This document shows, piece after piece, positions 1 to 64,000 of a stretch of 64,000 nucleotides of DNA (positions are counted from its first letter, which is position 1; each line of letters starts with the position of its first letter). The translations under genes were made by a program, and so were the position numbers. The notes under the pieces were generated by a model, which saw nothing but the letters and a program-made list of their open reading frames with translations, was not told the origin of the DNA and searched no databases. This DNA is from Acidimicrobiia bacterium (GTDB lineage Bacteria > Actinomycetota > Acidimicrobiia > Spongiisociales > ZC4RG35): positions 64,879-128,878 of the forward strand of contig DATKCZ010000005.1 in assembly GCA_035512955.1 (NCBI GenBank). Direction: 5' to 3'.

Positions 1-474
1 GCCTTCCTCGGGGTGACCGACACCCCCGGTTACAGCAACGCCCGGGCCATCGCCAACACGGTCATGGAGGCCTATGTCTCGGGTCGGATCGACGCGCTCG
101 ATGCCTTCTACACCCGTTTTGCCTCGGCGATGACGCAGGTACCGACGGAGATCGAGTTGCTCCCGATCACCCCGCCCGAGTCGGAGCAAAAAGAGGGGCC
201 TGCGGTCTCCTACGAGTTCGAACCGTCGCCCGATGAGATCCTCGACCGGCTGTTGCCCAGATATGTGGAGGCAGTCATCTTCAACCTGCTGTTGGAGGCA
301 TCGGCGTCGGAGCACAGCGCCCGTCGTCGGGCGATGAAGGCCGCCACCGACAACGCCGAAGAGCTGATAAGGAGTCTGACCGTCAGGGCGAACCGGGCCC
401 GACAGGCCGAGATAACGACCGCGATCACCGAGATCGTCGGGGGCGCCCAGGCGTTGGCGGACAGCAGGAAATGA
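1..474 (+). CDS. atpG: F0F1 ATP synthase gamma subunit, C-terminal part (gene runs off the 5' window edge)
   Basis: The frame is open from base 1. The C-terminal helix ARRRAMKAATDNAEELIRSLTVRANRARQAEITTAITEIVGG is typical of F1 gamma. It is followed by atpD and atpC. Confidence 0.9.
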   Translation, partial: AFLGVTDTPGYSNARAIANTVMEAYVSGRIDALDAFYTRFASAMTQVPTEIELLPITPPESEQKEGPAVSYEFEPSPDEILDRLLPRYVEAVIFNLLLEASASEHSARRRAMKAATDNAEELIRSLTVRANRARQAEITTAITEIVGGAQALADSRK

Positions 475-483
475 ACCGTCTAA

Positions 484-1996
<1,513 letters not shown>

Positions 1997-1997
<1 letters not shown>

Positions 1998-2359
1998 TGG
2001 CCAAGCTCTTCCAGGTAGACGTGGTGTCGCCCGAGGCGACGGTGTGGAGCGGTCAAGCCACGATCGTCATCGCCCGCACCCCTGAGGGCGAGTTGGGGAT
2101 CATGGCCGACCACGAGCCGCTGATGGGCGCTCTCGCCACCGGCCCGGTGGATATCGAGTCCGAGTCGGGAGAACGGACCACCATCGGGGTCTACGGCGGG
2201 TTCATCCAGGTGCTCAACAACCAGGTGACTCTGATCACCGACCGCGCCCAGGTGACCGAGGGCCATGCCGCGGCCAAGGAGGCGGCCGCCGCACTCGAGG
2301 CGGCCGAGACCGAGGAGACCGGGGAATCGGAGCAGAGCCTCGGTGGGGGGCCCGGCTAG
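1997..2359 (+). CDS. atpC: F0F1 ATP synthase epsilon subunit
   Basis: 120 aa. The start overlaps the atpD stop (TAATG). The beta-sandwich N-terminus LFQVDVVSPEATVWSG is typical of epsilon. Confidence 0.9.
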
Positions 2360-2793
2360 GTCTCAAACCGGGCAGCGAACGCATCCACCGCGTCCCCCAG
2401 CCCGCTCCCGATGCCGCCGGTTATCACCGGGAAGAACACCGATGAGAGGAACCCGGCGCTCCTGACTTCCAGAGTCACCTCGATCTCCGTCCCTGCAGCG
2501 ACCGCCTCGAGCTCCACCGTGGTCGTCCCCCGTATCTCGGAGCTGTCCACCTGCCAGGTGATGCGTCGACCCTCCTCCCGGAGCCCCGGTGTGGCCGTGC
2601 CCACGTAGCTCCGCCCACCGGCGACGGTCTCGAAGGAGAATCCCTGTAGCCGGCCCTGCTGGTCCACGACCGGGTTGAACACCCGGTTCACCCCTCCTAT
2701 CGACTCCCAGGTGCCCGGCTCGTCGAGCGAGGCCCATACCTCGTCGACGGAGGCTCTTGCAGTGGCGGTGTGGGCGAATGTCTGCGCTGGCAC
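2356..2793 (-). CDS. SRPBCC (polyketide cyclase/CoxG-like) family protein
   Basis: 145 aa. The N-terminus has the SRPBCC pattern ...ASVDEVWASLDEPGTWESI.... Last gene of a 3-gene minus-strand operon. Confidence 0.6.
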   Translation of the reverse strand: MPAQTFAHTATARASVDEVWASLDEPGTWESIGGVNRVFNPVVDQQGRLQGFSFETVAGGRSYVGTATPGLREEGRRITWQVDSSEIRGTTTVELEAVAAGTEIEVTLEVRSAGFLSSVFFPVITGGIGSGLGDAVDAFAARFET

Positions 2794-2829
2794 CGGGGCA
2801 ACCTAACCAACTGCCCCCAACCCTGTGCC

Positions 2830-3141
2830 TCAGCTCTCGAATGAGCCGCGGAGACGCTCCAATCGCAAGTCCCAGTCGCCGCCGACCGTCTCCAGCCAGT
2901 CCGCCACCTCACCCAGAGGGGCCACCCTCGCCGAATAGACCACTTGGCGCCCCTCATCGGCGCGCTGCACCAGGCCCACCGAGTCGAGGAGGGCCAGGTG
3001 CTTGGAGATGGCCTGACGGGAGACCGGGAGCTCGGTAGCCAGTTTCGAGGCGGATGCGGGCCCCTCGGAGTTGAGACGCTCGAACACCGCGCGCCGCGTC
3101 GGATCGGCCAGTGCCGCCAGGAGCTGCTGGGGGTCGGTCAT
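2830..3141 (-). CDS. ArsR/SmtB family transcriptional regulator
   Basis: 103 aa. Winged-HTH signature [48 protein letters not shown]. Confidence 0.85.
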
Positions 3142-3497
3142 GCCGCCAGGCTGAGAAAGATCGGGGGAGTGCCGGTGATCCGGTATTCGAGGAGTCTCTC
3201 GGTGATGGTCACTCTCGTGCCCTCCTCGGTCGGCCTCACGACGATGGTCACCTGGGAGGGCTCACCGTCGACCTCACGCCATGACCAGGTGATCGAGTCG
3301 CCGGGAACCACTTCCTCGACGGTCCCGATCACGTCCCGGTCGGGGACGCTCACTCCGCCACCACGGCGTGGCTCGACACGGACACCCATCCACTCCTGGG
3401 CGAGGTCACCGTCGACGATCCGCTCCCAGACCTCCTCGGGCGTGGCGGGGAGATCGGCGGTCCTCTCGATCTGGGGCAGCTCGTCCATGTCCTGCAA
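3138..3497 (-). CDS. SRPBCC / AHSA1-like domain protein
   Basis: 119 aa. [21 protein letters not shown] pattern. There is a 4-bp overlap with the downstream ArsR gene. Confidence 0.6.
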
Positions 3498-3545
3498 CTT
3501 AGCAGTTGCGAGACCCTGCTATGCTGGTTGCAACCGCTCGGTTGC
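3494..3545. promoter_or_regulatory. Cluster of five GCAAC(T/C) / (A/G)GTTGC half-sites in the divergent ArsR-operon / clpP intergenic region
   Basis: GCAACT-tagc-AGTTGC at 3494..3509, the palindrome GGTTGCAACC at 3526..3535, and a further GGTTGC at 3540..3545. Probable operator. Which regulator binds it (ArsR or a clp regulator) is unknown. Confidence 0.45.
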
Positions 3546-3558
3546 GAAAGGTAGTCAC

Positions 3559-4164
3559 ATGCTGGTCCCCACGGTCATCGAACAGACCTCCCGAGGTGAG
3601 CGCGCCTTCGACATCTATTCGAGGCTGCTCGGGCATCGGGTCATCTTCCTGGGCCGGCCGATCGACGACGACCTGGCCAACCTGATCGTCGCCCAACTCC
3701 TCCATCTCGAGTCCGACGACCCGGACAAGCCGATCTCGCTCTACATCAACTCACCGGGTGGCTCCATGGACTCGATGTTCGCCATCTATGACTCGATGCA
3801 ACACATCAGACCACAGGTCCAAACCACCTGCATCGGGATGGCTGCATCGGCGGCCGCTCTGATCCTGGCCGGCGGCGAAGCCGGATCGCGATCGATACTG
3901 CCTCACGGGAGGGTGATGATCCATCAGCCTCACATCGGAGGGCTGGGGGGACAGGCCTCTGACATCGAGATCCATGCCCAGGAGATCCTCCGCCAACGGG
4001 AACAGGCCAATGACATCCTGGCCAGGCACACCGGTCACGACATCGAAAAGATCCGCCGGGACACCGACCGTGACCGCTGGCTCACCGCCGACCAGGCCGT
4101 CGACTACGGCTTGGTCGACACCATCCTCGCCCCGGCGTCGATCCCGGCAGGCCTCGAGGGATGA
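3559..4164 (+). CDS. clpP: ATP-dependent Clp protease proteolytic subunit
   Basis: Homology begins at [24 protein letters not shown]. Catalytic-region motifs [11 protein letters not shown] and MIHQP. The long N-terminal part of ORF 2944..4164 lies antisense to the ArsR operon and is rejected. Confidence 0.95.
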
Positions 4165-4169
4165 CCCCG

Positions 4170-5549
4170 TTAGACCTGCTCGGGGGCGAGGGCAAGAGCG
4201 ATCGGCATCAGATCCGTGTCAGATCCGGTCGCCTCGATATGTGCTCTCAGGGCAAGGCCGGTGGTTTGTGCCAGGGCTCCCGCTTCCTTCCGGTACCGGG
4301 TTGCGGCTTCCATGGGGGTAGGGCTCTCTGAGGCGAATCGCCTGATCACCGGCACCTCGAGACCGCCGGAGATCGTCAGTGCTTGTCGGTAGAGATCGAG
4401 TCTTGCGGTTCTCCCTCTGCAGGCGGCCAGGTGCTGACGTGCGTGGAAGACGTCCCCCTCCCTTGCGTACGCATATGCCAATTCGCACTGAGACTCGCCG
4501 ACGAACTCCTCCGCGACACTCCCCAGGGTGGGCGCCATGAGCTCGATCCCCTCTGCGTACCGGCCGAGGTGTATCAGGGCGGCTCCCCGTGTGTTGCGGA
4601 TCGCCGCCAGTTCGGGCAGCAATTCCATTGCCTCGGCGGACGCAGCATCGATCTCGTCGAGCAGCTCAGGGTCGTCCATCAGTAGATCGATGGCAGCGAG
4701 ATTGTTGAGCGTGATCGCCCGGTCGGCCGGCTCCAGGCCAGGGTTCTGGAGATGGGCGACGATGGCGTCACGTTGCATCCGGTTGGCCGGATTCGCGGCA
4801 GGGTCGTCGAGGGTTGGAGCCAACTGGCTGAGCGCCGCGCTGAGAGTGCTGATCGCCCCGAGTCGAGCATCGGGCATGGTCATCAGCTTGAACAGGTTCC
4901 GGCCATCGTTGTCGAAGACCGGGATGACGTTGAGAGCGAGGTAGAACAACACAAATCCTGGCGCCCAGCCCAAGATGCTGTCCCAGATCACGTCTCCACC
5001 GTCGAGAGTCGCCAACCACGCCGCCACCGGAATGTGCGAGAGCGGCCCAGCCGCGGTCAGCGCGATCATCTTGGCACGGATGCCGCGACCGGTGGCGAGG
5101 ATCAAGGTGTGACCACTGACCGGATACAGGCGAAGTACGAGCCTGAAGCGGCCGAATCGTCTCCTTACGATCCTGGGACCCATGCCGAGGGACACCTCAC
5201 GTACCTCGAATCCGACGAGGAGTGCGGTGACGGCATGGGCCAGCTCGTGGACCGCGGTCATTCCTATCGCGAGCAAATCGATGAAGGCGAAGCCGAGGAG
5301 CAGGAAGGTGAACGGACCGGTCACTCCTGTCAAGAGCACGTATGCACCGCTGATGAGCAACAGAATGTGAAAGGCCGCGGTCCTGGCGCCTCGTCTGGTC
5401 ATTGCCGCGCTCTGACACTCGAGACACAAGCCTCTCTTGAGCTTCGAGGCCGCCCCGACCTGGACCCCACATCTAGCACATGTCTTGGCCATCATCGACA
5501 TCTCCGAGTCATCGGCATTCTCGCTCGTCTTGTCAACCTCGAGGGACAA
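4170..5549 (-). CDS. Membrane M50 (site-2 protease-like) metallopeptidase with N-terminal zinc-ribbon and C-terminal TPR-like region
   Basis: CxxC...CxxC at the N-terminus (CARCG...CLEC). HELAH (HExxH) lies in a TM helix and there is a second motif NVIPVFDNDG. The C-terminal ~200 aa are helical and repeat-like. Confidence 0.65.
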   Translation of the reverse strand: MSLEVDKTSENADDSEMSMMAKTCARCGVQVGAASKLKRGLCLECQSAAMTRRGARTAAFHILLLISGAYVLLTGVTGPFTFLLLGFAFIDLLAIGMTAVHELAHAVTALLVGFEVREVSLGMGPRIVRRRFGRFRLVLRLYPVSGHTLILATGRGIRAKMIALTAAGPLSHIPVAAWLATLDGGDVIWDSILGWAPGFVLFYLALNVIPVFDNDGRNLFKLMTMPDARLGAISTLSAALSQLAPTLDDPAANPANRMQRDAIVAHLQNPGLEPADRAITLNNLAAIDLLMDDPELLDEIDAASAEAMELLPELAAIRNTRGAALIHLGRYAEGIELMAPTLGSVAEEFVGESQCELAYAYAREGDVFHARQHLAACRGRTARLDLYRQALTISGGLEVPVIRRFASESPTPMEAATRYRKEAGALAQTTGLALRAHIEATGSDTDLMPIALALAPEQV

Positions 5550-5606
5550 TCACCTCGCCCAGCCGTGCGCACGCTCGTAGAATGAGAGCCGTCCCTCACC
5601 AGAACG

Positions 5607-7205
5607 ATGCTGATCGCGCGCGACCTCCGAATCGATGCCGGCATCCGGACCCTGATCCGTGATGTCTCCTTCAGCGTGCAGTCCGGAGACCGGATCGGTC
5701 TGGTCGGGCGCAACGGGGCGGGGAAGACGACGCTCATGCGCACCCTCATCGGCCAGCTTCAGCCGGTCGAGGGGACCGTCCTCCGCTCGGGCAGCATCGC
5801 CTACTTCTCCCAGGAGGCGGCTCTCCCCGAGTTGGAGCATCCCGACGCCACCGCACTGGAGCGCATCCTGATGGCCCGGGAGATCGGCGCCATGCAACGG
5901 CGGATCGAGCACTCCCGGGTACGGTTGGAGTCCCTGGTCGGTGTGGAGAGAGACCGGGGCATCGCCCGGTTCTCCAGGCTCCACGACGAGTTCGCGGCCA
6001 AGGGCGGGTTCCTCGCAGAAGCCGAGGCGAAGCGGATCGCGGCCAACGTGGGGATCGGCAACGACGAGCTGATCCAGCCGGTCAAGACCATGTCCGGGGG
6101 GCAGCGGCGCCGGGTCGAGTTGGCCCGGATGCTCTTCGCCGAGACCGACGTCATGTTGCTCGACGAGCCCACCAACCACCTCGACCTCGATGCCAAGGCG
6201 TGGCTGATCGAGTACCTGAGCACCTACAAGGGCGGCATGCTGGTGATCTCCCACGACCTCCCCCTCCTCGACGAGGCAATCACCTCGGTTCTTGCCCTCG
6301 AGCACGGCGAGATCGAGGCGTATCGGGGCAACTACTCCAACTACCTGGTCGAGCGAGAAGCGCGTCAGGAGCGAAAGGAGAGAGCGCGCAAGCATCAGGA
6401 CGATGCGATTGCCCGGCTCGAGGGGAACATCCGACGCTTCAAGGGGACAACCGAGAAGATGTCGAAGGTGGCCCGCGCCATGGAGACCAGGGTCGATCGA
6501 ATGAAACGCGACCTCGTCGAGGTGCAGAAGGGCGGCAAGAAGGTGAGGTTGGCATTCCCGCAGCCGGAACGGTCGGGAAGGGTGCCGCTGGCCGCATCCG
6601 GGCTGGCCAAGTCATTCGGTGACAACGTCGTCTTCGTCGACATCGAATTCGCCGTCGAGCGAGGGGAGCGGATGCTCCTCATCGGGCTCAACGGGGCGGG
6701 CAAGACCACCCTGTTCCGCATCCTCGCCGGTGTGGAGACCGCCGACATGGGCCAGGTGTCGCTGGGTCATGAGACCACCGTGGGCTACTACGCCCAAGAG
6801 CACGAGCAGATCTTCGACGGGGTGACCGTCTTCGACCACATGCGCAAGGCGGCCCGTCTCCCCGACGCCACGCTGCGCTTCCTCCTCGGCCACTTCCTGC
6901 TGGCCGACAAGGTCGATCAGGATGCAGCCACCCTCTCCGGTGGGGAGAAGACCAAGCTCGCCCTGGCCATGCTGGTGGCTTCCCGCCCCAACGTCTTGCT
7001 GCTCGACGAGCCCACCAACAACCTCGACCCCCAGGCCAAAGAGGCGTTGCTCGACGCCCTCACCATCTACGAGGGGACCATCGTGATGGTGAGCCACGAC
7101 ACCGACTTCGTCGCCCAACTGATTCCGGACCGGGCGGTGCTAATGCCCGACGGCGAGATGAGGTTCTTCGACGAGGAGCTTCTCGACCTGGTCGCCCTGG
7201 CCTGA
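5607..7205 (+). CDS. ABC-F family ATPase (two ABC domains, no TM domain)
   Basis: 532 aa. Two Walker A motifs (GRNGAGKTT, GLNGAGKTT), two LSGG signatures, and a charged inter-domain linker. Confidence 0.9.
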   Translation: MLIARDLRIDAGIRTLIRDVSFSVQSGDRIGLVGRNGAGKTTLMRTLIGQLQPVEGTVLRSGSIAYFSQEAALPELEHPDATALERILMAREIGAMQRRIEHSRVRLESLVGVERDRGIARFSRLHDEFAAKGGFLAEAEAKRIAANVGIGNDELIQPVKTMSGGQRRRVELARMLFAETDVMLLDEPTNHLDLDAKAWLIEYLSTYKGGMLVISHDLPLLDEAITSVLALEHGEIEAYRGNYSNYLVEREARQERKERARKHQDDAIARLEGNIRRFKGTTEKMSKVARAMETRVDRMKRDLVEVQKGGKKVRLAFPQPERSGRVPLAASGLAKSFGDNVVFVDIEFAVERGERMLLIGLNGAGKTTLFRILAGVETADMGQVSLGHETTVGYYAQEHEQIFDGVTVFDHMRKAARLPDATLRFLLGHFLLADKVDQDAATLSGGEKTKLALAMLVASRPNVLLLDEPTNNLDPQAKEALLDALTIYEGTIVMVSHDTDFVAQLIPDRAVLMPDGEMRFFDEELLDLVALA

Positions 7206-7254
7206 GACGGGGCCGGCGGCTCAGCCCCCGGGCGCCGGTACAATCAAGGGTCCC

Positions 7255-9075
7255 ATGCCGGGACCCCCTTCGATCCGCAACGTGGCTTTGATCGCGCACG
7301 TAGACCATGGCAAGACAACTCTCGTCGACGCCATGCTCAACGCCGCCGGTGTCTTCGAGGCGCACGAGACACGGGTGGATCGGGTGATGGACTCCAACGA
7401 CCAGGAGCGGGAGCGGGGAATCACCATCCTGGCCAAGGCTGCTGCCATCGAATGGAACGGCACCCGCATCAACCTGGTCGACACCCCGGGTCACTCGGAC
7501 TTCGGAGGTGAGGTGGAGCGCGCCCTGGCCATGGTCGATGGCGTGCTTCTCCTCGTCGACGCCGCCGAGGGCCCGATGCCCCAGACCAGGTACGTGCTCT
7601 CCAAGGCTCTCGCCCGGGGGCTGCCCGCGGTCGTCGTGATCAACAAGGTCGACCGGTCCGACGCCCGCCTCGCCGAGGTGGCCGACGAGATCTACCAGCT
7701 CTTCTTCGACCTCGGGGCCGAGGACCATCACATCGAGTTCCCCATCGTCTCCTCGATCGCCCGCTTCGGGCGGGCCATGCCCGGTGTTGGGATCCCCCCC
7801 GAGGGCAGCGACCTATCCGCGATCCTCGATGCAGTGGTCGAGACCATCCCGGCTCCGTCGGGTGACCCCGGCGCCCCGCTGCAGGCGATGGTCACCAATC
7901 TCGACGCCTCCGACTATATGGGCCGGCTCGCCATCGGGCGGGTGGCGCAAGGGACCCTGCGGGCCGGGGACCATGTGGGGTTGGTCCGGGCCGATGGCTC
8001 GGTCCTGAAGCGTCGCCTGACCTCCCTCCTCGGGTTCTCCGGTTTGGGGCGGGTGGAGGTCGCCGAGCGGCGAGCGGGTGACCTCTTCGTCGTTGCCGGC
8101 TTTCCCGAGGTGGAGATCGGGGACACACTCGCCGGGCCCGACGATACCCGGTCGCTTCCCCGTCTCGAGGTGGACGAGCCTGTGCTGCGGATGACATTCG
8201 GGGTCAACACCTCTCCCATGGCCGGCAAGTCGGGGAGTCTGCTCACCTCGCGTCAGATCAGGGCGAGGTTGGAGCGCGAGGTCCTGGGCAACGTCTCGAT
8301 ACGGATTGCCGACACATCGAGCCCGGACATGATCGAGGTGGCCGGTCGGGGCGAGCTGCAGCTGGCGGTGCTCATCGAGTCGATGCGACGAGAGGGCTTC
8401 GAGCTCCAGGTGAGCCGTCCCGAGGTGATCGTGCGCCAGATCGGCGGGGTGAGGCACGAGCCGAGGGAACGCGCCATCGTCGACGTCCCCGACGGCTACG
8501 TGGGAACGATCACCCAGGCAGTGGCCGCCCGGCGCGGCCTGGTCGAGGACATGAGACCCGGGGAGCGAGGGAGGACGATTGTGTCGTCGATCGGCCCGGC
8601 CCGAGGTCTCATCGGGTTCAGGTCTGAGCTGATGACCTCCACCCGGGGGACGGCTCTGGTCAACCAGCAGCACGAAGGGTGGATGCCGTGGACGGGGGCC
8701 ATCGCCGGCCGCAGCGGTGGGGCGATGGTCTCGGACCGGGCGGGGTCGGCTACCGGGTTTGCCCTCGACAACCTGCAGAGCCGTGGCGAATTGTTCATCG
8801 AGCCCGGCGACACCATCTACGAGGGGATGATCTTCGGCGAGAGCTCCCGTCCCCAGGAGATGACAGCCAACCCCGCCAAGGCCAAACAGCTCACCAACAT
8901 CAGGGCGGCCGGTTCCGACGACGCCATCAGCCTCAAGCCGGTCCGTCGCCTCACGCTGGAGACTGCGATCGAGTGGATCGAGGACGACGAGCTGGTCGAG
9001 GTTACCCCTGACGCCATCCGGGCCCGCAAGCGACACCTGAGCGAGTCGCAGCGAAGACGGGCGGACAAGCACTAG
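7255..9075 (+). CDS. typA: Translational GTPase TypA/BipA
   Basis: 606 aa. G motifs [14 protein letters not shown] and NKVD. Full-length BipA-like architecture. Confidence 0.95.
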
Positions 9076-10100
9076 CCGTCGACGCGGACCTCGAAGCCCT
9101 CATCGACGAGGGCCATCGTCAGCGCCTCGCGGCCCTCGCCCTTGACAGAGATGGTGAGGATGCCGCCCCCGCCGTGCTCGCCATGTCTCAGCTGGAAGTC
9201 CCTGACGTCGACCCGGCTGTTCTCCAGGGCATGACCCACCCGGGCGATCTCCCCGGGACGATCGAGGAGCACCACCCGCACCTGGGTGTGATGCTCGCCG
9301 AGCCCGGCCCTCGCCAACCTTGCCGCCTCCAACCGCTCGGCGACGCTGCCGCCGGGACCCCCGGACAGCGCCCGACGCCATTCCTCGAGGCTCGTTTGGA
9401 GAGCATCGATCGATGCGCCGACGTTGGAAGCGTTCGCCGTGAGCACCTCTGCCCACCAGCCACTGTCGGCGGCTGCGATGCGGGTGAGGTCCCTGAAACC
9501 GCCACCCGCCAGCTCCAACGCCGTCGGGTCGGACCGCGCCAGCCCCATCAAAGCGGCTGCGAGGAGATGGGGGAGATGGCTGACCCGGGCCACCGCGGCA
9601 TCGTGCTCGACGGCGGTCATCAACTTGGGGTTGGCCCCGAACGACGACACCAAGGCTCGGAGCGAGTCGAGATCGGCGGGGTCGGCCCCATCCGAGACGA
9701 GGATCCATGTGGCGCCATGAAAGAGGGTGGAGGAGGCGAGGCCGGGCCCGCTGCTCTCCCCGCCCGTCATGGGATGGCCACCGACGAAATGGGGGAGATG
9801 GGATGCGGCGGCGACGACCGGGGTCTTCACCCCTGCGATATCGGTCGCCAGACGGTCCGTGCTCATCTGCTCCAGAGTGGTGACCACACCGGACGGTGGC
9901 GCCGCCAGGACCACCAGGTCGGCGTCCCCGACCTCGGGCCCATCCCGCCTCGAGGAGATGGCCCCCCGCCCCATCGCCTCGTCCAGTGCCCACGGGCTGG
10001 GGTCCCAACCGGCCACCTCCCACCCCTGGGAGCGCAGCGCCAGGCCGACCGAGGCACCGAGGAGCCCGGTGCCGATCACGATCGCGGAGCCCGGTTGCAT
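9072..10100 (-). CDS. tyrA: Prephenate dehydrogenase with C-terminal ACT domain
   Basis: 342 aa. Rossmann motif IGTGLLGAS, the HPMTG motif, and an ACT-like C-terminus VRVVLLDRPGEIARVG. Confidence 0.85.
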   Translation of the reverse strand: MQPGSAIVIGTGLLGASVGLALRSQGWEVAGWDPSPWALDEAMGRGAISSRRDGPEVGDADLVVLAAPPSGVVTTLEQMSTDRLATDIAGVKTPVVAAASHLPHFVGGHPMTGGESSGPGLASSTLFHGATWILVSDGADPADLDSLRALVSSFGANPKLMTAVEHDAAVARVSHLPHLLAAALMGLARSDPTALELAGGGFRDLTRIAAADSGWWAEVLTANASNVGASIDALQTSLEEWRRALSGGPGGSVAERLEAARLARAGLGEHHTQVRVVLLDRPGEIARVGHALENSRVDVRDFQLRHGEHGGGGILTISVKGEGREALTMALVDEGFEVRVDG

Positions 10101-10121
10101 GAGCAGGCGACATTAGGGGTC

Positions 10122-10150
10122 TTGACGGATCGGGATGGTGCGACAACAAT
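10122..10150 (+). promoter_or_regulatory. Candidate sigma-70-type promoter (TTGACG-17-AACAAT) placing the TSS at or next to the ATG of the leader ORF
   Basis: TTGACG at 10122..10127, a 17-nt spacer, and AACAAT at 10145..10150. The ATG at 10158 lies 7 nt downstream and has no SD, which is consistent with a leaderless transcript. Confidence 0.35.
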
Positions 10151-10157
10151 CCCCCTG

Positions 10158-10235
10158 ATGAGCCGCGACACTGCCGCCACTCGGGACAACCTGTCCCTCG
10201 GCGCGTTCTACTTCCGCGGCTATTTCGGCGCTTAG
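10158..10235 (+). CDS. Candidate 25-aa Phe/Tyr-rich leader peptide upstream of the pheA-DAHPS fusion gene
   Basis: It translates to MSRDTAATRDNLSLGAFYFRGYFGA. Five aromatic codons (F Y F . . Y F) fall in the last 10 codons. The stop codon sits in the loop of hairpin CGGCGC-tta-GCGCCG (10226..10240). Confidence 0.4.
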   Translation: MSRDTAATRDNLSLGAFYFRGYFGA

Positions 10236-10298
10236 CGCCGTACCACCCCCACCCCCGCTTTTCCTGTCCTGTCCTAACCGCTTCGACGCGTCCCCCCA

Positions 10299-12365
<2,067 letters not shown>

Positions 12366-12379
12366 GAGCCCGGGACGCC

Positions 12380-12407
12380 GGCCCCGGGGCACCTCCATCC
12401 CGGGGCC
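12380..12407. terminator. GC-rich hairpin between convergent genes (putative bidirectional terminator)
   Basis: GGCCCCGGG (12380..12388), a 10-nt loop, and CCCGGGGCC (12399..12407). There is no U-tract. Confidence 0.45.
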
Positions 12408-12411
12408 CGCG

Positions 12412-12927
12412 TCAGACGAAGAGGCTGACGTCGGCGTCGGCTGCGTAGTCCAGGAACGCGGCGGCGCCGGCGATGTCGGCTCCCGGTATCAGGTCCTGTT
12501 GGGACACGCCCATCACCCCCATGGTCGTCGCGCAGGCGAAGAACCTCACATCTAGCTCCTGGCACATGTCGATGAACTCGGGGACGGTCGGCATGCGCGC
12601 ATCGCTCATCCATTTCCGCATCACCTTGGTCGCCGCCGCGGTTGCACCGGGGACTGCGCCGAGGATATTGGGCAGCTGGATCGGCCCCGCCGGGTTGGCC
12701 AGCGAGGAGACCTTCAGCCTGTCGAATCGCTCGGCATGAAGGATGTCCAGGCCATAGAACGTGAAGTAGATCCCCGCCTCCCAGCCCAGGCTGACCGCGG
12801 TCGAGGCCAGGATCAGTGGCGGGTAGGCCTGGTCGAGAGTCCCCTTGGAGGCGACCACCGCCAACCTCTTCCGGCGCTCAGCCGGTTCCTCGGCGTGGGT
12901 CTCGGCGTGGATCGGCACGGCGGTCAT
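12412..12927 (-). CDS. DsrE/DsrF-like sulfur-relay family protein
   Basis: 171 aa. DsrE-like pattern (VVASKGTLDQAYPPLILA...YFTFYGL...FFACATTM). There is a 4-bp overlap with tusA upstream. Confidence 0.6.
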   Translation of the reverse strand: MTAVPIHAETHAEEPAERRKRLAVVASKGTLDQAYPPLILASTAVSLGWEAGIYFTFYGLDILHAERFDRLKVSSLANPAGPIQLPNILGAVPGATAAATKVMRKWMSDARMPTVPEFIDMCQELDVRFFACATTMGVMGVSQQDLIPGADIAGAAAFLDYAADADVSLFV

Positions 12928-13181
12928 CTTCGGGTTCCCTTCTCTATGACGAACAGCTGGCGCCCTCCCTCATCGTCCGCGGAGACCAGGGTGTCGCCAC
13001 GCTGGCGCGTCATCGCCGGTATGTCCTGCAAGGCGCCCGGATCGGTGGTGATCAGACGCAGCCGGGCACCGCTCTCCAACTTGTCGAGGACCAGGGCAGC
13101 CTTGTACACCGGGAGCGGGCACAACAGGCCCTCGCAATCGAGCTCCACGCTCTCGATTTCAGTGGTGTTGTCGGTACTCAT
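12924..13181 (-). CDS. tusA: TusA/SirA-like sulfurtransferase
   Basis: 85 aa. Conserved CPLP active-site motif in LDCEGLLCPLPVYKA. Confidence 0.8.
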   Translation of the reverse strand: MSTDNTTEIESVELDCEGLLCPLPVYKAALVLDKLESGARLRLITTDPGALQDIPAMTRQRGDTLVSADDEGGRQLFVIEKGTRR

Positions 13182-14170
13182 GGGTTTAGTCTCCCTTCCT
13201 CTCCGAGGATGTCCTCGAAGTAGCTCGTGTACTTGACGCCGGAGTCGGCGGAGATGGCCACGACCACGTCGCCGGGCTCGAGCGATAGGGTGCTGACGGC
13301 GTGGACCACGGCACCGGTGGACGGGCCTACCATCAGCGCCTCCTCCCGCCAGATCTCCTTGGTCACCCGGTAGGCGTCGTCGTCGGAGACCACGACCTGG
13401 TGGTCGACCGCCTTCGGGTCGAAGATCGCCGGGATGCTGGCCTCGGCGAAGCTCTTCATCCCGGGGAGGCGATGGCCCGGCTCGGGCTCGACCCCGACTA
13501 TCCGAATCGACGGGTCCTTCTCCTTGAGGTAGCGGCCGGCGCCGACCAATGTGCCGGTCGTGCCCAGAGCGGCGACGAGCCAGCGGACCCGTCCTCCGGT
13601 TTGTCGCCAGACCTCAGGTCCGGTGGTGGCGTAGTGAGCGGTCACGTTGTCCTCGTTCTCGTACTGGCGGGTGGCGGCAAATCTCGTGCCTCCCTCGGAG
13701 GCGGCCAGGGCTCTCGCCAGCGCGATCGCCCCGTCTTTGGGGTTGTCCACCGGGCACAGGTCGTCCGGCGTCTCCCACACCTCGGCGCCCAACATGCGCA
13801 GGATCACTTTCTTCTCCTCGGGCACACCGTCGGGGATCGTGGTGGTCAGGCGGGTGCGGGACAGGGCGGCCAGCGCGGCGAGCGCGATGGCGGTGTTGCC
13901 GCTCGACGCCTCGACCAGCTCGCGTCCTTTCAGCTCTCCGCGGCGGGCGAGGCCATCGATGAGGTAGGCGGCGGTCCGGTCCTTCACCGACCCGAAGGGA
14001 TTGAGCCACTCCAGCTTGAGGAACAGCTCGTAGTCGCGGTCGGGCAAGACGCGGTTGGCCCTCACCAGGGGCGAGGGGTTCTCGACGTCGGGGAGCATGT
14101 CGCCGACGTGGGCGAACCTCCGCAGCGAGAGGTCGGTTCCGAGTCTCTCCTGGGTCGTGGGTGTTGTCAT
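13178..14170 (-). CDS. PLP-dependent cysteine synthase family protein (CysK/CysM-like)
   Basis: 330 aa. PLP lysine motif NPFGSVKDRTA, an SSGNTAIALA block, and a GTTGT loop. Confidence 0.85.
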   Translation of the reverse strand: MTTPTTQERLGTDLSLRRFAHVGDMLPDVENPSPLVRANRVLPDRDYELFLKLEWLNPFGSVKDRTAAYLIDGLARRGELKGRELVEASSGNTAIALAALAALSRTRLTTTIPDGVPEEKKVILRMLGAEVWETPDDLCPVDNPKDGAIALARALAASEGGTRFAATRQYENEDNVTAHYATTGPEVWRQTGGRVRWLVAALGTTGTLVGAGRYLKEKDPSIRIVGVEPEPGHRLPGMKSFAEASIPAIFDPKAVDHQVVVSDDDAYRVTKEIWREEALMVGPSTGAVVHAVSTLSLEPGDVVVAISADSGVKYTSYFEDILGEEGRLNP

Positions 14171-14190
14171 GGGCTCTCCAGAAATGCAAG

Positions 14191-14223
14191 AAGCCCGCCT
14201 CGGCGTATCGCCGGTGCGGGCTT
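14191..14223 (-). terminator. Attenuator-type terminator hairpin in the cysteine synthase leader
   Basis: On the minus strand: AAGCCCGC-ac-CGGCG-aua-CGCCG-ag-GCGGGCUU, followed by CUUGCAUUUCU and then the RBS GGAGAG and ATG. The 5' arm can alternatively pair with GCGGGCU at the 3' end of the leader ORF. Confidence 0.5.
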
Positions 14224-14253
14224 TCGATGTCGGTCTACTGGTGGGTCAGACGA

Positions 14254-14325
14254 TCACAGCCCGCGCGGCGCGGCGGCGCATGCACAGGTGCAGGCGCAGA
14301 CCAGGCGGGTGCCGTGATTCGTCAT
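14254..14325 (-). CDS. Candidate 23-aa polycysteine leader peptide
   Basis: On the minus strand, ATG at 14325 encodes MTNHGTRLVCACTCACAAAPRGL followed by a stop. Four Cys codons fall within 7 codons. It lies 83 nt upstream of the cysteine synthase start. Confidence 0.55.
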   Translation of the reverse strand: MTNHGTRLVCACTCACAAAPRGL

Positions 14326-14333
14326 CGGTCGCG

Positions 14334-14361
14334 ATGGTAGGGGGTTCGCGCGTTTGGTCAA
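14334..14361 (-). promoter_or_regulatory. Candidate promoter TTGACC-16-TACCAT for the Cys leader / cysteine synthase operon
   Basis: On the minus strand: TTGACC (14361..14356), a 16-nt spacer, TACCAT (14339..14334), then 8 nt to the leader ATG. The transcript would be leaderless or nearly so. Confidence 0.4.
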
Positions 14362-15935
14362 GAGGAGTCTGAGGGACGTCGTGGTGATGAGATGGCCAGC
14401 CAGATGAGCAGGCCGAGGAAGACGACCACTGTGCCGCCGGCGATCCAGCGGGCGTCTAGCGAGCTTCCCGGCTCCGCACCAGGTGCAGGCCCGGTACCCT
14501 CTGCCACCAGGGGTGGGACCGTGGGCTCGGTGGCGGGAACGGTGGTGCTGGTCGGTGTCTCAATGGCCGCAGCGTCTTCGAGGACAAGCAGCGGCCCGGC
14601 GTTGGCCGTCGGCAGTGTGACCAGGGTCTCTACCGAGCCCGAGGTGAGATCGGCCCTCAAGATCGAGCCTGCTTCGACACCGAAGATGAGTTGACCGGCG
14701 GCGACGTTGTGTATGGAGTTCCACGGACCTAGCTCGACTACTTCACCGCTGAAGGTGTCCACTACCAGGCCAATCGGAATCTCGGAAACCTCCCAGTCGT
14801 AGCCGGTGACCAGCACCCGCTCGTCGTCGAGCCAGGTCGGGGAGTAGGCCTCCAGAGCGAGCTCGACGCTGAATGATCGCACCCCGGCCTCGTCCACGAT
14901 CGACAGGGTGGAGGCCGAGGCCGTCGACTCTTGGTCGAATCGCGTCTCTATCAGGGCAGCGCGTCGCTCCTTGGGATGGGCTGCCGCGGACAACGACCAC
15001 AACTCCCCGGGTGGGATGGCGGTGATTGGTGTTCCTTCCCCTGAGGCGACGTCGATCCAGGTGATGTCACCCTCCGGTCCCGATTGGGAGAGGACGAAGT
15101 CGGTGCCGACCCATCCTCCGGTACCGGGCAGGGTGAGGATCGGCTCGGTTGCTCCTACCTCGACGAGTTGGGATCCGGTATCGGAGGCCAAGAGGAGCCA
15201 GATCGAGGACGCATCCTCGGTTCGACAAGAGACGTCGGAGCCCCATTGGCTCTCGACCCCGAGGTCGTGGTTGGCGACCGGCTCGAAGGTGGCCATATCC
15301 CAGACAACCAACTCGGAGCTGGTCACCTGCACCGCGAGGTCTCCGCCGAGACACGCTTCGAGGAGCTGGGTGCCCTCGAACTCGTCGGCGTCATCCCTTG
15401 GGAAGAAATCGGCGACGTGGCCACCTTCGGCGTCGAGCACAGTCAGACGTGTGGAGTTCCAGCCGTTTCCGGCCACGATTCGGGGTATGCCGGTCTTGCT
15501 CACCACTAGGCCCGTCTTCAGGGTCAGCGCCACATCGGCATCGATCTGCGAGCACAGCCCGCCGCGAAGGACTCCGCCTTCGAGGTATATGGCGGCGCCG
15601 GTTCGTTGGTCGACATCGAAGAACTCGAATCCACATCCGGCGCCATCGCTCGCCGAGTGGATCTCGATCACGTCCCCGGCATCACCCTTGATCCACTCCT
15701 CGACCTCGAACACATAGACACTCTCCATATCGAAAGGGCCGTCCCCGCCGTCACGCTTGTCGATGAGGGTGCCGACGAACACAGCCTCCGACTGGTCGAC
15801 CCACTCGTGGAGGTCGGAGGGCGTGGCACAAGAGCAACCCCGGGCGGTGAGGGGGAGGATCGGGGTGAGGGCGGCGGCGAGCAGGGCTGAGGCGACCAGG
15901 AGCCGGCCGAGATTGGCGGTCTTGTCCATCATCAT
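14358..15935 (-). CDS. Secreted, C-terminally membrane-anchored protein with N-terminal TIMP/NTR-like domain and beta-propeller-like middle region
   Basis: The start was chosen at MMMDKTANLGRLLVASALLAAALTPILPLTARG (signal peptide); the ORF is open back to 16022. The predicted mature N-terminus is CSC.... There is a P/T-rich linker and a C-terminal TM helix WIAGGTVVVFLGLLIWLAI. Confidence 0.6.
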   Translation of the reverse strand: MMMDKTANLGRLLVASALLAAALTPILPLTARGCSCATPSDLHEWVDQSEAVFVGTLIDKRDGGDGPFDMESVYVFEVEEWIKGDAGDVIEIHSASDGAGCGFEFFDVDQRTGAAIYLEGGVLRGGLCSQIDADVALTLKTGLVVSKTGIPRIVAGNGWNSTRLTVLDAEGGHVADFFPRDDADEFEGTQLLEACLGGDLAVQVTSSELVVWDMATFEPVANHDLGVESQWGSDVSCRTEDASSIWLLLASDTGSQLVEVGATEPILTLPGTGGWVGTDFVLSQSGPEGDITWIDVASGEGTPITAIPPGELWSLSAAAHPKERRAALIETRFDQESTASASTLSIVDEAGVRSFSVELALEAYSPTWLDDERVLVTGYDWEVSEIPIGLVVDTFSGEVVELGPWNSIHNVAAGQLIFGVEAGSILRADLTSGSVETLVTLPTANAGPLLVLEDAAAIETPTSTTVPATEPTVPPLVAEGTGPAPGAEPGSSLDARWIAGGTVVVFLGLLIWLAISSPRRPSDSS

Positions 15936-15979
15936 GATTGGACGCCGATTCTCGTCTCTCGGTTCCGGCGATCCATCCA

Positions 15980-16009
15980 TCGACAAACGAACGTTCGTTT
16001 GTTTAGAAT
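15980..16009 (+). promoter_or_regulatory. paaA promoter with embedded 20-bp perfect palindromic operator (probable TetR/PaaR site)
   Basis: TCGACA (15980..15985), an 18-nt spacer, and TAGAAT (16004..16009). The palindrome ACAAACGAACGTTCGTTTGT (15983..16002) fills the spacer. The paaA ATG at 16016 is 7 nt after the -10 element, so the transcript is probably leaderless. Confidence 0.6.
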
Positions 16010-16015
16010 GGAGGC

Positions 16016-16942
16016 ATGACACCCGAGGAGAAGTTTCAGGCGATCGTCGACGACGAGTCGAAGATCGAGCCCACCGACTGGATGCCGGAGGGCTATCGCA
16101 AGACCCTGGTCCGCCAGATCGCCCAACACGCTCACTCTGAGATCATCGGGATGCAGCCCGAGGGAAACTGGATCACCAGGGCCCCGACCTTGCGCCGCAA
16201 GGCGATCCTGATGGCCAAGGTGCAGGACGAGGCAGGTCATGGGCTCTACCTCTACTCGGCTGCAGAGACACTCGGCGTGAGGCGCGACGACCTCCAGGAG
16301 CTGCTCCACCAGGGCAAGCACAAGTACTCGTCGATCTTCAACTACCCCACCCTCTCCTGGGCGGACATGGGAACGATCGGCTGGCTGGTCGACGGGGCCG
16401 CCATCACCAACCAGGTGATGCTCACCCGTTGCTCCTACGGTCCCTACGCCCGCGCCATGGTCCGCATCTGCAAAGAGGAGTCCTTCCACCAGCGACAGGG
16501 ATACGAGTTGCTCATCAGGCTGTGCAACGGCACACCCGAGCAGAAGGCCATGGCCCAGGACGCCCTCGACCGGTGGTGGTGGCCCTCGCTGATGATGTTC
16601 GGCCCCAACGACTCGGACTCGACGCACTCGGAGCAGTCGATGGAGTGGAAGATCAAGCGAGTCTCCAACGACGACCTCCGCCAGCAGTTCGTGGACATGA
16701 CCGTCCCTCAGGCCGACTACCTCGGGTTGAGCATCCCGGACCCCGACCTGAGATGGAATCCACAACGTGGTCACTACGACTTCGGTGAGATCGATTGGGA
16801 GGAGTTCTGGAGGGTGGTCAAAGGCCATGGGCCGATGAGCCGGGACCGGATCGAGCACAAGACCAAGGCATGGGACGAGGGAGCGTGGGTACGTGAGGCC
16901 GCCTCGGCGCATGCCGCCAAGAAGACGAGGAGTGCGGCTTGA
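16016..16942 (+). CDS. paaA: 1,2-phenylacetyl-CoA epoxidase subunit A
   Basis: 308 aa. Di-iron ferritin-like motifs ([16 protein letters not shown]) and PaaA-like sequence throughout. Confidence 0.92.
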
Positions 16943-17283
16943 CCTACGATGTTCCCCTCGCTCCTGGTGAGAAGGCCGACCTCGAGGAGTCGGTCGACGG
17001 GTCCACCGGAGGGTGGCCGATGTGGGAGGTGTTCGTCAGGGCGAGACGGGGGATCTCCCACGTCCACATAGGGAGTCTGCACGCCCCCGATGCCCGCACC
17101 GCCCTCCAGAACGCACGTGACGTCTATACCCGCCGTGGTGAGGGGATCAGCGTGTGGGTGGTGCCCAGCACAGAGATCCACGCATTCGAGCCGGAGGCGG
17201 CCGCAGCGTACGTCGAGGCCAACGAGAAGGTCTATCGCCTGGCCACCACCTACGACATACCCGATGAAGTGGGGCAAATGTGA
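16939..17283 (+). CDS. paaB: 1,2-phenylacetyl-CoA epoxidase subunit B
   Basis: 114 aa. WPMWEVFVR...[11 protein letters not shown] is PaaB-like. There is a 4-bp overlap with paaA. Confidence 0.9.
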
Positions 17284-18026
17284 GCGACCAGATCCTCTCC
17301 GGAGCGCCGCAGGGGACCCCCGTGGTCGACCTGGACCCACGACTCCGCACCCTGCTCTCACACGCCGACGACAACATGGTGCTCGCCCAGCGTCTCGGGG
17401 AGTGGATCTCCAGGGCGCCCGAGCTCGAGATCGACATCGCCCTGGGGAACGTCGCATTGGACCATCTGGGGGTGGCCCGCTCGCTGTACACCCACGCCGG
17501 TGAGCTCGAGGGCGCAGAACGTACCGAGAACGACTTCGCCATGCGACGCACCGAACGTGAGTTCCTCAACCTGCTCCTCGTCGAACAGCCCAACGGCGAC
17601 TTCGCCCAAACCATCGTCCGCCAGGTCTTCTTCGATGTCTACCAGGGCGTCCTCTGGGGTGATCTGGCTGGCTCCGACGACGAGACGCTGGCCGGCATCG
17701 CCGCCAGGGCGGGCAAGGAGACGGCATATCACCACGAGTTCTCCACCAGCTGGCTGATCCGTCTCGGCGACGGGACCGAGGAGTCGCATTTCCGCTCGCA
17801 GCGGGCGGTGGACGCCCTGTGGCGGTTCACCGCCGAGCTCGCCGCGCCATACCCCGACAGCTGGCGGGCCGCGATCGACGATCTGCTCGCCCGGGCCGGC
17901 CTGCTGGCACCCGAGGACCCTTATCAGCGGTCCGGCGGCCGGGAGGGGTATCACACTGAGCATCTCGGCTTCCTCCTCGCCGAGATGCAATGGATGGATC
18001 GGACCTACCCGGGGATGGAGTGGTGA
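17280..18026 (+). CDS. paaC: 1,2-phenylacetyl-CoA epoxidase subunit C
   Basis: 248 aa. LLSHADDNMVLAQRLGEWISRAPELEIDIALGNVALDHLG is PaaC-like. Confidence 0.9.
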   Translation: MSDQILSGAPQGTPVVDLDPRLRTLLSHADDNMVLAQRLGEWISRAPELEIDIALGNVALDHLGVARSLYTHAGELEGAERTENDFAMRRTEREFLNLLLVEQPNGDFAQTIVRQVFFDVYQGVLWGDLAGSDDETLAGIAARAGKETAYHHEFSTSWLIRLGDGTEESHFRSQRAVDALWRFTAELAAPYPDSWRAAIDDLLARAGLLAPEDPYQRSGGREGYHTEHLGFLLAEMQWMDRTYPGMEW

Positions 18027-18475
18027 GGCTCGCCACCGATCTGGCTTCGGTCGTCGCCTCGGTGGTCGACCCCGAGATCCCCGTTCTCACCATCGCGGAC
18101 CTCGGTGTCCTCCGCTCCGTGGCGACCGAAGACGGCCACGTGGTGGTGACCATCACCCCCACCTACTCGGGTTGCCCCGCCATGCGCCAGATCGAGGACG
18201 ACATCGGCTCTGCCCTGCTCAGAGAGGGTGTGGAGTCGTTCGAGGTGAGGGTGTCCCACAACCCGGTGTGGACCACCGATTGGATCAGCGAAGTCGGGAT
18301 TCGCAAGCTGTCCGAGTTCGGGATCGCCCCACCGACGGGGCCAGACGAGGTCCTTTGCCCCCGATGTGAGGCGGACCGGCCGCGGTTGGTTGCCTGGTTC
18401 GGCTCCACGGCCTGCAAGGCGCTGATGGTGTGCTCGTCGTGTGGCGAGCCGTTCGACTACTTCAAGCAGTTCTGA
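17990..18475 (+). CDS. paaD: Phenylacetate-CoA oxygenase subunit PaaD (SUF/MIP18-like)
   Basis: VVDPEIPVLTIADLGVLR, plus the C-terminal zinc-ribbon motifs CPRC...CSSCGEPF. An alternative GTG start at 18023 would overlap the paaC stop (GTGA). Confidence 0.85.
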   Translation: MDGSDLPGDGVVRLATDLASVVASVVDPEIPVLTIADLGVLRSVATEDGHVVVTITPTYSGCPAMRQIEDDIGSALLREGVESFEVRVSHNPVWTTDWISEVGIRKLSEFGIAPPTGPDEVLCPRCEADRPRLVAWFGSTACKALMVCSSCGEPFDYFKQF

Positions 18476-19548
18476 TGAGTGAGCTCGAGTTCCACGAGCT
18501 TCGGGTGACCGAGGTCAGCCGGCTGACCGAGGACTCGGTGGCCGTCACCTTCGACGTGGCTTCTCATCTGCAAACCACCTTCGCCTATCTGCCTGGCCAG
18601 CATGTCACCCTGCGCGCATTCGTCGACGGCGTCGATGTGAGACGCTCCTACTCGATCTGTGCTCCCGCCGGCTCGGGCAAGCTGAGGGTCGGGGTGAAGA
18701 AACTCCAGGGCGGGGTTTTCAGCACCTACGCCACCGAGGAGCTGAGAGCGGGTGACACCCTCGAGGTGATGTCCCCCGTGGGCGAGTTCACCATCGACAT
18801 CGACCCGGGCCGCCCCCGCAAGGCGGTGGCCATCGCCGCCGGTTCGGGGATAACGCCGGTGCTCTCGCTGATCGCCACCTCGCTCGAGAGCGAGCCGGCG
18901 TCGAGCTGGACACTCCTCTACGGGAACCGGACCGCCAACTCCGTGATGTTCCTCGACGAGTTGGAGGGGCTGAAGGATCGCTACCACCCCCGGTTCCAGC
19001 TCTTCCACATCCTCAGCCGGGAAGGCTCCGATGTGCCATTGCTCTCCGGTCGGATAGATGACGAGAAGATCAGGACGGTCCACGACCGGCTGCTGGGCGC
19101 CGGCTCCGTGGACGGTTGGTATCTCTGCGGCCCCTACGACATGGTGATGTCGGCGAGGGCGACCCTGGGAGATCTGGGTGTCCCCGGGGCGTCGATACGC
19201 GACGAGCTCTTCTTCGCCGGTCCGCTCGACGAGTCGGCCCTACCCCCCGAGCCACCACCGGGGGAGGGCAGTGTCGACCTCACCGTGATTCTCGACGGTC
19301 GGGCAGTCGATACTCGCATGAGCCCCGAGACCTCGGTCCTCGACGCCGCCCTGCGGGTCCGTTCGGAGCTGCCCTTCTCCTGCAAGGGCGGCATGTGTGC
19401 CACCTGCAAGGGCCGTATCGAAGAAGGCCAGGTGAGGATGGACAAGAACTATGCATTGGTCGACTCCGAGGTGGAGGCGGGGTTCGTCCTCACCTGCCAG
19501 GCCCACCCGGTGTCCGACAAAGTCGTCGTCCGCTACGACCACCGCTGA
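18475..19548 (+). CDS. paaE: Phenylacetate-CoA oxygenase reductase subunit (FNR-like + 2Fe-2S ferredoxin)
   Basis: The start at MSELEFHEL overlaps the paaD stop (TGATG). RSYS FAD motif, GSGITP NAD motif, and a C-terminal CxxxxCxxC cluster (CKGGMCATCKG). Confidence 0.9.
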   Translation: MSELEFHELRVTEVSRLTEDSVAVTFDVASHLQTTFAYLPGQHVTLRAFVDGVDVRRSYSICAPAGSGKLRVGVKKLQGGVFSTYATEELRAGDTLEVMSPVGEFTIDIDPGRPRKAVAIAAGSGITPVLSLIATSLESEPASSWTLLYGNRTANSVMFLDELEGLKDRYHPRFQLFHILSREGSDVPLLSGRIDDEKIRTVHDRLLGAGSVDGWYLCGPYDMVMSARATLGDLGVPGASIRDELFFAGPLDESALPPEPPPGEGSVDLTVILDGRAVDTRMSPETSVLDAALRVRSELPFSCKGGMCATCKGRIEEGQVRMDKNYALVDSEVEAGFVLTCQAHPVSDKVVVRYDHR

Positions 19549-20123
19549 TGGTGGCCACCCGCAACTCCCGCGACGACGTGGTCAGGGCTGCCGGCCGCCT
19601 CTTCGCCCAGCGGGGCTACCACGGCACTTCGATGCGTGTCCTGGGAAGGGAGCTGGGCCTGCTCGGATCGTCGCTCTACTCCCATGTCGCCTCGAAACAG
19701 GATCTCCTCGTCGAGGTGGTCCAAGAAGGGGCCAGTCTGTTCGAAGCCTCGGCCGGACGCGCCTTGGCTTCGCCCGGATCGGCCGCGGACCGGCTGGACG
19801 CGCTCATCGGCGGCCACATCGACGTCGTGGTCGACAACATCGATGTGGCCCGCACCTTCCTCAACGAAGCTCGAATGCTCGACCCCGAGCATCGGTCGCG
19901 GATCCTCGACGCCCGGGATCACTACGAGGAGGGGTTTCGCTCAGTCATCCGAGAGGGGATCCAAGACGGGTCCTTCGCCGCCGATACCGACCCGAAGACG
20001 GCTTCGATCTTCATCCTGTCGATGCTCAACGCCATCGAGAGGTGGTACTGGCCGGAGGGTGAGCTCGACCGGGATGCCCTGGTCGCCCGGCTGTCTCGGT
20101 TTGCCCGCGCCGCGCTCAATTAG
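19548..20123 (+). CDS. TetR family transcriptional regulator (likely PaaR-type repressor of the paa operon)
   Basis: The start overlaps the paaE stop (TGATG). HTH region DDVVRAAGRLFAQRGYHGTSMRVLGRELGLLGSSLYSHVASKQDLL. It is the last gene of the paa operon. Confidence 0.75.
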   Translation: MVATRNSRDDVVRAAGRLFAQRGYHGTSMRVLGRELGLLGSSLYSHVASKQDLLVEVVQEGASLFEASAGRALASPGSAADRLDALIGGHIDVVVDNIDVARTFLNEARMLDPEHRSRILDARDHYEEGFRSVIREGIQDGSFAADTDPKTASIFILSMLNAIERWYWPEGELDRDALVARLSRFARAALN

Positions 20124-20165
20124 AGCGTTGTCCCATACCGCGCTGCGGGTACTGTTCTGCTGAAC

Positions 20166-22754
20166 ATGGCGCCGGTTGTGCTCGTCGAGCGTGAACGACA
20201 GTTGGGGGCGCTCGACGAGGCCTTCGCCGAGCCGTCCTCTGGCGTGGTCGTCCTGGTGTCCGGCGAGGCCGGATTCGGCAAGACCTCGCTCCTCGAGGTC
20301 TTCTTGGGTGCGCTCGATCATCGCTATCGGACCCTGAGAGCCGCCTGCGAGCCGGTGGGCATCCCCACCGGGTTCGCCCCGCTCTTCGAATTGCTGGACG
20401 ATCTCCCCCAGGACCTTGCGACCGACGTCCGCACCGGCGCGGGGCGCACCGCGGTGTACGCCGGGATGCTGGACCTGTTGAAGAACGACAAGGTCGTCTT
20501 GACCATCGAGGACCTGCACTGGGCCGACGAGGCCACGCTGGGCATGGTTCGTTATCTGGGACGACGCATCGGAGTGACCGGAAGCCGACTCATCGCCACC
20601 TATCGTCCCGAAGAGCTCGACTTCAACCCCCCGTTGCGCTTGGTCGTGGCCGATCTCGGACCGGCCGCGATCCGCATCGACGTGCCGACCCTGACCATCG
20701 CTGGCGTCGAGCAGCTGGTCGGTGGATTGGGCCTGGATCCTGCCGCGGTTCACGCCGCCACGTTGGGCAACCCACTCTTCGTCGACGAGGTCGCCCGGCA
20801 CCCCGACCTGGAGCTGCCTCCCAACGTCCAGAACGCGGTGCTGGCCAACGCGGGCAGGCTCCCCGACGACACCCTGGAGTTCCTGAGGACGGTCGCCCTC
20901 AGCCCTGACGGCGTGGCATTGGAGCAAATCGCCCAGATGGGTGACGAGACCGGGGCTCACACCGACCTGGGATTCCAGCGACGCCTGCTCGTTGCCAACA
21001 GGGGCCGCATCGCGTGCCGTCACGAGCTGATCCGACAGAGCCTGGTCAACTCCACCCCCCCGGCGACCACTCAGCGGCTACACCAGCTGCTTCTCGTGTC
21101 GCTGGAGACCAGGGCTGCTGGGTCAGCGGACACGGCCCGTCTCGCCCACCACGCCCTCGGCGCCCACGACGCCACGAAGGCAAGGGAGTACTCGTTGCGG
21201 GCGGCCCGCGACGCCGCGGCGTCGGGAGCCCACCGTGAGGCGGCGTTCCACTATGCCAACGCCCTCGGCTACGCCGCCGCGATGGACCGGGTCACGTTGG
21301 CAGAGTCACTCCTCGAGGCGGCTCGGGAGCACAGCGTGATCAATGCGTTCGACACCGCTGCCCAGCTCGCCAGACGTCGTCTCGATCTGGCCGAGTCGAC
21401 GGACGAGCTGGGACGCGCCCGGGCCTGGGTGGCGTTCTTCGAGTCACGCCGCAACGACCTCGAGCCGACTCGGTCCGAGGGAGAGGCCGCGGTCACAGCA
21501 CTGCGGGGGAGGCCGCCCAGCGTCGAGCTGGCACTCGCTCTTGCGGTGCTCTCTTGGGTCGAGATCGTCGAGGGCAACTGGGACCGGTCGGTCGAGCTCG
21601 GCGATGAGGCGGTGGGCATCGCCCGAGCCACGGGGGCGATCGGGACCGAGGTCTACGCGGCGACCAACGCCGGTTCCGCTCGATGGCTCCTGGGTGACCC
21701 TTCAGGGCTCCACCAGGTCGAGGGTGCCGCTCGGCTGGGGATGGCGTCCGACGGGAGTGAGTTCACCGCCAAAGCGATCAACAATCTCGGGGTGATCGCC
21801 ATGGAGAGCGGCGATCTTCACGGGGCGCGTCGCTGGTTCGCCCAGCTCCAGGAGTACTGCGTATCACACGAACTCGACGCCTGGTACATCGCCGCAGTGA
21901 GCACGATGGGCCTGATCAACGTCACCGCCGGCCGCTTCGACGATGCCGACCGCGACCTGGAGATCGTCGCCGACCAGAAGACGTGCTTGCAGACAGAGAT
22001 CGAGACGTTGATCGTGGGGGCGCGGCTGAGGATGCGGCGCGGTGATCCGGGTGGGCTCGAGCTGGCCGATGAGGTGTTTCAGCGGCTCGAGTCGTTCAAC
22101 GATCATCAGATGCAGGTTCTGGGGTGTGTGTTGGCCATGGAGGGTGCCTGGCTCGGCGTTGTTCCTTTCCCCGAAGCCAAGGAGCGTTACCAGAGGATGC
22201 GCCGGTCGCCGGTGACCGCCCGTGACCGTGTCGCTCAGGTTCAACTCACCTTCTGGGCACATCGGCTCGGTGTGGACCTGCCGGAGTGGGAGCCCGTCGG
22301 CCGAGCCGCTCTGGAGCTGAAAGGGCGACCTGGGGAGGCCGCTGCCAAGTGGGAGAGGGGCGGTTATGCGATCGAGGCCGCCATCACGGGGGCCATGGCA
22401 CCTGGAGCCGATCTCGATGCCGTCTTCGCCGACCTGAAGAGGATGGGCGCGGATGGTGTGGCGGGCGGATTGCGCCGTGAGCTGCAGCGGCGAGGAATGA
22501 AGCGGGTGCCTCGGGGGCCTCGAGCGGACACCATCGAGAACCCGGCCGGTCTCACCAAGCGTGAGATGGAAGTGCTGGAACTGGTCAGTGCCGGTCTGTC
22601 CAATGCCTCGATCTCAGAGGAGTTGTTCATCACGGAGAAGACCGCTGGGCATCACGTCTCCTCGGTACTGGCGAAGCTGGGTGTGTCCAGCCGGGGTCAG
22701 GCCGCCGCTCTCGCCATCGCCAGCAGATGGGTGGGGCCGGAGACAGAAAACTAG
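20166..22754 (+). CDS. Large ATP-binding LuxR-family (LAL/MalT-like) transcriptional regulator
   Basis: 862 aa. N-terminal P-loop GEAGFGKTS, a central TPR-like region, and a C-terminal LuxR HTH (LTKREMEVLELVSAGLSNASISEELFITEKTAGHHVSSVLAKLGV). Confidence 0.8.
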   Translation: MAPVVLVERERQLGALDEAFAEPSSGVVVLVSGEAGFGKTSLLEVFLGALDHRYRTLRAACEPVGIPTGFAPLFELLDDLPQDLATDVRTGAGRTAVYAGMLDLLKNDKVVLTIEDLHWADEATLGMVRYLGRRIGVTGSRLIATYRPEELDFNPPLRLVVADLGPAAIRIDVPTLTIAGVEQLVGGLGLDPAAVHAATLGNPLFVDEVARHPDLELPPNVQNAVLANAGRLPDDTLEFLRTVALSPDGVALEQIAQMGDETGAHTDLGFQRRLLVANRGRIACRHELIRQSLVNSTPPATTQRLHQLLLVSLETRAAGSADTARLAHHALGAHDATKAREYSLRAARDAAASGAHREAAFHYANALGYAAAMDRVTLAESLLEAAREHSVINAFDTAAQLARRRLDLAESTDELGRARAWVAFFESRRNDLEPTRSEGEAAVTALRGRPPSVELALALAVLSWVEIVEGNWDRSVELGDEAVGIARATGAIGTEVYAATNAGSARWLLGDPSGLHQVEGAARLGMASDGSEFTAKAINNLGVIAMESGDLHGARRWFAQLQEYCVSHELDAWYIAAVSTMGLINVTAGRFDDADRDLEIVADQKTCLQTEIETLIVGARLRMRRGDPGGLELADEVFQRLESFNDHQMQVLGCVLAMEGAWLGVVPFPEAKERYQRMRRSPVTARDRVAQVQLTFWAHRLGVDLPEWEPVGRAALELKGRPGEAAAKWERGGYAIEAAITGAMAPGADLDAVFADLKRMGADGVAGGLRRELQRRGMKRVPRGPRADTIENPAGLTKREMEVLELVSAGLSNASISEELFITEKTAGHHVSSVLAKLGVSSRGQAAALAIASRWVGPETEN

Positions 22755-22831
22755 GGACAACGCCCGATGTGGGTCGGGTCGGGGGAGCCTTATGTTGATG
22801 TCGTGAAGGAGTCGGTCTGCCCCGCTATCTA

Positions 22832-23098
22832 GTGGAGAGGAACTTCCCCGACGGTCTGGAGGTGCCTCCCGGCCCGGAGGGGAAGCGGAGACTCGAGGCG
22901 ATCATTTCCTGCAACGCGGATCGCAAGGTGACCTGGGTTCAATCGTACGTGTCGGCCGACCACAGGACGACATTCTGTGTCTATGACGCACCGAATCCCG
23001 AGGCGGTCCGCCTCACCGCCCGGGCCAACGGGTTGCCGGTGGATCGCATCTTCGAGATCTCAGTTCTCGACCCCTACCCCTTCCACACCACCGTCTGA
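22832..23098 (+). CDS. DUF4242 (SCO4226-like) family protein
   Basis: 88 aa from the GTG start. VERNFPDGL...TTFCVYDAPNPEAVRLTARANGLPVDRIFEISVLDP. The in-frame upstream sequence LPRYL, and an AAGGAG SD 6 nt before CTG 22817, suggest a CTG start instead. Confidence 0.6.
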   Translation: MERNFPDGLEVPPGPEGKRRLEAIISCNADRKVTWVQSYVSADHRTTFCVYDAPNPEAVRLTARANGLPVDRIFEISVLDPYPFHTTV

Positions 23099-23197
23099 TC
23101 CCCGATATGGGGAATTCGCCCGATGTGCCCGCACCCACTCTTCCATACGTTGGCGTCAGCCCTCGGTGTGAGGGATCCTCGACTCAAAGGGAGAGAA

Positions 23198-23449
23198 GTG
23201 CCGCTGTTCATGGATGTGCACACAATCGAAGGTGGCGTCTCGGCTGCGGACGTGGCCGGCGCCCACCAAAAGGACCTGGAGACCCAGGAGAAGTTCGGGG
23301 TGAGCTATCTCCGCTACTGGGTCGACGAGGGCGCCGGGAAGATCTTCTGCCTGGTCGAAGCCCGAGACGCCGAAGACGCCAACGACGTCCACCGGGAAGC
23401 ACATGGTCTCGTCGCCGATGAGATCTACCTCGTTGGCGAATACACCTAG
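23198..23449 (+). CDS. DUF4242 (SCO4226-like, putative nickel-binding) family protein
   Basis: A GTG start preceded by GGGAGAG gives (M)PLFMDVHTIEGGVSAADVAGAHQKDLETQEKFGVSYLRYWVDEGAGKIFCLVEARDAEDANDVH. The longer ORF from 23123 is unsupported. Confidence 0.6.
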   Translation: MPLFMDVHTIEGGVSAADVAGAHQKDLETQEKFGVSYLRYWVDEGAGKIFCLVEARDAEDANDVHREAHGLVADEIYLVGEYT

Positions 23450-23459
23450 AAAGAAAGAC

Positions 23460-23948
23460 ATGAGAAAGACAATCCTCGTCGTGGGGACGATCTTGATGAT
23501 GATGCTGACGACGGCCGCGGTGGCGTCCGGGGCCGGCTCTGAGTTGGCGGCCCTGCGCCGCGCCACGGCTCAGTTCCATGACGTGGCAGATGCCGAGGCG
23601 GCTGGATACCAGTCGTTCCTCGATTGCTTCGACTCCCCTTCCGGGGGCATGGGCCAGCACTATGTCGACCTCGGCCGCCTCGATGACACCGTTGATGCGT
23701 TGCGACCGGAGGCCATGGTCTACGAAGTCCGTGACGACGGCAGGCTCAAGCTCGTCGCCGTGGAGTACATCGTCCCGAACACGGCTCCCCCGAATGGCCA
23801 GACCAGCGCACCAACACTATTCGGACGGCAGTTTCACCTCAACACCGCATTGAACGTCTGGGTGCTCCACGCCTGGGTCTGGCAGGCGAACCCCACGGGG
23901 ATGTTCGAGGACTTCAACCGCAACGTAGGAGCCTGCCCGGCCGCTTGA
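23460..23948 (+). CDS. Secreted hypothetical protein
   Basis: 162 aa. Signal peptide MRKTILVVGTILMMMLTTAAVASGAG. I do not recognise any domain. Confidence 0.5.
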   Translation: MRKTILVVGTILMMMLTTAAVASGAGSELAALRRATAQFHDVADAEAAGYQSFLDCFDSPSGGMGQHYVDLGRLDDTVDALRPEAMVYEVRDDGRLKLVAVEYIVPNTAPPNGQTSAPTLFGRQFHLNTALNVWVLHAWVWQANPTGMFEDFNRNVGACPAA

Positions 23949-24009
23949 GGTCGATCGCAGTCAGGCAGTGGGGAGCGAGATACCAGCTCCCCACGCCAAC
24001 GACTGGTGA

Positions 24010-24627
24010 TCAGTCCGCGGCGATCGGGTCCCGGGCCAGGGCTCGCTCGAACCCGACCCGGTCGTGGACCGGGTCGCCGTGGGAGATGATGATCCTCTCG
24101 AAGGGCAACTCGAGCATCGCCCGCAACGCCGGCAGGGCCCGCTCCTCGTGCCATGGTGTCGCCCACACCTGGAGCTCGCCGCCCAGTGTGGTCAGGGCGT
24201 CGGAGAAGACGATCGTCCGGTGGGCGGGCAGCCACAGTGGCGTCTCATTGCGCCACCGGCCGTCGTATAGGGCGAGGAAGCCGCCGGGGAGCTCCATACC
24301 GGGGTAGACGAGCTCGAGATCGGTCTCGGGCACGTCATCCTTGTGGAACACGTCGGGGCCGAAGGCGCGCAGACCGTACCGGGTGACGAAGACGTCGATG
24401 CTTCGCACGTGATCCGGCTTGAGGACCACCGCCATCGTGGGCGGTCTCCCGTCGAGTCGATCCCAGACCTCGTCGCCCTCGGGAGGTGCCAGGGCGTCGA
24501 GGACGGCGATCTGGCCGCCCTCTTCGACGCAGACCGACGTGACCACCCGATCTCCGCCGGTGTCGGGCTCCCAGTCGGGGTGTGGTATCCGCCATATCCA
24601 GAGCCCGGGTTCGAGATCGATGATCAT
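24010..24627 (-). CDS. Hypothetical protein (possibly degenerate MBL-fold)
   Basis: 205 aa. Its codon usage matches the neighbouring genes, and its start sits immediately next to the stop of the upstream amidohydrolase gene. The function is not recognised. Confidence 0.4.
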   Translation of the reverse strand: MIIDLEPGLWIWRIPHPDWEPDTGGDRVVTSVCVEEGGQIAVLDALAPPEGDEVWDRLDGRPPTMAVVLKPDHVRSIDVFVTRYGLRAFGPDVFHKDDVPETDLELVYPGMELPGGFLALYDGRWRNETPLWLPAHRTIVFSDALTTLGGELQVWATPWHEERALPALRAMLELPFERIIISHGDPVHDRVGFERALARDPIAAD

Positions 24628-24628
24628 G

Positions 24629-26113
24629 TCATGGCCACCCTCGATGATGGGCCCTCAGCTCGCGCACCTCGTCGACGGTCCGGGGGCCCCAGGTGCGGGT
24701 GGGCACCGGGTGCTCGGCCCGGACGAGCTCCAGGTCCTCCCGGGTGAACCCTACGGGCTCGGTGATCGGCTCGACTCCGAACAGATTGGCCGCATTCCAT
24801 CCGAGGATCTTGGCTTTGGCGCCCCGGGTCAGCGGCGGGTAGCCGAACCGGGTTTGCATCGCTTCGGGGATCTGGAAGGCGCGAAACGCCTCGATCTGTC
24901 CCTGCGGGGACCCATAGAAGATCGAATCGGTGCCCCAGAGCATGTTGTCCTCCCCAAATGCGACCAGCAGCTTCCCGATCACGTGGGCGGCCTCATCGGG
25001 GCGACGGAGCAGATGCCACCACGTGGAGCCCAGCTCGGCGTAGACGTTCTCTCCGGGGCCGATCCCGGCTCCTCGGACCGATGTGATCAGCCGATTGACC
25101 CCGACGTTGGCGGTGGCGTCGGTGTAGGGGCCTTCGCGGCCGGCGACTTCGAAGCCACTGTGATAGACGACGAAAGAGATGTCGCGATGGGCCCGTGCGG
25201 CGGGCCCGATGTCGACCGGCGACCCATAGCGGGCCTGGTTGGCCAGGCCCTTGTGCACGAAGAGAATCGGGGTGCCGATCGCCGCCAGATGGTCGAGGAA
25301 GACATCTCCCACCTGGGGCCGGTCGGGATCGTGGTCGTCGAGCCACCAGTTGATGCCCGCGGGGAAGTGGGTGAAGGTCTTCCAGCCAGCGATCTCGTTC
25401 TCCTCCGCGGTCCTGGTCATCTCGTCGAGCACCGACCCGATGGCCGCCGTCTGGGGGAGGACCAGAGCATTGACGACGATCCGCTCATCGCCCGACAACG
25501 CCTTCACCAGCCGTCTGGTCTCCTCCATCACCTCGTTGGACAGCGGGCTGCCCGCGGGATTGATGGGCAACCCCGACAGTGCGGTCATCGTCGTGTCGGA
25601 GCGTATGAAGATCTCCTCGAGGAAGTGGTTGGTGGCAAAGCAGGCCCTGGGGTCGTCCTCCTCCTCACATCTCGCCTGGGGAAACTGGCGCCCCCAGAAC
25701 CAGTCACCACGGGTCGACGGGTCGATGTCGTACTCGAGCAGGTGACCCTGGACGTCGAAGACGAATTCGGCCGGCCCGATGACGGCCTTCGCCGCATCGT
25801 TGTCGAGACGGGAGACCGGGTCGAAGGGATAGAAGAGACCCGGGTGGAGGCCGTTGACCGCACTCACCGCGCCATCGATGGCGGAGAGGCAAATCGCCAG
25901 GGCGCTGGCCGACCGGAGGAACTCCCGGCGATTGAGACCGGTGCGTCGCATGGCGGCCTCGATGCCTGCCCTCGCCTCTCGCTCGGCGGCGATCCGTGGC
26001 GGCGTCAGTGGCTCCGGGTCGTACTCGCCGTTGGAGCACTGCTCGAAGGCGATGGGGAGCCCAGGGTCCTCGTCACGCCACCGGATCGTCATCGTTCGCC
26101 AATACTCGCGCAC
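24629..26113 (-). CDS. Amidohydrolase-family (TIM-barrel metal hydrolase) protein with Tat-like signal
   Basis: 494 aa. Twin-arginine-like NRREFLRSASALAICLSAI, plus C-terminal amidohydrolase_2-like blocks (FVHKG, VYHSG, MLWGTDS). Confidence 0.65.
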   Translation of the reverse strand: MREYWRTMTIRWRDEDPGLPIAFEQCSNGEYDPEPLTPPRIAAEREARAGIEAAMRRTGLNRREFLRSASALAICLSAIDGAVSAVNGLHPGLFYPFDPVSRLDNDAAKAVIGPAEFVFDVQGHLLEYDIDPSTRGDWFWGRQFPQARCEEEDDPRACFATNHFLEEIFIRSDTTMTALSGLPINPAGSPLSNEVMEETRRLVKALSGDERIVVNALVLPQTAAIGSVLDEMTRTAEENEIAGWKTFTHFPAGINWWLDDHDPDRPQVGDVFLDHLAAIGTPILFVHKGLANQARYGSPVDIGPAARAHRDISFVVYHSGFEVAGREGPYTDATANVGVNRLITSVRGAGIGPGENVYAELGSTWWHLLRRPDEAAHVIGKLLVAFGEDNMLWGTDSIFYGSPQGQIEAFRAFQIPEAMQTRFGYPPLTRGAKAKILGWNAANLFGVEPITEPVGFTREDLELVRAEHPVPTRTWGPRTVDEVRELRAHHRGWP

Positions 26114-26159
26114 CGCAGGCGGTTTTTGGTTGGGAATGGCGTCTTCTTACCCTGGAGCG

Positions 26160-27359
26160 ATGTCCCGCCGACCCCCGTTGGTGTTCATCTTCACCGTCAC
26201 ACTCACGGGGATCCTCAGCAATACGCTGGTCACTCCGGCGATCCCGGACATCCTCGCCGAGTTCGATTTGACCGCCGACCGTGCCGGTCTCCTGGTGGCT
26301 ACCGGATCCTTCGCGGGGATCGTGATCGCCCCCGTCGCCGGGTTCCTCGCCGACCGCTTCGGGCGACGGATCGTGCTCACCATCTGTCTCGGCATCTTCG
26401 GGGTATTCGGAGGTCTTGCCGCGCTGGCACCGACTTTCGGGTTTCTCCTTCTCGCCCGTTTCCTCCAAGGAGTGGGCTCCGCCGCCCTGGTCAACCTGGC
26501 CGTCGTGCTCATCGGGGACAACTGGAGCGGCACCGACCGCACCCGGCTGATCGGGCGCAACTCTGCGGTCCTCACCATCGGTCTGGCCGCCATGCCCCTG
26601 CTTTCGGGGGCGATCACCGAGACCGCGGGCTGGCGTGCCACCTTTGGGATCTACACGGTGGCGTTGGGCACCGCGGCGGCGGCGTGGGTGATCCTCGATG
26701 GAAGACGCCCGGTGAGCCCTCCAAACGTCAAGGAACAATTCGGCGAGGCCTTGGTGGTGCTTCGGCGCCCGGTGCTGAGGGCGAGCATCCTCTCGGGATT
26801 CCTGGTCTTCGTCGCCATCTTCGGTCTCTTCCTCACAGTCCTGCCGGTGCATCTCGCCGAGGTCTTCGGCATGGAGGCCGGGGCGAGAGGGCTGCTCATC
26901 TCACTGCCGGCGGTGACCGCCACGCTGGCCTCGTTCAACCTCGGTCGGATGCGAGCGGTCACCAGTGCGCGCACCGTGGTGATCGTCTCCGCGCTGGCAC
27001 TCATCGTCGCCTACGTCATGCTCGGGCTGACCACGACACTCGCCGTGGCGATCCTGGCCACCCTGATCTACGGGTCCTCCGAGGGGTTCTTCATCCCCAT
27101 GCTCCAGGACCTGAACATGGAGGACGCACCCGACGAGCACCGCGCCGTCGTGATCGCGGTCTGGGTCGGGTTTGCCCGGCTCGGTCAGACCATCGGGCCG
27201 CTGCTGGCCGGTGCCGCGATCGGTGTCATGGGCACCGGGCCCACCTTCGTGGCCGGGTCGGGCTTCGCGGTGCTGATCCTCCTCGTCGGGGTGTTTGGCC
27301 CGTTTCCCAGGACACGAGTGAGGGGGGCGCCCGTGGGACCCCCTCCATCAGGTGGCTAG
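26160..27359 (+). CDS. MFS transporter
   Basis: Homology starts at MSRRPPLVFIFTVTLTGILSNTL. MFS motif A-like GFLADRFGRRIV and about 12 TM helices. An alternative ATG is at 26136. Confidence 0.85.
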   Translation: MSRRPPLVFIFTVTLTGILSNTLVTPAIPDILAEFDLTADRAGLLVATGSFAGIVIAPVAGFLADRFGRRIVLTICLGIFGVFGGLAALAPTFGFLLLARFLQGVGSAALVNLAVVLIGDNWSGTDRTRLIGRNSAVLTIGLAAMPLLSGAITETAGWRATFGIYTVALGTAAAAWVILDGRRPVSPPNVKEQFGEALVVLRRPVLRASILSGFLVFVAIFGLFLTVLPVHLAEVFGMEAGARGLLISLPAVTATLASFNLGRMRAVTSARTVVIVSALALIVAYVMLGLTTTLAVAILATLIYGSSEGFFIPMLQDLNMEDAPDEHRAVVIAVWVGFARLGQTIGPLLAGAAIGVMGTGPTFVAGSGFAVLILLVGVFGPFPRTRVRGAPVGPPPSGG

Positions 27360-27450
27360 CCCGGGGACCGGCCTGATTCGCTTCTCATCCCGAAAGTCTG
27401 CGGATTGGCACCACCGGGTGTAAGGATTCGAGCAGACAGCCATCTGTCCT

Positions 27451-29097
27451 ATGCGCATGCCCGACATCGAACCACCCACCGACACCGAGCTCGTGACCGC
27501 TTTCCGCGCGGGCGATCTGGCTGCGTTCGGCAGTATCTACGACAGGTACGCCGATCGCATCTACTCCTATTGCCTCACGATGCTGCGCAACCCCGATGAT
27601 GCCGCCGAAGCCGCCCACGACGTCTTCGTCGAGACCGCAACCCGGCTCGAGCAACTGAGGGACCCGGCGAAGCTGTGCCCCTGGCTCTTCGCCATGGCAC
27701 GCGACCAGGTCGATGAGAACGGTGGTCAGCGGTCGAGGGTGACCCCGGAGGAGGACCTGAGCGAGACCGTGATGATCGAGCCAGACGTTGCTACTACGGG
27801 GCCCCAGCTGACGGAGCTGAGAGAGCTGGCATGGGATGCCGCCGCCGGGCTCGGCACGCGTGACCAGCAACTATTGGCCCTGCATCTCACCGAAGGTCTC
27901 GAAGGTGACGATCTCGCCGAGGCGATGGGAGTGGAGACCTCACACCTGCCCGTGATGGTGTCCCCGATGAAGCACCGGGTTGAGAAGGCGCTGGGAGCCC
28001 TGTTGATCGCCCGACTGGGAAACGAGGACTGTAGGCAGATGCAGTCGCTGCTGGCCGGCCAGGAGGGGACACTCGACATGGAGACTCGATCCCGGGTCGC
28101 CCGTCATGTCGAGGAATGCGAGATCTGCCATGAGCGAAGGGCGTTCCTGCTGGCACCGGCCAATGTCCTCCCCAGCATCATGATGGTGCACGCCCCGGCG
28201 AGCCTCCGCGACCGTGTCTTCGCACGTGTCGGCGTGCCACGGGGCCTGTTCTCGGAGACAGGCGAGTGGATGAAACTCGCCATATTTGCAGTGGTGGCAT
28301 TGGTCATGGGTGTCATCGGCATCGCAGTGTCTGCCCAATTCGAGCCGATCGAGCCCCCGCCGACCGCGGCGGTGTCGGTCCCAACGCCCGGGCTCGCCGG
28401 AAACCCGACCACGACCACCTCGATCACACAGCCGTCGACGACGAGTCGAGTCGGCGACTCCACGACTTCCACCGTCGGCGAGGCAGCTCCGGCATCGCTC
28501 GCCGCCTCCACGGACACCGTCGACTTCGGCGCCGATGCCACCTCGGGGGTCTTCGACCTCGCCAACTCGGGCCAGCAGCCCGCCGGGTGGGCGATCGAGT
28601 CGAGCACCGATGCGATCTCGGTTTCGATCGGCTCGGGGGAGATTGCCCCCGGTGAGTCGTTGACCATCGAGGTGAGCCTCGACCGCTCCCTCATCGAAGA
28701 GGGCGAGCTGAGCGAGACGCTCACGGTCACATGGTCGGGCGGGGAAGCCGTGGTCACCGCGGTGGGAACCCACGAGGACAATCCGGTCATCCACAACCCG
28801 CGGGCCTCCCCGTCGGAGGTGAGAGTCGAGGGGGACAGTTCGTGCTCCCCCACTCAGACGACGATCTCGGCGCGTATCCGCGACACCTCAGCGCTCGAAT
28901 CGGTGGTGGTCCGTTGGAGCCCCGACGGCTCGGGATCACAGGAGAGCTCCATGGTGCCGGTGGGCAACGACGTTTTCGAGGGCGTCATCGGACCGTTCAG
29001 CGCAGCCCAGGCGGCGAGTGTCCGGGTGGTCGCCTTTGACGACCGGGGCAACGCCGGTGGTGCCACGTTGACGGTGAACGTGATCGCCTGCCCCTAG
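27451..29097 (+). CDS. ECF sigma factor fused to a zinc-finger anti-sigma domain, TM helix and extracytoplasmic Ig-like region
   Basis: 548 aa.
- Sigma region 2: [36 protein letters not shown].
- Sigma region 4: [24 protein letters not shown].
- Anti-sigma zinc-finger motif (HxxxCxxC): [11 protein letters not shown].
- TM helix: [20 protein letters not shown].
- An S/T-rich linker, then about 230 aa of extracytoplasmic sequence. Confidence 0.8.
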
Positions 29098-29161
29098 ACG
29101 TCCACCTGCCCCGTGGCGGTGCGTCTTTACAACCCCGCGATGTTCGGCCATCGTTGCCCCG

Positions 29162-30346
29162 ATGAAGGTGGTGCTCGCCTACTCGGGGGGTCTGGACACA
29201 TCGGTCATCCTCGCCTGGCTGCGTGAGGAGTATGACGCCGAGGTGGTCACCTACACCGCCGACGTCGGCCAGGGGGAGGAGGTCGAACAGGCGCGGGTCA
29301 AGGCCCTCGACACCGGGGCCGTGGATGCGGTGGTCGGGGATCTCCGAGAGGCCTTCGTCACCGGGGCGGTCTTTCCCGCCATCCGCGCGGCGGCCGTGTA
29401 CGAGACCGAGTATCTGCTGGGAACCTCGCTGGCCCGGCCGATCATCACCCAGGGCCTCGTGGAGACCGCCAGGGAGCACCGGGCCGACGCCATCGCCCAC
29501 GGGGCCACCGGCAAGGGCAACGACCAGGTCAGATTCGAGCTCTCCACCGCGGCCTTGGCGCCCGAGTTGGCCACCATCGCCCCCTGGAGGGAGTGGAAGC
29601 TCAAGGGACGCGCCGACCTGGTTGCCTATGCCGAGGCGCGGGGGATACCGACCCCGGTCACCGAGGAGTCCCCCTACTCGACGGACGCCAACTTGTTCCA
29701 CGTCTCCTACGAGGGCGGGGTCCTGGAGGATCCCTGGGTGGCGCCACCCAAGGGGATGTTCCGCATGACCACCGACCCCGAGGACGCCCCCGACGAGCCA
29801 CAGGAGATCGCGGTCGGCTTCGAGTCGGGCGACCCGGTGTCGGTCGACGGCGAGACGATGGCCCCGGTCGAACTCCTCTCCCACCTGAATCATGTCGCCG
29901 GGTCTCATGGTGTGGGTCGGATCGACATCGTGGAGAACAGGTTTGTCGGGATCAAGAGCCGCGGGGTCTACGAGACACCGGGGGGCACGGTGCTCCACGC
30001 GGGGCGTCGGGCCATCGAGTCGGTCGTCCTCGACCGCGAGGTGCTCCATCTCAGGGATGGGCTCGCCCAGCAGTACGCCCGCATCGTCTACAACGGTTTC
30101 TGGTTCTCTCCGGAGAGGGCGGCGCTTCAGGAGACGATGGACCGCATCCAGCAGCCGGTCACCGGTGATGCCCGTCTGGTCCTATACAAGGGATCGGTGA
30201 GGGTCGGCGGCCGACGCTCCCCCAACAGCCTCTACGACGAGGCCATGGCCACCTTCGAGGCCGACGACGTCTTTGACCAGGGCGACGCCCGGGGATTCAT
30301 CAACCTGAATGCTCTCCGCATCAGGGGTCACGGCGAGGGACCGTGA
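29162..30346 (+). CDS. argG: Argininosuccinate synthase
   Basis: 394 aa. [10 protein letters not shown]-loop and full-length ArgG similarity. Confidence 0.97.
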
Positions 30347-31689
30347 GTCTGTGGGGCGGGCGTTTCGATGCCCCGATGTCCGACATCACCCGCTCCTATA
30401 CCGCTGATCACTCCGACCGGCGCCTCCTCGAGGTAGACGTGCGCGGCTCCATCGCCCACGTCATCATGCTCGGGAAGACGGGGATCATCGACCCAGGGGA
30501 GGCGGAGACACTCGCCGGGGGTCTCCGGTCGATACTCGACGAGGTGGATCGATTCGAGTTCCGTGACAGTGACGAGGACGTCCACACCGCAGTGGAGCGA
30601 CGGCTCGGTGAGCTGGTGGGGGAGGTCGCGGGGAGGCTGCACACCGGGCGGTCCCGCAACGACCAGGTGGCTCTCGATCTCCGCCTGTACCTCGTGGAGA
30701 CGGCTGCTCAACGGATCGCCCAGCTGCACCAGCTGGCCACCACCCTGGCCGATCTGGCCGAGCGCCACGCCGAGACCGTCATCCCCGCCTACACCCATCT
30801 CCAGCAGGCCCAGACCACGACCCTGGGGAATCATCTGCTCGCCTATGCCTGGATGATGATGAGGAGTGCCGACCGTTTCGTCGATCTCGGTGCCCGGGTC
30901 GGTGTCTCCCCGCTCGGGGCCGGCGCAGCGGCGGGCTCGTCACTCCCCATAGACCGTCTGATGACCGCCGAGACCCTGGGCCTCGCGGTCATGCCCAACT
31001 CGATGGACGCGGTCGCCTCGAGGGACTTCGTCTCGGAGTATGTCTTCTGCTGCGCCCAGGCCATGATCGAGTTGTCCCGTCTCGGGGAGGAGGTGGTCCT
31101 GTGGAGCTCGAAGGAGTTCGGCTGGGCGCGACTCTCCGACGAGGTGAGCACCGGATCCTCCGCCCTGCCCCACAAGCGGAACCCTGACGTGGCGGAGTTG
31201 CTGCGAGGCCGGTCTGCGGGGGTGGTGGGAGACCTCACCTCGATCCTCGCCCTGCAGAAGGGTCTGCCCCTCGCCTACAACCGCGATCTCCAGGAGGACA
31301 AGCGGATCGTCTTCCACGCCGACGACACCCTGGGGGCCTCCCTCGACGCCACCGTCGCCCTGATCCAGGGGATCGAGCTCTCCCCACCCGTTCCCGGGGC
31401 GGAGACCACCATGCTCGACCTCGCCGAGGCTCTGGTCGGCCGGGGGGTGCCCTTCCGGGAGGCACATCAGATCGTGGGGCGGGTGGTGAGGGGCGTCGAG
31501 GATGAGGGCCGATCACTCGAAGAGGTGAATGTCGAAGACCTGGTGGCGATCGACTCCCGATTCGTCTCCGACGACCTGATGCTCCTCGACCCCGCCTCCT
31601 CGGTGGAGAGACGTCTCAGCGAGGGCGCGGGAAGCCCCCGGTCGGTGCGCGATCAGGTCAGTGAGATTCGGAGGATCCTCGGCCGCTGA
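30343..31689 (+). CDS. argH: Argininosuccinate lyase
   Basis: 448 aa. LWGGRF N-terminus and the fumarate-lyase signature [11 protein letters not shown]. Confidence 0.97.
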
Positions 31690-31722
31690 GCTCGCCGGAT
31701 GATCGGGCCGACCCGGGGTCGG

Positions 31723-32751
31723 TCATCCACCGTTCTGTGACTCGGCTCCGACCGTCCAGGTCCCGTGGGAGCGGATCAGGGCGTTGATGTCCCCCTCTCC
31801 GAACTTCTCCTTGGCCGCAGCCAACTGGAGATTGACCTCGTGGTCGTACACGGGGCGCTTCACGTCGCGGAAGATCCCGAGTGGCGTCGGCCCGTAAGGG
31901 CCGTGGGAGAGACGACTGATGGCAAATGCGATGGAGGGATCCTCCCGGGTCTCATCGTGGATCAAGATCGCCTTGGGGTCGACCGAGGACGAGTCCACGA
32001 TCTCGGTCTGGCCACCCCGCATCACCACGGCCTTGCCCCCCTCGTCGAAGACGATGGGCTTGCCGTGCTCGAGGTCGATGCGGTTGTGCACCCGCTCCTC
32101 TTTCCCGGTGAGCTGGATGAAGGCCTTGTCGTTGAACACGTTGCAGTTCTGGTAGACCTCGATGAAGGCGGCGCCCTCGTGCTCGTAGGCCTTCTGCAGG
32201 ATCTCCTGGGTGTGGCCGCGATCCATGTCGAGGGTTCTCGCCACGAAGGTCGCCTCCGCGCCCAGGGCCAGCGAGACCGGGTTGAACGGGTAGTCGACCG
32301 AGCCGAACGGTGAGGATTTCGTCGACTTGCCCACCTCTGAGGTGGGGGAGTACTGACCTTTGGTCAGACCGTAGATCTGGTTGTTGAACATGATGATCTT
32401 CAGGTTCACGTTGCGACGCAGCACATGGATCAGATGGTTGCCCCCAATGGAGAGGCCGTCTCCGTCACCGGTGATGACCCAGGTGGAGAGATCGGGACGG
32501 GTGGTGGCGATGCCGGTGGCGATGGCCGGGGCCCGTCCGTGGATCGAGTGCATCCCATAGGTGTTGACGTAGTAGGGGAAGCGGGAGGCGCAACCGATCC
32601 CGGAGACGAACACGAACTCCTCGCGAGGACGGCCCAGACCGGCGAGGAACATCTGCACCGACGCCAGGATGGTGTAGTCACCGCAACCGGGGCACCACCG
32701 GACCTCCTGGTCGGTCTGAAAGTCGGCTCTGGTGTAGGAAGGCGCAGTCAT
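31723..32751 (-). CDS. korB: 2-oxoglutarate:ferredoxin oxidoreductase beta subunit
   Basis: 342 aa. WCPGCGDY, the TPP-binding block GDGD...GGNH, and a 4-bp overlap with korA. Confidence 0.9.
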   Translation of the reverse strand: MTAPSYTRADFQTDQEVRWCPGCGDYTILASVQMFLAGLGRPREEFVFVSGIGCASRFPYYVNTYGMHSIHGRAPAIATGIATTRPDLSTWVITGDGDGLSIGGNHLIHVLRRNVNLKIIMFNNQIYGLTKGQYSPTSEVGKSTKSSPFGSVDYPFNPVSLALGAEATFVARTLDMDRGHTQEILQKAYEHEGAAFIEVYQNCNVFNDKAFIQLTGKEERVHNRIDLEHGKPIVFDEGGKAVVMRGGQTEIVDSSSVDPKAILIHDETREDPSIAFAISRLSHGPYGPTPLGIFRDVKRPVYDHEVNLQLAAAKEKFGEGDINALIRSHGTWTVGAESQNGG

Positions 32752-34619
32752 TCGACCATCTCCAGGATCTTCTCGGTGATCTCGGTGACCTTGAACGGCT
32801 CCCCTGCCACCTTGTTGAGGCCCACCGCGTCGAGCAGGTACTCGGCCCTGATCACCTTGAGCAGTTGACCGGTGTTGAGCTCGGGGATGAGGATCTTCTC
32901 ATATGAGCGGAGGACGTCGCCCAGATTATTGGGAAGGGGGTTCAGATAGCGGAGGTGGGCGGTGGCCACCTCGTGGCCCTCGAGCCTGGCCTGTCTCGCC
33001 GCCGCCCGGATCGAGCCGAACGTCGAGCCCCAGCCCAGGATCAGGATCTTGGCGCCCTGGTCACCGTCGACCTCCACGACGGGGATGTCATTGGCGATAT
33101 TGGCCACCTTCCAGGCACGGGTGTCGGTCATGAGCTGGTGGTTGGCCGGGTCGTATGAGACATTTCCGGTCACCGACTCCTTTTCGAGCCCTCCGACGCG
33201 GTGCTCGAGACCGGGGGTGCCCGGCACCGCCCAAGGGCGGGCGAAGGTGTCGATGTTGCGGATGTAGGGGAGGAAGGTCCCGTCGGGGCCGTTGGGCTTG
33301 GTGGCGAACTCGACCTCGATGTTGGGGATCGCCTCCACGTCGGGGAGCAGCCACGGTTCGGAGCCGTTGGCGATCTGGTTGTCGCTCATCAGTATCACCG
33401 GGGTCATGTAGGTGATGGCGATGCGGGCGGCCTCGATCGCCATGGCGAAGGCGTCGGAGGGTGAGGCGATGGCCAGCACCGGGACGGGTGACTCGCCGTG
33501 TCTTCCGTACAGGGAGAACAGGAGATCGGACTGCTCGGGCTTGGTGGGCAGACCGGTGGAGGGCCCGCCCCGCTGGACGTTGAGCACGATCATGGGCAGC
33601 TCGAGCATGAAGCACAGAGAAATCGTCTCCGACTTGAGGGCGATACCCGGCCCGGACGACCCGGTGACGGCGAGGTTTCCGGCGAAAGCCGCCCCGACCG
33701 CGCTGCCCACTCCGGCGATCTCATCCTCGGCTTGGAACGTGCGGACCTCGAAGTTCTTGTGCCTGGAGAGCTCGTGGAGCACGTCCGACGCCGGGGTGAT
33801 CGGGTAGCTCCCGTAGAACAGGGGCAGACCCGACTTCTGCGAGGCGGTGATCAGCCCCCAGGCGAGCGCAGTGTTCCCGTTCACGTTGGTGTACGTGCCT
33901 TCGGGGAGGGCGGCGGGCTTGACCTCGAAGGTGTTCTTGGTGGCCTCGGTGGCGACACCGAAGGTGTATCCGGCCTGGAAGGCCGTCTTGTTGGCGGCGG
34001 CCACCTCGGGGAGTTTGGCGAACTTCTTCTCCACCCATTCGATGGTCGGCTTGGTGGGGCGATGGAACAGCCAGGCCATGAGACCGAGGGCGAAGAAGTT
34101 CTTGGAGCGCAACACGTTGCGCCCGGTGACCCCGGTGTCCTTGACGGCTTCTTTGGTCAGCTCGTCCATGGGGACCTTGATCACCCGGTATCCCTGGAGA
34201 GTGTCGTCCTCGAGGGGGTTCGACTCGTAGCCGGCCTTGGTGAGGTTGCGCTCGTCGAAGGTGTCGGTGTTGACGATCAGGGTCCCACCCTGGCGAAGGT
34301 CCTTGAGGTTCTTCATCAGCGCCGCGGGATTCATGGCGACCAGGCAGTCGGGTGCGTCCCCGGCGGTGAGGATGTCGAAGTCGGCGATCTGCACCTGGAA
34401 GCTGGAGACACCGGGCAGGGTGCCGGCGGGAGCCCGAATCTCGGCGGGGAAGCTGGGAAGGGTGGCCAGGTCGTTCCCGAACAGAGCCGAGGCGTCGGTG
34501 AACCGGCTGCCGGCCAGTTGCATGCCGTCACCGGAGTCGCCGGCGAAGCGGATTACCAGTTTGTCGAGCTCCTCGGTCGGAGTCGTCGAGGGATCTGTGG
34601 TGGCGATGTCATCGGCCAC
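32748..34619 (-). CDS. korA: 2-oxoglutarate:ferredoxin oxidoreductase alpha subunit
   Basis: 623 aa. Fused gamma/alpha-type architecture (IRFAGDSGDGMQLAG...YPITPASD). Confidence 0.9.
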   Translation of the reverse strand: MADDIATTDPSTTPTEELDKLVIRFAGDSGDGMQLAGSRFTDASALFGNDLATLPSFPAEIRAPAGTLPGVSSFQVQIADFDILTAGDAPDCLVAMNPAALMKNLKDLRQGGTLIVNTDTFDERNLTKAGYESNPLEDDTLQGYRVIKVPMDELTKEAVKDTGVTGRNVLRSKNFFALGLMAWLFHRPTKPTIEWVEKKFAKLPEVAAANKTAFQAGYTFGVATEATKNTFEVKPAALPEGTYTNVNGNTALAWGLITASQKSGLPLFYGSYPITPASDVLHELSRHKNFEVRTFQAEDEIAGVGSAVGAAFAGNLAVTGSSGPGIALKSETISLCFMLELPMIVLNVQRGGPSTGLPTKPEQSDLLFSLYGRHGESPVPVLAIASPSDAFAMAIEAARIAITYMTPVILMSDNQIANGSEPWLLPDVEAIPNIEVEFATKPNGPDGTFLPYIRNIDTFARPWAVPGTPGLEHRVGGLEKESVTGNVSYDPANHQLMTDTRAWKVANIANDIPVVEVDGDQGAKILILGWGSTFGSIRAAARQARLEGHEVATAHLRYLNPLPNNLGDVLRSYEKILIPELNTGQLLKVIRAEYLLDAVGLNKVAGEPFKVTEITEKILEMVE

Positions 34620-34708
34620 TTTGATTCACTTCCTTGGGTGTGCGGCGCGACAGCGATACCGACTGACATCGGTGGCTGACCGCCCGTAGTTGTCGTGCAT
34701 GTCCAAGT

Positions 34709-36016
34709 CTATTCGCCATCCGGGTTAGTTGAAGTCGCGGGTGCGGGGGTGAAACCGGCCACGCCTGCCTCCTCGAGCCATCGCCCCAAGCCGATGAGGG
34801 CGGTGTCGGATTGGAGGCCCCCGATGACCTGCAGCGACACCGGGGGCGCCCCGGAATTGGCCATGGGGAGGGCGAGCGCCGGGTGCAATGCGTGGTTGAC
34901 GATCGAGGTGAAATAGGAGAGGACCGCCCGATGGCTCTTCTCGCCGATGTTCTCCTGGCCGATGATCTTGTATGGGGCGGGAGTGGTCGGTGTGAGCAGG
35001 AAGTCGACCGTGGCCAGAGCGTCGGCGAAACGCTCGCGGATCATCCTCTGCCACTCACGGGCCTCCGCCACCTCCTCGGGGGTGACGTTCTCCACGGCGA
35101 TGATCCGGGCCTCGACCGCGGCGTCGTAGTGCTTGCCTTGGAGACGAAAGTCACGGTGCACCGCGCTCACCTCTTCGAGTGCCGCGATGAGGTGACGGCT
35201 CGGCTTGGCATCCGGCATCTGGATCGGGTGCACCTCATGACCCATCTCACGGAGGGCGACGATGCAGCCCTCGAAGACGCCGCGGATCCCCTCGTCGATG
35301 ACGGTGTCGCCGTACCACGGCTCAGGTACGCCAAACCGCCGCCGGGCGCGCTCGGGCTCGGGTGCCTCGTCGCCGGACATGGCCCGGTAGGCCAGGTCGA
35401 TGTTGTCCATCGAGTCGGCCAGGGGCCCGACGGTGTCGATCGAGGGCACCAGGGGGAATACACCTTGGAGGGGAATCCGCCCATAGGTGACTTTGAGCCC
35501 GAAGATGCCACAGAGGGCCGCGGGGACCCTGACCGAGCCCCCGGTGTCGGTCCCGATACTGATCGGGGTGATACCGGCCGCCACCGCCGCAGCCGACCCG
35601 CCCGAGGAGCCCCCGGCCGAGGTCTTGAGGTCCCAAGGGTTGCGAACCGGCCCCCAATGAGCATTCTCCGAGTTGAAGCCGAACGCCCACTCGTGGAGAT
35701 TGGTACGTCCGATGACGACGGCCCCGGACTCTTCGAGCCGGGCCACGCTCGGAGCTGTGCTCGACGCCACCTCGGCATAGAACGAGGACCCACCTGTGGT
35801 CACTCGTCCCTCATGATCGATCAGGTCCTTCAGGCCGACGGGGACACCGGCGAGGGGACCGACAGCTTCTCCCTTGGCCAAACGGGAGTCGATCTCCGCG
35901 GCGCTTCCGAGCGCTCGTTCGTCATCGAGAGAGATGAAGGCGTTGATGGTGTCCTGGGTGGAATGGGCGAGGTCGAGGGCTCGCTGCACCCTGGCGACGG
36001 CGGATTGCCCAGACAC
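34709..36016 (-). CDS. Amidase (amidase-signature family)
   Basis: 435 aa. AS signature GGSSGGSAAAVAAG and a catalytic Ser-cisSer-Lys context. Confidence 0.85.
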   Translation of the reverse strand: MSGQSAVARVQRALDLAHSTQDTINAFISLDDERALGSAAEIDSRLAKGEAVGPLAGVPVGLKDLIDHEGRVTTGGSSFYAEVASSTAPSVARLEESGAVVIGRTNLHEWAFGFNSENAHWGPVRNPWDLKTSAGGSSGGSAAAVAAGITPISIGTDTGGSVRVPAALCGIFGLKVTYGRIPLQGVFPLVPSIDTVGPLADSMDNIDLAYRAMSGDEAPEPERARRRFGVPEPWYGDTVIDEGIRGVFEGCIVALREMGHEVHPIQMPDAKPSRHLIAALEEVSAVHRDFRLQGKHYDAAVEARIIAVENVTPEEVAEAREWQRMIRERFADALATVDFLLTPTTPAPYKIIGQENIGEKSHRAVLSYFTSIVNHALHPALALPMANSGAPPVSLQVIGGLQSDTALIGLGRWLEEAGVAGFTPAPATSTNPDGE

Positions 36017-36043
36017 GAGACGAGAAGCTAGCCGAGCGGGAAG

Positions 36044-37108
36044 CTACTCGCTGATGGTCAGCCCGGAGCTCGCCGGGACCAGTGACACCCATGACTTGCC
36101 GGGGGGCACCATGATCACCTCACCGTTGCCGTCGGTCAGGTGGAACCACTCGGTCTCGGTCTCCCGCTCCCAGGTGCCCTCGGTGACCTTGCCTTCGGCA
36201 AACACGTATGCCTTGCCCGAGCCGGTAGTGCGTGAGCTGGGGAGATTGGTCCCCGACTGGCCACTGGGAGGGCTGGCGGTGTATCGCTCGGTGTACAGGG
36301 CGATCAGCACCGGAACGCCGATACGCCCTTCGCTGCTTTCCTCGTCGCGGTGCATGGCATCGGATCCGTATGCGGTGCGCAGCCAGAGACCCTGGGCCTC
36401 GTCCCATGTCCAAACCACGATGTTCCCCGAGAAGTCGATGGTCACCGATGAGGCGGTGACGGCCAGGTCCGACATCGGGCCGAACGACCACAACGGCGCA
36501 TCAGGCGGCTCGTTGGCGTACTCCCGGGCATCGGCGGTCTCGCGGAGGGCGAAGGTGTCGACATAGAGATTGTGAGGCGCCCTCCGACCGGAGATGCGGA
36601 AGGTGCCCTCCGAGAGCTCCTTGATCAGGTTGATGTCCTTGCCGCGGATCACGTTCTGCACCCAGGCTTGTGCTCCGGAGATGGTGAAGGTCGGCTCGTT
36701 GAGGGCGGCGAGAAGAGAGGCGTCGGTGGGCCGGCCCGACCTATTCGGTCCCAGGTAGTCGACATCGCTCTCATGCCAAAGGGTGATGAAGCGGGTGACG
36801 CCCTCGACGATCATCTCGATGACCATGTCGGCCTGGTCGATCCCGGATTGGGGGATGGCCTGGGGGTGGTTGTCGATCTTCACCGCGAGGACACGGCGGT
36901 CCAGAAGGGCCGGGTCATCGACGGGGAGGCCGTTGATCAGCGAGTTCTCACCCTGATCAAGTGTCGTCGTCGAGGTCGTGCTGGTCGAGGAGGTGGTGGT
37001 CGGAGCAGGATTCGTTGTCGTTGTGGAATCGAGCGGCTCGGTTGCGGCGACGCTGCAAGCAGACAACACCAAACCGAGTGCGACCAACCTGGCGATTGTG
37101 GTCCGCAT
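36044..37108 (-). CDS. DUF3048-like lipoprotein
   Basis: 354 aa. Lipobox LVLSAC, a T/S-rich linker, and AVKIDNHPQAIPQSGIDQADMVIEMIVEGVTRF resembling the YerB/DUF3048 family. Confidence 0.55.
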   Translation of the reverse strand: MRTTIARLVALGLVLSACSVAATEPLDSTTTTNPAPTTTSSTSTTSTTTLDQGENSLINGLPVDDPALLDRRVLAVKIDNHPQAIPQSGIDQADMVIEMIVEGVTRFITLWHESDVDYLGPNRSGRPTDASLLAALNEPTFTISGAQAWVQNVIRGKDINLIKELSEGTFRISGRRAPHNLYVDTFALRETADAREYANEPPDAPLWSFGPMSDLAVTASSVTIDFSGNIVVWTWDEAQGLWLRTAYGSDAMHRDEESSEGRIGVPVLIALYTERYTASPPSGQSGTNLPSSRTTGSGKAYVFAEGKVTEGTWERETETEWFHLTDGNGEVIMVPPGKSWVSLVPASSGLTISE

Positions 37109-37146
37109 CGTGACGAGTGTACGAACCGGGACCCGATTAACTGGAA

Positions 37147-37548
37147 TTACTCGGTGAGAACCCCGCCGAGGACGTCGAGATGGGGGAGGGCCGTCTCCGG
37201 CTGGTCCACCGAGATGGCGAACTCCACACCGTCGGAGTTCGCCCGGAGAACATAGATGGCGTCGATGTTGACACCGATGTCGGCGATGAGACGGGTAAGA
37301 CGCGCCAGCTCGCCGGGTCGGTGGGGGAGGAGCACGGTGAGCACGGTGTTCTCGTGGTGCTGCAGCGCCGCCTCGTCGAGGACACGGCGGGTGGTGGCGG
37401 CGTCGCTGGTTATCAGCCTCACCGTCCCGTCACCATCGTGCCCGTAGGCGGTGAGTGCCTCGATGTTGACCCCGAACGCGGCGAGAGCCTCGGTGAGCGC
37501 GGCCAGACGGCCCGGGCGGTTCTCCATGTTCACGATGAATTCGGTCAT
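37147..37548 (-). CDS. Tandem ACT-domain protein
   Basis: The start was chosen at MTEFIVNMENRPGRLAALTEAL to avoid overlap with the upstream gene. A second ACT-like repeat is LTVLLPHRPGELARLTRLIAD. Confidence 0.65.
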   Translation of the reverse strand: MTEFIVNMENRPGRLAALTEALAAFGVNIEALTAYGHDGDGTVRLITSDAATTRRVLDEAALQHHENTVLTVLLPHRPGELARLTRLIADIGVNIDAIYVLRANSDGVEFAISVDQPETALPHLDVLGGVLTE

Positions 37549-37561
37549 GGCCCCGACGACT

Positions 37562-38491
37562 CTACGCGTCGGCGTCAGGGTGGTGTGCCAGTGTTGGGTC
37601 GGGAGGCTCGACACGTCCTCGCTCAGACAGGTAGGCATGCCATATCAGCCGGGCCGCGGCCGCTCGCACCGGGCGCCACGGCTCGCCGATTATCTCGAGC
37701 TGCGCCTCGTTGGGCGTCTCGGTCATCCCGAGGGCGGCCCCCGCCCCGACCTGCAGCGCCCGGTCGCCGACCGGCCACATGTCGGGGCGTCGCAGAGCCG
37801 AGAGCAGGTAGGCGTCGGCGGTCCACGGACCGATCCCCTTGATCGAGATCAAGGTGTCCCTGGCCCTCTCCATCGGGTCGGTCTCGAGTGATTCGAGGTC
37901 TATCTCACCCGTCGCGATCCGACCAGCCAGCTCGAGGAGGTAAACGGTCTTCTGCCTGGTGACACCGATGGCGCGCAGTCTGTCGGGCCCGGCGGCGATG
38001 AGCCATCGGGGTGACACCTCCCCGAGGAGACCGACGAGACGCCGATACATGGCGGCGCCGGACTCAAGGGAGACCTGCTGCTCCAGGATCAACAGGACCA
38101 GAGTCCGAAACCCGGGCTGCCGGTGCCAGAAGTCGGGGATCCCCCATCGGTCGACCAGACGTGCGATGTGCTCGTCCTCGGCGGCGAGGAGCCCGGTGGC
38201 CGCGGCAAAGGTCTCCGCGTCGAGATGGCTGACCACCGGCATCATCTGCTCCGTCGGGATGCGGCCCAGGGTGCGGGAGTCGGTGTCACCCACCTCGGGG
38301 TTGTCCGACACCACCCAGCCGGTCTCGTCCCCCAGACGCTTGATCAGCCAGAACCCGGGGCGGGCGGGGTGCTCGAACACGACGAGGTTTCCGGGGATGG
38401 GGCGGCGGGTATTGACCGCGACGACCTCCTGGCCGGGCTGGAGTGTGGGTGTCATCGAATGTCCAGCCACCCGAAAGCGCTTCATCTTCAT
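37562..38491 (-). CDS. Fusion: S26-type (SodX-like NiSOD maturation) peptidase + HhH-GPD DNA-3-methyladenine glycosylase II (AlkA-like)
   Basis: The start was chosen at MKMKRFRVAGHSMTPTL, which contains the S26 Ser motif GHSMxPTL; the Lys motif is LIKRL. The C-terminal ~200 aa carry LILEQQVS...IKGIGPWTADAYLL...WPVGD. The gene is divergent from sodN. Confidence 0.75.
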   Translation of the reverse strand: MKMKRFRVAGHSMTPTLQPGQEVVAVNTRRPIPGNLVVFEHPARPGFWLIKRLGDETGWVVSDNPEVGDTDSRTLGRIPTEQMMPVVSHLDAETFAAATGLLAAEDEHIARLVDRWGIPDFWHRQPGFRTLVLLILEQQVSLESGAAMYRRLVGLLGEVSPRWLIAAGPDRLRAIGVTRQKTVYLLELAGRIATGEIDLESLETDPMERARDTLISIKGIGPWTADAYLLSALRRPDMWPVGDRALQVGAGAALGMTETPNEAQLEIIGEPWRPVRAAAARLIWHAYLSERGRVEPPDPTLAHHPDADA

Positions 38492-38541
38492 GGGTGGCCC
38501 GGGAGTATGGTCGGACGCGAAGAGACCAAGAGAGGAGTCAT

Positions 38542-38949
38542 ATGCGACAGATAACCGAGGCACACGCCCATTGCGACCTCTACTGCGGCGTCTACGACCC
38601 CGCCCAGGCCAAGATCGAGGCGCTGTCGGTGCTGAAGATCGCCGAGAAGTACCAGGGTTCGGATGACGAGGTGTTCCGTGCCCGTTGCGTTCTCCTCAAG
38701 GAGGAGCGGGCCGAGTTGGTCAAGCACCACCTGATGGTGTTGTGGGCCGACTTCTTCAGCGCCGATCACCGCAAAGAGTTCTCCAACCTCGACGACCTGT
38801 TCTGGCGGGCCATCCACCAGGCCGGTGAGGCCAAGAAGTCGGCCGACCCTGCCGAGGGCCAGAAGCTGATCGATCTCATCGACGAGATCGCCGACATTTT
38901 CTGGCAGACCGCCAAGGCCAAGGAGATGGGGGTCTACCCACCCTCGTAG
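38542..38949 (+). CDS. sodN: Nickel superoxide dismutase precursor
   Basis: 135 aa. The RBS GAGGAG precedes the start. A 9-aa propeptide MRQITEAHA is followed by the Ni-hook HCDLYCGVYDPAQAKIEA. Full-length NiSOD similarity. Confidence 0.9.
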   Translation: MRQITEAHAHCDLYCGVYDPAQAKIEALSVLKIAEKYQGSDDEVFRARCVLLKEERAELVKHHLMVLWADFFSADHRKEFSNLDDLFWRAIHQAGEAKKSADPAEGQKLIDLIDEIADIFWQTAKAKEMGVYPPS

Positions 38950-38965
38950 TCGGAGCTCAGACGTC

Positions 38966-40600
38966 TCAGTCGAGGGCGTCGTCGTCGAGCTTGGCGAACA
39001 CCGGGGCGATGTCACCGAGCTGGGTGCCTCCTCGGATCTCCGGAGCAGACCAGGCGAGCACTTCGGGGCCGACGCCCAGCATCTCGCCGATGACCACGCT
39101 GGCATGGGGTAGATAGGGGTAGAGGGCCACCCGCAGGGAGGCAATCGCCTGGACGGCCACCCAGAGGATGGTGGCCGCCCGCACCGGGTCTTCCTTGGAA
39201 GCCTTCCACGGCTCGGTGGCGTTCAGGTAGGCATTGACCTCGCCGGCGGCATCCATGGCGGTGCGTAATCCCGCCCGCAACTCCACCTTTTCTATGTGGT
39301 CTGCTACCGCGTCGAGGGTGCGCGCCCCGAGGTCGAGGATCCCCCGGTCGGCATCGATCAGCTCGCCCGGCTCGGGCACCTTGCCCCCGAAGTCGCGGGC
39401 GGTCATGGAGAGGACTCGGTTCACCAGGTTGCCCCAGGTGGCGACCAGCTCCTCGTTGACCCGGCGGATGATCTCGTCGTCGGAGAGGTCGGTGTCGTCT
39501 TGCTCGGGGAGTATCGAGGCGATGGCGTATCTGAGCGCGTCCGGCTCGAGCCGCTCGGTGTACCACCCGACCGATCGTCCGACCCCTTTCGACTTCGACG
39601 CCTTGGATCCCTTGAAGGTGATGAACTGGTTGGCGGGGATGTCAGTGGGCAGATTGAGGTCTCCCCGGCCCATGAGCATCGCCGGCCAGATCACGGCGTG
39701 GAAGGGGATGTTGTCCTTCCCGATGAAGTAGTACGACTCCGCCTCGGGGTCCTTCCACCATCGCTCCCATTGGTCGGGGTCGTCGGTGTATGACGCCCAC
39801 TCGATGGCTGCCGAGAGGTAGCCGATCACGGCGTCGAACCACACATAGATCTTCTTGCCCGGCCCCAGATCGTCGACGGGCACATCGACCCCCCAGTCGA
39901 TGTCACGGGTGATAGCGCGCCTCGGCACGTCCTCGATCATCCCGAGGGCCCAGTTCTTGACGTGTTTGCGCCAGGTTGTCTTACCTTCCAGCCATTCCCG
40001 CAGCCGATCGGCGAAGGCGGGCAGGTCGAGGAAGTAGTGCTCGGTTTCCCTGAGAACCGGGGTCGCACCGCTGAGCCGGGAGCGGGGCTTGATCAGGTCG
40101 CTCGGGTCGAGCGTTCGCCCGCAGTTGTCACACTGGTCTCCCCTGGCGTCCGGGTATCCACAGTGAGGGCACTCGCCTTCGACATAGCGATCGGGGAGGA
40201 AACGCTCCGCCTCGGGATCGTAGAACTGCTTCGAGGATCCCTTGACCAGGTAGCCGTTCTCGAGCAGTCGGATGAAGAAGTCCTGGGTCACCCGATGGTG
40301 GTTCTCGGTCATAGTGGTGGTGAAGAGGTCGAAACTGATTCCGAGCTGCTCCCAGTAGCCGACGTTCACCGGGTGATACGTGTCGACCACCTCGCGTGGC
40401 GTGATCCCCATCTCCTCGGCCTTCACCGTGATCGGAGTCCCGTTGGCATCCGAGCCCGAGACCATGAGAACGTCGTTGCCCACCAGACGGTGGTACCGGG
40501 CGAAGATGTCGGGTGGGAGGTAGGCGCCACCGAGCTGTCCCAAGTGCAGCGGGCCCGAGGCGTAGGGCCATGCGACGGCGACGAGGATGCGACGGGTCAT
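38966..40600 (-). CDS. metG: Methionine--tRNA ligase
   Basis: 544 aa. HIGH-type motif PLHLGQ, a Zn knuckle CPHCG...CDNCG, and a KMSKS-type motif KASKSKG. Confidence 0.95.
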   Translation of the reverse strand: MTRRILVAVAWPYASGPLHLGQLGGAYLPPDIFARYHRLVGNDVLMVSGSDANGTPITVKAEEMGITPREVVDTYHPVNVGYWEQLGISFDLFTTTMTENHHRVTQDFFIRLLENGYLVKGSSKQFYDPEAERFLPDRYVEGECPHCGYPDARGDQCDNCGRTLDPSDLIKPRSRLSGATPVLRETEHYFLDLPAFADRLREWLEGKTTWRKHVKNWALGMIEDVPRRAITRDIDWGVDVPVDDLGPGKKIYVWFDAVIGYLSAAIEWASYTDDPDQWERWWKDPEAESYYFIGKDNIPFHAVIWPAMLMGRGDLNLPTDIPANQFITFKGSKASKSKGVGRSVGWYTERLEPDALRYAIASILPEQDDTDLSDDEIIRRVNEELVATWGNLVNRVLSMTARDFGGKVPEPGELIDADRGILDLGARTLDAVADHIEKVELRAGLRTAMDAAGEVNAYLNATEPWKASKEDPVRAATILWVAVQAIASLRVALYPYLPHASVVIGEMLGVGPEVLAWSAPEIRGGTQLGDIAPVFAKLDDDALD

Positions 40601-40678
40601 TTGGTCAGGGAGCGTAACGGTGACCGGGCTCGAGGCCGATCCGGTTCGGCGTCACCACCGCCGCAATTGGCGGGAGTT

Positions 40679-41587
40679 TCACGTCGAGGTGGCGATGCCG
40701 GGTTGGTGGACGTGCTGGGTGGCACGTTCGGCGATGACGACGCCGGCGACGATCAGCACCGCACCCGCGGCGATGGCAGGGGTCACCGTCTCGCCGAGGA
40801 AGATCACAGCCAGGACCACCGCCAGGACCGGGATCGCATAACCGGTGAGGGCGAGTCTCGAGGCGGGGTTGACCCCGGCCGCGGTGAGGAAGGCGGCGAA
40901 GGCGAGTGTGGTGCCTACGGTGCCCACCCCGGCGATCAACAGCCAGCTCACACCGTCCACCGACGTCATGTCGACCGGGAACAACAGGGGGAGCAGCACC
41001 ACCACGACCACGGTGTTCACCGTGAACTGGGGCAGGATGAGACGCTCGCTGGGCATCTCCAGGGCAAAGCGCCTGCTCAGCGCACCGCCCACCCCGGCGA
41101 GGACCACACCGGCCATGATGAAGAGCACTCCGCGCCACAGATTGCCGACACCAGCGACGGTGGTGCCACCCACTCCGACCAGCAATGCCGACCCGGCGAG
41201 GGCGAGCAGGAGGCCGGGAAGGGCCCTCACCTGGAATCGCTCGCCGTCGACGAGGAAGTGGGCGGCGGCGATCGTCGAAAGGGGGACCAGAGCGATGAGG
41301 AGGCTCCCCAGGGTCACCGGCAGGTCCTCGATGGCCAGGGTCATGAACACCATCGGGAAGGCCATGGCGACGGTGCCCAGGACCAGACCCCGCCTCCAGG
41401 CGTCGGGGCTGGTGGTCCAGAAGCGTCTCGTGATGACCATGACGGCTGCCAGGGTGGCCAGGGCGATCACCATGCGAATCGGGATGAGGGTCCAGGTGCT
41501 CACCCCCCGCACCAGGATGGCCCGGGTGAGCACGGCCGAGGCCGCCCACCCGAGCGTGGCGCCTACGAGTGGGGTCCACGGACTCAT
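40679..41587 (-). CDS. EamA/DMT family transporter
   Basis: 302 aa. About 10 TM helices in two EamA-like halves. Confidence 0.8.
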   Translation of the reverse strand: MSPWTPLVGATLGWAASAVLTRAILVRGVSTWTLIPIRMVIALATLAAVMVITRRFWTTSPDAWRRGLVLGTVAMAFPMVFMTLAIEDLPVTLGSLLIALVPLSTIAAAHFLVDGERFQVRALPGLLLALAGSALLVGVGGTTVAGVGNLWRGVLFIMAGVVLAGVGGALSRRFALEMPSERLILPQFTVNTVVVVVLLPLLFPVDMTSVDGVSWLLIAGVGTVGTTLAFAAFLTAAGVNPASRLALTGYAIPVLAVVLAVIFLGETVTPAIAAGAVLIVAGVVIAERATQHVHQPGIATST

Positions 41588-41646
41588 CGGCGCAGGCTAA
41601 CCACGCCCTCAACGAACTATTCCCATGGGCCGATAACCTGAGTGTC

Positions 41647-42735
41647 ATGCGGATCCCCACTTTCAGCCTTCTGGCCGTTCTCGCCCTCCTGGCCGCCGCC
41701 TGCGGTGGCGGGACCACCGATACCACCTCACCGGACTCGACCACCTCCACGCTCGCCGAGCCGGCGCCGGAGGCTGTGGTGCTCTCCTACGGGCTCGAGC
41801 CGGGCACCTCCTTTTCCTATGAGGTGGACATGGACCAGGCGATAGACCTCATGACGAGTGGTGACCCGACCGCCATGGGAGAAGACGAGATTCCCGCACA
41901 GATGTCGTTGCAGATATCCGGGACCTCGACGCTCACCCACACCATTTCCGAGGGCCCCGAGCCGGGGACCTTCGAAGTGAACATCACCGGGGACTTCTCG
42001 AATCTCGAGTTCTCCGGGACGATCGACGGAGAGCCGGTGGAGGAGGCGGAGATCCCCGACATCGCCGAGTTGGACCCGATCGACGTGACGGTGATCGTCG
42101 ATGAGCAAGGCAATGTGATCCCTGAAGACGAAGCGCTCGGGGAGGACTTCCTCGGCGGGCTCGGAGGGCTGGGCGGTCTCGACATGCTTGGCCAGATCGG
42201 CGCCGCCGGGGGCGCCGGCCAGTTCGTCGGGCCACCGCTCAGCGACGAGGAGGTGACCGTCGGTGACACCTGGTCGGAGACCATCGAGACTCCCACACTG
42301 CCCGATGACGATCCGATCACGACCCTGATCGAGAGCGAGGTCGTGGGCACCGACTCCGTCGACGGGGCCGAGGTCTTCATCATCGAGACCACCACCACCA
42401 CGTCCCCGATCGAATTCGACCTGGCCGAATTGCTTCTCGGGCTCATGTCCGCCTTCATGCCCGAGGAAGCGAGCGAGGAGGAGAGGGCCGAGATCGACGC
42501 CATCGCCGACGAGATCCGATTCGCCTTCTCGGTCGATGAGACGGTGAGTGAGATGACGACCTGGTTCGACCACGACGCCGGCGTCTCCCGTCAGGCCGAG
42601 TTCTCCAATTCGACTCACATGGTGATGGACATGAATGTTCCCGATGAGGCGACGGGCGAGCTGGTCGGCCTGGAGATGGACATGGGCATCTCACAGGACA
42701 TCAGCTATCGGCTCACCGACTCGAGCGGCCCCTAG
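41647..42735 (+). CDS. Acidic lipoprotein, function unknown
   Basis: The start was chosen at MRIPTFSLLAVLALLAAACGG, which contains a lipobox. The protein is very rich in D/E. No domain recognised. Confidence 0.5.
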   Translation: MRIPTFSLLAVLALLAAACGGGTTDTTSPDSTTSTLAEPAPEAVVLSYGLEPGTSFSYEVDMDQAIDLMTSGDPTAMGEDEIPAQMSLQISGTSTLTHTISEGPEPGTFEVNITGDFSNLEFSGTIDGEPVEEAEIPDIAELDPIDVTVIVDEQGNVIPEDEALGEDFLGGLGGLGGLDMLGQIGAAGGAGQFVGPPLSDEEVTVGDTWSETIETPTLPDDDPITTLIESEVVGTDSVDGAEVFIIETTTTTSPIEFDLAELLLGLMSAFMPEEASEEERAEIDAIADEIRFAFSVDETVSEMTTWFDHDAGVSRQAEFSNSTHMVMDMNVPDEATGELVGLEMDMGISQDISYRLTDSSGP

Positions 42736-42738
42736 GGC

Positions 42739-43410
42739 TCACCCCCGGCGTCTCTGTCGCCAGCTCCGGTAGATCTTCCTGGTCAGGGAGACCGCACCGG
42801 TCCCGGAGGGCCTCATCTGGTCGAGCCGCGGGTCGACATCAGGTGCCGCCCGTACCTGTTCGAGCTCGTCGCGCAGCTCACCGAGGCGCTCTTTGAGAAA
42901 GTGGGCCTCGGTCTCGGCCTTGGCGGCGCGTTCTCTCGCCTCGGCCAGGGCTTGACCGGCCTCGTGGAGGTTTCCCAACTGGTTGAGCATCCGGTTCCAG
43001 GCGTCCAGTGGGACCAGCATCGAGCCCTCCGGGATGCGTGGCTCGTCTTCGGCGGTCAGCTCGACCTCCCCGGCCGGTTGGGGAAGTTCTCCCCGCGGCC
43101 CCTTGTCGGGGGTGAGCGAGGCCATCTCCCTGCCGATCTCGTCGGTCCACCGCTTGATGCCGCTCATGGAGACGATTCGCAGGTAGCCATCGGAGTTCTG
43201 CTCGAGGAAGCTCGGGATGTTCTTGTGCCGCGCCCACTTGCGGATCGTCGAGGTGGGGACCCCGGTGATCTCGCTCGCCTCTCTCAGGGTGAGCCAGTCC
43301 CCGGCATCGTGGGCCACTCTGGGGCGGGGCCTGGCGTCGCCCGACGAGTGGTCTCTCGAAGAGCGGAGGACCTCGGTCTCCCACAGAAAGGCTGGATCTG
43401 GGCTCGCCAC
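42739..43410 (-). CDS. HTH (MerR/excisionase-type) DNA-binding protein with C-terminal coiled coil
   Basis: 223 aa, GTG start. HTH region WLTLREASEITGVPTSTIRKWARHKNIP and a coiled-coil segment LAEARERAAKAETEAHFLKERLGELRDELEQV. Divergent from the first BMC-locus gene, 47 bp away. Confidence 0.5.
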   Translation of the reverse strand: MASPDPAFLWETEVLRSSRDHSSGDARPRPRVAHDAGDWLTLREASEITGVPTSTIRKWARHKNIPSFLEQNSDGYLRIVSMSGIKRWTDEIGREMASLTPDKGPRGELPQPAGEVELTAEDEPRIPEGSMLVPLDAWNRMLNQLGNLHEAGQALAEARERAAKAETEAHFLKERLGELRDELEQVRAAPDVDPRLDQMRPSGTGAVSLTRKIYRSWRQRRRG

Positions 43411-43457
43411 GCTCGCATCATAAGGGTGTCGCCGGTGGGGGCGTCGGCCTTCCTAGG

Positions 43458-44081
43458 ATGCGTCCTTCGATGTCACCCCCGCAACCGCGAGACCTCCCGT
43501 CCGAGGAGGAAGTCCGCGCCCTGGTCGAGCGTATCCTGGACGATGTCGTCGACTCCGGTGGACATGACGGAGGCGAGACCGCCGGCTACGACCCCGCCGT
43601 GTCCGGTGAGGCGGAGCCGGGAAGCGAGGGGATCGCAATCGGCGCCGACCACGGCGGCTTCCCGCTCAAGGAGCGGATCGCCTTCAAGTTGAGGGAGGCA
43701 GGGTGGGAGGTCTTCGACTGTGGCACCGACTCACACGAGGCCGTCGACTACCCCGATTTCGCCCACGCCGTGGCCCGCAAAGTGGCCTCCGGAGAGTGTC
43801 GATGGGGGATCGTCATCGACGGTGCCGGGATCGGCTCGGCCATGGTTGCCAACAAGGTGGCCGGGGTCAGGGCCGCCTCGTGCTACGACCTGTCCTCGGC
43901 CCGCAACAGCCGGGAGCACAACCACGCCAACGTCTTGACCCTCGGCGCCGGTCTCATCGGCGAAGGGCTAGCGTGGCAGATCGTCGAAGAGTGGCTGTCC
44001 ACCGAGTGGGCAGGGGGCCGCCACGCCCTTCGCGTTGCCAAGATCGACGCGCTCGACCAGCAATACTCGAGGTCCGAATGA
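43458..44081 (+). CDS. rpiB: RpiB/LacAB-family sugar-phosphate isomerase with ~55-aa N-terminal extension (BMC-associated)
   Basis: The core begins at [16 protein letters not shown] and contains [16 protein letters not shown] and NVLTLG. The N-terminal extension holds the amphipathic helix [16 protein letters not shown], followed by a G/P/E-rich linker. Confidence 0.85.
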
Positions 44082-44091
44082 AGACGAGCAC

Positions 44092-44925
44092 ATGAACAGG
44101 GAGGCTCTCGTCGAGGCGATCACACGTGAGGTGCTCGCCTCCCTGTCAAGCCGGTTCGACATGGCAGAGACCGGGGAGACGGTGCGTGAGGTGGTGGCCA
44201 ACGGCGCCGACCGGGTCGCCTTCCATGGCGAGGCTGCCGATGTGCCCATCGACCTCGCCCAATACATCGATCACACCCTGCTCAATGCCGACGCCACCGC
44301 CGAGGACATCGATCGGCTCTGCTCCGAGGCGGACCAGTACGGGTTCGCCTCGGTGTGCATCAACCCCACTTGGGTGAAACGCGCCGCCAACGACTTGAGG
44401 GGCACCTCCGTCCCGGTCTGCACCGTGATCGGCTTCCCCCTCGGAGCCACCACCACCGAGGTCAAGGCGATGGAGGCTCGCAAGGCGTTGCGCGACGGTG
44501 CCCGTGAGATCGACATGGTGATCAATGTCGGGGCGCTCAAGTCGGGAGACCACGACGTGGTCTACAACGACATCGCCAGGGTGGTCGATGCCTCCCACGA
44601 GGTCGGTGCGGTCTGCAAGGTGATCCTGGAGACGGCACTGCTCACAGACGAGGAGAAGGTGATCGCCTCGGCCCTGGCCAAGCGGGCCAAGGCGGATTTC
44701 GTCAAGACATCGACAGGATTCGGCCCCGGAGGCGCCACCGTCTATGACGTGGCCCTGATGCGTGAGACGGTGGGCCCGGAGATGGGCGTCAAGGCATCGG
44801 GCGGGGTGCGGACGGCCCACGACGCCGAGGACATGATCGCAGCAGGCGCCACCAGGATCGGCGCCTCGGCCGGTGTTCAGATCGTCAGCGGAACCGACGG
44901 AGGAGACAGTGACGAAAGGTATTGA
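44092..44925 (+). CDS. deoC: Deoxyribose-phosphate aldolase with N-terminal extension (BMC-associated)
   Basis: The start was chosen at [18 protein letters not shown]. The DeoC core includes IDHTLL, a Schiff-base Lys in FVKTSTGF, and VKASGGVR. Confidence 0.9.
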
Positions 44926-45544
44926 GCTCAGGTCCTACGCCTTCCTGGACAGTCTGCAACCCCAATATGCAGCTTTCCTGGGAACGGTCGCACAGGGATT
45001 CCTCCCTCTGGCCGGTGACGCCTCGCTCTGGGTGGAGGTCGCCCCGGGGATCGAGATCAACCGGCTCTCCGACGTCGCTCTCAAGGCGACCACGGTCAAG
45101 CCCGGTCTGCAGATAATCGAGCGGTACTACGGGGTGCTCGAGGTGCACTCACCCGATCAGGCCGAGACGCGGGCGGCGGGAGAGGCCATCCTCGAGGCGA
45201 TCGAGCACACCGAGGACGAGCGCATGAAGCCGCGCATTCTCAGCTCCCAGATAATCCGCCGCATCGACGACCACCATGCCCAGCTCATCAACCGGACCAG
45301 GCACGGCCAGATGATCATCCCCGGACAGACCCTCTACGTGCTCGAGTGCGAACCGGCGGCGTATGCCTCGCTGGCGGCCAACGAGGCAGAGAAGGCCGCC
45401 GAGATCAATGTGCTCGAGGTGCGCAGCTTCGGCTCGATGGGTCGGATCTATCTCGGCGGCGAAGAGCGCGATATCGATGTCGGGTGGCAGGCGGCGGTGG
45501 CCGCGCTCGAGGGCTTGACCGGCCGGGATTCCGGTCAAACGTAG
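44909..45544 (+). CDS. Tandem BMC-domain shell protein (BMC-T)
   Basis: GTG start, preceded by the SD GGAGGAG. Two BMC-like repeats: [37 protein letters not shown] and [43 protein letters not shown]. Confidence 0.7.
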
Positions 45545-45584
45545 GTAACTGTTCCCATGGAGAACGAACGAAAGGAGGAGCTTC

Positions 45585-45887
45585 ATGGCTGAAGCTCTTG
45601 GAATGATCGAAGCCCGCAGCTTCCCGGCGATGGTCGAGGCTGCGGACGCCATGGTCAAGGCGGCCAAGGTGGAGCTGGTGAGCATGGAGAAGACGGGTGG
45701 CGGGTACGTGACCGCCGTGGTCCGCGGTGACGTGGCCGCGGTCAAGGCCGCAGTCGACGCCGGTGTCCGCGGCGCCGAGAAGGTCGGCGAGGTCACGGCG
45801 ACACATGTCATCGCACGTCCACATGTCAATGTGGATCTCGCCCTGCCCCTCGGCCGTCAGGAACAGGCTCAGGAAGACCTCGGTTAG
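45585..45887 (+). CDS. BMC-H hexameric shell protein (PduA/EutM/CcmK-like, PF00936)
   Basis: 100 aa, preceded by an [68 protein letters not shown] is a canonical BMC domain. Confidence 0.95.
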
Positions 45888-45901
45888 GTGCGCCCCCACC
45901 A

Positions 45902-46210
45902 ATGCAGTTAGGCAGGGTCTCAGGGACGCTCGTCGCCAGTCGCAAAGAAGCCCTGATGGAGGGGATGAAGTTCCTGGTGGTGAAACAGATCGACGAGGCC
46001 AATCAGGAGACCGGCTCGTACGTGGTGGCCGTCGACGCCGTTGGGGCGGGTGTGGGTGAGGTCGTCCTCTACGCGTCGGGCAGCTCGGCGCGCCAGACCG
46101 AGATGACCAGGGACCGTCCCTGTGATGCGGTCATCATGGCGATCGTGGACTCCTGGGACGTCGGCGGCGAGGTGAGGTACCACAAGGGCGAGGAGGAGCG
46201 CTCTGGATAG
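45902..46210 (+). CDS. BMC-P pentameric vertex protein (EutN/CcmL/PduN-like, PF03319), copy 1
   Basis: 102 aa. [29 protein letters not shown]...[22 protein letters not shown]. Confidence 0.9.
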
Positions 46211-46253
46211 GTCACGGCTGAGCGAGTCGGAGATCCGCGCCATCATCGATCGG

Positions 46254-47672
46254 GTGAAGGGGCGGGTGGCCGCCGCCGAGTTCGCGGCGCGCGCCGGTCC
46301 CACCCTGCGAGCCGGAGACGAGCTCGCGGTCTCCGAGATCGAGCTGGGAGACGGCATCCATCTCACTATCGAGGAGGCGGTCAAGGCCGCCCGCCGGGCC
46401 TTCATGGACTATCGGGAGATGGGCTTGGAGGCCCGCAAGACGATCGTCGGCAGCATGCGGGCCGCCATGCTGCGCGAGGGAGAGCGATTGGCGTACATGG
46501 CCGCCGAGGAGACCGGGATCGGCCGGGCCGAGGACAAGGTGGTGAAGAACCGTCTGGTCACGACGAAGACCCCAGGCCCTGAAGACCTCGAGCCCCATGT
46601 GGTCACCGGGGACTCCGGGATGATGGTCACCGAGTACGCCCCATACGGGGTCATCGCTTCGATCACCCCCACCACCAACCCGACTTCGACCATCATCAAC
46701 AACTCGATCTCGATCGTCTCGGCGGGCAACGCCGCGATCTTCAATGTCCATCCCAACGCCGCGATGGTCTCGGTGGAGAACATCAAGCTCCTCAACCGGG
46801 CGATCGTCTCCGCCGGGGGGCCACAGGACCTGATCACCGCCACACCCCAACCGACACTGGAGACGGCGCGGGAGGTGATGCACCATCCCGACGTGAGGGT
46901 CCTGCTGGTCACCGGGGGCCCGGGAGTGGTCAAGGAGGCGTTGAAGACCAGCAAGAAGGCGATCACCGCCGGGCCGGGCAACCCACCAGCGGTCGTCGAC
47001 CAAACCGCGGATGTCGAAGCGGCGGGCCGTGACATATTCCTCGGTGCTTCCTTCGACAACAACGTGATCTGCACCGACGAGAAGACCACGATCGTCGTCG
47101 ACACGGTGGCCGATCGGCTGGTGCAATCGATGATGTCCAACGGCTCCTACCGATTGAAGGAACACGAGCTGAAGCGTCTCGAGCGGGTGATCTTCCGGGA
47201 GATGGGGCCGCCCAACAAGCCGGGGATGATCAACCCGGAGTGGATCGGGAAGAGCGCCCAGAGGATCCTGTCCGAGATCGGGGTCACCGTCGACCACGAC
47301 GTGAGGCTGGTGGTGGCCGAGGTACCCCGTGAGCACAACCTGGTGTGGACCGAGCAGATGATGCCGGTCATGCCGGTGGTCAGGGTGCAGAACGTCGACG
47401 ACGCCATCGACCTGGCGGTCAAGTCGGAGCACGGGTTCCGTCACACGGCTTCGATCCACAGCACCAATGTCGACACCATCACCCGGATGGCCCGGGCGAT
47501 GAACTGCAGCATCTTCGTCGCCAACGGTCCCAACTACAGCGGTCTCGGCGAGGGCGGCGAGGGGTTCACCTCGTTCTCGATCGCCAGCCCCACGGGTGAG
47601 GGCATGACCCGCCCCCGCCACTTCTCCCGGGTGCGGCGGATCAGCGTGGTGGGGGCTCTTCGCATTGTCTGA
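46254..47672 (+). CDS. CoA-acylating aldehyde dehydrogenase (PduP/EutE-like)
   Basis: 472 aa from the GTG start. Catalytic Cys context FDNNVICTDEKT and cofactor block VTGGPGVV. The frame is open upstream to 46176 and encodes an amphipathic helix there, so the true start may be upstream and non-canonical. Confidence 0.9.
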   Translation: MKGRVAAAEFAARAGPTLRAGDELAVSEIELGDGIHLTIEEAVKAARRAFMDYREMGLEARKTIVGSMRAAMLREGERLAYMAAEETGIGRAEDKVVKNRLVTTKTPGPEDLEPHVVTGDSGMMVTEYAPYGVIASITPTTNPTSTIINNSISIVSAGNAAIFNVHPNAAMVSVENIKLLNRAIVSAGGPQDLITATPQPTLETAREVMHHPDVRVLLVTGGPGVVKEALKTSKKAITAGPGNPPAVVDQTADVEAAGRDIFLGASFDNNVICTDEKTTIVVDTVADRLVQSMMSNGSYRLKEHELKRLERVIFREMGPPNKPGMINPEWIGKSAQRILSEIGVTVDHDVRLVVAEVPREHNLVWTEQMMPVMPVVRVQNVDDAIDLAVKSEHGFRHTASIHSTNVDTITRMARAMNCSIFVANGPNYSGLGEGGEGFTSFSIASPTGEGMTRPRHFSRVRRISVVGALRIV

Positions 47673-48255
47673 CCCCGCCATCGCCCTACTCGAGTTCGAC
47701 TCGATCAGCGCCGGGATAGTGGCGGGTGATGCCATGGTCAAGACCTCCCCGATCGGCTCGATCTATGCGGGGACGGTTCATCCGGGCAACTACCTGGTGC
47801 TGGTGACGGGTGACACCGCCAGCGTGGAGATCGCTCTTGCTACCGGCATCGACATCGGAGGCAGCCGGCTGACCGACTCGGTTTTCCTCCCCGACATACA
47901 CCCGGACGTGTCAGCCGCCATCGTCGGTGGCGCCCGGGCGGCGACGTTGCGGGAGGAGGCACTCGGGGTCGTGGAGACCACCACGGTGGCTGCGGTGATC
48001 GACGCGGCCGATGCCGGGGTCAAAGCCGCCGACGTGGAGGTCTCCTCGGTGCGGCTGGCCGATGGTTTGGGGGGGAAGGGATATGTGCTCTTCTCGGGCG
48101 TGGTTGCCGAGGTGGAGGCTGCGGTGGAGGCGGCAGTGGAGCGGGTGGCTCCTCACCGGACGCTAGTGAGGTCAGACGTCATCGCCCAGCTCCACGACGA
48201 GATGGCTGACAACCTCGGCGCCGAGCTTCGCTTCATAAAGCGCGTGGAGAGCTGA
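47665..48255 (+). CDS. Tandem BMC-domain shell protein (PduT-like BMC-T)
   Basis: 196 aa. The TTG start overlaps the end of the AldDH gene. Two BMC domains: AIALLEFDSISAGIVAGDAMVKTSPI...HPGNYLVLVTGD and ALGVVETTTVAAVIDAADAGVKAADVEV...GGKGYVLFSG. The protein contains no cysteine. Confidence 0.85.
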   Translation: MSDPAIALLEFDSISAGIVAGDAMVKTSPIGSIYAGTVHPGNYLVLVTGDTASVEIALATGIDIGGSRLTDSVFLPDIHPDVSAAIVGGARAATLREEALGVVETTTVAAVIDAADAGVKAADVEVSSVRLADGLGGKGYVLFSGVVAEVEAAVEAAVERVAPHRTLVRSDVIAQLHDEMADNLGAELRFIKRVES

Positions 48256-48534
48256 ATGCAGCTGGCACGGGTCCTGGGGAGCGTGGTCGCCACCGAGAAG
48301 GCCGAGGGCCTCGAGGGGGTCCGCTTCTTGGTGATCCAGCCCCTGGACAAGAGACAGGAACCGGTGGGAGGGACCGTGGTGGCTGCCGACGCGGTGCAGA
48401 TGGCCGGACCGGGCGAGCTGGTCTATTTCGTCAGCTCGCGAGAGGCCGCCGAGGCCCTGCCGGTGCGCTTTGTGCCCGTTGACCACGCCGTCGTCGGGAT
48501 CGTCGACGAGGTGACGCTCGGAGTCGAGACGTGA
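48256..48534 (+). CDS. BMC-P vertex protein, copy 2
   Basis: 92 aa. MQLARVLGSVVATEKAEGLEGVRFLVIQPLD...AADAVQMAGPGELVYFVSSREA. Confidence 0.85.
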   Translation: MQLARVLGSVVATEKAEGLEGVRFLVIQPLDKRQEPVGGTVVAADAVQMAGPGELVYFVSSREAAEALPVRFVPVDHAVVGIVDEVTLGVET

Positions 48535-48818
48535 AGGTGGGCAATGTGGTCGGGACGGTGGTGTCGACGATCAACATCCCCCTTCTCGACGAGCATCGGC
48601 TCCTCCTGTGCGATGTGCAGGACGTCGCAGGTGAGCCGGATGGGTACACCATCTGCATCGACGTGGTCGACGCCGGGATGGGCGAGACCGTCCTGATCCT
48701 CGACGAGGGGAACTCGGCCCGTCAGATCCTCGGTCTCGAGACCGGTGCAATTCGCGCTGTCATAGTCGGCGTGGTCGACGAGCTCTACGTCGACGGCGAG
48801 TTGCGCGAAGTCATCTGA
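48531..48818 (+). CDS. BMC-P vertex protein, copy 3
   Basis: 95 aa. The GTG start overlaps the stop of copy 2 by 4 bp. VGNVVGTVVSTINIPLLDEHRLLLCDV...IDVVDAGMGETVLILDEGNSARQ. Confidence 0.8.
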   Translation: MKVGNVVGTVVSTINIPLLDEHRLLLCDVQDVAGEPDGYTICIDVVDAGMGETVLILDEGNSARQILGLETGAIRAVIVGVVDELYVDGELREVI

Positions 48819-49735
48819 GGGCTTGGCACCGGTGACGACGATCCGGGTCGAGCCGGGTCGGAGCTCTTCAGTGCGCCGAACCACACTCCGGTCATCACCA
48901 CGAGCGCGCCGGTGATGCCCCGGCCCGTCAAGGGCTCATCGAGCAGCCAGGCCTCGACCAGCATGGTGACCACGGGGAACAGAACAAAGGTGTACGAGGT
49001 CACCGCCACCGACCAGCGACGCACCACCAGCAGCATCAGCACGAACATCCCCACAGACCCGAGGAGCACCAGATACAGCACCGACAGCACCACCTCGGGC
49101 TGCCGGGGCACCGCCCACCGCTCACCGGCCAGCCCTGACAGCAAGAGCAAGAGCGGCGCCCCCAATGACATGCCCACCGCGTTGGTCATCACCGGGTGGT
49201 TGCCGGAGACACGCTTGCCGAAGATGACGCTCTGGCCGATGGTGAGGGAGGCGGCCAGGACGGCGAGCAGGCCACCGAGGGGCAGGGCCAGCCCATTGGG
49301 GCCGACCGTCATCCAGACGATCCCTCCCAATGCCAGCAGCGCACCAATGACGGTTCGCCTATTGAGACGTTCCAGACCCTGCGCCCATGCCAGGAGAGGG
49401 GCCACCAAGGGGACTATGGCGAGCAACACCGCGGTCATCCCGGCACTGACCCGAACCAGGGCCCAGTACATGAGGGCGTAGGAGAGGGTGACGGTGAACA
49501 GACCGTATAGACCCGTGAGCACCAGTTGTCGCCCCCTCGGCCGTTCGAGACCCAAGACCAGGGCGATCAGCACGAACACGATCGCAGCCAGCGAGAAGCG
49601 CAGCCCGGCACCCCAGAAGGGCGGGAGCTCGCCATTGCTGAACCTGACCGCAACGAAGTTACCGCCCCCGAGGAGGACGGCGCCGGCGAAGGCACCGAGG
49701 GTGAATGCTCCGGGTGGTCGCAGGGGACCGGTCAA
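48785..49735 (-). CDS. EamA/DMT family transporter
   Basis: 316 aa. About 10 TM helices. It is convergent with the third BMC-P gene and overlaps its 3' end by 34 bp. Confidence 0.8.
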   Translation of the reverse strand: MTGPLRPPGAFTLGAFAGAVLLGGGNFVAVRFSNGELPPFWGAGLRFSLAAIVFVLIALVLGLERPRGRQLVLTGLYGLFTVTLSYALMYWALVRVSAGMTAVLLAIVPLVAPLLAWAQGLERLNRRTVIGALLALGGIVWMTVGPNGLALPLGGLLAVLAASLTIGQSVIFGKRVSGNHPVMTNAVGMSLGAPLLLLLSGLAGERWAVPRQPEVVLSVLYLVLLGSVGMFVLMLLVVRRWSVAVTSYTFVLFPVVTMLVEAWLLDEPLTGRGITGALVVMTGVWFGALKSSDPARPGSSSPVPSPQMTSRNSPST

Positions 49736-49819
49736 AGGGCTCTCCTCTGTGGTTTCGTTCGACTATCGCCTTCGACACACCGTCACGCATCGGGCAAACG
49801 CCCCATTTGCCGACCCCGA

Positions 49820-51349
49820 TCACCCGACGAGTCGGTGCTCCATGGCATAGACCGATGCGCCCGCCCGGGTGGAGACCCCGATCTTGGAGTAGATGTTCTC
49901 GACATGACGGCCCACCGTCTTGGGCGATATGTAGAGCCGCTCGGCGATCCGGCGGTTGGTGTGCTCTCTCGCGATGAGTCGGAGCACCTCGACCTCGCGA
50001 TCGGTGAGCCCATCGGGATTGCGGGGGGCGGGTCGCTCCAGCTCACCTCCTGCCGCGGCGACCACCCAAGCCACCGCATCCGAGTCGAGACGGCCCGCGT
50101 CACGGTCGTCCCTCATCGCCTCGACTGCCCCATCGAGAGACACCGCGCCCCGATGTGGCCGGTCAGAGGTCAGCGCCACCAGGGTGTCGGCTGCGGCCAG
50201 GATGTTGTCTCCCACCGACAGGTGATCAGCGCCGACCTGACGGTGGTATCCCGAGCCGTCGAGTCGCTCGTGGTGTCTCGAGGCGAGCTCGCCCAGCGGC
50301 TGTAACGCCGGGCAGCGGGAAAGGACTCGATCCGTCAGATAGGGATGAAGCATCACCTTCTCCCACTCGTCCACCGACAGCGGGCCCGGCTTGTCCCAGA
50401 TCCCGTTCTCCACACCGACACGCCCCAGATCGTGGACGAGCCCCGCCCGGTGCAGGCGATTGGCCCCCTCCAGCCCCAGCCCCGCCTGGTGCGCTGCCGT
50501 CTTGGCCAGGTCGGCCACCCGACGGGAATGGCCCCGGGTCCAGGGTGACTTGAGATCGACGAAGTCGGCCAGCACGGTCAGGGCATGATCGAGATCATCC
50601 ACCTGGGATACCGGGTCCGGCTCGCTCTCCAAGAGCTCCTCCCAATCTGCCTCCCCGCTCCAGTGGTGGCGTATGCCGTCGAAGGCGTCCACCACCCTCG
50701 GGTCGTACGCCTTTCCCCGGCGTTGGTTGAGCAGAACCATCGGGTCCCGGTTCCCGTGCACCGCGAGATCGATGTCTCGGGCCACCGATGAGATCCTGAT
50801 CTCGAGGGGGATGGCCTCCCCCGCCGTGCCGTTGGGGAGCCCCTTGCCGTCCCAACGCTCATAGGCATGCTGGAGGGCGCCGATGACCGGCTCTCCCAGG
50901 CCTAGACGCGAGGCCAGCATCGCGGCCACCTCGCAATGAGCGCTCAGGGTGCGGGTGGCCCCGTCCCGGTCTGAGAGGGCTCCAAGGAGGAGCGCGGCCT
51001 TTCTCAGTGGCGGCTTCCCGGGCCCCACCGCTCTCACCGTCGCCTTGAGCGACTCGACGGGATCCCCGTTGAGCACGTGCGCCATCGCGAAATTGAACGA
51101 CAGCTCGTCCCCGCCCACGACCCGGGCCAACTCTGACACCTCCCCGGTGCAACCGAGGAAGCGGAGCAGTGACACCTGGTGGACCGAACGAACCTGCTCG
51201 GGCCCGAGGCCCATCTCTCCGGCCACCCGGACCGCGAGCAGACAGGTGCGCAGACCATGCCCCAGCGGGGTGCCCGTTGCCAGATCGGTGGCCAGGGAGA
51301 GCGACGCCAGGAGCTCGGCGAGCCGAAGCCGACCGGTGAACAGGGCCAT
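49820..51349 (-). CDS. Tandem HD/HD-GYP-domain protein with C-terminal LuxR-type HTH
   Basis: 509 aa. The first HD-like module is degenerate (HAYERWDGKGLPNG). The second is HD-GYP-like (HDLGRVG...HHERLDGSGYHR). C-terminal HTH: LTDREVEVLRLIAREHTNRRIAERLYISPKTVGRHVENIYSKIGV. Confidence 0.75.
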   Translation of the reverse strand: MALFTGRLRLAELLASLSLATDLATGTPLGHGLRTCLLAVRVAGEMGLGPEQVRSVHQVSLLRFLGCTGEVSELARVVGGDELSFNFAMAHVLNGDPVESLKATVRAVGPGKPPLRKAALLLGALSDRDGATRTLSAHCEVAAMLASRLGLGEPVIGALQHAYERWDGKGLPNGTAGEAIPLEIRISSVARDIDLAVHGNRDPMVLLNQRRGKAYDPRVVDAFDGIRHHWSGEADWEELLESEPDPVSQVDDLDHALTVLADFVDLKSPWTRGHSRRVADLAKTAAHQAGLGLEGANRLHRAGLVHDLGRVGVENGIWDKPGPLSVDEWEKVMLHPYLTDRVLSRCPALQPLGELASRHHERLDGSGYHRQVGADHLSVGDNILAAADTLVALTSDRPHRGAVSLDGAVEAMRDDRDAGRLDSDAVAWVVAAAGGELERPAPRNPDGLTDREVEVLRLIAREHTNRRIAERLYISPKTVGRHVENIYSKIGVSTRAGASVYAMEHRLVG

Positions 51350-51537
51350 GGCAGCGGGAAGCTAGTCAGACGACTGCCGGCCCGGCCTGTTGGCCCGCCA
51401 GAGGTGTGTCGGTCGTATCACTCTTCGTCAGCCGGTCTTCCCCAGGCGATTCTGAACGCTTTCACTCGAGATCTGGTGGTCGCCATGCTCGGCGAGGCGC
51501 GCGTTACGTAGGGTGGGCCTGTGAAACCGAGCGGCAG

Positions 51538-52374
51538 ATGCGATTTGGACTGAAGCTAAGTCAGAAGGCGACCATCGACGAACACCGGGCGGTCTGGCGG
51601 ATTGCGGATGACGAGGGTTTCGACCATTGCTGGAATATGGATCACTTCGCCGCGCTGGGCGAAGATCCCGCCGGAGACATCTTCGAGGCTTGGACCCTGC
51701 TCGCCGCGATGGCCGAGGGGACGACCCACACACGGATCGGGTGCATGGTCACCGGTAACACATACCGTCATCCCGCAGTGCTGGCCAAGATGGCCGTGAC
51801 ATTGGATCACATCTCGCACGGCCGCTTGGAGTTTGGGCTCGGAGCGGCGTGGGCGGAGAACGAGCACAGGATGCTGGGGCTCGAGTTCGGGACCGTCGGG
51901 GAACGGCTGGATCGTCTGGAGGACGCCTGTCAGATCATCACCTCTCTGTGGACCGCGCCCACCACCACGTTCGCTGGAGCGCATTACCAACTCGAGAAGG
52001 CGATAGCCGAGCCTAAGCCCGTGCAGCGACCGTATCCGCCGATTTGGATCGGCGGGAGCGGACCCAAGCGGACCCTGCGAATTGTGGCCCGGTACGCCGA
52101 CGTCTGGAACATGCCCGGGGGCACGCCGGCCGAGTTGGCGAGGTCATCTCGTGTCCTCGACCAACACTGTGCCGATGTCGGACGCGATCCGGCGGAGATT
52201 CGACGGACCGTCCAGGTCCGGCTTCCGGAGGAGCCAGCCGACGCCCTGCCGCTGGTAGAGGGATACGCCCAGGTCGGTGCCGACGACATCATCCTGATCG
52301 TGATGGGCGGCACTGCCGAGACGCAGGCCAAACAGGCCGCAACCCTGCTGCCTCACCTTCGAGACGTTGGCTGA
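51538..52374 (+). CDS. LLM-class (luciferase-like) F420-dependent oxidoreductase
   Basis: The start was chosen at MRFGLKLSQKATIDEH. Typical LLM blocks are FDHCWNMDHF, GRLEFGLGAGW-like GRLEFGLGAAW, and PPIWIGGSGPKRTLRIVARYAD. Confidence 0.8.
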   Translation: MRFGLKLSQKATIDEHRAVWRIADDEGFDHCWNMDHFAALGEDPAGDIFEAWTLLAAMAEGTTHTRIGCMVTGNTYRHPAVLAKMAVTLDHISHGRLEFGLGAAWAENEHRMLGLEFGTVGERLDRLEDACQIITSLWTAPTTTFAGAHYQLEKAIAEPKPVQRPYPPIWIGGSGPKRTLRIVARYADVWNMPGGTPAELARSSRVLDQHCADVGRDPAEIRRTVQVRLPEEPADALPLVEGYAQVGADDIILIVMGGTAETQAKQAATLLPHLRDVG

Positions 52375-52375
52375 T

Positions 52376-53220
52376 TCGCCTGCGCACGCCAGGGAAGTGG
52401 AGCCGCCTCGGTCGGGACGGAATACGACTTCGAATCCTCGTTCGTGGACGACGACCTGGTGGTGGAACCAGCAGAGGACGACGAGCTGGTGCCGGTTGGT
52501 CTCGCCGCCGTTGGCCCAGTGCTTCAGATGGTGGATCTGGAGGCGACGGCGCGACGTGCACCCGTCGGCGGCGCAGGTGAACCCCGCCTCCGCCAACAGC
52601 GCCCGCTTCAGGGCAGGAGGCACGATCCGCTGTTTGCGTCCGTAGTCCATGAATCGACCCTCACCGTCGCGAGCGGTGACTTCTGCGATCGCATCACGCC
52701 TGCAACGCCTCCCGGACCACTCGGGCGCCAGGCTCGAGGAAGACCCCGGCTTGGCCCGTCTGAAGCCGCCGCCTCCTTGGCGTCGACTATCACGGTGACC
52801 TGCGCCGGCGGCGGGTCGTCGGAGACCAGACTCTCCACCAGGGCGGTGGCCCGCCGCCACGACGAATCGGCCGACAACCCGTCGACTGCGGGCAGGTGGT
52901 CGGCTGCCTCGGTGAGCACCTTGTCGACCAGTGCGCCGGAGTGGCCGTCGAGGCCGCCCCACAGCTTCCACCACGACTTGTCCAACGACGGCTGCATCAC
53001 CAGGAAGCGATCAGCAGCCGTGCGCGACTCGGCCTCTCTCGAGATTGAGCCGGGCGGCGGCCCATTCAGACAGCGAACGTGATCCATCGGCGGTGGCCAC
53101 CTGACGGGTGTCCAACTCGGTCAGGGCTGTCATCTGTCTGCCACGAAGCCGGGCGATGAGACGCTCGTCTTCGACCAGTTGCTGTTCGATGCTGTCGGTC
53201 GACAACCTCTCCCACTCCAT
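52376..53220 (-). pseudogene. Frameshifted DUF222 + HNH endonuclease remnant (REP13E12-like family)
   Basis: The homology is split over frames.
- N-terminus MEWERLSTDSIEQQLVEDERLIARLRGRQMTALTELD runs 53220 to about 53050.
- The middle part (...DKVLTEAADHLPAV...VTVIVDAKEAAAS) is in another frame.
- The HNH part (GRKQRIVPPALKRALLAEAGFTCAADGCTSRRRLQIHHLKHWANGGETNRHQLVVLCWFHHQVVVHERGF) is back in the first frame.
- The 3' end runs into the LLM gene. Confidence 0.5.
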
Positions 53221-53406
53221 GACCCCAACATAAGGGCGACCACCGACAGAAATGCCCTCCAGGCGGCCGAAGCGAAAAAAAATCTCAGCGGAGACCACCG
53301 GCTCTGCAATGATCGGGTTGCTACTCCTTCGGTGGGGTGTACTCCTCAAGCCATCGGGACGATCCTGGGCGTCCCCTAGTCCGTCGAGCCCGACAAAGAT
53401 GGGTCG

Positions 53407-54282
53407 GTGGCCAAACGCTCGGTGCCCATCGAAGGCGACCTCGACCTGCGATCAACCCTACGGCCGCTGCACGGCAGGTTCGCCGACGACGGGTGGTGGC
53501 TGGCGGCCCGCACGCCGGAGGGCCCCGGGTCCCTCCGCATCACCCGAACCAGACCAGACCTGATCGGGGAGGCCTGGGGAGAGGGGGCCCGCTGGCTCCT
53601 CGACCGACTCGGGTCGATCGGTGGCCTCGACGACGACCCTTCGAAGTTCTCGCCGACCGACCCGGTGGTGTCCGAGTTGCACCGCACCCATGGCGGTGCG
53701 CGGTTCGGGCGGACCGGTCTGGTCTTCGACGTGCTGGTGGCCACCATCTGCGCCCAGAAGGTCACCGGCCGGGAGGCGAGTGCGGCGATGCGTGGGCTGT
53801 ACCGAGCCTTCGCCGAGCCGGCACCGGGGCTCAACGGCGGGCTCTTCCTCCCACCCGATCCGGTCCGCATGGCGGCCGCCCCCTATCACGCATACCACCG
53901 TCTCCATCTCGAGAAACGCAGGGCGGACCTGCTTCGCCACGTGGCGAGCCGGGCCGACCAGATCGGGGGGCTGGCCTCGCTCCCCTCCGCCGATGCGAAA
54001 GCCGCGCTCTTGTCACTTCCGGGCGTGGGCCTCTGGACCACCGCCAAGACCATCGAGGTGTCACATGGCGACCCGGACCAGGTGGCCGTTGGGGACTTTC
54101 ACTACAAGCACTCGGTGGTCTTTCACCTGACCGGGAGGGCTCGGGGGAGCGATGAGGAGATGCTTGCGCTCCTCGAGCCGTTTCGACCGCATCGAGGGCG
54201 GGTCATCCGGCTGCTCCACACCCTGGGCCATGAGCCCAGGTTCGGCCCGCGCCTGGCGCCCCGGGACATCACCAGGATGTGA
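53407..54282 (+). CDS. HhH-GPD DNA-3-methyladenine glycosylase II family protein (AlkA-like)
   Basis: 291 aa, GTG start. VATICAQKVTGREASAAMRGL...LLSLPGVGLWTTAKTIEVSHGDPDQVAVGDFH. Confidence 0.75.
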   Translation: MAKRSVPIEGDLDLRSTLRPLHGRFADDGWWLAARTPEGPGSLRITRTRPDLIGEAWGEGARWLLDRLGSIGGLDDDPSKFSPTDPVVSELHRTHGGARFGRTGLVFDVLVATICAQKVTGREASAAMRGLYRAFAEPAPGLNGGLFLPPDPVRMAAAPYHAYHRLHLEKRRADLLRHVASRADQIGGLASLPSADAKAALLSLPGVGLWTTAKTIEVSHGDPDQVAVGDFHYKHSVVFHLTGRARGSDEEMLALLEPFRPHRGRVIRLLHTLGHEPRFGPRLAPRDITRM

Positions 54283-54382
54283 CCGCGTCCTCCGGTTCCT
54301 TCTTGGCCGGGGACCCGAACAACGTCGGGATCAGGAGGACCACCAGAGGGATCAGGATGGGAGTCAGCGAGGTGGGCAGCAT
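54269..54382 (-). CDS. Possible 37-aa single-TM peptide translationally coupled (TGATG) to the upstream small membrane protein
   Basis: MLPTSLTPILIPLVVLLIPTLFGSPAKKEPEDAVTSW. Its ATG overlaps the upstream stop. Alternatively the two ORFs are one gene split by a frameshift. Confidence 0.25.
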   Translation of the reverse strand: MLPTSLTPILIPLVVLLIPTLFGSPAKKEPEDAVTSW

Positions 54383-54636
54383 CACCGCCGCCAGCATCGC
54401 GACCCAGCCACCGATGCGGTGGGCCGGGTGTGAAATCGCACCGGTCCGTCGAGGCTGAGCAGGTAGGCGAGACCCCCGACCGCCCCAACCAGGCCGGAGG
54501 AGAGGATCCAGGCCAGCGCCCATCCGGGGCCCCGAAGCTCGAACAGGTTCACCACGAAGATCCACGCGCTGAGGACGGTCACCGACACCGCGACGAACCG
54601 GGCGTACATGAGCCCCATCCATCGCAGCAACTCCAT
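54382..54636 (-). CDS. Small integral membrane protein (hypothetical)
   Basis: 84 aa with 2-3 predicted TM helices (FVAVSVTVLSAWIFVVNLF, WALAWILSSGLVGAVGGLAYLL). Confidence 0.35.
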   Translation of the reverse strand: MELLRWMGLMYARFVAVSVTVLSAWIFVVNLFELRGPGWALAWILSSGLVGAVGGLAYLLSLDGPVRFHTRPTASVAGSRCWRR

Positions 54637-54645
54637 GGGAAGACC

Positions 54646-55551
54646 CTACCGCCGCAGCCAGGTCACGATCAGATCGCCCACCAGGTCGGGGTGGTGCATG
54701 TCGTTGTGTCTGGCGCCTTCGACCAATTCCAGGAGGACGTCTCCACCCGAGTCGAGGAGGGCGTCGTGGAACTCTTGGGCGAACCGGTCGTCGACGAACC
54801 CGTCGAGCTCTCCGTACATGATCAGTGCCTCGAGCCCGGGGTTCTGATCGGTGAGAAGCTGGGGATTGCCCCTTCGCCACGCCTCGGGGTCGGTGCTCGG
54901 CCCCGCCCCGAAGAAGGCGGCCATCGCCGTGCCGAGCCGGCTGACGTCGTAGAGGCCGGCGAGACCGACGAACTTGTTGGGGAGACCGCTGCCCGCAACC
55001 GCGCAGTCTTGGCCATACTCGTCGCCGGTGAGGGCCAGTATCGCCCCGAGGTGGGCTCCAGCGGAGTGACCGACCACCGTCACCGAGCCGTCGGACGCGG
55101 GGTGGGCGGACGCAAAGCGCACCGCACAAGCCAGATCGTCCACCGCCTCGGGGAACCCGGGGCGGTCCCGGGTGGTCAGTCGATAACGGGTGTTGACGGT
55201 GATGAAGCCGTTGTCGAGGAGATGGTTGGCCAGCGGTCGCATCACTCCAGGCCCTCCTGCTACCCACCCGCCCCCGTGCACCAGCACCACCGCCGGGAAC
55301 GGTCCCTCGCCATCGGGGACGTCCACCTCGGCGTCTATGTCGAGAGAGGAGCCGGTGGTGGTTGCAGGACCGGCCAGGATGGTGGTGGTTCCCGGCGACG
55401 TGGAGGTGGTCGGAGGCGGGCGCGAGGTGGCCGGGGCGGCGGGGACCGTGGTCGACGTGGACGTGGCCTCGACAGCCTCGCCCCCCGAGCAGCCCCCGAG
55501 GAGGACGGCGATCAGGACAGCAAGGAAGCGGCGGCTTGGTCCGTGTGCCAT
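54646..55551 (-). CDS. Secreted alpha/beta hydrolase (esterase/lipase, HGGG-type) lipoprotein
   Basis: The start was chosen at MAHGPSRRFLAVLIAVLLGGCSGG, which contains a lipobox. Oxyanion motif HGGGW and nucleophile elbow GHSAGA. Confidence 0.75.
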   Translation of the reverse strand: MAHGPSRRFLAVLIAVLLGGCSGGEAVEATSTSTTVPAAPATSRPPPTTSTSPGTTTILAGPATTTGSSLDIDAEVDVPDGEGPFPAVVLVHGGGWVAGGPGVMRPLANHLLDNGFITVNTRYRLTTRDRPGFPEAVDDLACAVRFASAHPASDGSVTVVGHSAGAHLGAILALTGDEYGQDCAVAGSGLPNKFVGLAGLYDVSRLGTAMAAFFGAGPSTDPEAWRRGNPQLLTDQNPGLEALIMYGELDGFVDDRFAQEFHDALLDSGGDVLLELVEGARHNDMHHPDLVGDLIVTWLRR

Positions 55552-56189
55552 TCGACTACGGCGTCGCCCTCGCCGATGCGGCCGGCGGGGGTGGTTCCGG
55601 CGAAGGAGTCCCTGAGTGCTGGTGCCTTGTCCCGACCCGTGGTCACCACCAGCAGCCGCCAAGCCTGCCAGAGGAGGGGGTAGGTGGCGGTGAGCCGGGG
55701 CTCCCCGTTCTCGGGGATGACATTGGAGACGAACCAGCGCTCGTCTTCGTCGAGGGCCTCACTGGCGGGGAACAAGGAGGCGGTATGACCGTCCTCACCC
55801 ATCCCGAGCAGGATCAGGTCGGGGCGGCGCACACTGTGGAGGGAGCGGAGGAGGACCTCGTATTCGGCCGCCGAATCGGCCGGCTCGATGAGCTCACTCC
55901 AGCGGGGCCGGTGAAAGCGGGCGCCGACATGGTCCATGAGGAGCTCGGCGGCCATCCGCCCATTCGACCTCTCATGGTCCGGTGGCACCCACCGCTCGTC
56001 GGACATCCAGGCGTCGACCTGGCCCCATCCGGTCGCCCGGCTCCGCAACGCCTCGTAGGTCGAAGCCGCGGCTCGCCCTCCGGCGAGGCCGAGGGTGAGG
56101 CCGTCGTCGGACGCGGCGAGCAGATCGGCGATCGCCCGCGCCGCGCCGACGGCAGCTTCCTCTGCCGTCTCGTAAACGATGAGCTCCAT
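55512..56189 (-). CDS. pgl: 6-phosphogluconolactonase
   Basis: The start was chosen at MELIVYETAEEAAVGAARAIADLL. Motifs LGLAGGRA and LILLGMGEDGHTASLFP. Confidence 0.85.
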   Translation of the reverse strand: MELIVYETAEEAAVGAARAIADLLAASDDGLTLGLAGGRAAASTYEALRSRATGWGQVDAWMSDERWVPPDHERSNGRMAAELLMDHVGARFHRPRWSELIEPADSAAEYEVLLRSLHSVRRPDLILLGMGEDGHTASLFPASEALDEDERWFVSNVIPENGEPRLTATYPLLWQAWRLLVVTTGRDKAPALRDSFAGTTPAGRIGEGDAVVEWHTDQAAASLLS

Positions 56190-56224
56190 AGCCGGGGACG
56201 CTAACGCCCTTCTACCCTGAGAGA

Positions 56225-56878
56225 ATGAGTGCATCGATGGTGGTGAGGTTCGACGGCGTCGAGGTCACCGGCATCATCGAGGGATCCGGCCCGATCGGCA
56301 TCCTCTTGGCCCATGGCGCCGGGACGAATCAGGGCCACCCTTCGATCGCCACTCTCCGCAACGGGCTCGCCGCAGGCGGTCACCGGGTGATGAGCTTCAA
56401 CTACCCTTACACCGAGAGGGGCGTGAAACGGCCCGACCGCCAGGAGATGCTGCTCGCCTGTCATCGCGCCGCGGCCGGGGTTCTCGAGTCGGAGGTCGAC
56501 GAGGTGTATCTGGCGGGGCGCTCCATGGGGGGTCGCATGGGCACCTACCTGGCGGCGCAGGGACATCGGGCACGGGGGCTCGTCCTGTACGCGTACCCGC
56601 TCCACCCGGCGGGCAAGCCCGAGAAGCTGAGAGTCGAACAGTTCGCCGACATATCGATCCCGATGCTGTTCTTCCAGGGAACCCGCGACGCCCTCTCCAG
56701 GATGGAGCTGTTCGAGCAGCATATCGGCTCCCTGCCCACCGCCGAAGTCGAGTTGCTCGAAGACGCCGGGCACGGTTACCGGGGTGGTGGCTGGGATCTC
56801 GCCAAGATCACCGGGCGGTACGTGTCGGGGACCCTGTCCTGGATCGAGCGCATGTCGTCTGGCAGAACCAGCCGATAA
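56225..56878 (+). CDS. Alpha/beta hydrolase family protein (dienelactone hydrolase/KANL3-like)
   Basis: 217 aa. LLAHGAGT, nucleophile elbow GRSMGG, and the C-terminal sequence DAGHGY. Confidence 0.7.
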   Translation: MSASMVVRFDGVEVTGIIEGSGPIGILLAHGAGTNQGHPSIATLRNGLAAGGHRVMSFNYPYTERGVKRPDRQEMLLACHRAAAGVLESEVDEVYLAGRSMGGRMGTYLAAQGHRARGLVLYAYPLHPAGKPEKLRVEQFADISIPMLFFQGTRDALSRMELFEQHIGSLPTAEVELLEDAGHGYRGGGWDLAKITGRYVSGTLSWIERMSSGRTSR

Positions 56879-56923
56879 CGGCCATAATCGGGTCTCACCC
56901 CTTCTTCTTCGAGGAGTCTTTCA

Positions 56924-57610
56924 ATGGAGCAAGTGAGTCTTCGCGCCCGGGCCGGTCGAAAGCCGGGCTCGAGAGAGTCGCGACGGGTGCGTCGTCAGGG
57001 ACAGGTTCCCGCGGTGGTTTACGGACCCGAGGTCGACCCCATCCCGATACAGGTCGACTCCCACGATCTTCACGTCGCCCTGCACACCGAGGCGGGGGCC
57101 AACGCCATCATCAATCTCGAGATCGACGGGGGTGACACTCTGACGACCATGGCCCGGGTCATAGATCGCCACCCGTTCCGCAGCGAGTACAGCCATATCG
57201 ACTTCGTGACGGTCGATCTGTCCCAGAAGGTCACCGCCGAGGTGGCCATCCACTTCGAGGGCACGCCCCTGGGGGTGCAGGAGGGTGGTGTCTTCAGCCC
57301 CCGCCGCACCCATGTCCTGGTCGAGGTGCTCCCCACCGAGATCCCCGGATTCATCGAGCTCGACGTGTCCGAGGTCGAGATCGGCGGGTCGCTGCGCATC
57401 GAGGACCTCCCTGAGGTCGAGGGTGTCGTCTATCTCGAAGAAGCCGACGGGGTCGTGATGTCGGTGACCGTCCCCGCGGCCGAGATCGAGGAGCCCGTGG
57501 TCGAGGATGAAGAGCTTCTCGAGGGTGAGGAGCTCGAAGAGGGTGAAGAAGCTGAAGAGGGTGCAGAAGAGGCTGCGGAAGAATCCGGCGGGACCGAAGC
57601 AACCGAGTGA
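56924..57610 (+). CDS. rplY: 50S ribosomal protein L25/general stress protein Ctc
   Basis: 228 aa. RRVRRQGQVPAVVYG, with a long acidic C-terminal tail. The rplY-pth gene order is conserved. Confidence 0.9.
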   Translation: MEQVSLRARAGRKPGSRESRRVRRQGQVPAVVYGPEVDPIPIQVDSHDLHVALHTEAGANAIINLEIDGGDTLTTMARVIDRHPFRSEYSHIDFVTVDLSQKVTAEVAIHFEGTPLGVQEGGVFSPRRTHVLVEVLPTEIPGFIELDVSEVEIGGSLRIEDLPEVEGVVYLEEADGVVMSVTVPAAEIEEPVVEDEELLEGEELEEGEEAEEGAEEAAEESGGTEATE

Positions 57611-57614
57611 CCCG

Positions 57615-58193
57615 GTGCAGATCGTCGTCGGTCTCCGCAACCCGGGGCCCGACTATCAGGGCACCCGGCACAACGTCGGAGCCGAGGTGGTCACCGCACT
57701 GCTCGCCCGGGTCGATGAGACCCCCGCTCGGGCCCCGTCGCGGATTCGGGGTCTGACCGCGCAGATCGGGGTGGGTGAGACTCGCACCCTGTTCCTTCTG
57801 GCCAACACGTTCATGAACGAATCCGGGGCCACGGTGCGCTCGGCCCTGGCCTACTACAAGGTGTCACCCCACGACTTGCTGGTGATCCACGACGACATCG
57901 ACCTCCCCTTCGGTCGTCTCCGGCTCCAGGTCGGTGGGGGCAGCGGTGGCCACAACGGGGTCCGCTCCCTCGAGACTGCATTGGGAACCAAAGAGTTCTC
58001 CCGGCTGAAGATCGGGGTGGGGAGGCCCTCCGGCTCTCAGGACCCCGCCGAGTTCGTGCTGCGTCCCTTCACCAATAGGGAGAGACCCGAGGTCGAGGTG
58101 ATGATCGAGGATGCCGCCGACGTGGTGGAGCGATGGCTCGACGACCGGGCCCGGGCTCAGGAGCTGGCAGCACTTCGGGGCCGCGATGAGTGA
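57615..58193 (+). CDS. pth: Peptidyl-tRNA hydrolase
   Basis: A GTG start just after the rplY stop gives [25 protein letters not shown]. The motif [12 protein letters not shown] is present. Confidence 0.92.
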
Positions 58194-59661
58194 GCTCGTC
58201 GGGGCCATAGACCAGGGGACCAGCTCGACCCGGTTCATGATTTTCGACGGTGACGGTGCCGTGGTGGCCATGGACCAACAGGAGCACTCCCAGATCTTCC
58301 CCCGCCCCGGCTGGGTGGAGCACGACCCGGTGGAGATCTGGGAGCGGACCACATCGGTCATCGAGAGGGCCCTGGCCGGGGCCGGGGTCACGGTCTCCGA
58401 GCTGGCCGCGGTGGGCATCACCAACCAGCGTGAGACCACGGTGCTCTGGGACCGAAAGACCGGGGAGCCGGTGGCCAATGCCATCGTCTGGCAGGACACC
58501 AGGACGGCCGACCTCTGCACCGACCTGGCCGGCGAGGCAGGTGTGGAGCGCTATCGGTCCCGCACCGGTCTGCCCCTGGCCACCTACTTCTCAGGGCCCA
58601 AGGTGCGCTGGCTCCTCGACACCCATGATCTCGGTGACCGCGCCCGGCGGGGCGAGCTCGCCTTCGGGACCATCGACAGCTGGCTGGCGTGGAATCTCAC
58701 CGGGCTCCACGTCACCGACGTGACCAACGCCTCGCGGACTCTGCTCATGGACCTGGTCACCACGACATGGGACTCCGACCTCGCCCTCGAGATCGGCGTG
58801 CCCACCCACATCCTCCCCGAGATCGTGTCCTCGGTCGGTGAGATCGCTGAGTGTCACGGACCGCTCGAGGGGGTGCCCCTGGCGGCGATGCTCGGCGACC
58901 AGCAAGCCGCCTTGTTCGGCCAGGCGTGCTTCGCGCCCGGGGAGGCGAAGAACACCTACGGGACCGGGAACTTCATGCTCATGAACACCGGGAGCCAACC
59001 CGTGGCCTCGGGCTCGGGTCTGCTGAGCACGGTGGGGTACCGGGTCGGGGGCCAGGAGACGGTGTACGCCCTCGAGGGGTCGATCGCGGTGACCGGCTCA
59101 CTCATCCACTGGCTGCGGGACAACCTGGGGATCATCACCACCGCCGAGGACGTCGAAGACCTCGCCGCCTCGGTCGAGGACAATGGCGACGTCTACTTCG
59201 TCCCCGCCTTCTCGGGTCTCTTCGCCCCGTATTGGCGGCCCGATGCCCGGGGGGTCATCGTGGGTCTGACCAGGTTCGCCAACAAGGGCCACATCGCCCG
59301 GGCCGCCCTGGAGGCGGCGGCTTACCAGTCCGCCGATGTCCTCCAGGCGATGACGACCGACTCCGGAGTGGAGTTGTCTGAGCTACGGGTCGACGGGGGG
59401 ATGACGACCAACGGGTCGCTCATGCAGTTCCAGGCCGACCTGCTCGGTGTGGACGTGGTCCGTCCCGTGGTGGCCGAGACCACCGCCCTCGGGGCCGCAT
59501 ACGGAGCCGGGCTGGCGGTGGGCGTGTGGCCGGGTCTGGACGAGATAAGGGGGTTGTGGGCCGAGGACACCCGATGGTCGCCGCAGATGCCGGACGGGGA
59601 GCGGGCCCGGTTGCATGCCAAGTGGCGCCGGGCGGTGGAGAGATCTCTCGACTGGGCTTGA
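58186..59661 (+). CDS. glpK: Glycerol kinase
   Basis: The start at [20 protein letters not shown] overlaps pth by 8 bp. FGGY kinase motifs run throughout the protein. Confidence 0.97.
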
Positions 59662-59715
59662 GCGAGAGCCAGGTCCCGGGAGGCGACCCTCCGCTTATGA
59701 TCGAGGGGGACGAGG

Positions 59716-60279
59716 ATGCCCATAAATATCCCCAACGCGCTCGCAGTCTTCCGCATTGCCACGGTCGTGCCGATCATGTCTTTTACACGCGCCGACCAGA
59801 TCGAGAATCAATTCGTCATCGCCGCCGGGCTGTTCCTCATCGCGTCGTTCACCGACTTCCTCGACGGGTATTGGGCTCGTCGCACCACCGGGGGGACGGT
59901 CCTCGGGGCGTTCCTCGACACCACGGCCGACAAGATCATGGTCACCGGTACCCTGCTCGCCCTGGTCTCGGTGGACCGGGTCTCGATCTGGCCGGCATCG
60001 ATCATCATCTTCCGCGAGTTCACGGTGATGGCTCTGCGCGGCGTGGTGGCCCAAAGAGGCGGTCTGATCGCCCCGTCGACCTGGGGCAAGATCAAGGCGT
60101 TCACCCAGTATGCCGCGATCTTCTGGGCGTTCCTCCGCTTCGCCGACCGGTGGGGCCCGTGGTATTTCGACCAGTGGTTGATGCTGATAGCGGTCGTCGC
60201 CACGGTGGGCTCCGCATGGGGTTACGTGAGCGCCTTCTGGTCCGTGGTGCGGACGGAGCCGAAGCAAGTCAGCACGTGA
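59716..60279 (+). CDS. pgsA: CDP-diacylglycerol--glycerol-3-phosphate 3-phosphatidyltransferase (CDP-alcohol phosphatidyltransferase family)
   Basis: 187 aa. Motif DFLDGYWARRTTGGTVLGAFLDTTADK, matching D-G-x2-A-R-x8-G-x3-D-x3-D. Confidence 0.88.
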   Translation: MPINIPNALAVFRIATVVPIMSFTRADQIENQFVIAAGLFLIASFTDFLDGYWARRTTGGTVLGAFLDTTADKIMVTGTLLALVSVDRVSIWPASIIIFREFTVMALRGVVAQRGGLIAPSTWGKIKAFTQYAAIFWAFLRFADRWGPWYFDQWLMLIAVVATVGSAWGYVSAFWSVVRTEPKQVST

Positions 60280-61247
60280 GGGCCGCGGTCACCGGCGGCT
60301 CCGGCGTGGTGGGATGGGCGGTGGTGCGCCACCTCCTCGCCGACGGCCACGAGGTGCGGGCCCTGGCGCGTTCGGACCGCTCCGCACGGCTCCTCGAGGG
60401 CCGGGGGGCCACCGTAGTCCGGGGTGATGTGCTCGATCCCCTCTCGCTGGTCGAGCTCGTCACGGGTTGCGACCATGTCTTCCACGTGGCCGGTGTGAAC
60501 GAGATGTGCTCCCGGCACCCATCCCGGATGTGGCGGGTCAACGTCGAGGGGACCCGCCACGTCCTGGAGACGAGTGCCCGCGCCGGTGTGGAGCGTCTGG
60601 TCCACACCTCGTCGGCGGTCACCCTCGGTGAGGAGCGGGGGACGACCGGGTCGGAGGGGTCGGCCCACCGCGGCCACTTCCTCTCGGAGTACGAGAGGTC
60701 GAAGACCGTTGCCGAGCGCCTCGTCTTCGATGTCTCCCGCGATATCGAGGTGGTTTCGGTCAACCCCTCCTCGGTGCAGGGACCGGGACGGTCGACAGGC
60801 ACTGCCTCGCTGCTGCTGGCCGCGGCGCGGGGCCGGCTCGCCTTGTTGGTAGACACGATGATCTCCCTCGTCGACATCGACGATTGCGCCCGAGGTCACC
60901 TGCTCGCTGCCGAGCACGGCACTCCCGGCCGGCGTTACGTCCTCAGTGGCGCCACCCTCTCCATTCGGGAGGCGGTGCGCAAGCTGAACCGAAAGCTCGG
61001 CCGGAGCGCCCGTTCTCCGTGGTACGTAGATCCCGCGGTGGTGACCGTCCTCGCTCCGATCGCCGATCGACTGTCACGGATGGCTGGGATTCGATCCCAG
61101 TTGTGCACCGAGTCGGCCCGGGTCCTGCTGCACGGCCATCGCTACGACGGCTCGAGGGCAACTCGAGAGCTGGGGCTCGAGTACACGGGTCTAGACGACA
61201 CACTGGAGCGCACAGTCGGTTGGTTCCGGGGCCAGGGCCTCCTCTAA
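60276..61247 (+). CDS. NAD-dependent epimerase/dehydratase family protein
   Basis: The GTG start overlaps the pgsA stop (GTGA). Rossmann motif VTGGSGVVGWAVVRHLL and a YxxxK motif in YERSK. Confidence 0.8.
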   Translation: MRAAVTGGSGVVGWAVVRHLLADGHEVRALARSDRSARLLEGRGATVVRGDVLDPLSLVELVTGCDHVFHVAGVNEMCSRHPSRMWRVNVEGTRHVLETSARAGVERLVHTSSAVTLGEERGTTGSEGSAHRGHFLSEYERSKTVAERLVFDVSRDIEVVSVNPSSVQGPGRSTGTASLLLAAARGRLALLVDTMISLVDIDDCARGHLLAAEHGTPGRRYVLSGATLSIREAVRKLNRKLGRSARSPWYVDPAVVTVLAPIADRLSRMAGIRSQLCTESARVLLHGHRYDGSRATRELGLEYTGLDDTLERTVGWFRGQGLL

Positions 61248-63019
61248 CGGAGGTGGAGATCGGGCATCCGGGCCTGGACGCCGGACTCCGCCTCACCTAT
61301 GCCGACGAGGAGATCGACGAGGGCGCCAACCCCCTGACGGACCGGCTCGCTGTTGTCCTCTCTCCTCGGGATCGGCAGGGCCCTCCGCTCGGGGTAGACC
61401 TTGACCCGCACCGGCCTGTCGGCATCGATGCCTGCCACCTCCTTGGCCAGGTCTATCGCCCGGTAGAGACCTCCCAGCTCGTCGATGAGGCCATGGTCCC
61501 TGGCCTGGGCGCCGGTCCAGATCCTCCCTTTGGCGATCTCCTGGACATGGTGGTCCTCCAGCCCGCGGCCCGCGGCGACTATGGAGATGAACCGTTGGTA
61601 GACATCGTCCAACTCGGCTTGCACCCGCTCCCGCTCACCGTCGCTGAACTTCTGCTGCGGGGACCAGAAACCGGCGTTCTCACCGTAAGGGAGTTGACCG
61701 AAGGTGATCCCCAGCCTCGCCCAGGCGTCTCCGGTCACCAGTTTTCCGAAGACCACACCGATCGACCCGGTGATGGTCCCGGGCTGGGCGACGATCCGGT
61801 CGGCGTCGGTGGCGACCCAGTAGCCACCCGAGCCGGCCACATTGCCCATCGAGACCACCACCGGCTTGCCCGCTTCCCTGGCTCGGACCACCTCCCGGCG
61901 GACCACCTCGGACGCCACCGCCGAGCCTCCGGGGGAGTCGACTCTGAAAACGATCGCCTTGACCTTGTCGCTGTCCGTGGCCTTGCGGAACGCCTTGGCC
62001 ACGTCGTCCGCCCCCAGCGAGGGCCCGCCGGTGAGGGGGTCGAATCTGGAGCTTCCCCGGGCGATGGCACCGGTCCCATAGATGAGAGCGATGCGGTCAC
62101 CCTTGCGGTGGGGACGGCCGGCCTTCTTCAGATAGCGATGGTGATAGATCAGCCCGTTGCCCCCGGAGGCGGCGTAGGCCTCGTCGCGGTGGCCGACATG
62201 GTCGACCAGGCCGGACGCGAACGCTTCTTCGGAGGTGAGGGGCGCCTGGTCGATCAGCGTGCTGACCGCCTCGTGGGAGAGACCCCGATCGGCGGCGATC
62301 CCCTCCACGATCTGGGAGAAGTGGTCCTCGACCACCGAGCCGAGCGCCTCTCGATGAGGCTCGGTGAACCCGGTCTCGGTGAACATGTACTTGGCCGACT
62401 TGTACTCCTCGCGATGGTCGAAGTCGGGGTAGATGCCGAGCTTGTCCAGTGCGCCCCGCAAGAACCTCGCTCTCGCCAGGCGACCCTGGATCGAGATGCC
62501 TCCCATCGGCTGGAGATAGATCTGGGCGAAGGCCGAGGCCAGGTAGTAGTCGACAGTCGCCTCACCGCTCTCACCGAAGGTATCGGCGTATGCCACCGTG
62601 GTCTTGCCCGACTCCCGGTAGCGGCGCACCGCCTCACGCAACTCCTGTGCGGTCCCGATCTCGATGCCGCCATTGCCCAGGCGGACGACCAGCCCGGTGA
62701 CCCTATCGTCGTCGGCGGCGCGGTGGAGCGCATCGAGCACATCGCGCAGGACCACCGAGTTCCGGGTGAGTGCCTGGGACACCGGGTCCGACCCGATGCT
62801 CTCCACCACTCCACCCTCGAGATCGATCTCGATCACGGTCCCTCCGGGGATGCGACGCCGGATCAGGTTCCTGGCGAGCAGTGACCCGGCCACGACCGCG
62901 GTGAGGGCGACCAGGGCCACCCAGTCGTCGAGGGCGATCACCGCCATCGTGACCAGGATGATCGACAGGAGCACTCCCCCGACCAATGCCACCAGCTGGG
63001 CGACGCGCTCCCATCTCAT
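61244..63019 (-). CDS. sppA: Signal peptide peptidase SppA, 67K (double S49 domain) type
   Basis: The start was chosen at MRWERVAQLVALVGGVLLSIILV, a TM anchor, which avoids an 85-bp overlap with the upstream gene. S49 blocks are present, including GNVAGSGGYWVA. Confidence 0.85.
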   Translation of the reverse strand: MRWERVAQLVALVGGVLLSIILVTMAVIALDDWVALVALTAVVAGSLLARNLIRRRIPGGTVIEIDLEGGVVESIGSDPVSQALTRNSVVLRDVLDALHRAADDDRVTGLVVRLGNGGIEIGTAQELREAVRRYRESGKTTVAYADTFGESGEATVDYYLASAFAQIYLQPMGGISIQGRLARARFLRGALDKLGIYPDFDHREEYKSAKYMFTETGFTEPHREALGSVVEDHFSQIVEGIAADRGLSHEAVSTLIDQAPLTSEEAFASGLVDHVGHRDEAYAASGGNGLIYHHRYLKKAGRPHRKGDRIALIYGTGAIARGSSRFDPLTGGPSLGADDVAKAFRKATDSDKVKAIVFRVDSPGGSAVASEVVRREVVRAREAGKPVVVSMGNVAGSGGYWVATDADRIVAQPGTITGSIGVVFGKLVTGDAWARLGITFGQLPYGENAGFWSPQQKFSDGERERVQAELDDVYQRFISIVAAGRGLEDHHVQEIAKGRIWTGAQARDHGLIDELGGLYRAIDLAKEVAGIDADRPVRVKVYPERRALPIPRREDNSEPVRQGVGALVDLLVGIGEAESGVQARMPDLHLR

Positions 63020-63059
63020 TTGCGGTCTCCTCGTCCGGGCTCGTCTGGTGTCCACGTGA

Positions 63060-64000
63060 TCATCTCGGGCCCCCTTCCCACGTCCTGGCCAGGTTGTCGC
63101 GGTTGCGGCGATTGAAGGCAGCGCCTCCGAGGACTCTATCGACATGGTGCCTGCGGGCCACGTCGAGTCTGTGGGGCCCTCCGACTATCAACACCGAGGC
63201 GTTGGCGAAGTTCCGGCGGAAGCCGAGCGCACCCAGCCCCCTGGCATCACCGGCGACGTGTGCCGGCGCCACCACCAGGTCGCCGGGCAGGATCGCAGTC
63301 ACCGACGGGCCGCTTCGACCCGAATAAGTGCTCACCGATGCGTAGCGATCGGGGTCTTCGACCAGGTCGGCATCGGTAACGTAGAGGACCAGGTCGAGGT
63401 CATGGTGATCGGCGACCCGTCTGGCGATCTCGAGCGCCAGGTTGGCGTCGTCCTCGCGGACGACGAGACCTTTGGTACCTCCCTGGAAGTAGAGGACGCG
63501 GTCCCACCGGTCCCCGATGACGCGGGCTGCGACCACCGGGATCGGGGAGCGCTCCCCGATCTCGTCGATGGAGTCGCCGAAGAAGCGGGCCCTTCCAGCT
63601 CTCGGCCCATCCCAGGGGAGCAGGATCAACGATGCCCCTGTCTCGGCGGCGAGATTGAGAGCCCCCTCCACCGGGGATTCCGAGATGCGGGTGATCCCAT
63701 CGGAGTCCTGGCCCCGATCGATGGCGCCCTTGACCGCGGCTTGCAGTCTCTCGGCGAGCTGCTCACAGGCGCCGTCCTCGCACACGATGAATGGGGTGAG
63801 CAGCCCCTTGTCCTGGCGGGTGATGGCCACCCCGATGTCCTGGGCTCCTCCCATCGAGCCCTTCTCGGGTGTCCGGAACAGCACGTGGGCCCCCACGGAC
63901 GAGGCATCCTCGGTGGGCGGCTCGATGCGGCGGGCGAAGAACCTCGTCCCCAGTGAGGTGATCAGGACCGTGATGACCACGGCCATCACCGCGGCATTGA
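63060..64000 (-). CDS. C-terminal part of a membrane protein with tandem USP-like cytoplasmic domains (possibly a cation:proton antiporter); 5' end outside the window
   Basis: The frame is open to the window edge. A TM helix (AVVITVLITSLGTRFF) is followed by about 290 aa of soluble region. The function is a guess from the architecture only. Confidence 0.4.
   Translation of the reverse strand, partial: NAAVMAVVITVLITSLGTRFFARRIEPPTEDASSVGAHVLFRTPEKGSMGGAQDIGVAITRQDKGLLTPFIVCEDGACEQLAERLQAAVKGAIDRGQDSDGITRISESPVEGALNLAAETGASLILLPWDGPRAGRARFFGDSIDEIGERSPIPVVAARVIGDRWDRVLYFQGGTKGLVVREDDANLALEIARRVADHHDLDLVLYVTDADLVEDPDRYASVSTYSGRSGPSVTAILPGDLVVAPAHVAGDARGLGALGFRRNFANASVLIVGGPHRLDVARRHHVDRVLGGAAFNRRNRDNLARTWEGGPR

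Follow-up and report, generated by a model that had tools for sequence, protein, structure and literature searches.

A predicted cysteine-sensing transcription attenuator upstream of cysM-tusA-dsrE2 in Acidimicrobiia

Introduction

In mycobacteria, the Cys tract of polycysteine small open reading frames (sORFs; Ms5788A and others) pairs with a downstream Shine-Dalgarno sequence (SD). Control is translational and there is no terminator (Canestrari et al. 2020; 10.1101/834739 / PMC8764745). The authors of that study stated that attenuation for cysteine mediated by an upstream ORF (uORF) had not yet been described, and then found the translational mechanism (10.1101/834739). Cys-rich leader peptides had been predicted earlier upstream of actinobacterial cys and cbs operons. 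These leaders had no conserved terminator hairpin, and dependence on Rho was proposed (Seliverstov et al. 2005; PMC1262725). In Rhodobacterales, the uORFC-8-2 motif upstream of cysS combines a Cys uORF with a terminator that has a U-tract, and was read as ribosome-mediated attenuation (Brewer et al. 2021; PMC8632094). Our search of the literature returned no description of a Cys attenuator of a cysteine synthase operon, of a terminator-bearing attenuator of any cysteine biosynthetic operon, or of a cysM-tusA-dsrE2 pathway.

Here we analyze a leader found in a 64,000-nt stretch of DNA from an uncultured member of the Acidimicrobiia (the window). The leader lies directly upstream of genes for a CysM-type cysteine synthase, TusA, and a DsrE2-like protein. 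Based on comparison with its relatives, we think it quite likely that this leader is a ribosome-mediated transcription attenuator of the trp type that senses charged tRNA-Cys and controls cysM-tusA-dsrE2.

Results

The leader and the operon

We found that a Cys-rich sORF, a promoter-like sequence in front of it, and a strong hairpin behind it lie on the minus strand just before cysM (Table 1). A preliminary description of this DNA had proposed four parts: a promoter, TTGACC-16-TACCAT, 8 nt before an ATG that has no SD; a 23-codon ORF with four Cys codons in seven positions; a strong hairpin before the ribosome binding site of the cysteine synthase gene; and pairing of GCGGGCU at the end of the ORF with AGCCCGC in the 5' arm of the hairpin. 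All four were found where they had been placed. A consensus scan chose the same promoter, one of only two sites in 4.5 kb (0.4 expected). The 8 nt between TACCAT and the ATG have no SD-like motif. The hairpin, AAGCCCGC-AC-CGGCG-AUA-CGCCG-AG-GCGGGCUU (14223..14191), has an energy of -25.4 kcal/mol and is followed by a U-rich tail, and GCGGGCU (14264..14258) is complementary to AGCCCGC (14222..14216).

Table 1. Positions in the window of the predicted leader elements and of the neighboring genes
Feature	Position	Strand	Basis or remark
-35 hexamer, TTGACC	14361..14356	(-)	sequence and consensus scan
-10 hexamer, TACCAT	14339..14334	(-)	16-nt spacer from -35; sequence and consensus scan
Leader sORF, 23 codons + TGA, MTNHGTRLVCACTCACAAAPRGL	14254..14325	(-)	ATG at 14325, TGA 14256..14254
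Cys codons 10, 12, 14, 16 (UGC, UGC, UGU, UGC)	14278..14298	(-)	in apical hairpin of 1:2 structure
Region 1, 5' part of sORF (nt 3-26)	14300..14323	(-)	pairs with region 2; MFE fold
Region 2, 3' end of sORF and stop codon	14249..14274	(-)	core GCGGGCU 14264..14258 (nt 62-68); partner is region 1 or region 3
A/C-rich spacer, region 2 to terminator	14224..14248	(-)	30 nt counted from sORF to hairpin
Region 3, 5' arm of terminator, AAGCCCGCACCGGCG	14209..14223	(-)	fold and alignment
Region 4, 3' arm of terminator, CGCCGAGGCGGGCUU	14191..14205	(-)	CCCGC/GCGGG invariant in 27 sequences
U-rich tail, CUUGCAUUUCU	14180..14190	(-)	reads UUCUUGCAUUU with two stem-closing U
SD GGAGAG (14179..14174) and CysM-type cysteine synthase gene (ATG 14170)	13178..14179	(-)	Pfam PALP 1.9e-63
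tusA	12924..13181	(-)	overlaps cysM by 4 bp; Pfam TusA 4.7e-19
dsrE2-like gene	12412..12927	(-)	overlaps tusA by 4 bp; Pfam DrsE_2 6.2e-41, NCBIfam DsrE2 5.7e-43
Upstream 554-aa gene	14358-16022	(-)	TGA stop inside leader -35 hexamer

The U-tract in the window is interrupted, and is weaker than the UUUUUCU or UUUUU(U)C of its relatives. A strict terminator scan did not flag the window hairpin because of this interruption. In L001-L008, L016, and metagenome loci, the U-tract is immediately followed by a conserved (C/U)AUGCCC, which is missing from the window copy. In some loci it starts a mini-ORF of 2-5 codons (AUG CCC UGA) that overlaps the cysM SD; elsewhere it is in frame with cysM.

Clusters of Cys codons like the one in the leader are rare in the window. 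At least four Cys within seven codons occur in 2 of 1153 sORFs of 12-45 codons, and the leader sORF is one of the two. The other (49125..49036) was discarded: it lies inside long ORFs and is without a promoter. The fold of the whole leader had z = -2.95 relative to shuffled sequences. Given the rarity of the Cys codons, the fold, and the conservation described below, chance is an unlikely source of these features. A search of Rfam with the leader at E <= 10 gave chance matches to sRNAs only, and no matching family. Three other metagenomes, from soil or sediment, yielded contigs that match the window exactly over 14100-14420 except at one position, a plus-strand SNP (14312 C>A) that changes Gly5 to Val at a variable residue of the sORF and is uninformative.

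The product of the cysM-like gene matched the NCBIfam cysM model (3.5e-73) below its curated cut-off, and therefore represents a distinct subfamily. The closest solved structure is that of enteric CysM (PDB 2jc3, 4.4e-60). Directly after cysM comes tusA, as in all of the Acidimicrobiia and Gemmatimonadota loci, and the position of dsrE2 is likewise conserved. The product of the 554-aa gene upstream of the leader had no match in Pfam or NCBIfam.

We noticed a second apparently leaderless leader ORF elsewhere in the window (10159-10236, plus strand; TTGACG-17-AACAAT, then 7 nt, then ATG). It encodes MSRDTAATRDNLSLGAFYFRGYFGA, is rich in Phe and Tyr, and lies upstream of a chorismate mutase-PDT-ACT-DAHPS fusion gene. 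It is followed by a C-rich, G-poor tract in place of a U-tract terminator. This ORF suggests that several amino-acid pathways in this organism are controlled by leader peptides.

Conservation with cysM

We found the complete module in front of cysM in related genomes. The genome set consisted of the Acidimicrobiia-type cysM orthologues that have upstream DNA (L001-L019, L021-L023, and L027; 23 loci), at 63-80% identity. L010 is cut by a contig end, and L020 has no upstream sequence. The module comprises a TTGAC[CGT]-16-TACCAT-like promoter, an ATG or GTG without an SD, an sORF of 19-32 codons with 3-6 Cys, a CCCGC...GCGGG hairpin, and UUUUU. It was present in 23 of 23 Acidimicrobiia genome loci with upstream DNA. 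A hairpin equivalent to that of the window, with UUUUU, was present in 25 of 26 loci that have the sORF.

We also searched metagenome contigs with a pattern that took no account of genes, GGGTRRTGA..CCCGCA..GCGGGTTTT. It returned 70 stretches, of which 18 had a Cys sORF, and a cysM orthologue lay behind all 18. The other 52 had no Cys sORF and were dismissed as chance matches. That is, the sORF module is found in 23 genome and 18 metagenome loci, and the preliminary description's proviso that absence of the sORF from related genomes would count against it does not apply. In one metagenome variant (L136:1345-1476), the loss of 2 nt immediately behind the Cys cluster shifts the frame and moves the end of the sORF 7 nt downstream (GTG ATG TAG); this could be a natural variant or an assembly error.

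The spacing between promoter and sORF was nearly constant. In 18 of the 22 leaders from orthologous loci, TTGAC[CGT] lay 16 nt before the -10 hexamer, and TACCAT or a near variant was kept. The distance from the -10 hexamer to the start codon was 8 nt in 14 loci, 9 nt in five, 10 nt in two, and 7 nt in one. None of the 22 loci had an SD-like motif before the sORF. Twenty of the 22 loci are within 8±1 nt. This spacing and the lack of an SD, which are typical of leaderless mRNAs, support the reading that the start is leaderless: the mRNA probably begins at the start of the sORF.

No RNA-seq run contained the window; the contigs considered here relate to one relative, L015. Contigs from three ambiguous 'RNA?' runs end 0-3 nt from the start of the sORF (L015:2810-2813), and one contig has ~125 nt upstream of a leader. 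We draw no conclusion about the transcription start from these ends because a break in the assembly graph between a conserved leader and a divergent promoter would look alike. Contigs of two of the 'RNA?' runs (X26 and X28), which come from a relative ~92% identical, have such ends, either those of a transcript or breaks in assembly, and run through the terminator into cysM. One metatranscriptome contig covers only the 5' part of cysM.

The same design, in partly different sequence, was found in other phyla. It is present in two cysM-tusA-dsrE2 operons of Gemmatimonadota (L025 and L026), with a different and longer antiterminator sequence that reaches 14 bp in L026. It is also present upstream of cysM-like genes of Acidobacteriota/Thermoanaerobaculia (L057, L070, L072, and L079), where the peptides read MFG..ACACICR..PCG... 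A 15-mer across the Cys codons, TGCGCCTGTATCTGT, is identical in the leaders of Acidimicrobiia L001 (leader at 2851-2982) and of Thermoanaerobaculia/Acidobacteriota L057 (2785-2950) and L070. The CCCGCACCGG / CCGUGCGGG core recurs across Acidimicrobiia, Gemmatimonadota, and Acidobacteriota, and the motifs CCGTGCGGG and ACCCGCACCGG also recur across phyla. The shared Cys-codon core and motifs hint that the leader is of common descent or was transferred horizontally.

uORFs with runs of Cys codons also precede cysK/M homologues in MAGs of Myxococcota, Phycisphaerales, and Planctomycetaceae (L039:2830-2910, ..RCCCR; L052:2660-2840, ..ACCCCCGCCVCRDC; L069:2675-2760, ..GLGCCCCRTR). These have no obvious U-tract terminator and may have a different output mechanism.

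Predicted terminator and antiterminator

We found that the 5' arm of the hairpin (region 3) has two conserved alternative partners, the 3' arm of the hairpin (region 4) and the end of the sORF (region 2). Pairing was counted on an alignment of 27 sequences (A2), with partners slid out of register as controls. The terminator (3:4) was 90.9% paired vs 38-44% when slid, and the antiterminator (2:3) was 88.8% paired vs 17-50%. Two subfamilies need a shifted register for 2:3 and for the 1:2 helix described below, so that fewer of their pairs are counted when one consensus is used.

The preliminary description had called for a test of covariation in orthologous leaders and for a comparison of the alternative folds, and we did both. 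The CCCGC/GCGGG core of the terminator never varies; double changes occur at three flanking pairs. Because this core is invariant, the evidence for covariation of 2:3 comes from a small number of flanking pairs and from tests of duplex energy. Column 113 of the alignment has two alternative partners and covaries with each, i.e., with column 67 (UA 19, UG 5, CG 3) and column 142 (AU 19, GC 4, GU 4). Lineage variants also retain the 2:3 pairing, CCGGUUGGGU with ACCCG(C)ACCGG in the L012 group and GCCGCGUGGGU with ACCCGUUGCGGC in L009. In a permutation test that is independent of the alignment, cognate duplexes were more stable than duplexes made across loci (1:2, p = 0.002; 2:3, p = 0.0006; 3:4, p < 0.0002).

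To mimic a ribosome at the last clustered Cys codon, we folded nascent transcripts that begin 12 nt beyond this codon and stop where the 5' arm of the terminator ends. In nearly all loci the end of the sORF (CCG-Y-GCGGG-Y) pairs with the arm (R-CCCGC-A-C-CGG), with a mean z of -2.3 relative to dinucleotide shuffles. In full-length folds the terminator was always favored at equilibrium. The switch would therefore be kinetic, i.e., co-transcriptional, as in trp.

We considered that control might instead be translational, as in mycobacteria. That is, the cysM SD would be buried in a structure that opens when a ribosome stalls at the Cys codons, and the hairpin would not be a terminator. Ms5788A, the closest experimentally studied Cys-sensing leaderless sORF, works by SD masking (10.1101/834739), and some loci here have an SD that is largely paired across the ensemble (L006, L007, L009, and L022; P unpaired 0.03-0.13). 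Across loci, however, SD accessibility ranges from 0.03 to 0.76 (mean 0.38), and we saw no conserved partner for the SD, which lies 9-18 nt beyond the hairpin. In addition, the U-tract right after the stem is conserved across loci and phyla, and a masking helix would not need one. We consider SD masking improbable.

Helix 1:2 and constraint on the sORF

A third helix, absent from the preliminary description, forms between the 5' part of the sORF (region 1) and the region of its 3' end and stop codon (region 2), with the Cys codons in an apical hairpin. The outer part of this 1:2 helix (codons 3-4, xUCAY, with RUGAY at the stop codon; columns 7-12 with 69-74) was 92.5% paired, with compensatory changes at four of the six pairs. 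Among the helices, 1:2 is the one with the best covariation. RNAalifold independently predicted the outer 1:2 helix, the apical hairpin, and the terminator. Together the predicted helices 1:2, 2:3, and 3:4 complete the four-region layout of a trp-type attenuator.

The sORF is constrained both as a reading frame and as RNA. In the 27 sequences every Cys codon keeps its TG and has C or T as its third base, and indels in the sORF are multiples of 3. Four-fold degenerate sites in region 2, which comprises the last codons of the sORF, are 93-100% conserved among loci whose CysM proteins are only 64-80% identical. The C-terminal AAAP(C/R)G is conserved at these synonymous sites as well, and the tail of the peptide is therefore kept as region 2 and not for its amino acids. 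These patterns point to selection on RNA rather than on peptide in the last codons of the sORF.

This constraint also bears on whether the product of the sORF has a function of its own, such as that of a Cys-rich micropeptide that binds metal or sulfur and works with a TusA/DsrE2 relay. The hairpin would then be an ordinary terminator or other structure with no role in cysteine sensing. Length and the CxCxC pattern are indeed conserved in >40 loci. However, residues other than Cys in the N-terminal half vary freely while base pairing is kept, synonymous conservation of the tail indicates selection on the RNA, and a terminator between the gene for a peptide and those for its operon partners makes sense only with regulated read-through. 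A micropeptide seems to us less likely still than SD masking. Least likely, to the point that we give it little weight, is a constitutive element in which the hairpin ends read-through from the 554-aa gene (which ends inside the -35 hexamer without a terminator of its own) and the sORF is a by-product of GC-rich sequence, since the genes upstream of the leader vary by locus while cysM-tusA-dsrE2 is always behind it, so few sORFs in the window are this rich in Cys, promoter spacing and reading frame are conserved, and close relatives that keep the hairpin were not seen to lose the sORF start or the Cys codons (the opposite was observed). The attenuator hairpin may also end transcripts of the 554-aa gene.

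Proposed mechanism

We return to transcription attenuation as the preferred reading. The sequence elements, their conservation, and the three alternative helices with their covariation come from the analysis above; where transcription starts, that the sORF is translated, that ribosomes stall on it, and that termination occurs in vivo are inferred. Transcription would start ~7-8 nt after TACCAT, placing the 5' end of the mRNA at the AUG or 1 nt before it, and a 70S ribosome would load on this leaderless mRNA without an SD. When cysteine is plentiful, the ribosome would reach the UGA (nt 70-72) and cover region 2. The 3:4 terminator would then form, and transcription would stop before cysM.

When Cys-tRNA is scarce, the ribosome would stall at Cys codons 10-16, where it would occupy or separate region 1 and free region 2. 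With its A site at a Cys codon, a stalled ribosome should cover roughly -15 to +12 nt. Region 2 would be free during a stall because it begins at least 14 nt beyond the last Cys codon, whereas the footprint reaches ~12 nt beyond the A site. Free region 2 would pair with region 3 while region 4 is still to be made, no terminator would form, and RNA polymerase would enter the operon. If no ribosome loads, 1:2 and 3:4 would both form, and transcription would terminate.

The preliminary description had put forward the central step, in which a stall at the Cys codons leaves the end of the sORF free to pair with the 5' arm of the terminator. The relatives bear this out at the level of sequence: in >40 loci the sORF and its Cys codons recur together with the terminator, its U-tract, and a region 2 that is complementary to region 3. 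Masking by a terminating ribosome would be borderline in some relatives, where region 2 is 4-6 codons away from the stop codon.

Discussion

Our results are consistent with a cysteine attenuator in front of cysM-tusA-dsrE2. More tentatively, and as a possibility somewhat short of probable, the leader may belong to a family of Cys-tRNA-sensing attenuators that spans phyla (Acidimicrobiia, Gemmatimonadota, and Acidobacteriota), has no Rfam entry, and marks cysM-tusA-dsrE2 as a cysteine-biosynthetic unit. If so, a TusA/DsrE2 relay would pass sulfur from a persulfide or thiosulfonate to a CysM-type synthase, which would be an uncharacterized route to cysteine. A switch that senses Cys-tRNA would give a regulatory argument that the coupled TusA/DsrE2 carriers serve cysteine synthesis in Acidimicrobiia, which are abundant in soil and sediment. 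It would also bring cysteine into the set of amino acids under textbook terminator/antiterminator attenuation.

In addition, a leaderless mRNA would drive a transcription attenuator, and loading of the 70S ribosome on the nascent 5' end would have to keep pace with RNA polymerase. The alignment of 27 sequences could seed an RNA family for annotating Cys leaders.

The other described Cys leaders each share part of this design. The actinobacterial leaders of Seliverstov et al. encode Cys-rich peptides before genes for cysteine synthesis, as here. They lack a terminator, whereas the leader described here has all of the parts of an attenuator. In the uORFC-8-2 motif the Cys codons are a tandem pair at positions 14-15, the target is the tRNA synthetase gene cysS and not a biosynthetic operon, and the hosts are Alphaproteobacteria. 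In contrast, the leader here has alternating Cys codons at positions 10-16, is upstream of a cysM-like gene, and is unrelated in sequence.

The preliminary description had pointed to mycobacterial Cys-rich sORFs as a precedent. The likeness holds for the sensor. Both have an actinobacterial host, a leaderless sORF (predicted here), clustered Cys codons, and genes for sulfur or cysteine metabolism downstream, and in both a stalled ribosome would be the sensor (as we infer here). It does not extend to the output, which in mycobacteria is sequestration of the SD without a terminator (10.1101/834739). The leader here has a conserved intrinsic terminator and antiterminator, and no conserved masking of the SD. 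In addition, its Cys codons alternate (CxCxCxC) rather than being consecutive as in the mycobacterial sORFs, and the target operon is different.

The classical attenuators are closest in layout. E. coli trpL, Salmonella hisL, and the leu, thr, ilv, and pheA leaders likewise have a short ORF rich in codons for the end product. As predicted for the leader here, they have four RNA regions whose 1:2, 2:3, and 3:4 pairings compete with one another, the first structural gene is preceded by an intrinsic terminator, and the position of the stop codon lets a terminating ribosome mask region 2. All of the sequence features that define a trpL-type attenuator were found here, namely a Cys-rich leader ORF, a predicted intrinsic terminator, an antiterminator, and a 1:2 helix. 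Unlike the classical attenuators, this leader would sense cysteine, its start is apparently leaderless rather than led by an SD, and its host is an uncultured member of the Acidimicrobiia rather than of the Proteobacteria.

Follow-up and report, generated by a model that had tools for sequence, protein, structure and literature searches.

Bacterial microcompartment (BMC) loci of the sugar-phosphate utilisation (SPU) class have been catalogued by Sutter et al. 2021 (PMC8217296, Supplementary Data 2), who list more than 280 SPU loci from 26 phyla, with 31 loci of the SPU3 subtype and Actinobacteria among its hosts. SPU3 is described there by an aldehyde dehydrogenase (AldDH) together with PF01791 and PF02502 proteins, one BMC-H, a BMC-P triplet with two adjacent genes, a CcmP-like BMC-Tdp, a BMC-Ts without pore cysteine or PduS, and N-terminal encapsulation peptides (EPs) on AldDH and the deoxyribose-phosphate aldolase (DERA). 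Among the catalogue entries is a CcmP-like Tdp with a length of 210 aa from an SPU3 locus of Actinobacteria, and Acidimicrobiia names are absent from the accessible part of its supplement text (PMC8217296). Among SPU loci, enzymes have been characterised biochemically only for SPU6 of Chloroflexi bacterium GWB2_54_36, for which Dwyer, Sutter and Kerfeld 2024 (PMC11585597) reported that the purified DERA cleaves deoxyribose 5-phosphate (dR5P) and forms a 1:1 complex with the RpiB-like protein (RPI). The latter showed practically no activity towards ribose 5-phosphate, and Cys66 is replaced by Asp in all SPU RPIs (PMC11585597). Moreover, an SPU-type shell from Asgard archaea self-assembles according to a 2025 bioRxiv preprint (PMC12747264). 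The initial annotation regarded SPU as documented by genome surveys alone, a view that is thus out of date.

The locus investigated here lies in a window of 64,000 nucleotides from an Acidimicrobiia bacterium (GCA_035512955.1 DATKCZ010000005.1:64879-128878). Positions 43458-48818 on the plus strand harbor nine tightly packed ORFs with intergenic gaps of -17 to +40 nt, all of them intact and with a coding-type GC3 of 0.82-0.89. The nine co-directional genes of the initial annotation were all recovered at its coordinates, and profile scores back the proposed identities (RpiB/LacAB, DeoC, BMC-H, three BMC-P, AldDH, tandem-BMC). A profile scan of this interval detected AldDH, PF01791 and PF02502 as the only enzymes, clustered with PF00936 and PF03319 genes, and the shell set comprises one BMC-H, one CcmP-like BMC-Tdp, one BMC-Ts and three BMC-P. 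Judged from their sequence, the nine genes form a genuine operon that specifies an organelle with a protein shell. Its earlier placement in the SPU class agrees with family scores and literature and can be sharpened to SPU3, whose published description is matched point by point: the Tdp is CcmP-like, the Ts lacks the pore Cys and PduS, the AldDH EP is N-terminal, two genes of the BMC-P triplet are adjacent, and the three-enzyme set comes without a phosphotransacylase (PTAC). RPI and DERA are separate in the window, whereas they are fused in 12 loci of the 2021 SPU3 catalogue (20 in the 2024 re-count). We therefore regard the locus with good confidence as an SPU3-subtype metabolosome operon of Acidimicrobiia that would work by the mechanism outlined below. 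The locus type as such is already catalogued and partly characterised; the new details are small and consist of a likely CTG start of AldDH, a conserved putative promoter motif and, divergent from the operon, a candidate regulator resembling MerR.

The comparison with other BMC systems delimits this assignment. PDU and EUT metabolosomes share the logic of a shell-enclosed aldehyde-making signature enzyme, an acylating AldDH of the PduP/EutE family and EP-targeted cargo. However, a complete-core metabolosome of this kind was rejected because the operon and the window ORFs that were scanned are devoid of both PTAC and alcohol dehydrogenase, so that its core is “incomplete” with respect to CoA/NAD+ recycling via PTAC (PduL/Pta) and alcohol dehydrogenase. 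PF06130, Pta and Adh were found neither in the operon nor among the flanking ORFs scanned, and a PduS-like protein is missing among the approximately 50 window ORFs scanned. A Tdp trimer is present in the window and absent from PDU1 and EUT1. SPU6 resembles the window in its compact RPI/DERA/AldDH locus, the N-terminal extension of DERA, the EP and Cys-to-Asp exchange of RPI, the three BMC-P genes and the lack of PduS and PTAC. In contrast, SPU6 is confined to Chloroflexi and possesses a C-terminal AldDH EP, an AldDH and a Tdp of the EUT3-related “blue” clades, no consistent CcmP-like Tdp and a GntR/UTRA regulator, whereas in the window the AldDH EP is N-terminal, the CcmP-like Tdp is accompanied by a Ts, and the candidate regulator is a divergently encoded MerR/HTH_17-like protein. 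The SPU6 subtype was rejected on account of the position of the AldDH EP, the CcmP-like Tdp and the relatives of the locus, which are Acidimicrobiia or other Actinomycetota. The Haliangium ochraceum (HO) shell (PDB 5V74 etc.) has the same parts list of BMC-H, CcmP-like Tdp, Ts and three BMC-P, but the HO main locus lacks DERA and RPI, and HO possesses two Tdp paralogues, the window one. The SPU-type locus of Asgard archaea (Hodarchaeales; PMC12747264) shares the DERA and AldDH core as well as H, Ts and multiple P shell proteins; its DERA-flavoprotein fusion, the DNA-binding disordered tail of its P2 and its Myxococcota origin have no counterpart in the window.

The first gene of the operon (43470..44081, plus strand; probable start ATG 43470, alternative ATG 43458) encodes the RPI. 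Its designation as an RpiB-like isomerase stands with regard to the family (PF02502, 179 bits; TIGR01120, 153 bits versus a cut-off of 138.65) but probably not with regard to the activity. The PF02502 core (aa 59-196) is preceded by an N-terminal, EP-like helix and a linker of about 30 aa; the helix is conserved in the orthologue alignment and the linker is not. Alignment with E. coli RpiB (1NN4, segment GILICGTGVGI) documents that the catalytic Cys66 is replaced by Asp, the exchange that characterises SPU RPIs, and the neighbouring Thr by Ala. The Asp is conserved in at least 95% of 67 RPI orthologues, and 15 related loci harbor a second, non-BMC RpiB that has kept the Cys and lacks the extension. 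By analogy with SPU6, the window RPI is probably not a ribose-5-phosphate isomerase, and a role as sugar-phosphate-binding packaging partner of DERA is more likely. It could still act on another sugar phosphate, because it has kept His99, the Asp-His pair and the Arg residues that bind phosphate in RpiB.

The downstream gene encodes the SPU signature enzyme DERA (44092..44925, plus strand), a DeoC-type class I aldolase within a cluster of shell genes. Its start was corrected to ATG 44092, resulting in 277 aa, the length also found in database homologues named deoxyribose-phosphate aldolase. The deoC equivalog TIGR00126 is matched with 293 bits (cut-off 117), and the alignment shows invariant Asp141, Lys205 (VKTSTGF) and Lys234 (GVKASGG); the Schiff-base Lys had thus been located correctly. 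PDB DERAs match at an E value of 1e-81 and align only to residues 53-270, leaving a conserved N-terminal extension of 52 aa. SPU DERA extensions, which are absent from non-BMC DERAs, have been reported as a long helix plus two strands. The AF2 model of the window DERA comprises a confident TIM-barrel core and an extension with helices 3-21 and 24-36 at pLDDT below 50 and no beta strands. The deoxynucleoside and deoxyribose genes deoA/B/D/K were not found in the window ORFs scanned and do not recur beside the cassette in related loci, so that DERA alone carries the assignment of the substrate.

The absence of linked deo genes is also compatible with the same organelle serving another substrate; the Asp-variant RPI would then isomerise some other, perhaps rare sugar phosphate and act in sequence with the aldolase. 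Nearly all SPU subtypes have kept RPI, which is fused to DERA in a number of SPU3 loci and binds it in a 1:1 complex; the Asp-His pair, His99 and the phosphate-binding residues retained in the window RPI and the carboxylate base used by M. tuberculosis RpiB (PMC11585597) fit such an activity as well. A simple RPI-DERA series is, however, precluded by the fact that C2 of a 2-deoxy aldose is not open to aldose-ketose isomerisation (PMC11585597), SPU6 DERA is active on dR5P while SPU6 RPI is negligible on ribose 5-phosphate, and both the equivalog score and the three invariant catalytic residues of the window enzyme speak for deoxyribose phosphate. We consider another substrate rather unlikely.

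AldDH is encoded at 46203..47672 on the plus strand (NF011927, 606 bits versus a cut-off of 403), and its best PDB match is the BMC AldDH 5JFL (433 bits), whose NNLPC motif aligns with the Cys in NNVICTDEK. This confirms the catalytic residue of the initial annotation and identifies a PF00171 acylating AldDH with catalytic Cys. The C-terminus ends with the family model without any extension. At the N-terminus, the putative targeting peptide LS(D/E)xE(I/V)xxII(E/D)RV is conserved at the amino-acid level in more than 70 loci. In the window, the first canonical start (GTG 46254) follows only after this peptide, and the coding sequence probably extends upstream to about 46203. ATG, GTG or TTG precedes the peptide directly in 64 of the 80 loci; none of the 16 members of the window's clade has a canonical start at this place, and in eight of them the position equivalent to GTG 46254 is not a start codon. 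A CTG at -17 is shared by all 15 clade members that are aligned in this region, the window included. AldDH of this clade therefore likely starts at the non-canonical CTG 46203 (alternative CTG 46218), through which the window would acquire the N-terminal EP of SPU3. CTG 46203 overlaps the stop of the BMC-P1 gene and, if used, could set the cargo-to-vertex stoichiometry by translational coupling.

Five of the six shell ORFs match PF00936 or PF03319; the exception is the Tdp, a CcmP-like double-stacking gated tandem-BMC trimer (44909..45544, plus strand), whose 22.2 bits on PF00936 are below the gathering score of 24.5 and which was identified via NF053796 and CcmP structures. Its most likely start is GTG 44909, preceded by a GGAGGAG Shine-Dalgarno motif, and the gene overlaps the 3' end of the DERA gene by 17 nt. 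The NCBIfam CcmP model NF053796 is matched with 343 bits (cut-off 340), the crystallised CcmP 4HT5 with 65% identity over 204 ungapped aa (E value 5e-86), and HO BMC-T3/T2 (5V76/5V74) with E values of about 1e-71. The pore Glu-Arg pair (IIERYYG) is retained, and homologues measure 208-211 aa. Despite the sub-threshold PF00936 score, the third gene is, on these sequence criteria, a BMC-Tdp. Beta-carboxysome CcmP (PDB 4HT5, 5LSR) has the same Glu-Arg gating pair, but the context in the window is catabolic, and RuBisCO, CcmM/N and carbonic anhydrase are absent from the locus.

The main hexameric shell tile BMC-H (45585..45887, plus strand; PF00936, 99 bits) is 80% identical to the BMC-H of Haliangium ochraceum (5DJB) and 77-100% identical across related loci. 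BMC-Ts (47665..48255, plus strand) is a single-layer tandem-BMC trimer with two PF00936 domains (114 bits). Its best PDB match is PduT (3PAC, E value 1.7e-33), so that the earlier label “PduT-like BMC-T” is valid for the fold, but the Fe-S cysteine is missing. TICPGK of PduT corresponds to TVHPGN in the window, the protein is devoid of any Cys, and a His occupies the pore Cys position of PduT in 76 of the 79 orthologues. The pentameric vertex protein BMC-P1 (45902..46210, plus strand; PF03319, 102 bits) has HO BMC-P (5V74_A1) as best PDB match (E value 1e-31) and is encoded separately, whereas BMC-P2 (48256..48534, plus strand; 87 bits) and BMC-P3 (48531..48818, plus strand; 66 bits) form an adjacent pair in which the start of P3 overlaps P2 by 4 nt (GTGA). 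Pairwise identities between the three vertex proteins range from 32 to 41% (P1-P2 41%, P1-P3 37%, P2-P3 32%), and the position of P3 is conserved in all complete related loci.

The chemistry implied by the initial annotation, from dR5P via glyceraldehyde 3-phosphate and acetaldehyde to acetyl-CoA, is in accordance with family scores and literature. SPU enzyme data stem from the Chloroflexi SPU6, which differs from the operon in the clades of its AldDH and Tdp, and the function of the operon is proposed by analogy. The EP-like N-terminal amphipathic extensions of the three cargo proteins RPI, DERA and AldDH, together with the DERA-RPI complex in which RPI would serve as sugar-phosphate-binding packaging partner, may nucleate a core around which the shell closes. 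dR5P derived from deoxynucleoside or DNA breakdown would enter via the BMC-H or Tdp pore and be cleaved by DERA to glyceraldehyde 3-phosphate, which would exit to glycolysis, and acetaldehyde, which would be held inside and serve AldDH as substrate for an NAD+- and CoA-dependent oxidation to acetyl-CoA. Since the operon lacks phosphotransacylase, alcohol dehydrogenase and PduS, NAD(H), CoA and acetyl-CoA would have to pass the shell, with the large gated pore of Tdp as the most plausible route.

DERA catalyses a reversible reaction and dedicated supply genes are missing near the operon, which would suit a compartment with a mainly condensing or detoxifying role that traps cytosolic acetaldehyde and either oxidises it or condenses it with glyceraldehyde 3-phosphate by reverse DERA. 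Such a role is very improbable, given that the logic of an aldehyde-making signature enzyme plus acylating AldDH is conserved in all SPU subtypes and that neither energetics nor the genome hints at a deoxyribose-phosphate sink. The universal retention of the Asp/Ala-variant RPI, the conserved His at the pore of Ts and the lack of cofactor-recycling enzymes in a largely aerobic lineage would together permit a further reading, in which the organelle goes beyond simple deoxyribose-phosphate disposal and uses a sugar-phosphate chemistry or a mode of gating that has not been described for such compartments; the possible translational coupling of AldDH to BMC-P1 is a separate element of it. As a whole, we regard this reading as improbable. 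Catabolism of dR5P in an SPU3-type shell remains the preferred reading.

Our comparison with the genomes of 80 related species, the vast majority being metagenome-assembled genomes of Acidimicrobiia or other Actinomycetota, revealed the same cassette with the same gene order in every sufficiently long locus, a conservation far beyond chance. Altogether, the number of species-level genomes with the cassette clearly exceeds 100, and it is very common in uncultured Acidimicrobiia. Depending on the gene, the amino-acid identity to related loci ranges from 48 to 100%, with invariant catalytic and pore residues, and close homologues in metagenomes number in the thousands. These findings, together with the intact ORFs, their coding-type GC3 and the overlapping or abutting genes, leave only a minimal probability for a decaying or non-assembling relic, or for a cluster that is not a single transcription unit; such an interpretation could draw on the AldDH without canonical start before the targeting peptide and on generic promoter and terminator scans, which were uninformative. 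The flanks consist of housekeeping genes according to ORF scans, as originally described.

A generic sigma-70 scan retrieved nothing in the promoter region. The comparison of related loci points to a candidate operon promoter, the -10-like hexamer TAGGAT (43454..43459, plus strand) within the conserved CCTAGGATG motif, 10 nt before ATG 43470. Motifs of the CTAGGAT family occur upstream of RPI in 50 of the 66 loci with upstream sequence, compared to a background of 0.017 per 260 nt, and most of the others have a TAnnnT variant at the same place. The ATG inside the conserved motif was ruled out as start codon because it runs into an in-frame stop in one related locus (L002). Upstream of the operon, a protein of 223 aa is encoded on the minus strand (42739..43410), which begins with an HTH region (HTH_17/MerR-like) and resembles a coiled coil in its C-terminal half; its Pfam scores (HTH_17 25, MerR 20.7, MerR_1 19.9 bits) are all below the gathering scores. 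In most Acidimicrobiia loci whose sequence extends to this point, an orthologue is located divergently beside RPI (cluster of 32 loci), a position that makes it a candidate regulator, and transcription from the TAGGAT element would probably be under its control. A second -10-like hexamer, TATGAT (43417..43422, minus strand), is located 6 nt upstream of its GTG start at 43410, and the corresponding CATCATAAG-type motif is present in 36 of the 66 loci, which suggests a leaderless regulator transcript from this putative promoter.

Nine co-directional ORFs form the 5.4-kb microcompartment (BMC) cassette on the plus strand (43458-48818), as the initial annotation had proposed, and, where the composition filter scored them, their third-position GC of 0.82-0.89 is of the coding type. 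Searches against Pfam and NCBIfam assigned the three enzymes to RpiB/LacAB (RPI; PF02502 179 bits, TIGR01120 153 bits with a cut-off of 138.65), deoxyribose-phosphate aldolase (DERA; TIGR00126 293 bits, cut-off 117) and EutE/PduP-type aldehyde dehydrogenase (AldDH; NF011927 606 bits, cut-off 403). The presence of six shell genes, which had been claimed from the sequence, is confirmed throughout, but the Pfam models recover only five of them, namely, BMC-H (PF00936, 99 bits), the tandem-BMC trimer Ts (two PF00936 domains, 114 bits) and the three BMC-P (PF03319; 102, 87 and 66 bits). The sixth, Tdp, falls below the PF00936 gathering score (22.2 versus 24.5 bits) and was identified with the NCBIfam CcmP model (343 bits, cut-off 340) and the trimer structures of CcmP and Haliangium ochraceum (HO). 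Both predicted catalytic residues are likewise correct: the DERA motif VKTSTGF contains Lys205, which is invariant among 28 aligned homologues together with Lys234 and Asp141, and when AldDH is aligned to 5JFL, a BMC aldehyde dehydrogenase, the Cys of the motif NNVIC falls on the Cys of the latter. With corrected starts, the intergenic spacing ranges from -17 to +40 nt. P3 shares its last 34 bp (48785-48818) with the 3' end of a convergent gene for an EamA transporter (48785-49735, minus strand), so that an intrinsic terminator has no space between them. Generic scans of 42.6-49.9 kb were uninformative, with zero sigma-70 promoter matches and terminator-like sites only at chance level.

The cassette had rightly been placed in the sugar-phosphate utilisation (SPU) class, and its subtype can be specified. 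According to the catalogue of Sutter et al. 2021 (Supplementary Data 2, PMC8217296), the only enzymes of SPU3 are AldDH, PF01791 and PF02502, with N-terminal encapsulation peptides on AldDH and aldolase, and its shell is built from a single BMC-H, three BMC-P as a triplet, a Tdp of the CcmP-like type and a Ts that lacks both the pore cysteine and an accompanying PduS; Actinobacteria are among the hosts. Judged by its predicted proteins, the window locus matches this description feature by feature and is a new member of SPU3. SPU6 was rejected, as its AldDH peptide is C-terminal, its Tdp belongs to a different clade and its hosts are restricted to Chloroflexi. SPU2 was rejected as well, since it has one more BMC-P, of the green clade, most of its Ts proteins retain the Cys of the pore, and it occurs in Bacteroidetes, Spirochaetes and candidate phyla. 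The accessible part of the catalogue's tree file (PMC8217296) contains one CcmP-like SPU3 Tdp from Actinobacteria, which is 210 aa long and of the "bland" colour type; in the accessible parts of the supplements, "unclassified-Actinobacteria RBG_16_68_12" alone ties SPU3 to the phylum and no Acidimicrobiia names were found. A literature search for Acidimicrobiia plus microcompartment returned nothing specific.

Acidimicrobiia are abundant in soils and sediments and poorly cultured. A scan of species-representative genomes with AldDH located at least 564 related places, the best 80 of which are 71-91% identical and reside nearly all in metagenome-assembled genomes (MAGs) of Acidimicrobiia or other Actinomycetota; in protein searches, close homologues from metagenomes number in the thousands, whereas an exact-sequence look-up of the window AldDH gave no record. 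A second scan, which started from a locus labelled Ilumatobacter, gave an overlapping list, and no cultured carrier was found, all 80 best loci of each scan being MAGs. Comparison of the window proteins with the best 80 loci (tblastn) revealed the order RPI-DERA-Tdp-H-P1-AldDH-Ts-P2-P3 in every locus that is long enough, with identities ranging from 48-85% for Ts, the lowest, to 77-100% for BMC-H. The cassette is no new type of system; what is new is how pervasive this minimal SPU3 set of nine genes is in Acidimicrobiia, and how strictly it is conserved there.

The flanks of the window and its closest loci have MetG, EamA and a lipoprotein in common. Recurrent flanking genes across the 80 related loci encode a regulator, MetG, EamA, the lipoprotein, NiSOD, 6-phosphogluconolactonase, a hydrolase, Ppk, MurA and GlnA, and those beyond the regulator are syntenic housekeeping genes only. 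Two further recurrent flank "clusters" were rejected as antisense artefacts. The flanks of these 80 loci contain no deo, pta, ack or adh genes, and neither they nor the scanned window ORFs link any deoxynucleoside-catabolism gene to the cassette. The EamA gene downstream of P3 and the following HD_5/LuxR regulator (49820-51349) adjoin the cassette in no related locus compared. Cassettes 74-84% identical to that of the window by AldDH are also present in nine loci (L014-L016, L021, L027, L047, L054, L060 and L077) from MAGs labelled Acidobacteriota, Gemmatimonadales, Kiloniellales or Verrucomicrobiota. Some of these loci (e.g., L015, L016, L021 and L027) share the MetG/EamA flank of Acidimicrobiia, so that, at least for the flank-sharing loci, the MAGs appear to be mis-binned or misclassified, in preference to horizontal transfer of the cassette.

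The mechanical ORF of AldDH begins at GTG 46254, but its reading frame is open from 46176, and an encapsulation peptide, LSESEIRAIIDRV, is encoded upstream of the first ATG, GTG or TTG (46176-46254). The peptide has the consensus M-L-S-D/E-x-E-I/V-Q/R-x-I-I-E/D-R-V and is conserved at the amino-acid level in more than 70 related loci. An ATG, GTG or TTG directly precedes it in 64 of the 80 loci, whereas a canonical start is missing there from the window and from the 15 loci closest to it. The site equivalent to GTG 46254 lacks a start codon in eight of the 16 loci of this clade (GTC in seven). All 15 members of the clade with alignment coverage at this position share a CTG located 17 codons upstream; they include the window, where CTG 46203 overlaps the stop codon of BMC-P1 (CTGGATAG) and is preceded by GGAGGAG. 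As the sole conserved candidate in the clade, this non-canonical CTG is the probable start of AldDH. Mechanical ORF calls would truncate the targeting peptide, and clones built on them would lose it.

Targeting-type N-terminal extensions occur on all three cargo proteins of the window. The start of DERA is placed at ATG 44092, which yields a predicted product of 277 aa, equal to that of database homologues named deoxyribose-phosphate aldolase. Solved DERAs match the protein from residue 53 onward only, thus indicating a 52-residue N-terminal extension, which is strongly conserved in the orthologue alignment. An AF2 model based on a shallow alignment (28 sequences, 86-96% identity) shows a confident barrel and an N-terminus of 65 residues with low confidence; the extension is modelled as two helices with a pLDDT below 50, compared with a helix plus two strands in the published SPU picture. 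In Gaiellaceae-type relatives (locus L074, 6280-7089 and 7400-8566), the DERA extension harbors an insert with four Cys, DVCADCHGSCAAHCSDKV, which the window lacks and which is possibly a metal or Fe-S site. The predicted RPI consists of a conserved N-terminal helix and the RpiB core, joined by some 30 linker residues of low conservation, as is classical for an encapsulation peptide. These corrected starts, with peptides on three enzymes and a probably CTG-initiated AldDH, are new and relevant to anyone cloning the cassette.

The catalytic Cys of the window RPI is replaced by Asp, which is at least 95% conserved across 67 orthologues, and the neighbouring Thr by Ala. In work on the SPU6 orthologue, the RpiB-like protein binds DERA 1:1, and its ribose-5-phosphate isomerase activity is negligible because the catalytic Cys is Asp (Dwyer, Sutter, Kerfeld 2024; PMC11585597). 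The claim that SPU systems are known only from genome surveys is therefore outdated, as the signature enzyme and RPI have been characterised in vitro (PMC11585597). Fifteen related loci harbor a second RpiB a few kb downstream of the cassette on the minus strand (L038, 18111-18551; L040, 15551-16003; L064, 16841-17281; and 12 more); the window contains no such copy. This second RpiB shares 40-48% identity with the BMC copy, lacks the N-terminal extension, keeps the Cys (VVCGSGAG) and is probably the housekeeping isomerase. Its presence favours a reading of the BMC copy as a paralogue that has diverged and is probably structural. Alternatively, RPI may be enzymatic on another sugar phosphate, which would fit its retained phosphate-binding residues; given the Asp and the Cys-bearing second copy, the role of a structural paralogue is the probable one.

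Comparison of the upstream regions of related loci uncovered a conserved motif before RPI, CCTAGGATG, with the -10-like hexamer TAGGAT (43454-43459, plus strand). Of 66 loci, 50 have it, at a background rate of 0.017 per 260 nt, and most of the remaining loci carry a TAnnnT variant at the same place. ATG 43458 falls inside this motif and the equivalent ATG of the related locus L002 runs into a stop; RPI thus probably starts at ATG 43470, on a transcript with no leader or almost none. On the minus strand, TATGAT is located 6 nt before GTG 43410 of a divergent gene, so that both hexamers stand back to back about 31 bp apart (43417-43459). Their distance of 6-10 nt from the respective gene start suggests leaderless transcripts from overlapping divergent promoters. 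The divergent 223-aa protein has a weak HTH_17/MerR-like N-terminus, and in most Acidimicrobiia loci its gene lies beside the cassette; from this position we infer that it regulates the cassette. More distant, Gaiellaceae-type loci (e.g., L074) harbor a co-directional GntR/UTRA regulator instead, like the experimentally studied SPU6 locus (PMC11585597). The putative regulator is lineage-specific and, together with the candidate promoter motif, newly described here.

By sequence, the locus encodes a complete shell parts list homologous to the HO shell, whose structure is solved: BMC-H shares 80% identity, the HO pentamer is the best PDB match of P1, and Tdp is CcmP/HO-T-like. GTG 44909, preceded by GGAGGAG, is most likely the start of Tdp, with a product of 211 aa versus 208-211 aa in homologues. 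Tdp aligns without gaps to crystallised CcmP 4HT5 (65% identity, E 5e-86), is also close to the HO trimers T3 and T2, and retains the pore Glu-Arg. Its thousands of homologues (44909-45544 in the window) are mostly annotated as "hypothetical protein" with a precomputed match to PF27545, which the local Pfam copy does not report. Given its low PF00936 score and these annotations, Pfam-only screens would under-call the Tdp gene. Ts (47665-48255) contains no Cys, and the Fe-S Cys site TICPGK of PduT reads TVHPGN, with His at residue 39. His occupies the [4Fe-4S] Cys position in 76 of 79 Ts orthologues, 53 of which lack any Cys. The three His at the trimer axis, whose conservation is a new observation, could be a candidate metal-binding or pore-gating site.

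Acylating AldDH would convert acetaldehyde to acetyl-CoA. The operon and about 50 scanned window ORFs encode no phosphotransacylase (PTAC), alcohol dehydrogenase or PduS, and NAD(H), CoA and acetyl-CoA would consequently have to cross the shell. This traffic would plausibly use the gated Tdp pore, as likewise proposed for PTAC-less SPU types. SPU organelles, catalogued in more than 280 loci from 26 phyla (PMC8217296), are among the most widespread microcompartments; an SPU-type shell is reported to self-assemble (PMC12747264). The compact cassette and the proximity of its shell proteins to the solved HO and CcmP structures make it a convenient candidate for heterologous reconstitution.

Elsewhere in the window, a single ORF of 688 aa (10299-12365, plus strand) combines CM_2, PDT, ACT and DAHP_synth_1 domains and adjoins a prephenate dehydrogenase gene (9072-10100). 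As predicted from its domains, this chorismate mutase/prephenate dehydratase/ACT/DAHP synthase protein unites the first and late steps of aromatic amino-acid synthesis in one chain, an unusual fusion. A phenylacetate-CoA oxygenase cluster with PaaA/PaaC-type subunits and a PaaE-like reductase (16016-19548) is located 25 kb upstream of the cassette. Together with a 2-oxoacid:ferredoxin oxidoreductase pair (31723-34619) and a Ni-superoxide dismutase gene with a putative maturation peptidase (37562-38949), it is consistent with an aerobic heterotroph.

Follow-up and report, generated by a model that had tools for sequence, protein, structure and literature searches.

In the 64,000-nucleotide stretch of an Acidimicrobiia MAG analysed here (the window), the rpiB-like and deoC genes stand at the head of a sugar-phosphate-utilising (SPU) bacterial microcompartment (BMC) operon, and the extra N-terminal helices of their products most likely serve to pull both proteins into the microcompartment. 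Judged from the sequence and by analogy with characterised systems, we put at roughly 0.8 the probability that all three lumen proteins of an SPU operon, the RpiB-type protein (RPI), the aldehyde dehydrogenase (AldDH) and the DeoC aldolase (DERA), each carry here an N-terminal amphipathic helix of the encapsulation-peptide (EP) type, by which the cargo would be condensed and enclosed in the shell. The original prediction, which read the extensions of RpiB and DeoC as EPs, is thus supported and matches the published view of SPU compartments. Here, we establish the anatomy, conservation and coding constraint of these extensions and their association with shell genes.

Results

A complete SPU operon in the window

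A Pfam scan delineates a co-directional gene cluster at 43458–48818, on the forward strand, that forms the SPU microcompartment locus. Its genes run in the order RPI, DERA, BMC-T(dp), BMC-H, BMC-P, AldDH, BMC-T, BMC-P, BMC-P, and the loci of relatives show identical synteny. The two enzyme genes at the front are followed by a gene for a CsoS1D-like tandem-BMC shell protein, BMC-T(dp) (44909–45544; likely start GTG 44909, with GGAGGAG just 5′), which has a weak Pfam BMC match and whose L001/L002 orthologue carries PF27545 CsoS1D_N. Next come a BMC-H shell protein (45585–45887; Pfam BMC, E=1e-28) and the first BMC-P shell pentamer protein (45902–46210; Pfam EutN_CcmL, E=3e-29), while a BMC-T shell protein with a tandem BMC domain (47665–48255; Pfam BMC in two stretches, E=4e-33) and the second and third BMC-P proteins (48256–48534 and 48531–48818; EutN_CcmL, E=1e-24 and 6e-18) lie downstream of the AldDH gene. 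Scanning the operon for promoters and terminators gave nothing informative.

SPU-type BMC loci have been catalogued (Sutter et al. 2021, PMC8217296; Axen et al. 2014, PMC4207490), and the window holds the genes that define the type: DERA (PF01791) and acylating AldDH (PF00171) with BMC-H and BMC-P genes in the Pfam scan, together with a BMC-P triplet (three EutN_CcmL), BMC-T and BMC-T(dp), and a PF02502 protein of the RpiB type whose catalytic Cys is replaced by Asp. We also weighed the SPU6 subtype, the Anaerolineae type of Dwyer, Sutter and Kerfeld (2024; PMC11585597), and rejected it, since the window locus has another type of AldDH and a different EP position. The SPU6 operon of Anaerolineae in that paper has another gene order and an AldDH with a C-terminal EP, whereas the putative EP of the window AldDH is N-terminal; the window locus also has a BMC-T(s). 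The Anaerolineae loci that we compared (L011, L014 and others) encode a different AldDH, about 30% identical to that of the window, with a C-terminal EP.

RpiB carries a helix on a hypervariable linker

An EP is a terminal amphipathic helix of 15–20 residues that comes with a linker of low conservation and that homologues outside BMCs lack (Kinney 2012; Aussignargues et al. 2015, PMC4594438). The rpiB-like gene (43470–44081, forward strand; Pfam LacAB_rpiB, E=6e-53; PDB RpiB matches down to 1e-45) has an alternative upstream ATG at 43458; the longer frame, 43458–44081, encodes 207 residues, and the start at M5 (43470), which is conserved in relatives, gives 203. LacAB_rpiB spans residues 59–196, and in solved RpiB structures, 149–179 residues long, the alignment begins at query residues 57–59, opposite residues 3–23 of the structures. 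The extension is therefore 54–58 residues long, in agreement with the 55 or so originally predicted. The peptides singled out in that prediction were all found where it had placed them, at residues 16–31 of RpiB, with a Gly/Pro/Glu-rich stretch next, and at residues 3–18 and 29–42 of DeoC.

The encapsulation-peptide helix of RpiB comprises residues 14–32 in the 207-residue numbering (43497–43553). AlphaFold2 models were built for RpiB and DeoC from shallow alignments of 18–19 close homologues, and the usable RpiB model places a helix at residues 12–28 of the 203-residue form, with a pLDDT of about 83 at residues 11–20 and about 60 at 21–30. Windows within the helix reach muH values of 0.56–0.64, the maximum of the protein. 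The following Gly/Pro/Glu/Ser-rich linker (residues 33–57; 43554–43628) has a pLDDT of 35–39 and is hypervariable: over 120 homologues its column entropy is 3.09, against 0.57 in the helix and 0.41 in the core, its changes are mostly non-synonymous with indels, and its length differs among homologues with the frame always kept. The helix motif also occurs on SPU RpiBs from Chloroflexi and Spirochaetota, and RpiBs that adjoin shell genes in Actinomycetota, Chloroflexi and Spirochaetota bear the helix, whereas solved RpiBs begin at the core. The predicted arrangement of a helix followed by a flexible linker is thus borne out for RpiB: muH, entropy and the AlphaFold2 model describe an amphipathic helix that is conserved and, behind it, a disordered stretch that is hypervariable; the solved non-BMC homologues have neither, and at the level of sequence the extension shows every feature that defines an EP.

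RpiBs of Acidobacteriota have an alternative N-terminal domain of about 60 residues, in which a Pfam scan recognised no family.

The RpiB active site has lost its catalytic cysteine

Alignment to 3he8 and 3ph3 places the Asp121 codon, GAC at 43818–43820, at the position of the RpiB catalytic Cys (Cys66 in E. coli), 'GIVICGTG' in the structures corresponding to 'GIVIDGAG' in the window protein. Asp occupies this position in all 45 SPU-context RpiBs in which it could be read. The Cys-to-Asp change in SPU RPI has already been reported, as have an inactive RPI and a DERA–RPI complex, by Dwyer, Sutter and Kerfeld (2024; PMC11585597), who also cite RpiBs with a carboxylate base that are active (M. 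tuberculosis). The window RPI is probably a DERA-binding packaging partner rather than an isomerase. Catalytically dead EP-bearing scaffolds of BMC cores include CcmM of beta-carboxysomes and the inactive AldDH copies of some GRM loci (PMC11585597); the window RPI likewise keeps fold and EP with the catalytic Cys lost, its scaffold role being, in contrast to theirs, one that we infer.

A probable third helix on AldDH

The AldDH gene occupies 46203–47672 (forward strand; Pfam Aldedh; PDB 5jfl, E=2e-128). ORF callers begin it at GTG 46254, upstream of which there is no canonical start. A conserved AGGAGG-N6-CTG does lie upstream, and from the sequence the true start is probably CTG 46203, 51 nt ahead of the called GTG. 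This start would add most of an EP-like helix, SESEIRAIIDRVKGRV (46221–46268), to the protein. When the 99,639 six-frame windows of the whole stretch are compared, the AldDH upstream peptide and the RpiB EP each have the other as best match, with a score of 40 against 33 for the next best. It is also homologous to ATG-initiated N-termini in L005–L008 and L053, and codon differences among close relatives fall at third positions. AldDH thus probably carries a third, RpiB-like EP, read from a non-canonical CTG. At its other end the protein stops at the normal C-terminus of the fold (...GALRIV), aligned to the end of 5jfl. SPU extensions are often missed by gene callers (PMC11585597), and in the window the putative AldDH EP was missed in this way; the probable upstream CTG is of practical value for annotation.

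The DeoC extension is a helix followed by a conserved segment

The deoC gene (44092–44925, forward strand) encodes a 277-residue DERA (Pfam DeoC; PDB DERA matches down to 2e-81, aligned from residue 53). It starts at ATG 44092, the sole upstream in-frame start being TTG 44035, inside rpiB. Pfam DeoC spans residues 56–264 and alignment with solved DERAs begins at query residues 53–54, so the true extension measures about 50 residues. The original prediction of about 60 was right in that the extension is real, but its length is attained (58 residues) only by counting up to IDHT, because normal DERAs themselves have 5–10 residues before this motif. Solved non-BMC RpiB and DERA structures align to the cores only.

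Helix 1 of the DeoC extension (residues 3–20; 44098–44151) is EP-like and predicted with low confidence: AlphaFold2 draws a helix at residues 3–18 with a pLDDT of about 50 in a poor model (mean pLDDT 66, extension below 50), and muH is a moderate 0.42, where the median over the protein is 0.28 and the 95th percentile 0.54. Stand-alone SPU DERAs from other phyla share its conserved motif, hxxhhExIT(R)EVL.

Segment 2 (residues 27–52; 44170–44247) is of a different nature. Over 120 homologues the column entropy of the extension is 0.25–0.43, against 0.30 in the core, and is 0.25 at residues 23–52. Distant DERAs and RPI–DERA fusions are matched by phmmer from query residues 27–32, 56 of the 103 extension-bearing DERA representatives have a 'GAxRh' motif, and the segment is kept across phyla, including within RPI–DERA fusion proteins. 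In most distant homologues a CxxC...C motif is inserted in the extension; Pfam scans of the DeoC extension and of the Cys-containing DERA extension matched no family. The poorly conserved linker of an EP is therefore lacking in DeoC: the roughly 30 residues that come after helix 1 match the catalytic core in conservation, and the proposal of a helix followed by a flexible linker fails for this protein. Judged by this conservation, segment 2 appears to be a structured part of the SPU-type DERA, and DeoC would behave as EP-bearing cargo whose extension departs from the canonical EP-plus-linker plan.

Segment 2 also resembles the C-terminal beta8/phosphate-loop motif of DERA itself. An hhalign comparison of the two gave 96.6% probability with sets that had both been chosen by the same regular expression, and for this reason the test was repeated with an unselected profile and with shuffled and reversed controls. 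Among 29 extension-less DERAs, the unselected segment-2 profile matches 27 at the C-terminus; the mean is 9.6 bits, while shuffled controls reach at most 5.5, so the resemblance has statistical support. We found no description of this resemblance in the available part of Dwyer, Sutter and Kerfeld (2024; PMC11585597). One tentative idea, which we consider rather doubtful, is that the DERA extension is a two-part module, an EP-like helix joined to a segment, hhxxGAxRh, that copies in part or mimics the C-terminal alpha7–beta8 phosphate-binding element of the enzyme, and that this second part could dock in trans on a neighbouring DERA or RPI and so network the cargo. If so, a Cys-rich, possibly metal-binding insert would sit beside the second part in most lineages, and the Acidimicrobiia version would be a natural, minimal Cys-free form.

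Does the DeoC helix act as a targeting signal at all? The core-like conservation of segment 2, its likeness to beta8, the CxxC...C insert and the only moderate amphipathicity of helix 1 would also suit an extension that is mainly a structural or regulatory add-on to the TIM barrel, a pseudo-beta8 with a Cys-rich metal or redox motif in other lineages; DERA would then piggy-back on the EP-bearing RPI, with which it forms a complex (PMC11585597). We regard this as unlikely. The helix-1 motif is EP-like and conserved across phyla, with E8 and R12 spaced as E7 and R11 in PduP, and SPU5 loci without RPI retain the DERA extension, which causes EP-like aggregation (PMC11585597).

The extensions are translated and under selection

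The lack of a strong Shine–Dalgarno sequence ahead of ATG 44092 or 43470, and a GTG codon at residue 48 of RpiB, might suggest that the extensions are annotation artefacts, with real starts downstream and the helices never made. Several observations speak against it. The helices are conserved at the amino-acid level on a par with the cores, M1 of DeoC is invariant in 120 homologues, and in close relatives synonymous changes in the DeoC extension outnumber non-synonymous ones (for example 11:3 and 15:3 in L004). Moreover, the linker varies in length yet always remains in frame, and the same helices occur in other phyla behind different upstream DNA. The artefact explanation is effectively refuted, and by these sequence patterns the extensions of RpiB and DeoC are translated and selected for, that of DeoC being under purifying selection. 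Nor are the extensions secretion or membrane signals, a reading that we rejected because they are acidic and without a hydrophobic core.

Extended DERAs lie near shell genes

BMC-H or BMC-P genes flank 33 of 60 extension-bearing DERA loci and none of 20 extension-less ones (Fisher p=3e-6); among loci with full flanks the counts are 17/27 and 0/16 (p=2e-5). The remaining 10 of the 27 extension-bearing loci, mostly from Acidobacteriota, have no shell gene within full flanks of 8–10 kb, a count that refers to the flanks examined. The DERA extension therefore also occurs on genes that have no shell gene nearby.

Such extension-bearing DERA/RPI pairs away from shell genes are what one would expect if the extensions served only enzyme–enzyme assembly or regulation, as in an RPI–DERA complex or DERA oligomerisation, and not shell targeting. 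The likeness of segment 2 to a structural element would fit as well, as would the reported RPI–DERA complex and natural fusions (PMC11585597) and the fusion-sized phmmer matches found here. We nevertheless consider this explanation quite improbable. Extension-less DERA still binds RPI (PMC11585597), the RpiB helix has a disordered, hypervariable linker of the kind that usually marks a tethered tag and not an interface, and the same motif recurs on AldDH. Furthermore, the association with shell genes is strong, and in an SPU-type system recruitment to the shell is lost once the EP is deleted (PMC12747264).

Discussion

How would the helices bring the cargo into the shell? For helix–helix and helix–shell contacts, and for encapsulation itself, we infer from published work on other EPs and other SPU systems. 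The EP helices may form bundles, held by their hydrophobic faces and by Glu/Arg pairs at i/i+4, and so condense the cargo into a core; they may also attach to the shell on its inner face, which would enclose the enzymes. AldDH would then convert trapped acetaldehyde into acetyl-CoA. RPI and AldDH would present the helix on a variable linker, the classical EP layout, while in DERA the conserved segment of about 30 residues, part of the SPU-type enzyme, would join helix and barrel. EP bundles and the E7–R11 salt bridge have been described (PMC12339742). Like the classical EPs of PduP, PduD, EutC and EutE (PMC4594438; Trettel et al. 2025, PMC12339742), the predicted window helices are terminal, about 16–18 residues long and of the hxxhhxxhh hydrophobic pattern, with an i/i+4 acid/base pair (R20/E24 in RpiB and E8/R12 in DeoC, compared with E7/R11 in PduP); RPI and AldDH have a variable hydrophilic linker, and the helices are missing from the solved non-BMC homologues. 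Unlike in the classical cases, the carriers are a DERA aldolase and an RpiB-fold protein, and DERA is without a variable linker.

The arrangement of the extensions on SPU RPI and DERA has been known since 2024, and the novelty of our observation is correspondingly low. Every SPU DERA has an N-terminal extension, and SPU RPIs a 'typical EP' with a linker, according to Dwyer, Sutter and Kerfeld (2024; PMC11585597). The window has the same enzyme pair beside shell genes, also with AldDH and a BMC-P triplet; its RPI shares the N-terminal helix, the unstructured linker and the Asp in place of the catalytic Cys, and its DERA has a predicted N-terminal helix followed by what looks like a further structured segment. 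Lengths differ, the RPI linker measuring about 25 residues in the window against about 75 in their SPU system, and the DERA extension about 50 against about 70 in the characterised Chloroflexi enzyme. The window DERA extension, moreover, is without the Cys-rich insert found in most other lineages. No new principle is added, because EP-bearing RPI and DERA of SPU compartments have already been published.

The original prediction also held that targeting of such enzymes to a BMC lumen was not known to have been demonstrated biochemically. This stands for RPI, but by now holds only in part for DERA: full-length DERA is insoluble and deletion of the extension renders a Chloroflexi DERA soluble (PMC11585597), and a 2025 preprint describes EP-dependent recruitment of a Hodarchaeales Flav+DERA fusion to SPU-type shells (PMC12747264).

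Going by the sequences, the short Cys-free DERA extension and the 17-residue RPI/AldDH tag are candidate targeting parts for engineering, and a lead is offered by the conserved half of that extension, which may have arisen from the beta8 strand of DERA itself. In conclusion, the SPU microcompartment of this Acidimicrobiia MAG is compact and all three of its lumen proteins appear to be tagged, and this lends support to the role proposed for SPU compartments, the recycling of deoxyribose from DNA debris.

Results

The reading of the N-terminal extensions of the RpiB-family protein (RPI) and the DeoC aldolase (DERA) as encapsulation peptides (EPs) is supported by their anatomy, conservation and coding constraint, by their association with shell genes and by a motif shared with the aldehyde dehydrogenase (AldDH), once the linker proposed for DeoC is corrected. 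Both genes belong to a run of nine tightly packed, co-directional genes at 43458–48818 (+): the RpiB gene (43458/43470–44081), deoC (44092–44925), a CsoS1D-like tandem-BMC gene, BMC-T(dp) (about 44909–45544), BMC-H (45585–45887), BMC-P (45902–46210), acylating AldDH (called at 46254–47672), a tandem BMC-T (47665–48255) and two further BMC-P genes (48256–48534 and 48531–48818). The ATG of deoC lies 10 nt past the rpiB stop, and the probable BMC-T(dp) start, GTG 44909, directly after GGAGGAG, falls within deoC, and this 17-nt overlap suggests translational coupling. A divergent helix-turn-helix (HTH/MerR-like) regulator lies upstream (42739–43410), and the flanks carry methionyl-tRNA synthetase (38966–40600), two EamA-family transporters (40679–41587 and 48785–49735) and a LuxR-type HD-domain regulator (49820–51349), all on the minus strand; genes for PduS, PTAC or an alcohol dehydrogenase were not observed adjoining the operon (flanks 38966–43410 and 48785–52374). 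Close homologues come, by annotation, from Acidimicrobiia/Actinomycetota metagenome-assembled genomes, and related contigs have the same gene order. DERA, AldDH and shell genes with a BMC-P triplet are the published definition of a sugar-phosphate-utilising (SPU) microcompartment (PMC4207490; PMC8217296; PMC11585597).

The peptides quoted for both proteins in the original prediction are all present in the sequence. Solved RpiB structures (149–179 aa) match only residues 57–205 of the window protein, and the Pfam match spans residues 59–196. As the Met conserved in relatives is the second ATG, 43470, the extension comprises 54 residues (58 from the first ATG), in line with the predicted 55 or so. 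Across 120 homologues its helix (aa 14–32) is conserved nearly as well as the core (entropy 0.57 versus 0.41), and the next 25 residues form a segment of hypervariable sequence and length (entropy 3.09). The AlphaFold2 model of the 203-aa form places a helix at residues 12–28, with pLDDT of about 83 over the first half of the helix, then a stretch at pLDDT 35–39 and then the confident core, in line with the predicted helix and flexible linker. No other part of the protein reaches the hydrophobic moment of this helix (0.56–0.64), which also has an hxxhhxxhh pattern (h, hydrophobic) and an R20/E24 pair one turn apart; the extension thus has the classical EP layout as defined in PMC4594438. The motif (D/E)(D/E)hxxhVxxhhxxhh with a variable linker also occurs on shell-adjacent RpiBs of Chloroflexi and Spirochaetota.

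DeoC is built differently from what had been predicted. Solved DERAs match it from residue 53–54 on, and since ordinary DERAs already have 5–10 residues before IDHT, the extension is real but about 50 residues long, not 60. Its putative first helix is only moderately amphipathic (hydrophobic moment 0.42), carries E8/R12 with the spacing of the E7/R11 pair of PduP (PMC12339742), and its motif hhExIT(R)EVL recurs in stand-alone SPU DERAs of several phyla. The rest is no flexible linker: conservation throughout the extension, its last ~30 residues included, matches that of the core (entropy 0.25–0.43 versus 0.30; 120 homologues). The AlphaFold2 model is poor here, with no secondary structure assignable over those residues; the 2024 paper by Dwyer, Sutter and Kerfeld (PMC11585597) describes a helix and, after it, two strands of low confidence.

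Judged from the sequences, both extensions are translated and under selection. Among close relatives, the DeoC extension differs mostly by synonymous changes, and the RpiB linker mostly by non-synonymous changes and in-frame indels; together with the conservation of the extensions and an invariant DeoC Met1, this excludes mis-called starts, with true ones downstream, for either protein.

Many of the top matches of DeoC among 1.84 billion representative proteins are RPI–DERA fusions of 430–530 aa or DERAs of ~300 aa, in which the match starts at residue 27–32 and a common hhxxGAxRh motif is found. Most of these have a Cys-rich insert (e.g., CxxCGxC) between helix 1 and this motif, absent from the window lineage. 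The insert, for example CxxCGxC or C-x2-C-x3-C-x3-C, lies just upstream of the DERA core in most SPU-type DERAs outside that Acidimicrobiia lineage (homologues P0305, P0316, P0245, P0249 and others; DERA loci L010, L031, L049 and L054), and the window DeoC has 11 residues without Cys at this position. Metal or Fe-S cluster binding is a possible role for the insert, of which we found no mention in the available sections of PMC11585597.

We built a profile, without motif selection, from the 32-residue stretch preceding the core in each of the 101 extension-bearing DERA representatives. Searched against 29 extension-less DERAs, it scored highest at the C-terminal beta8/phosphate-loop motif (hhxAGAxRIGxS) in 27 of them, with a mean of 9.6 bits; 580 shuffled sequences reached at most 5.5 bits, and reversed sequences scored about 0. 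Within the window DeoC, the conserved second half of the extension (44170–44247, +) likewise resembles this motif (44830–44875, +). This half may therefore derive from, or mimic, the last beta–alpha unit of DERA, by partial internal duplication or as a strand mimic. Possibly, the conserved DERA segment is an added structural element and it is RPI that provides the targeting.

The EP reading gains from the distribution of extensions among 80 DERA loci, sampled at one genome per species, whose flanks were searched with the window's shell proteins. BMC-H or BMC-P lies near 33 of 60 extension-bearing loci versus none of 20 extension-less ones (Fisher p = 3e-6), and near 17/27 versus 0/16 with at least 8 kb on each side (p = 2e-5). 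However, ten well-flanked extension-bearing loci, mainly of Acidobacteriota and frequently with an adjacent RpiB, have no shell gene within 8–10 kb, so the association is strong, not absolute. EP-like DERAs are known at satellite positions in genomes with shells elsewhere (Sutter et al., PMC8217296), and these loci could be satellite cargo loci or reflect shell-independent use. At such loci (L010, L021, L030, L043, L049 and L054 of Acidobacteriota, and others) the often adjacent Asp-type RpiB has, in place of the EP helix, a different ~60-aa N-terminal domain (ITExDV...G..L.V..GA.VTPLA.D...) with no Pfam match.

Compared with 5jfl, a solved homologue, AldDH as called from GTG 46254 has no added terminal peptide. 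Its frame is open upstream to 46176, encoding a 22-residue stretch, and 46176–46268 (+) encodes an EP-like helix (SESEIRAIIDRVKGRV). This upstream stretch holds no ATG, GTG or TTG in the window or its closest relatives, which share AGGAGG-N6-CTG (CTG at 46203) and differ in the helix mainly at third codon positions; more distant relatives have an ATG a few codons ahead of the same EI(R/Q)xIIERV helix. The start is probably CTG 46203, missed by ORF callers, and the protein would be about 489 aa. When the whole window is scanned in six frames, this peptide and the RpiB EP are reciprocal best matches (score 40; next best 33; background −15.6 ± 8.3 over 99,639 windows), so related helices occur on all three lumen proteins.

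Discussion

By analogy with published EP work (PMC4594438, PMC12339742), the helices would self-associate and bind the inner face of the shell, so that cargo is condensed and enclosed. DERA would then cleave deoxyribose 5-phosphate to acetaldehyde and glyceraldehyde 3-phosphate, and AldDH would convert the aldehyde to acetyl-CoA. The window RpiB has Asp121 (GAC 43818–43820, +) at the position of the catalytic Cys (E. coli Cys66), as do 45 of 45 SPU-context RpiBs with a readable position, which suggests a non-isomerase, possibly scaffolding, role, in agreement with the 2024 paper; by analogy with PMC11585597, it is probably in the main a DERA-binding packaging partner.

Could the extensions serve enzyme–enzyme assembly only? 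This explanation is weakened, since DERA without its extension still binds RPI (PMC11585597), a disordered tether carries the RpiB helix, AldDH bears the same motif, and EP deletion abolishes shell recruitment in a Hodarchaeales SPU-type system (PMC12747264). Because of that last result, the original remark that targeting had not been demonstrated biochemically now holds only in part.

According to the 2024 paper (PMC11585597), all SPU DERAs are extended at the N-terminus by an amphipathic helix and further structure, an extension that makes DERA insoluble, and SPU RPIs have a typical EP and linker, with Asp in place of the catalytic Cys; the extensions are often missed by automated annotation. 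The EP proposal was thus correct but already published. The Anaerolineae operon in that paper has the order RPI-DERA-P-AldDH-H-Tdp-P-P, and its AldDH, which is another enzyme and shares about 30% identity with that of the window, has a C-terminal EP, whereas the window order is RPI-DERA-Tdp-H-P-AldDH-Ts-P-P, common to loci encoding RPI–DERA fusions, and the window AldDH has its EP at the N-terminus. The Anaerolineae architecture, with the AldDH C-terminal EP ...PxEIExVVxxVVNEIL, recurs at loci L011, L013, L014, L018, L025–L027 and L047. It corresponds to SPU6 as published, which places the window locus in some other subtype. EP-bearing RPI and DERA are therefore a known phenomenon, although the window locus and the operon of that paper are not alike in every detail.
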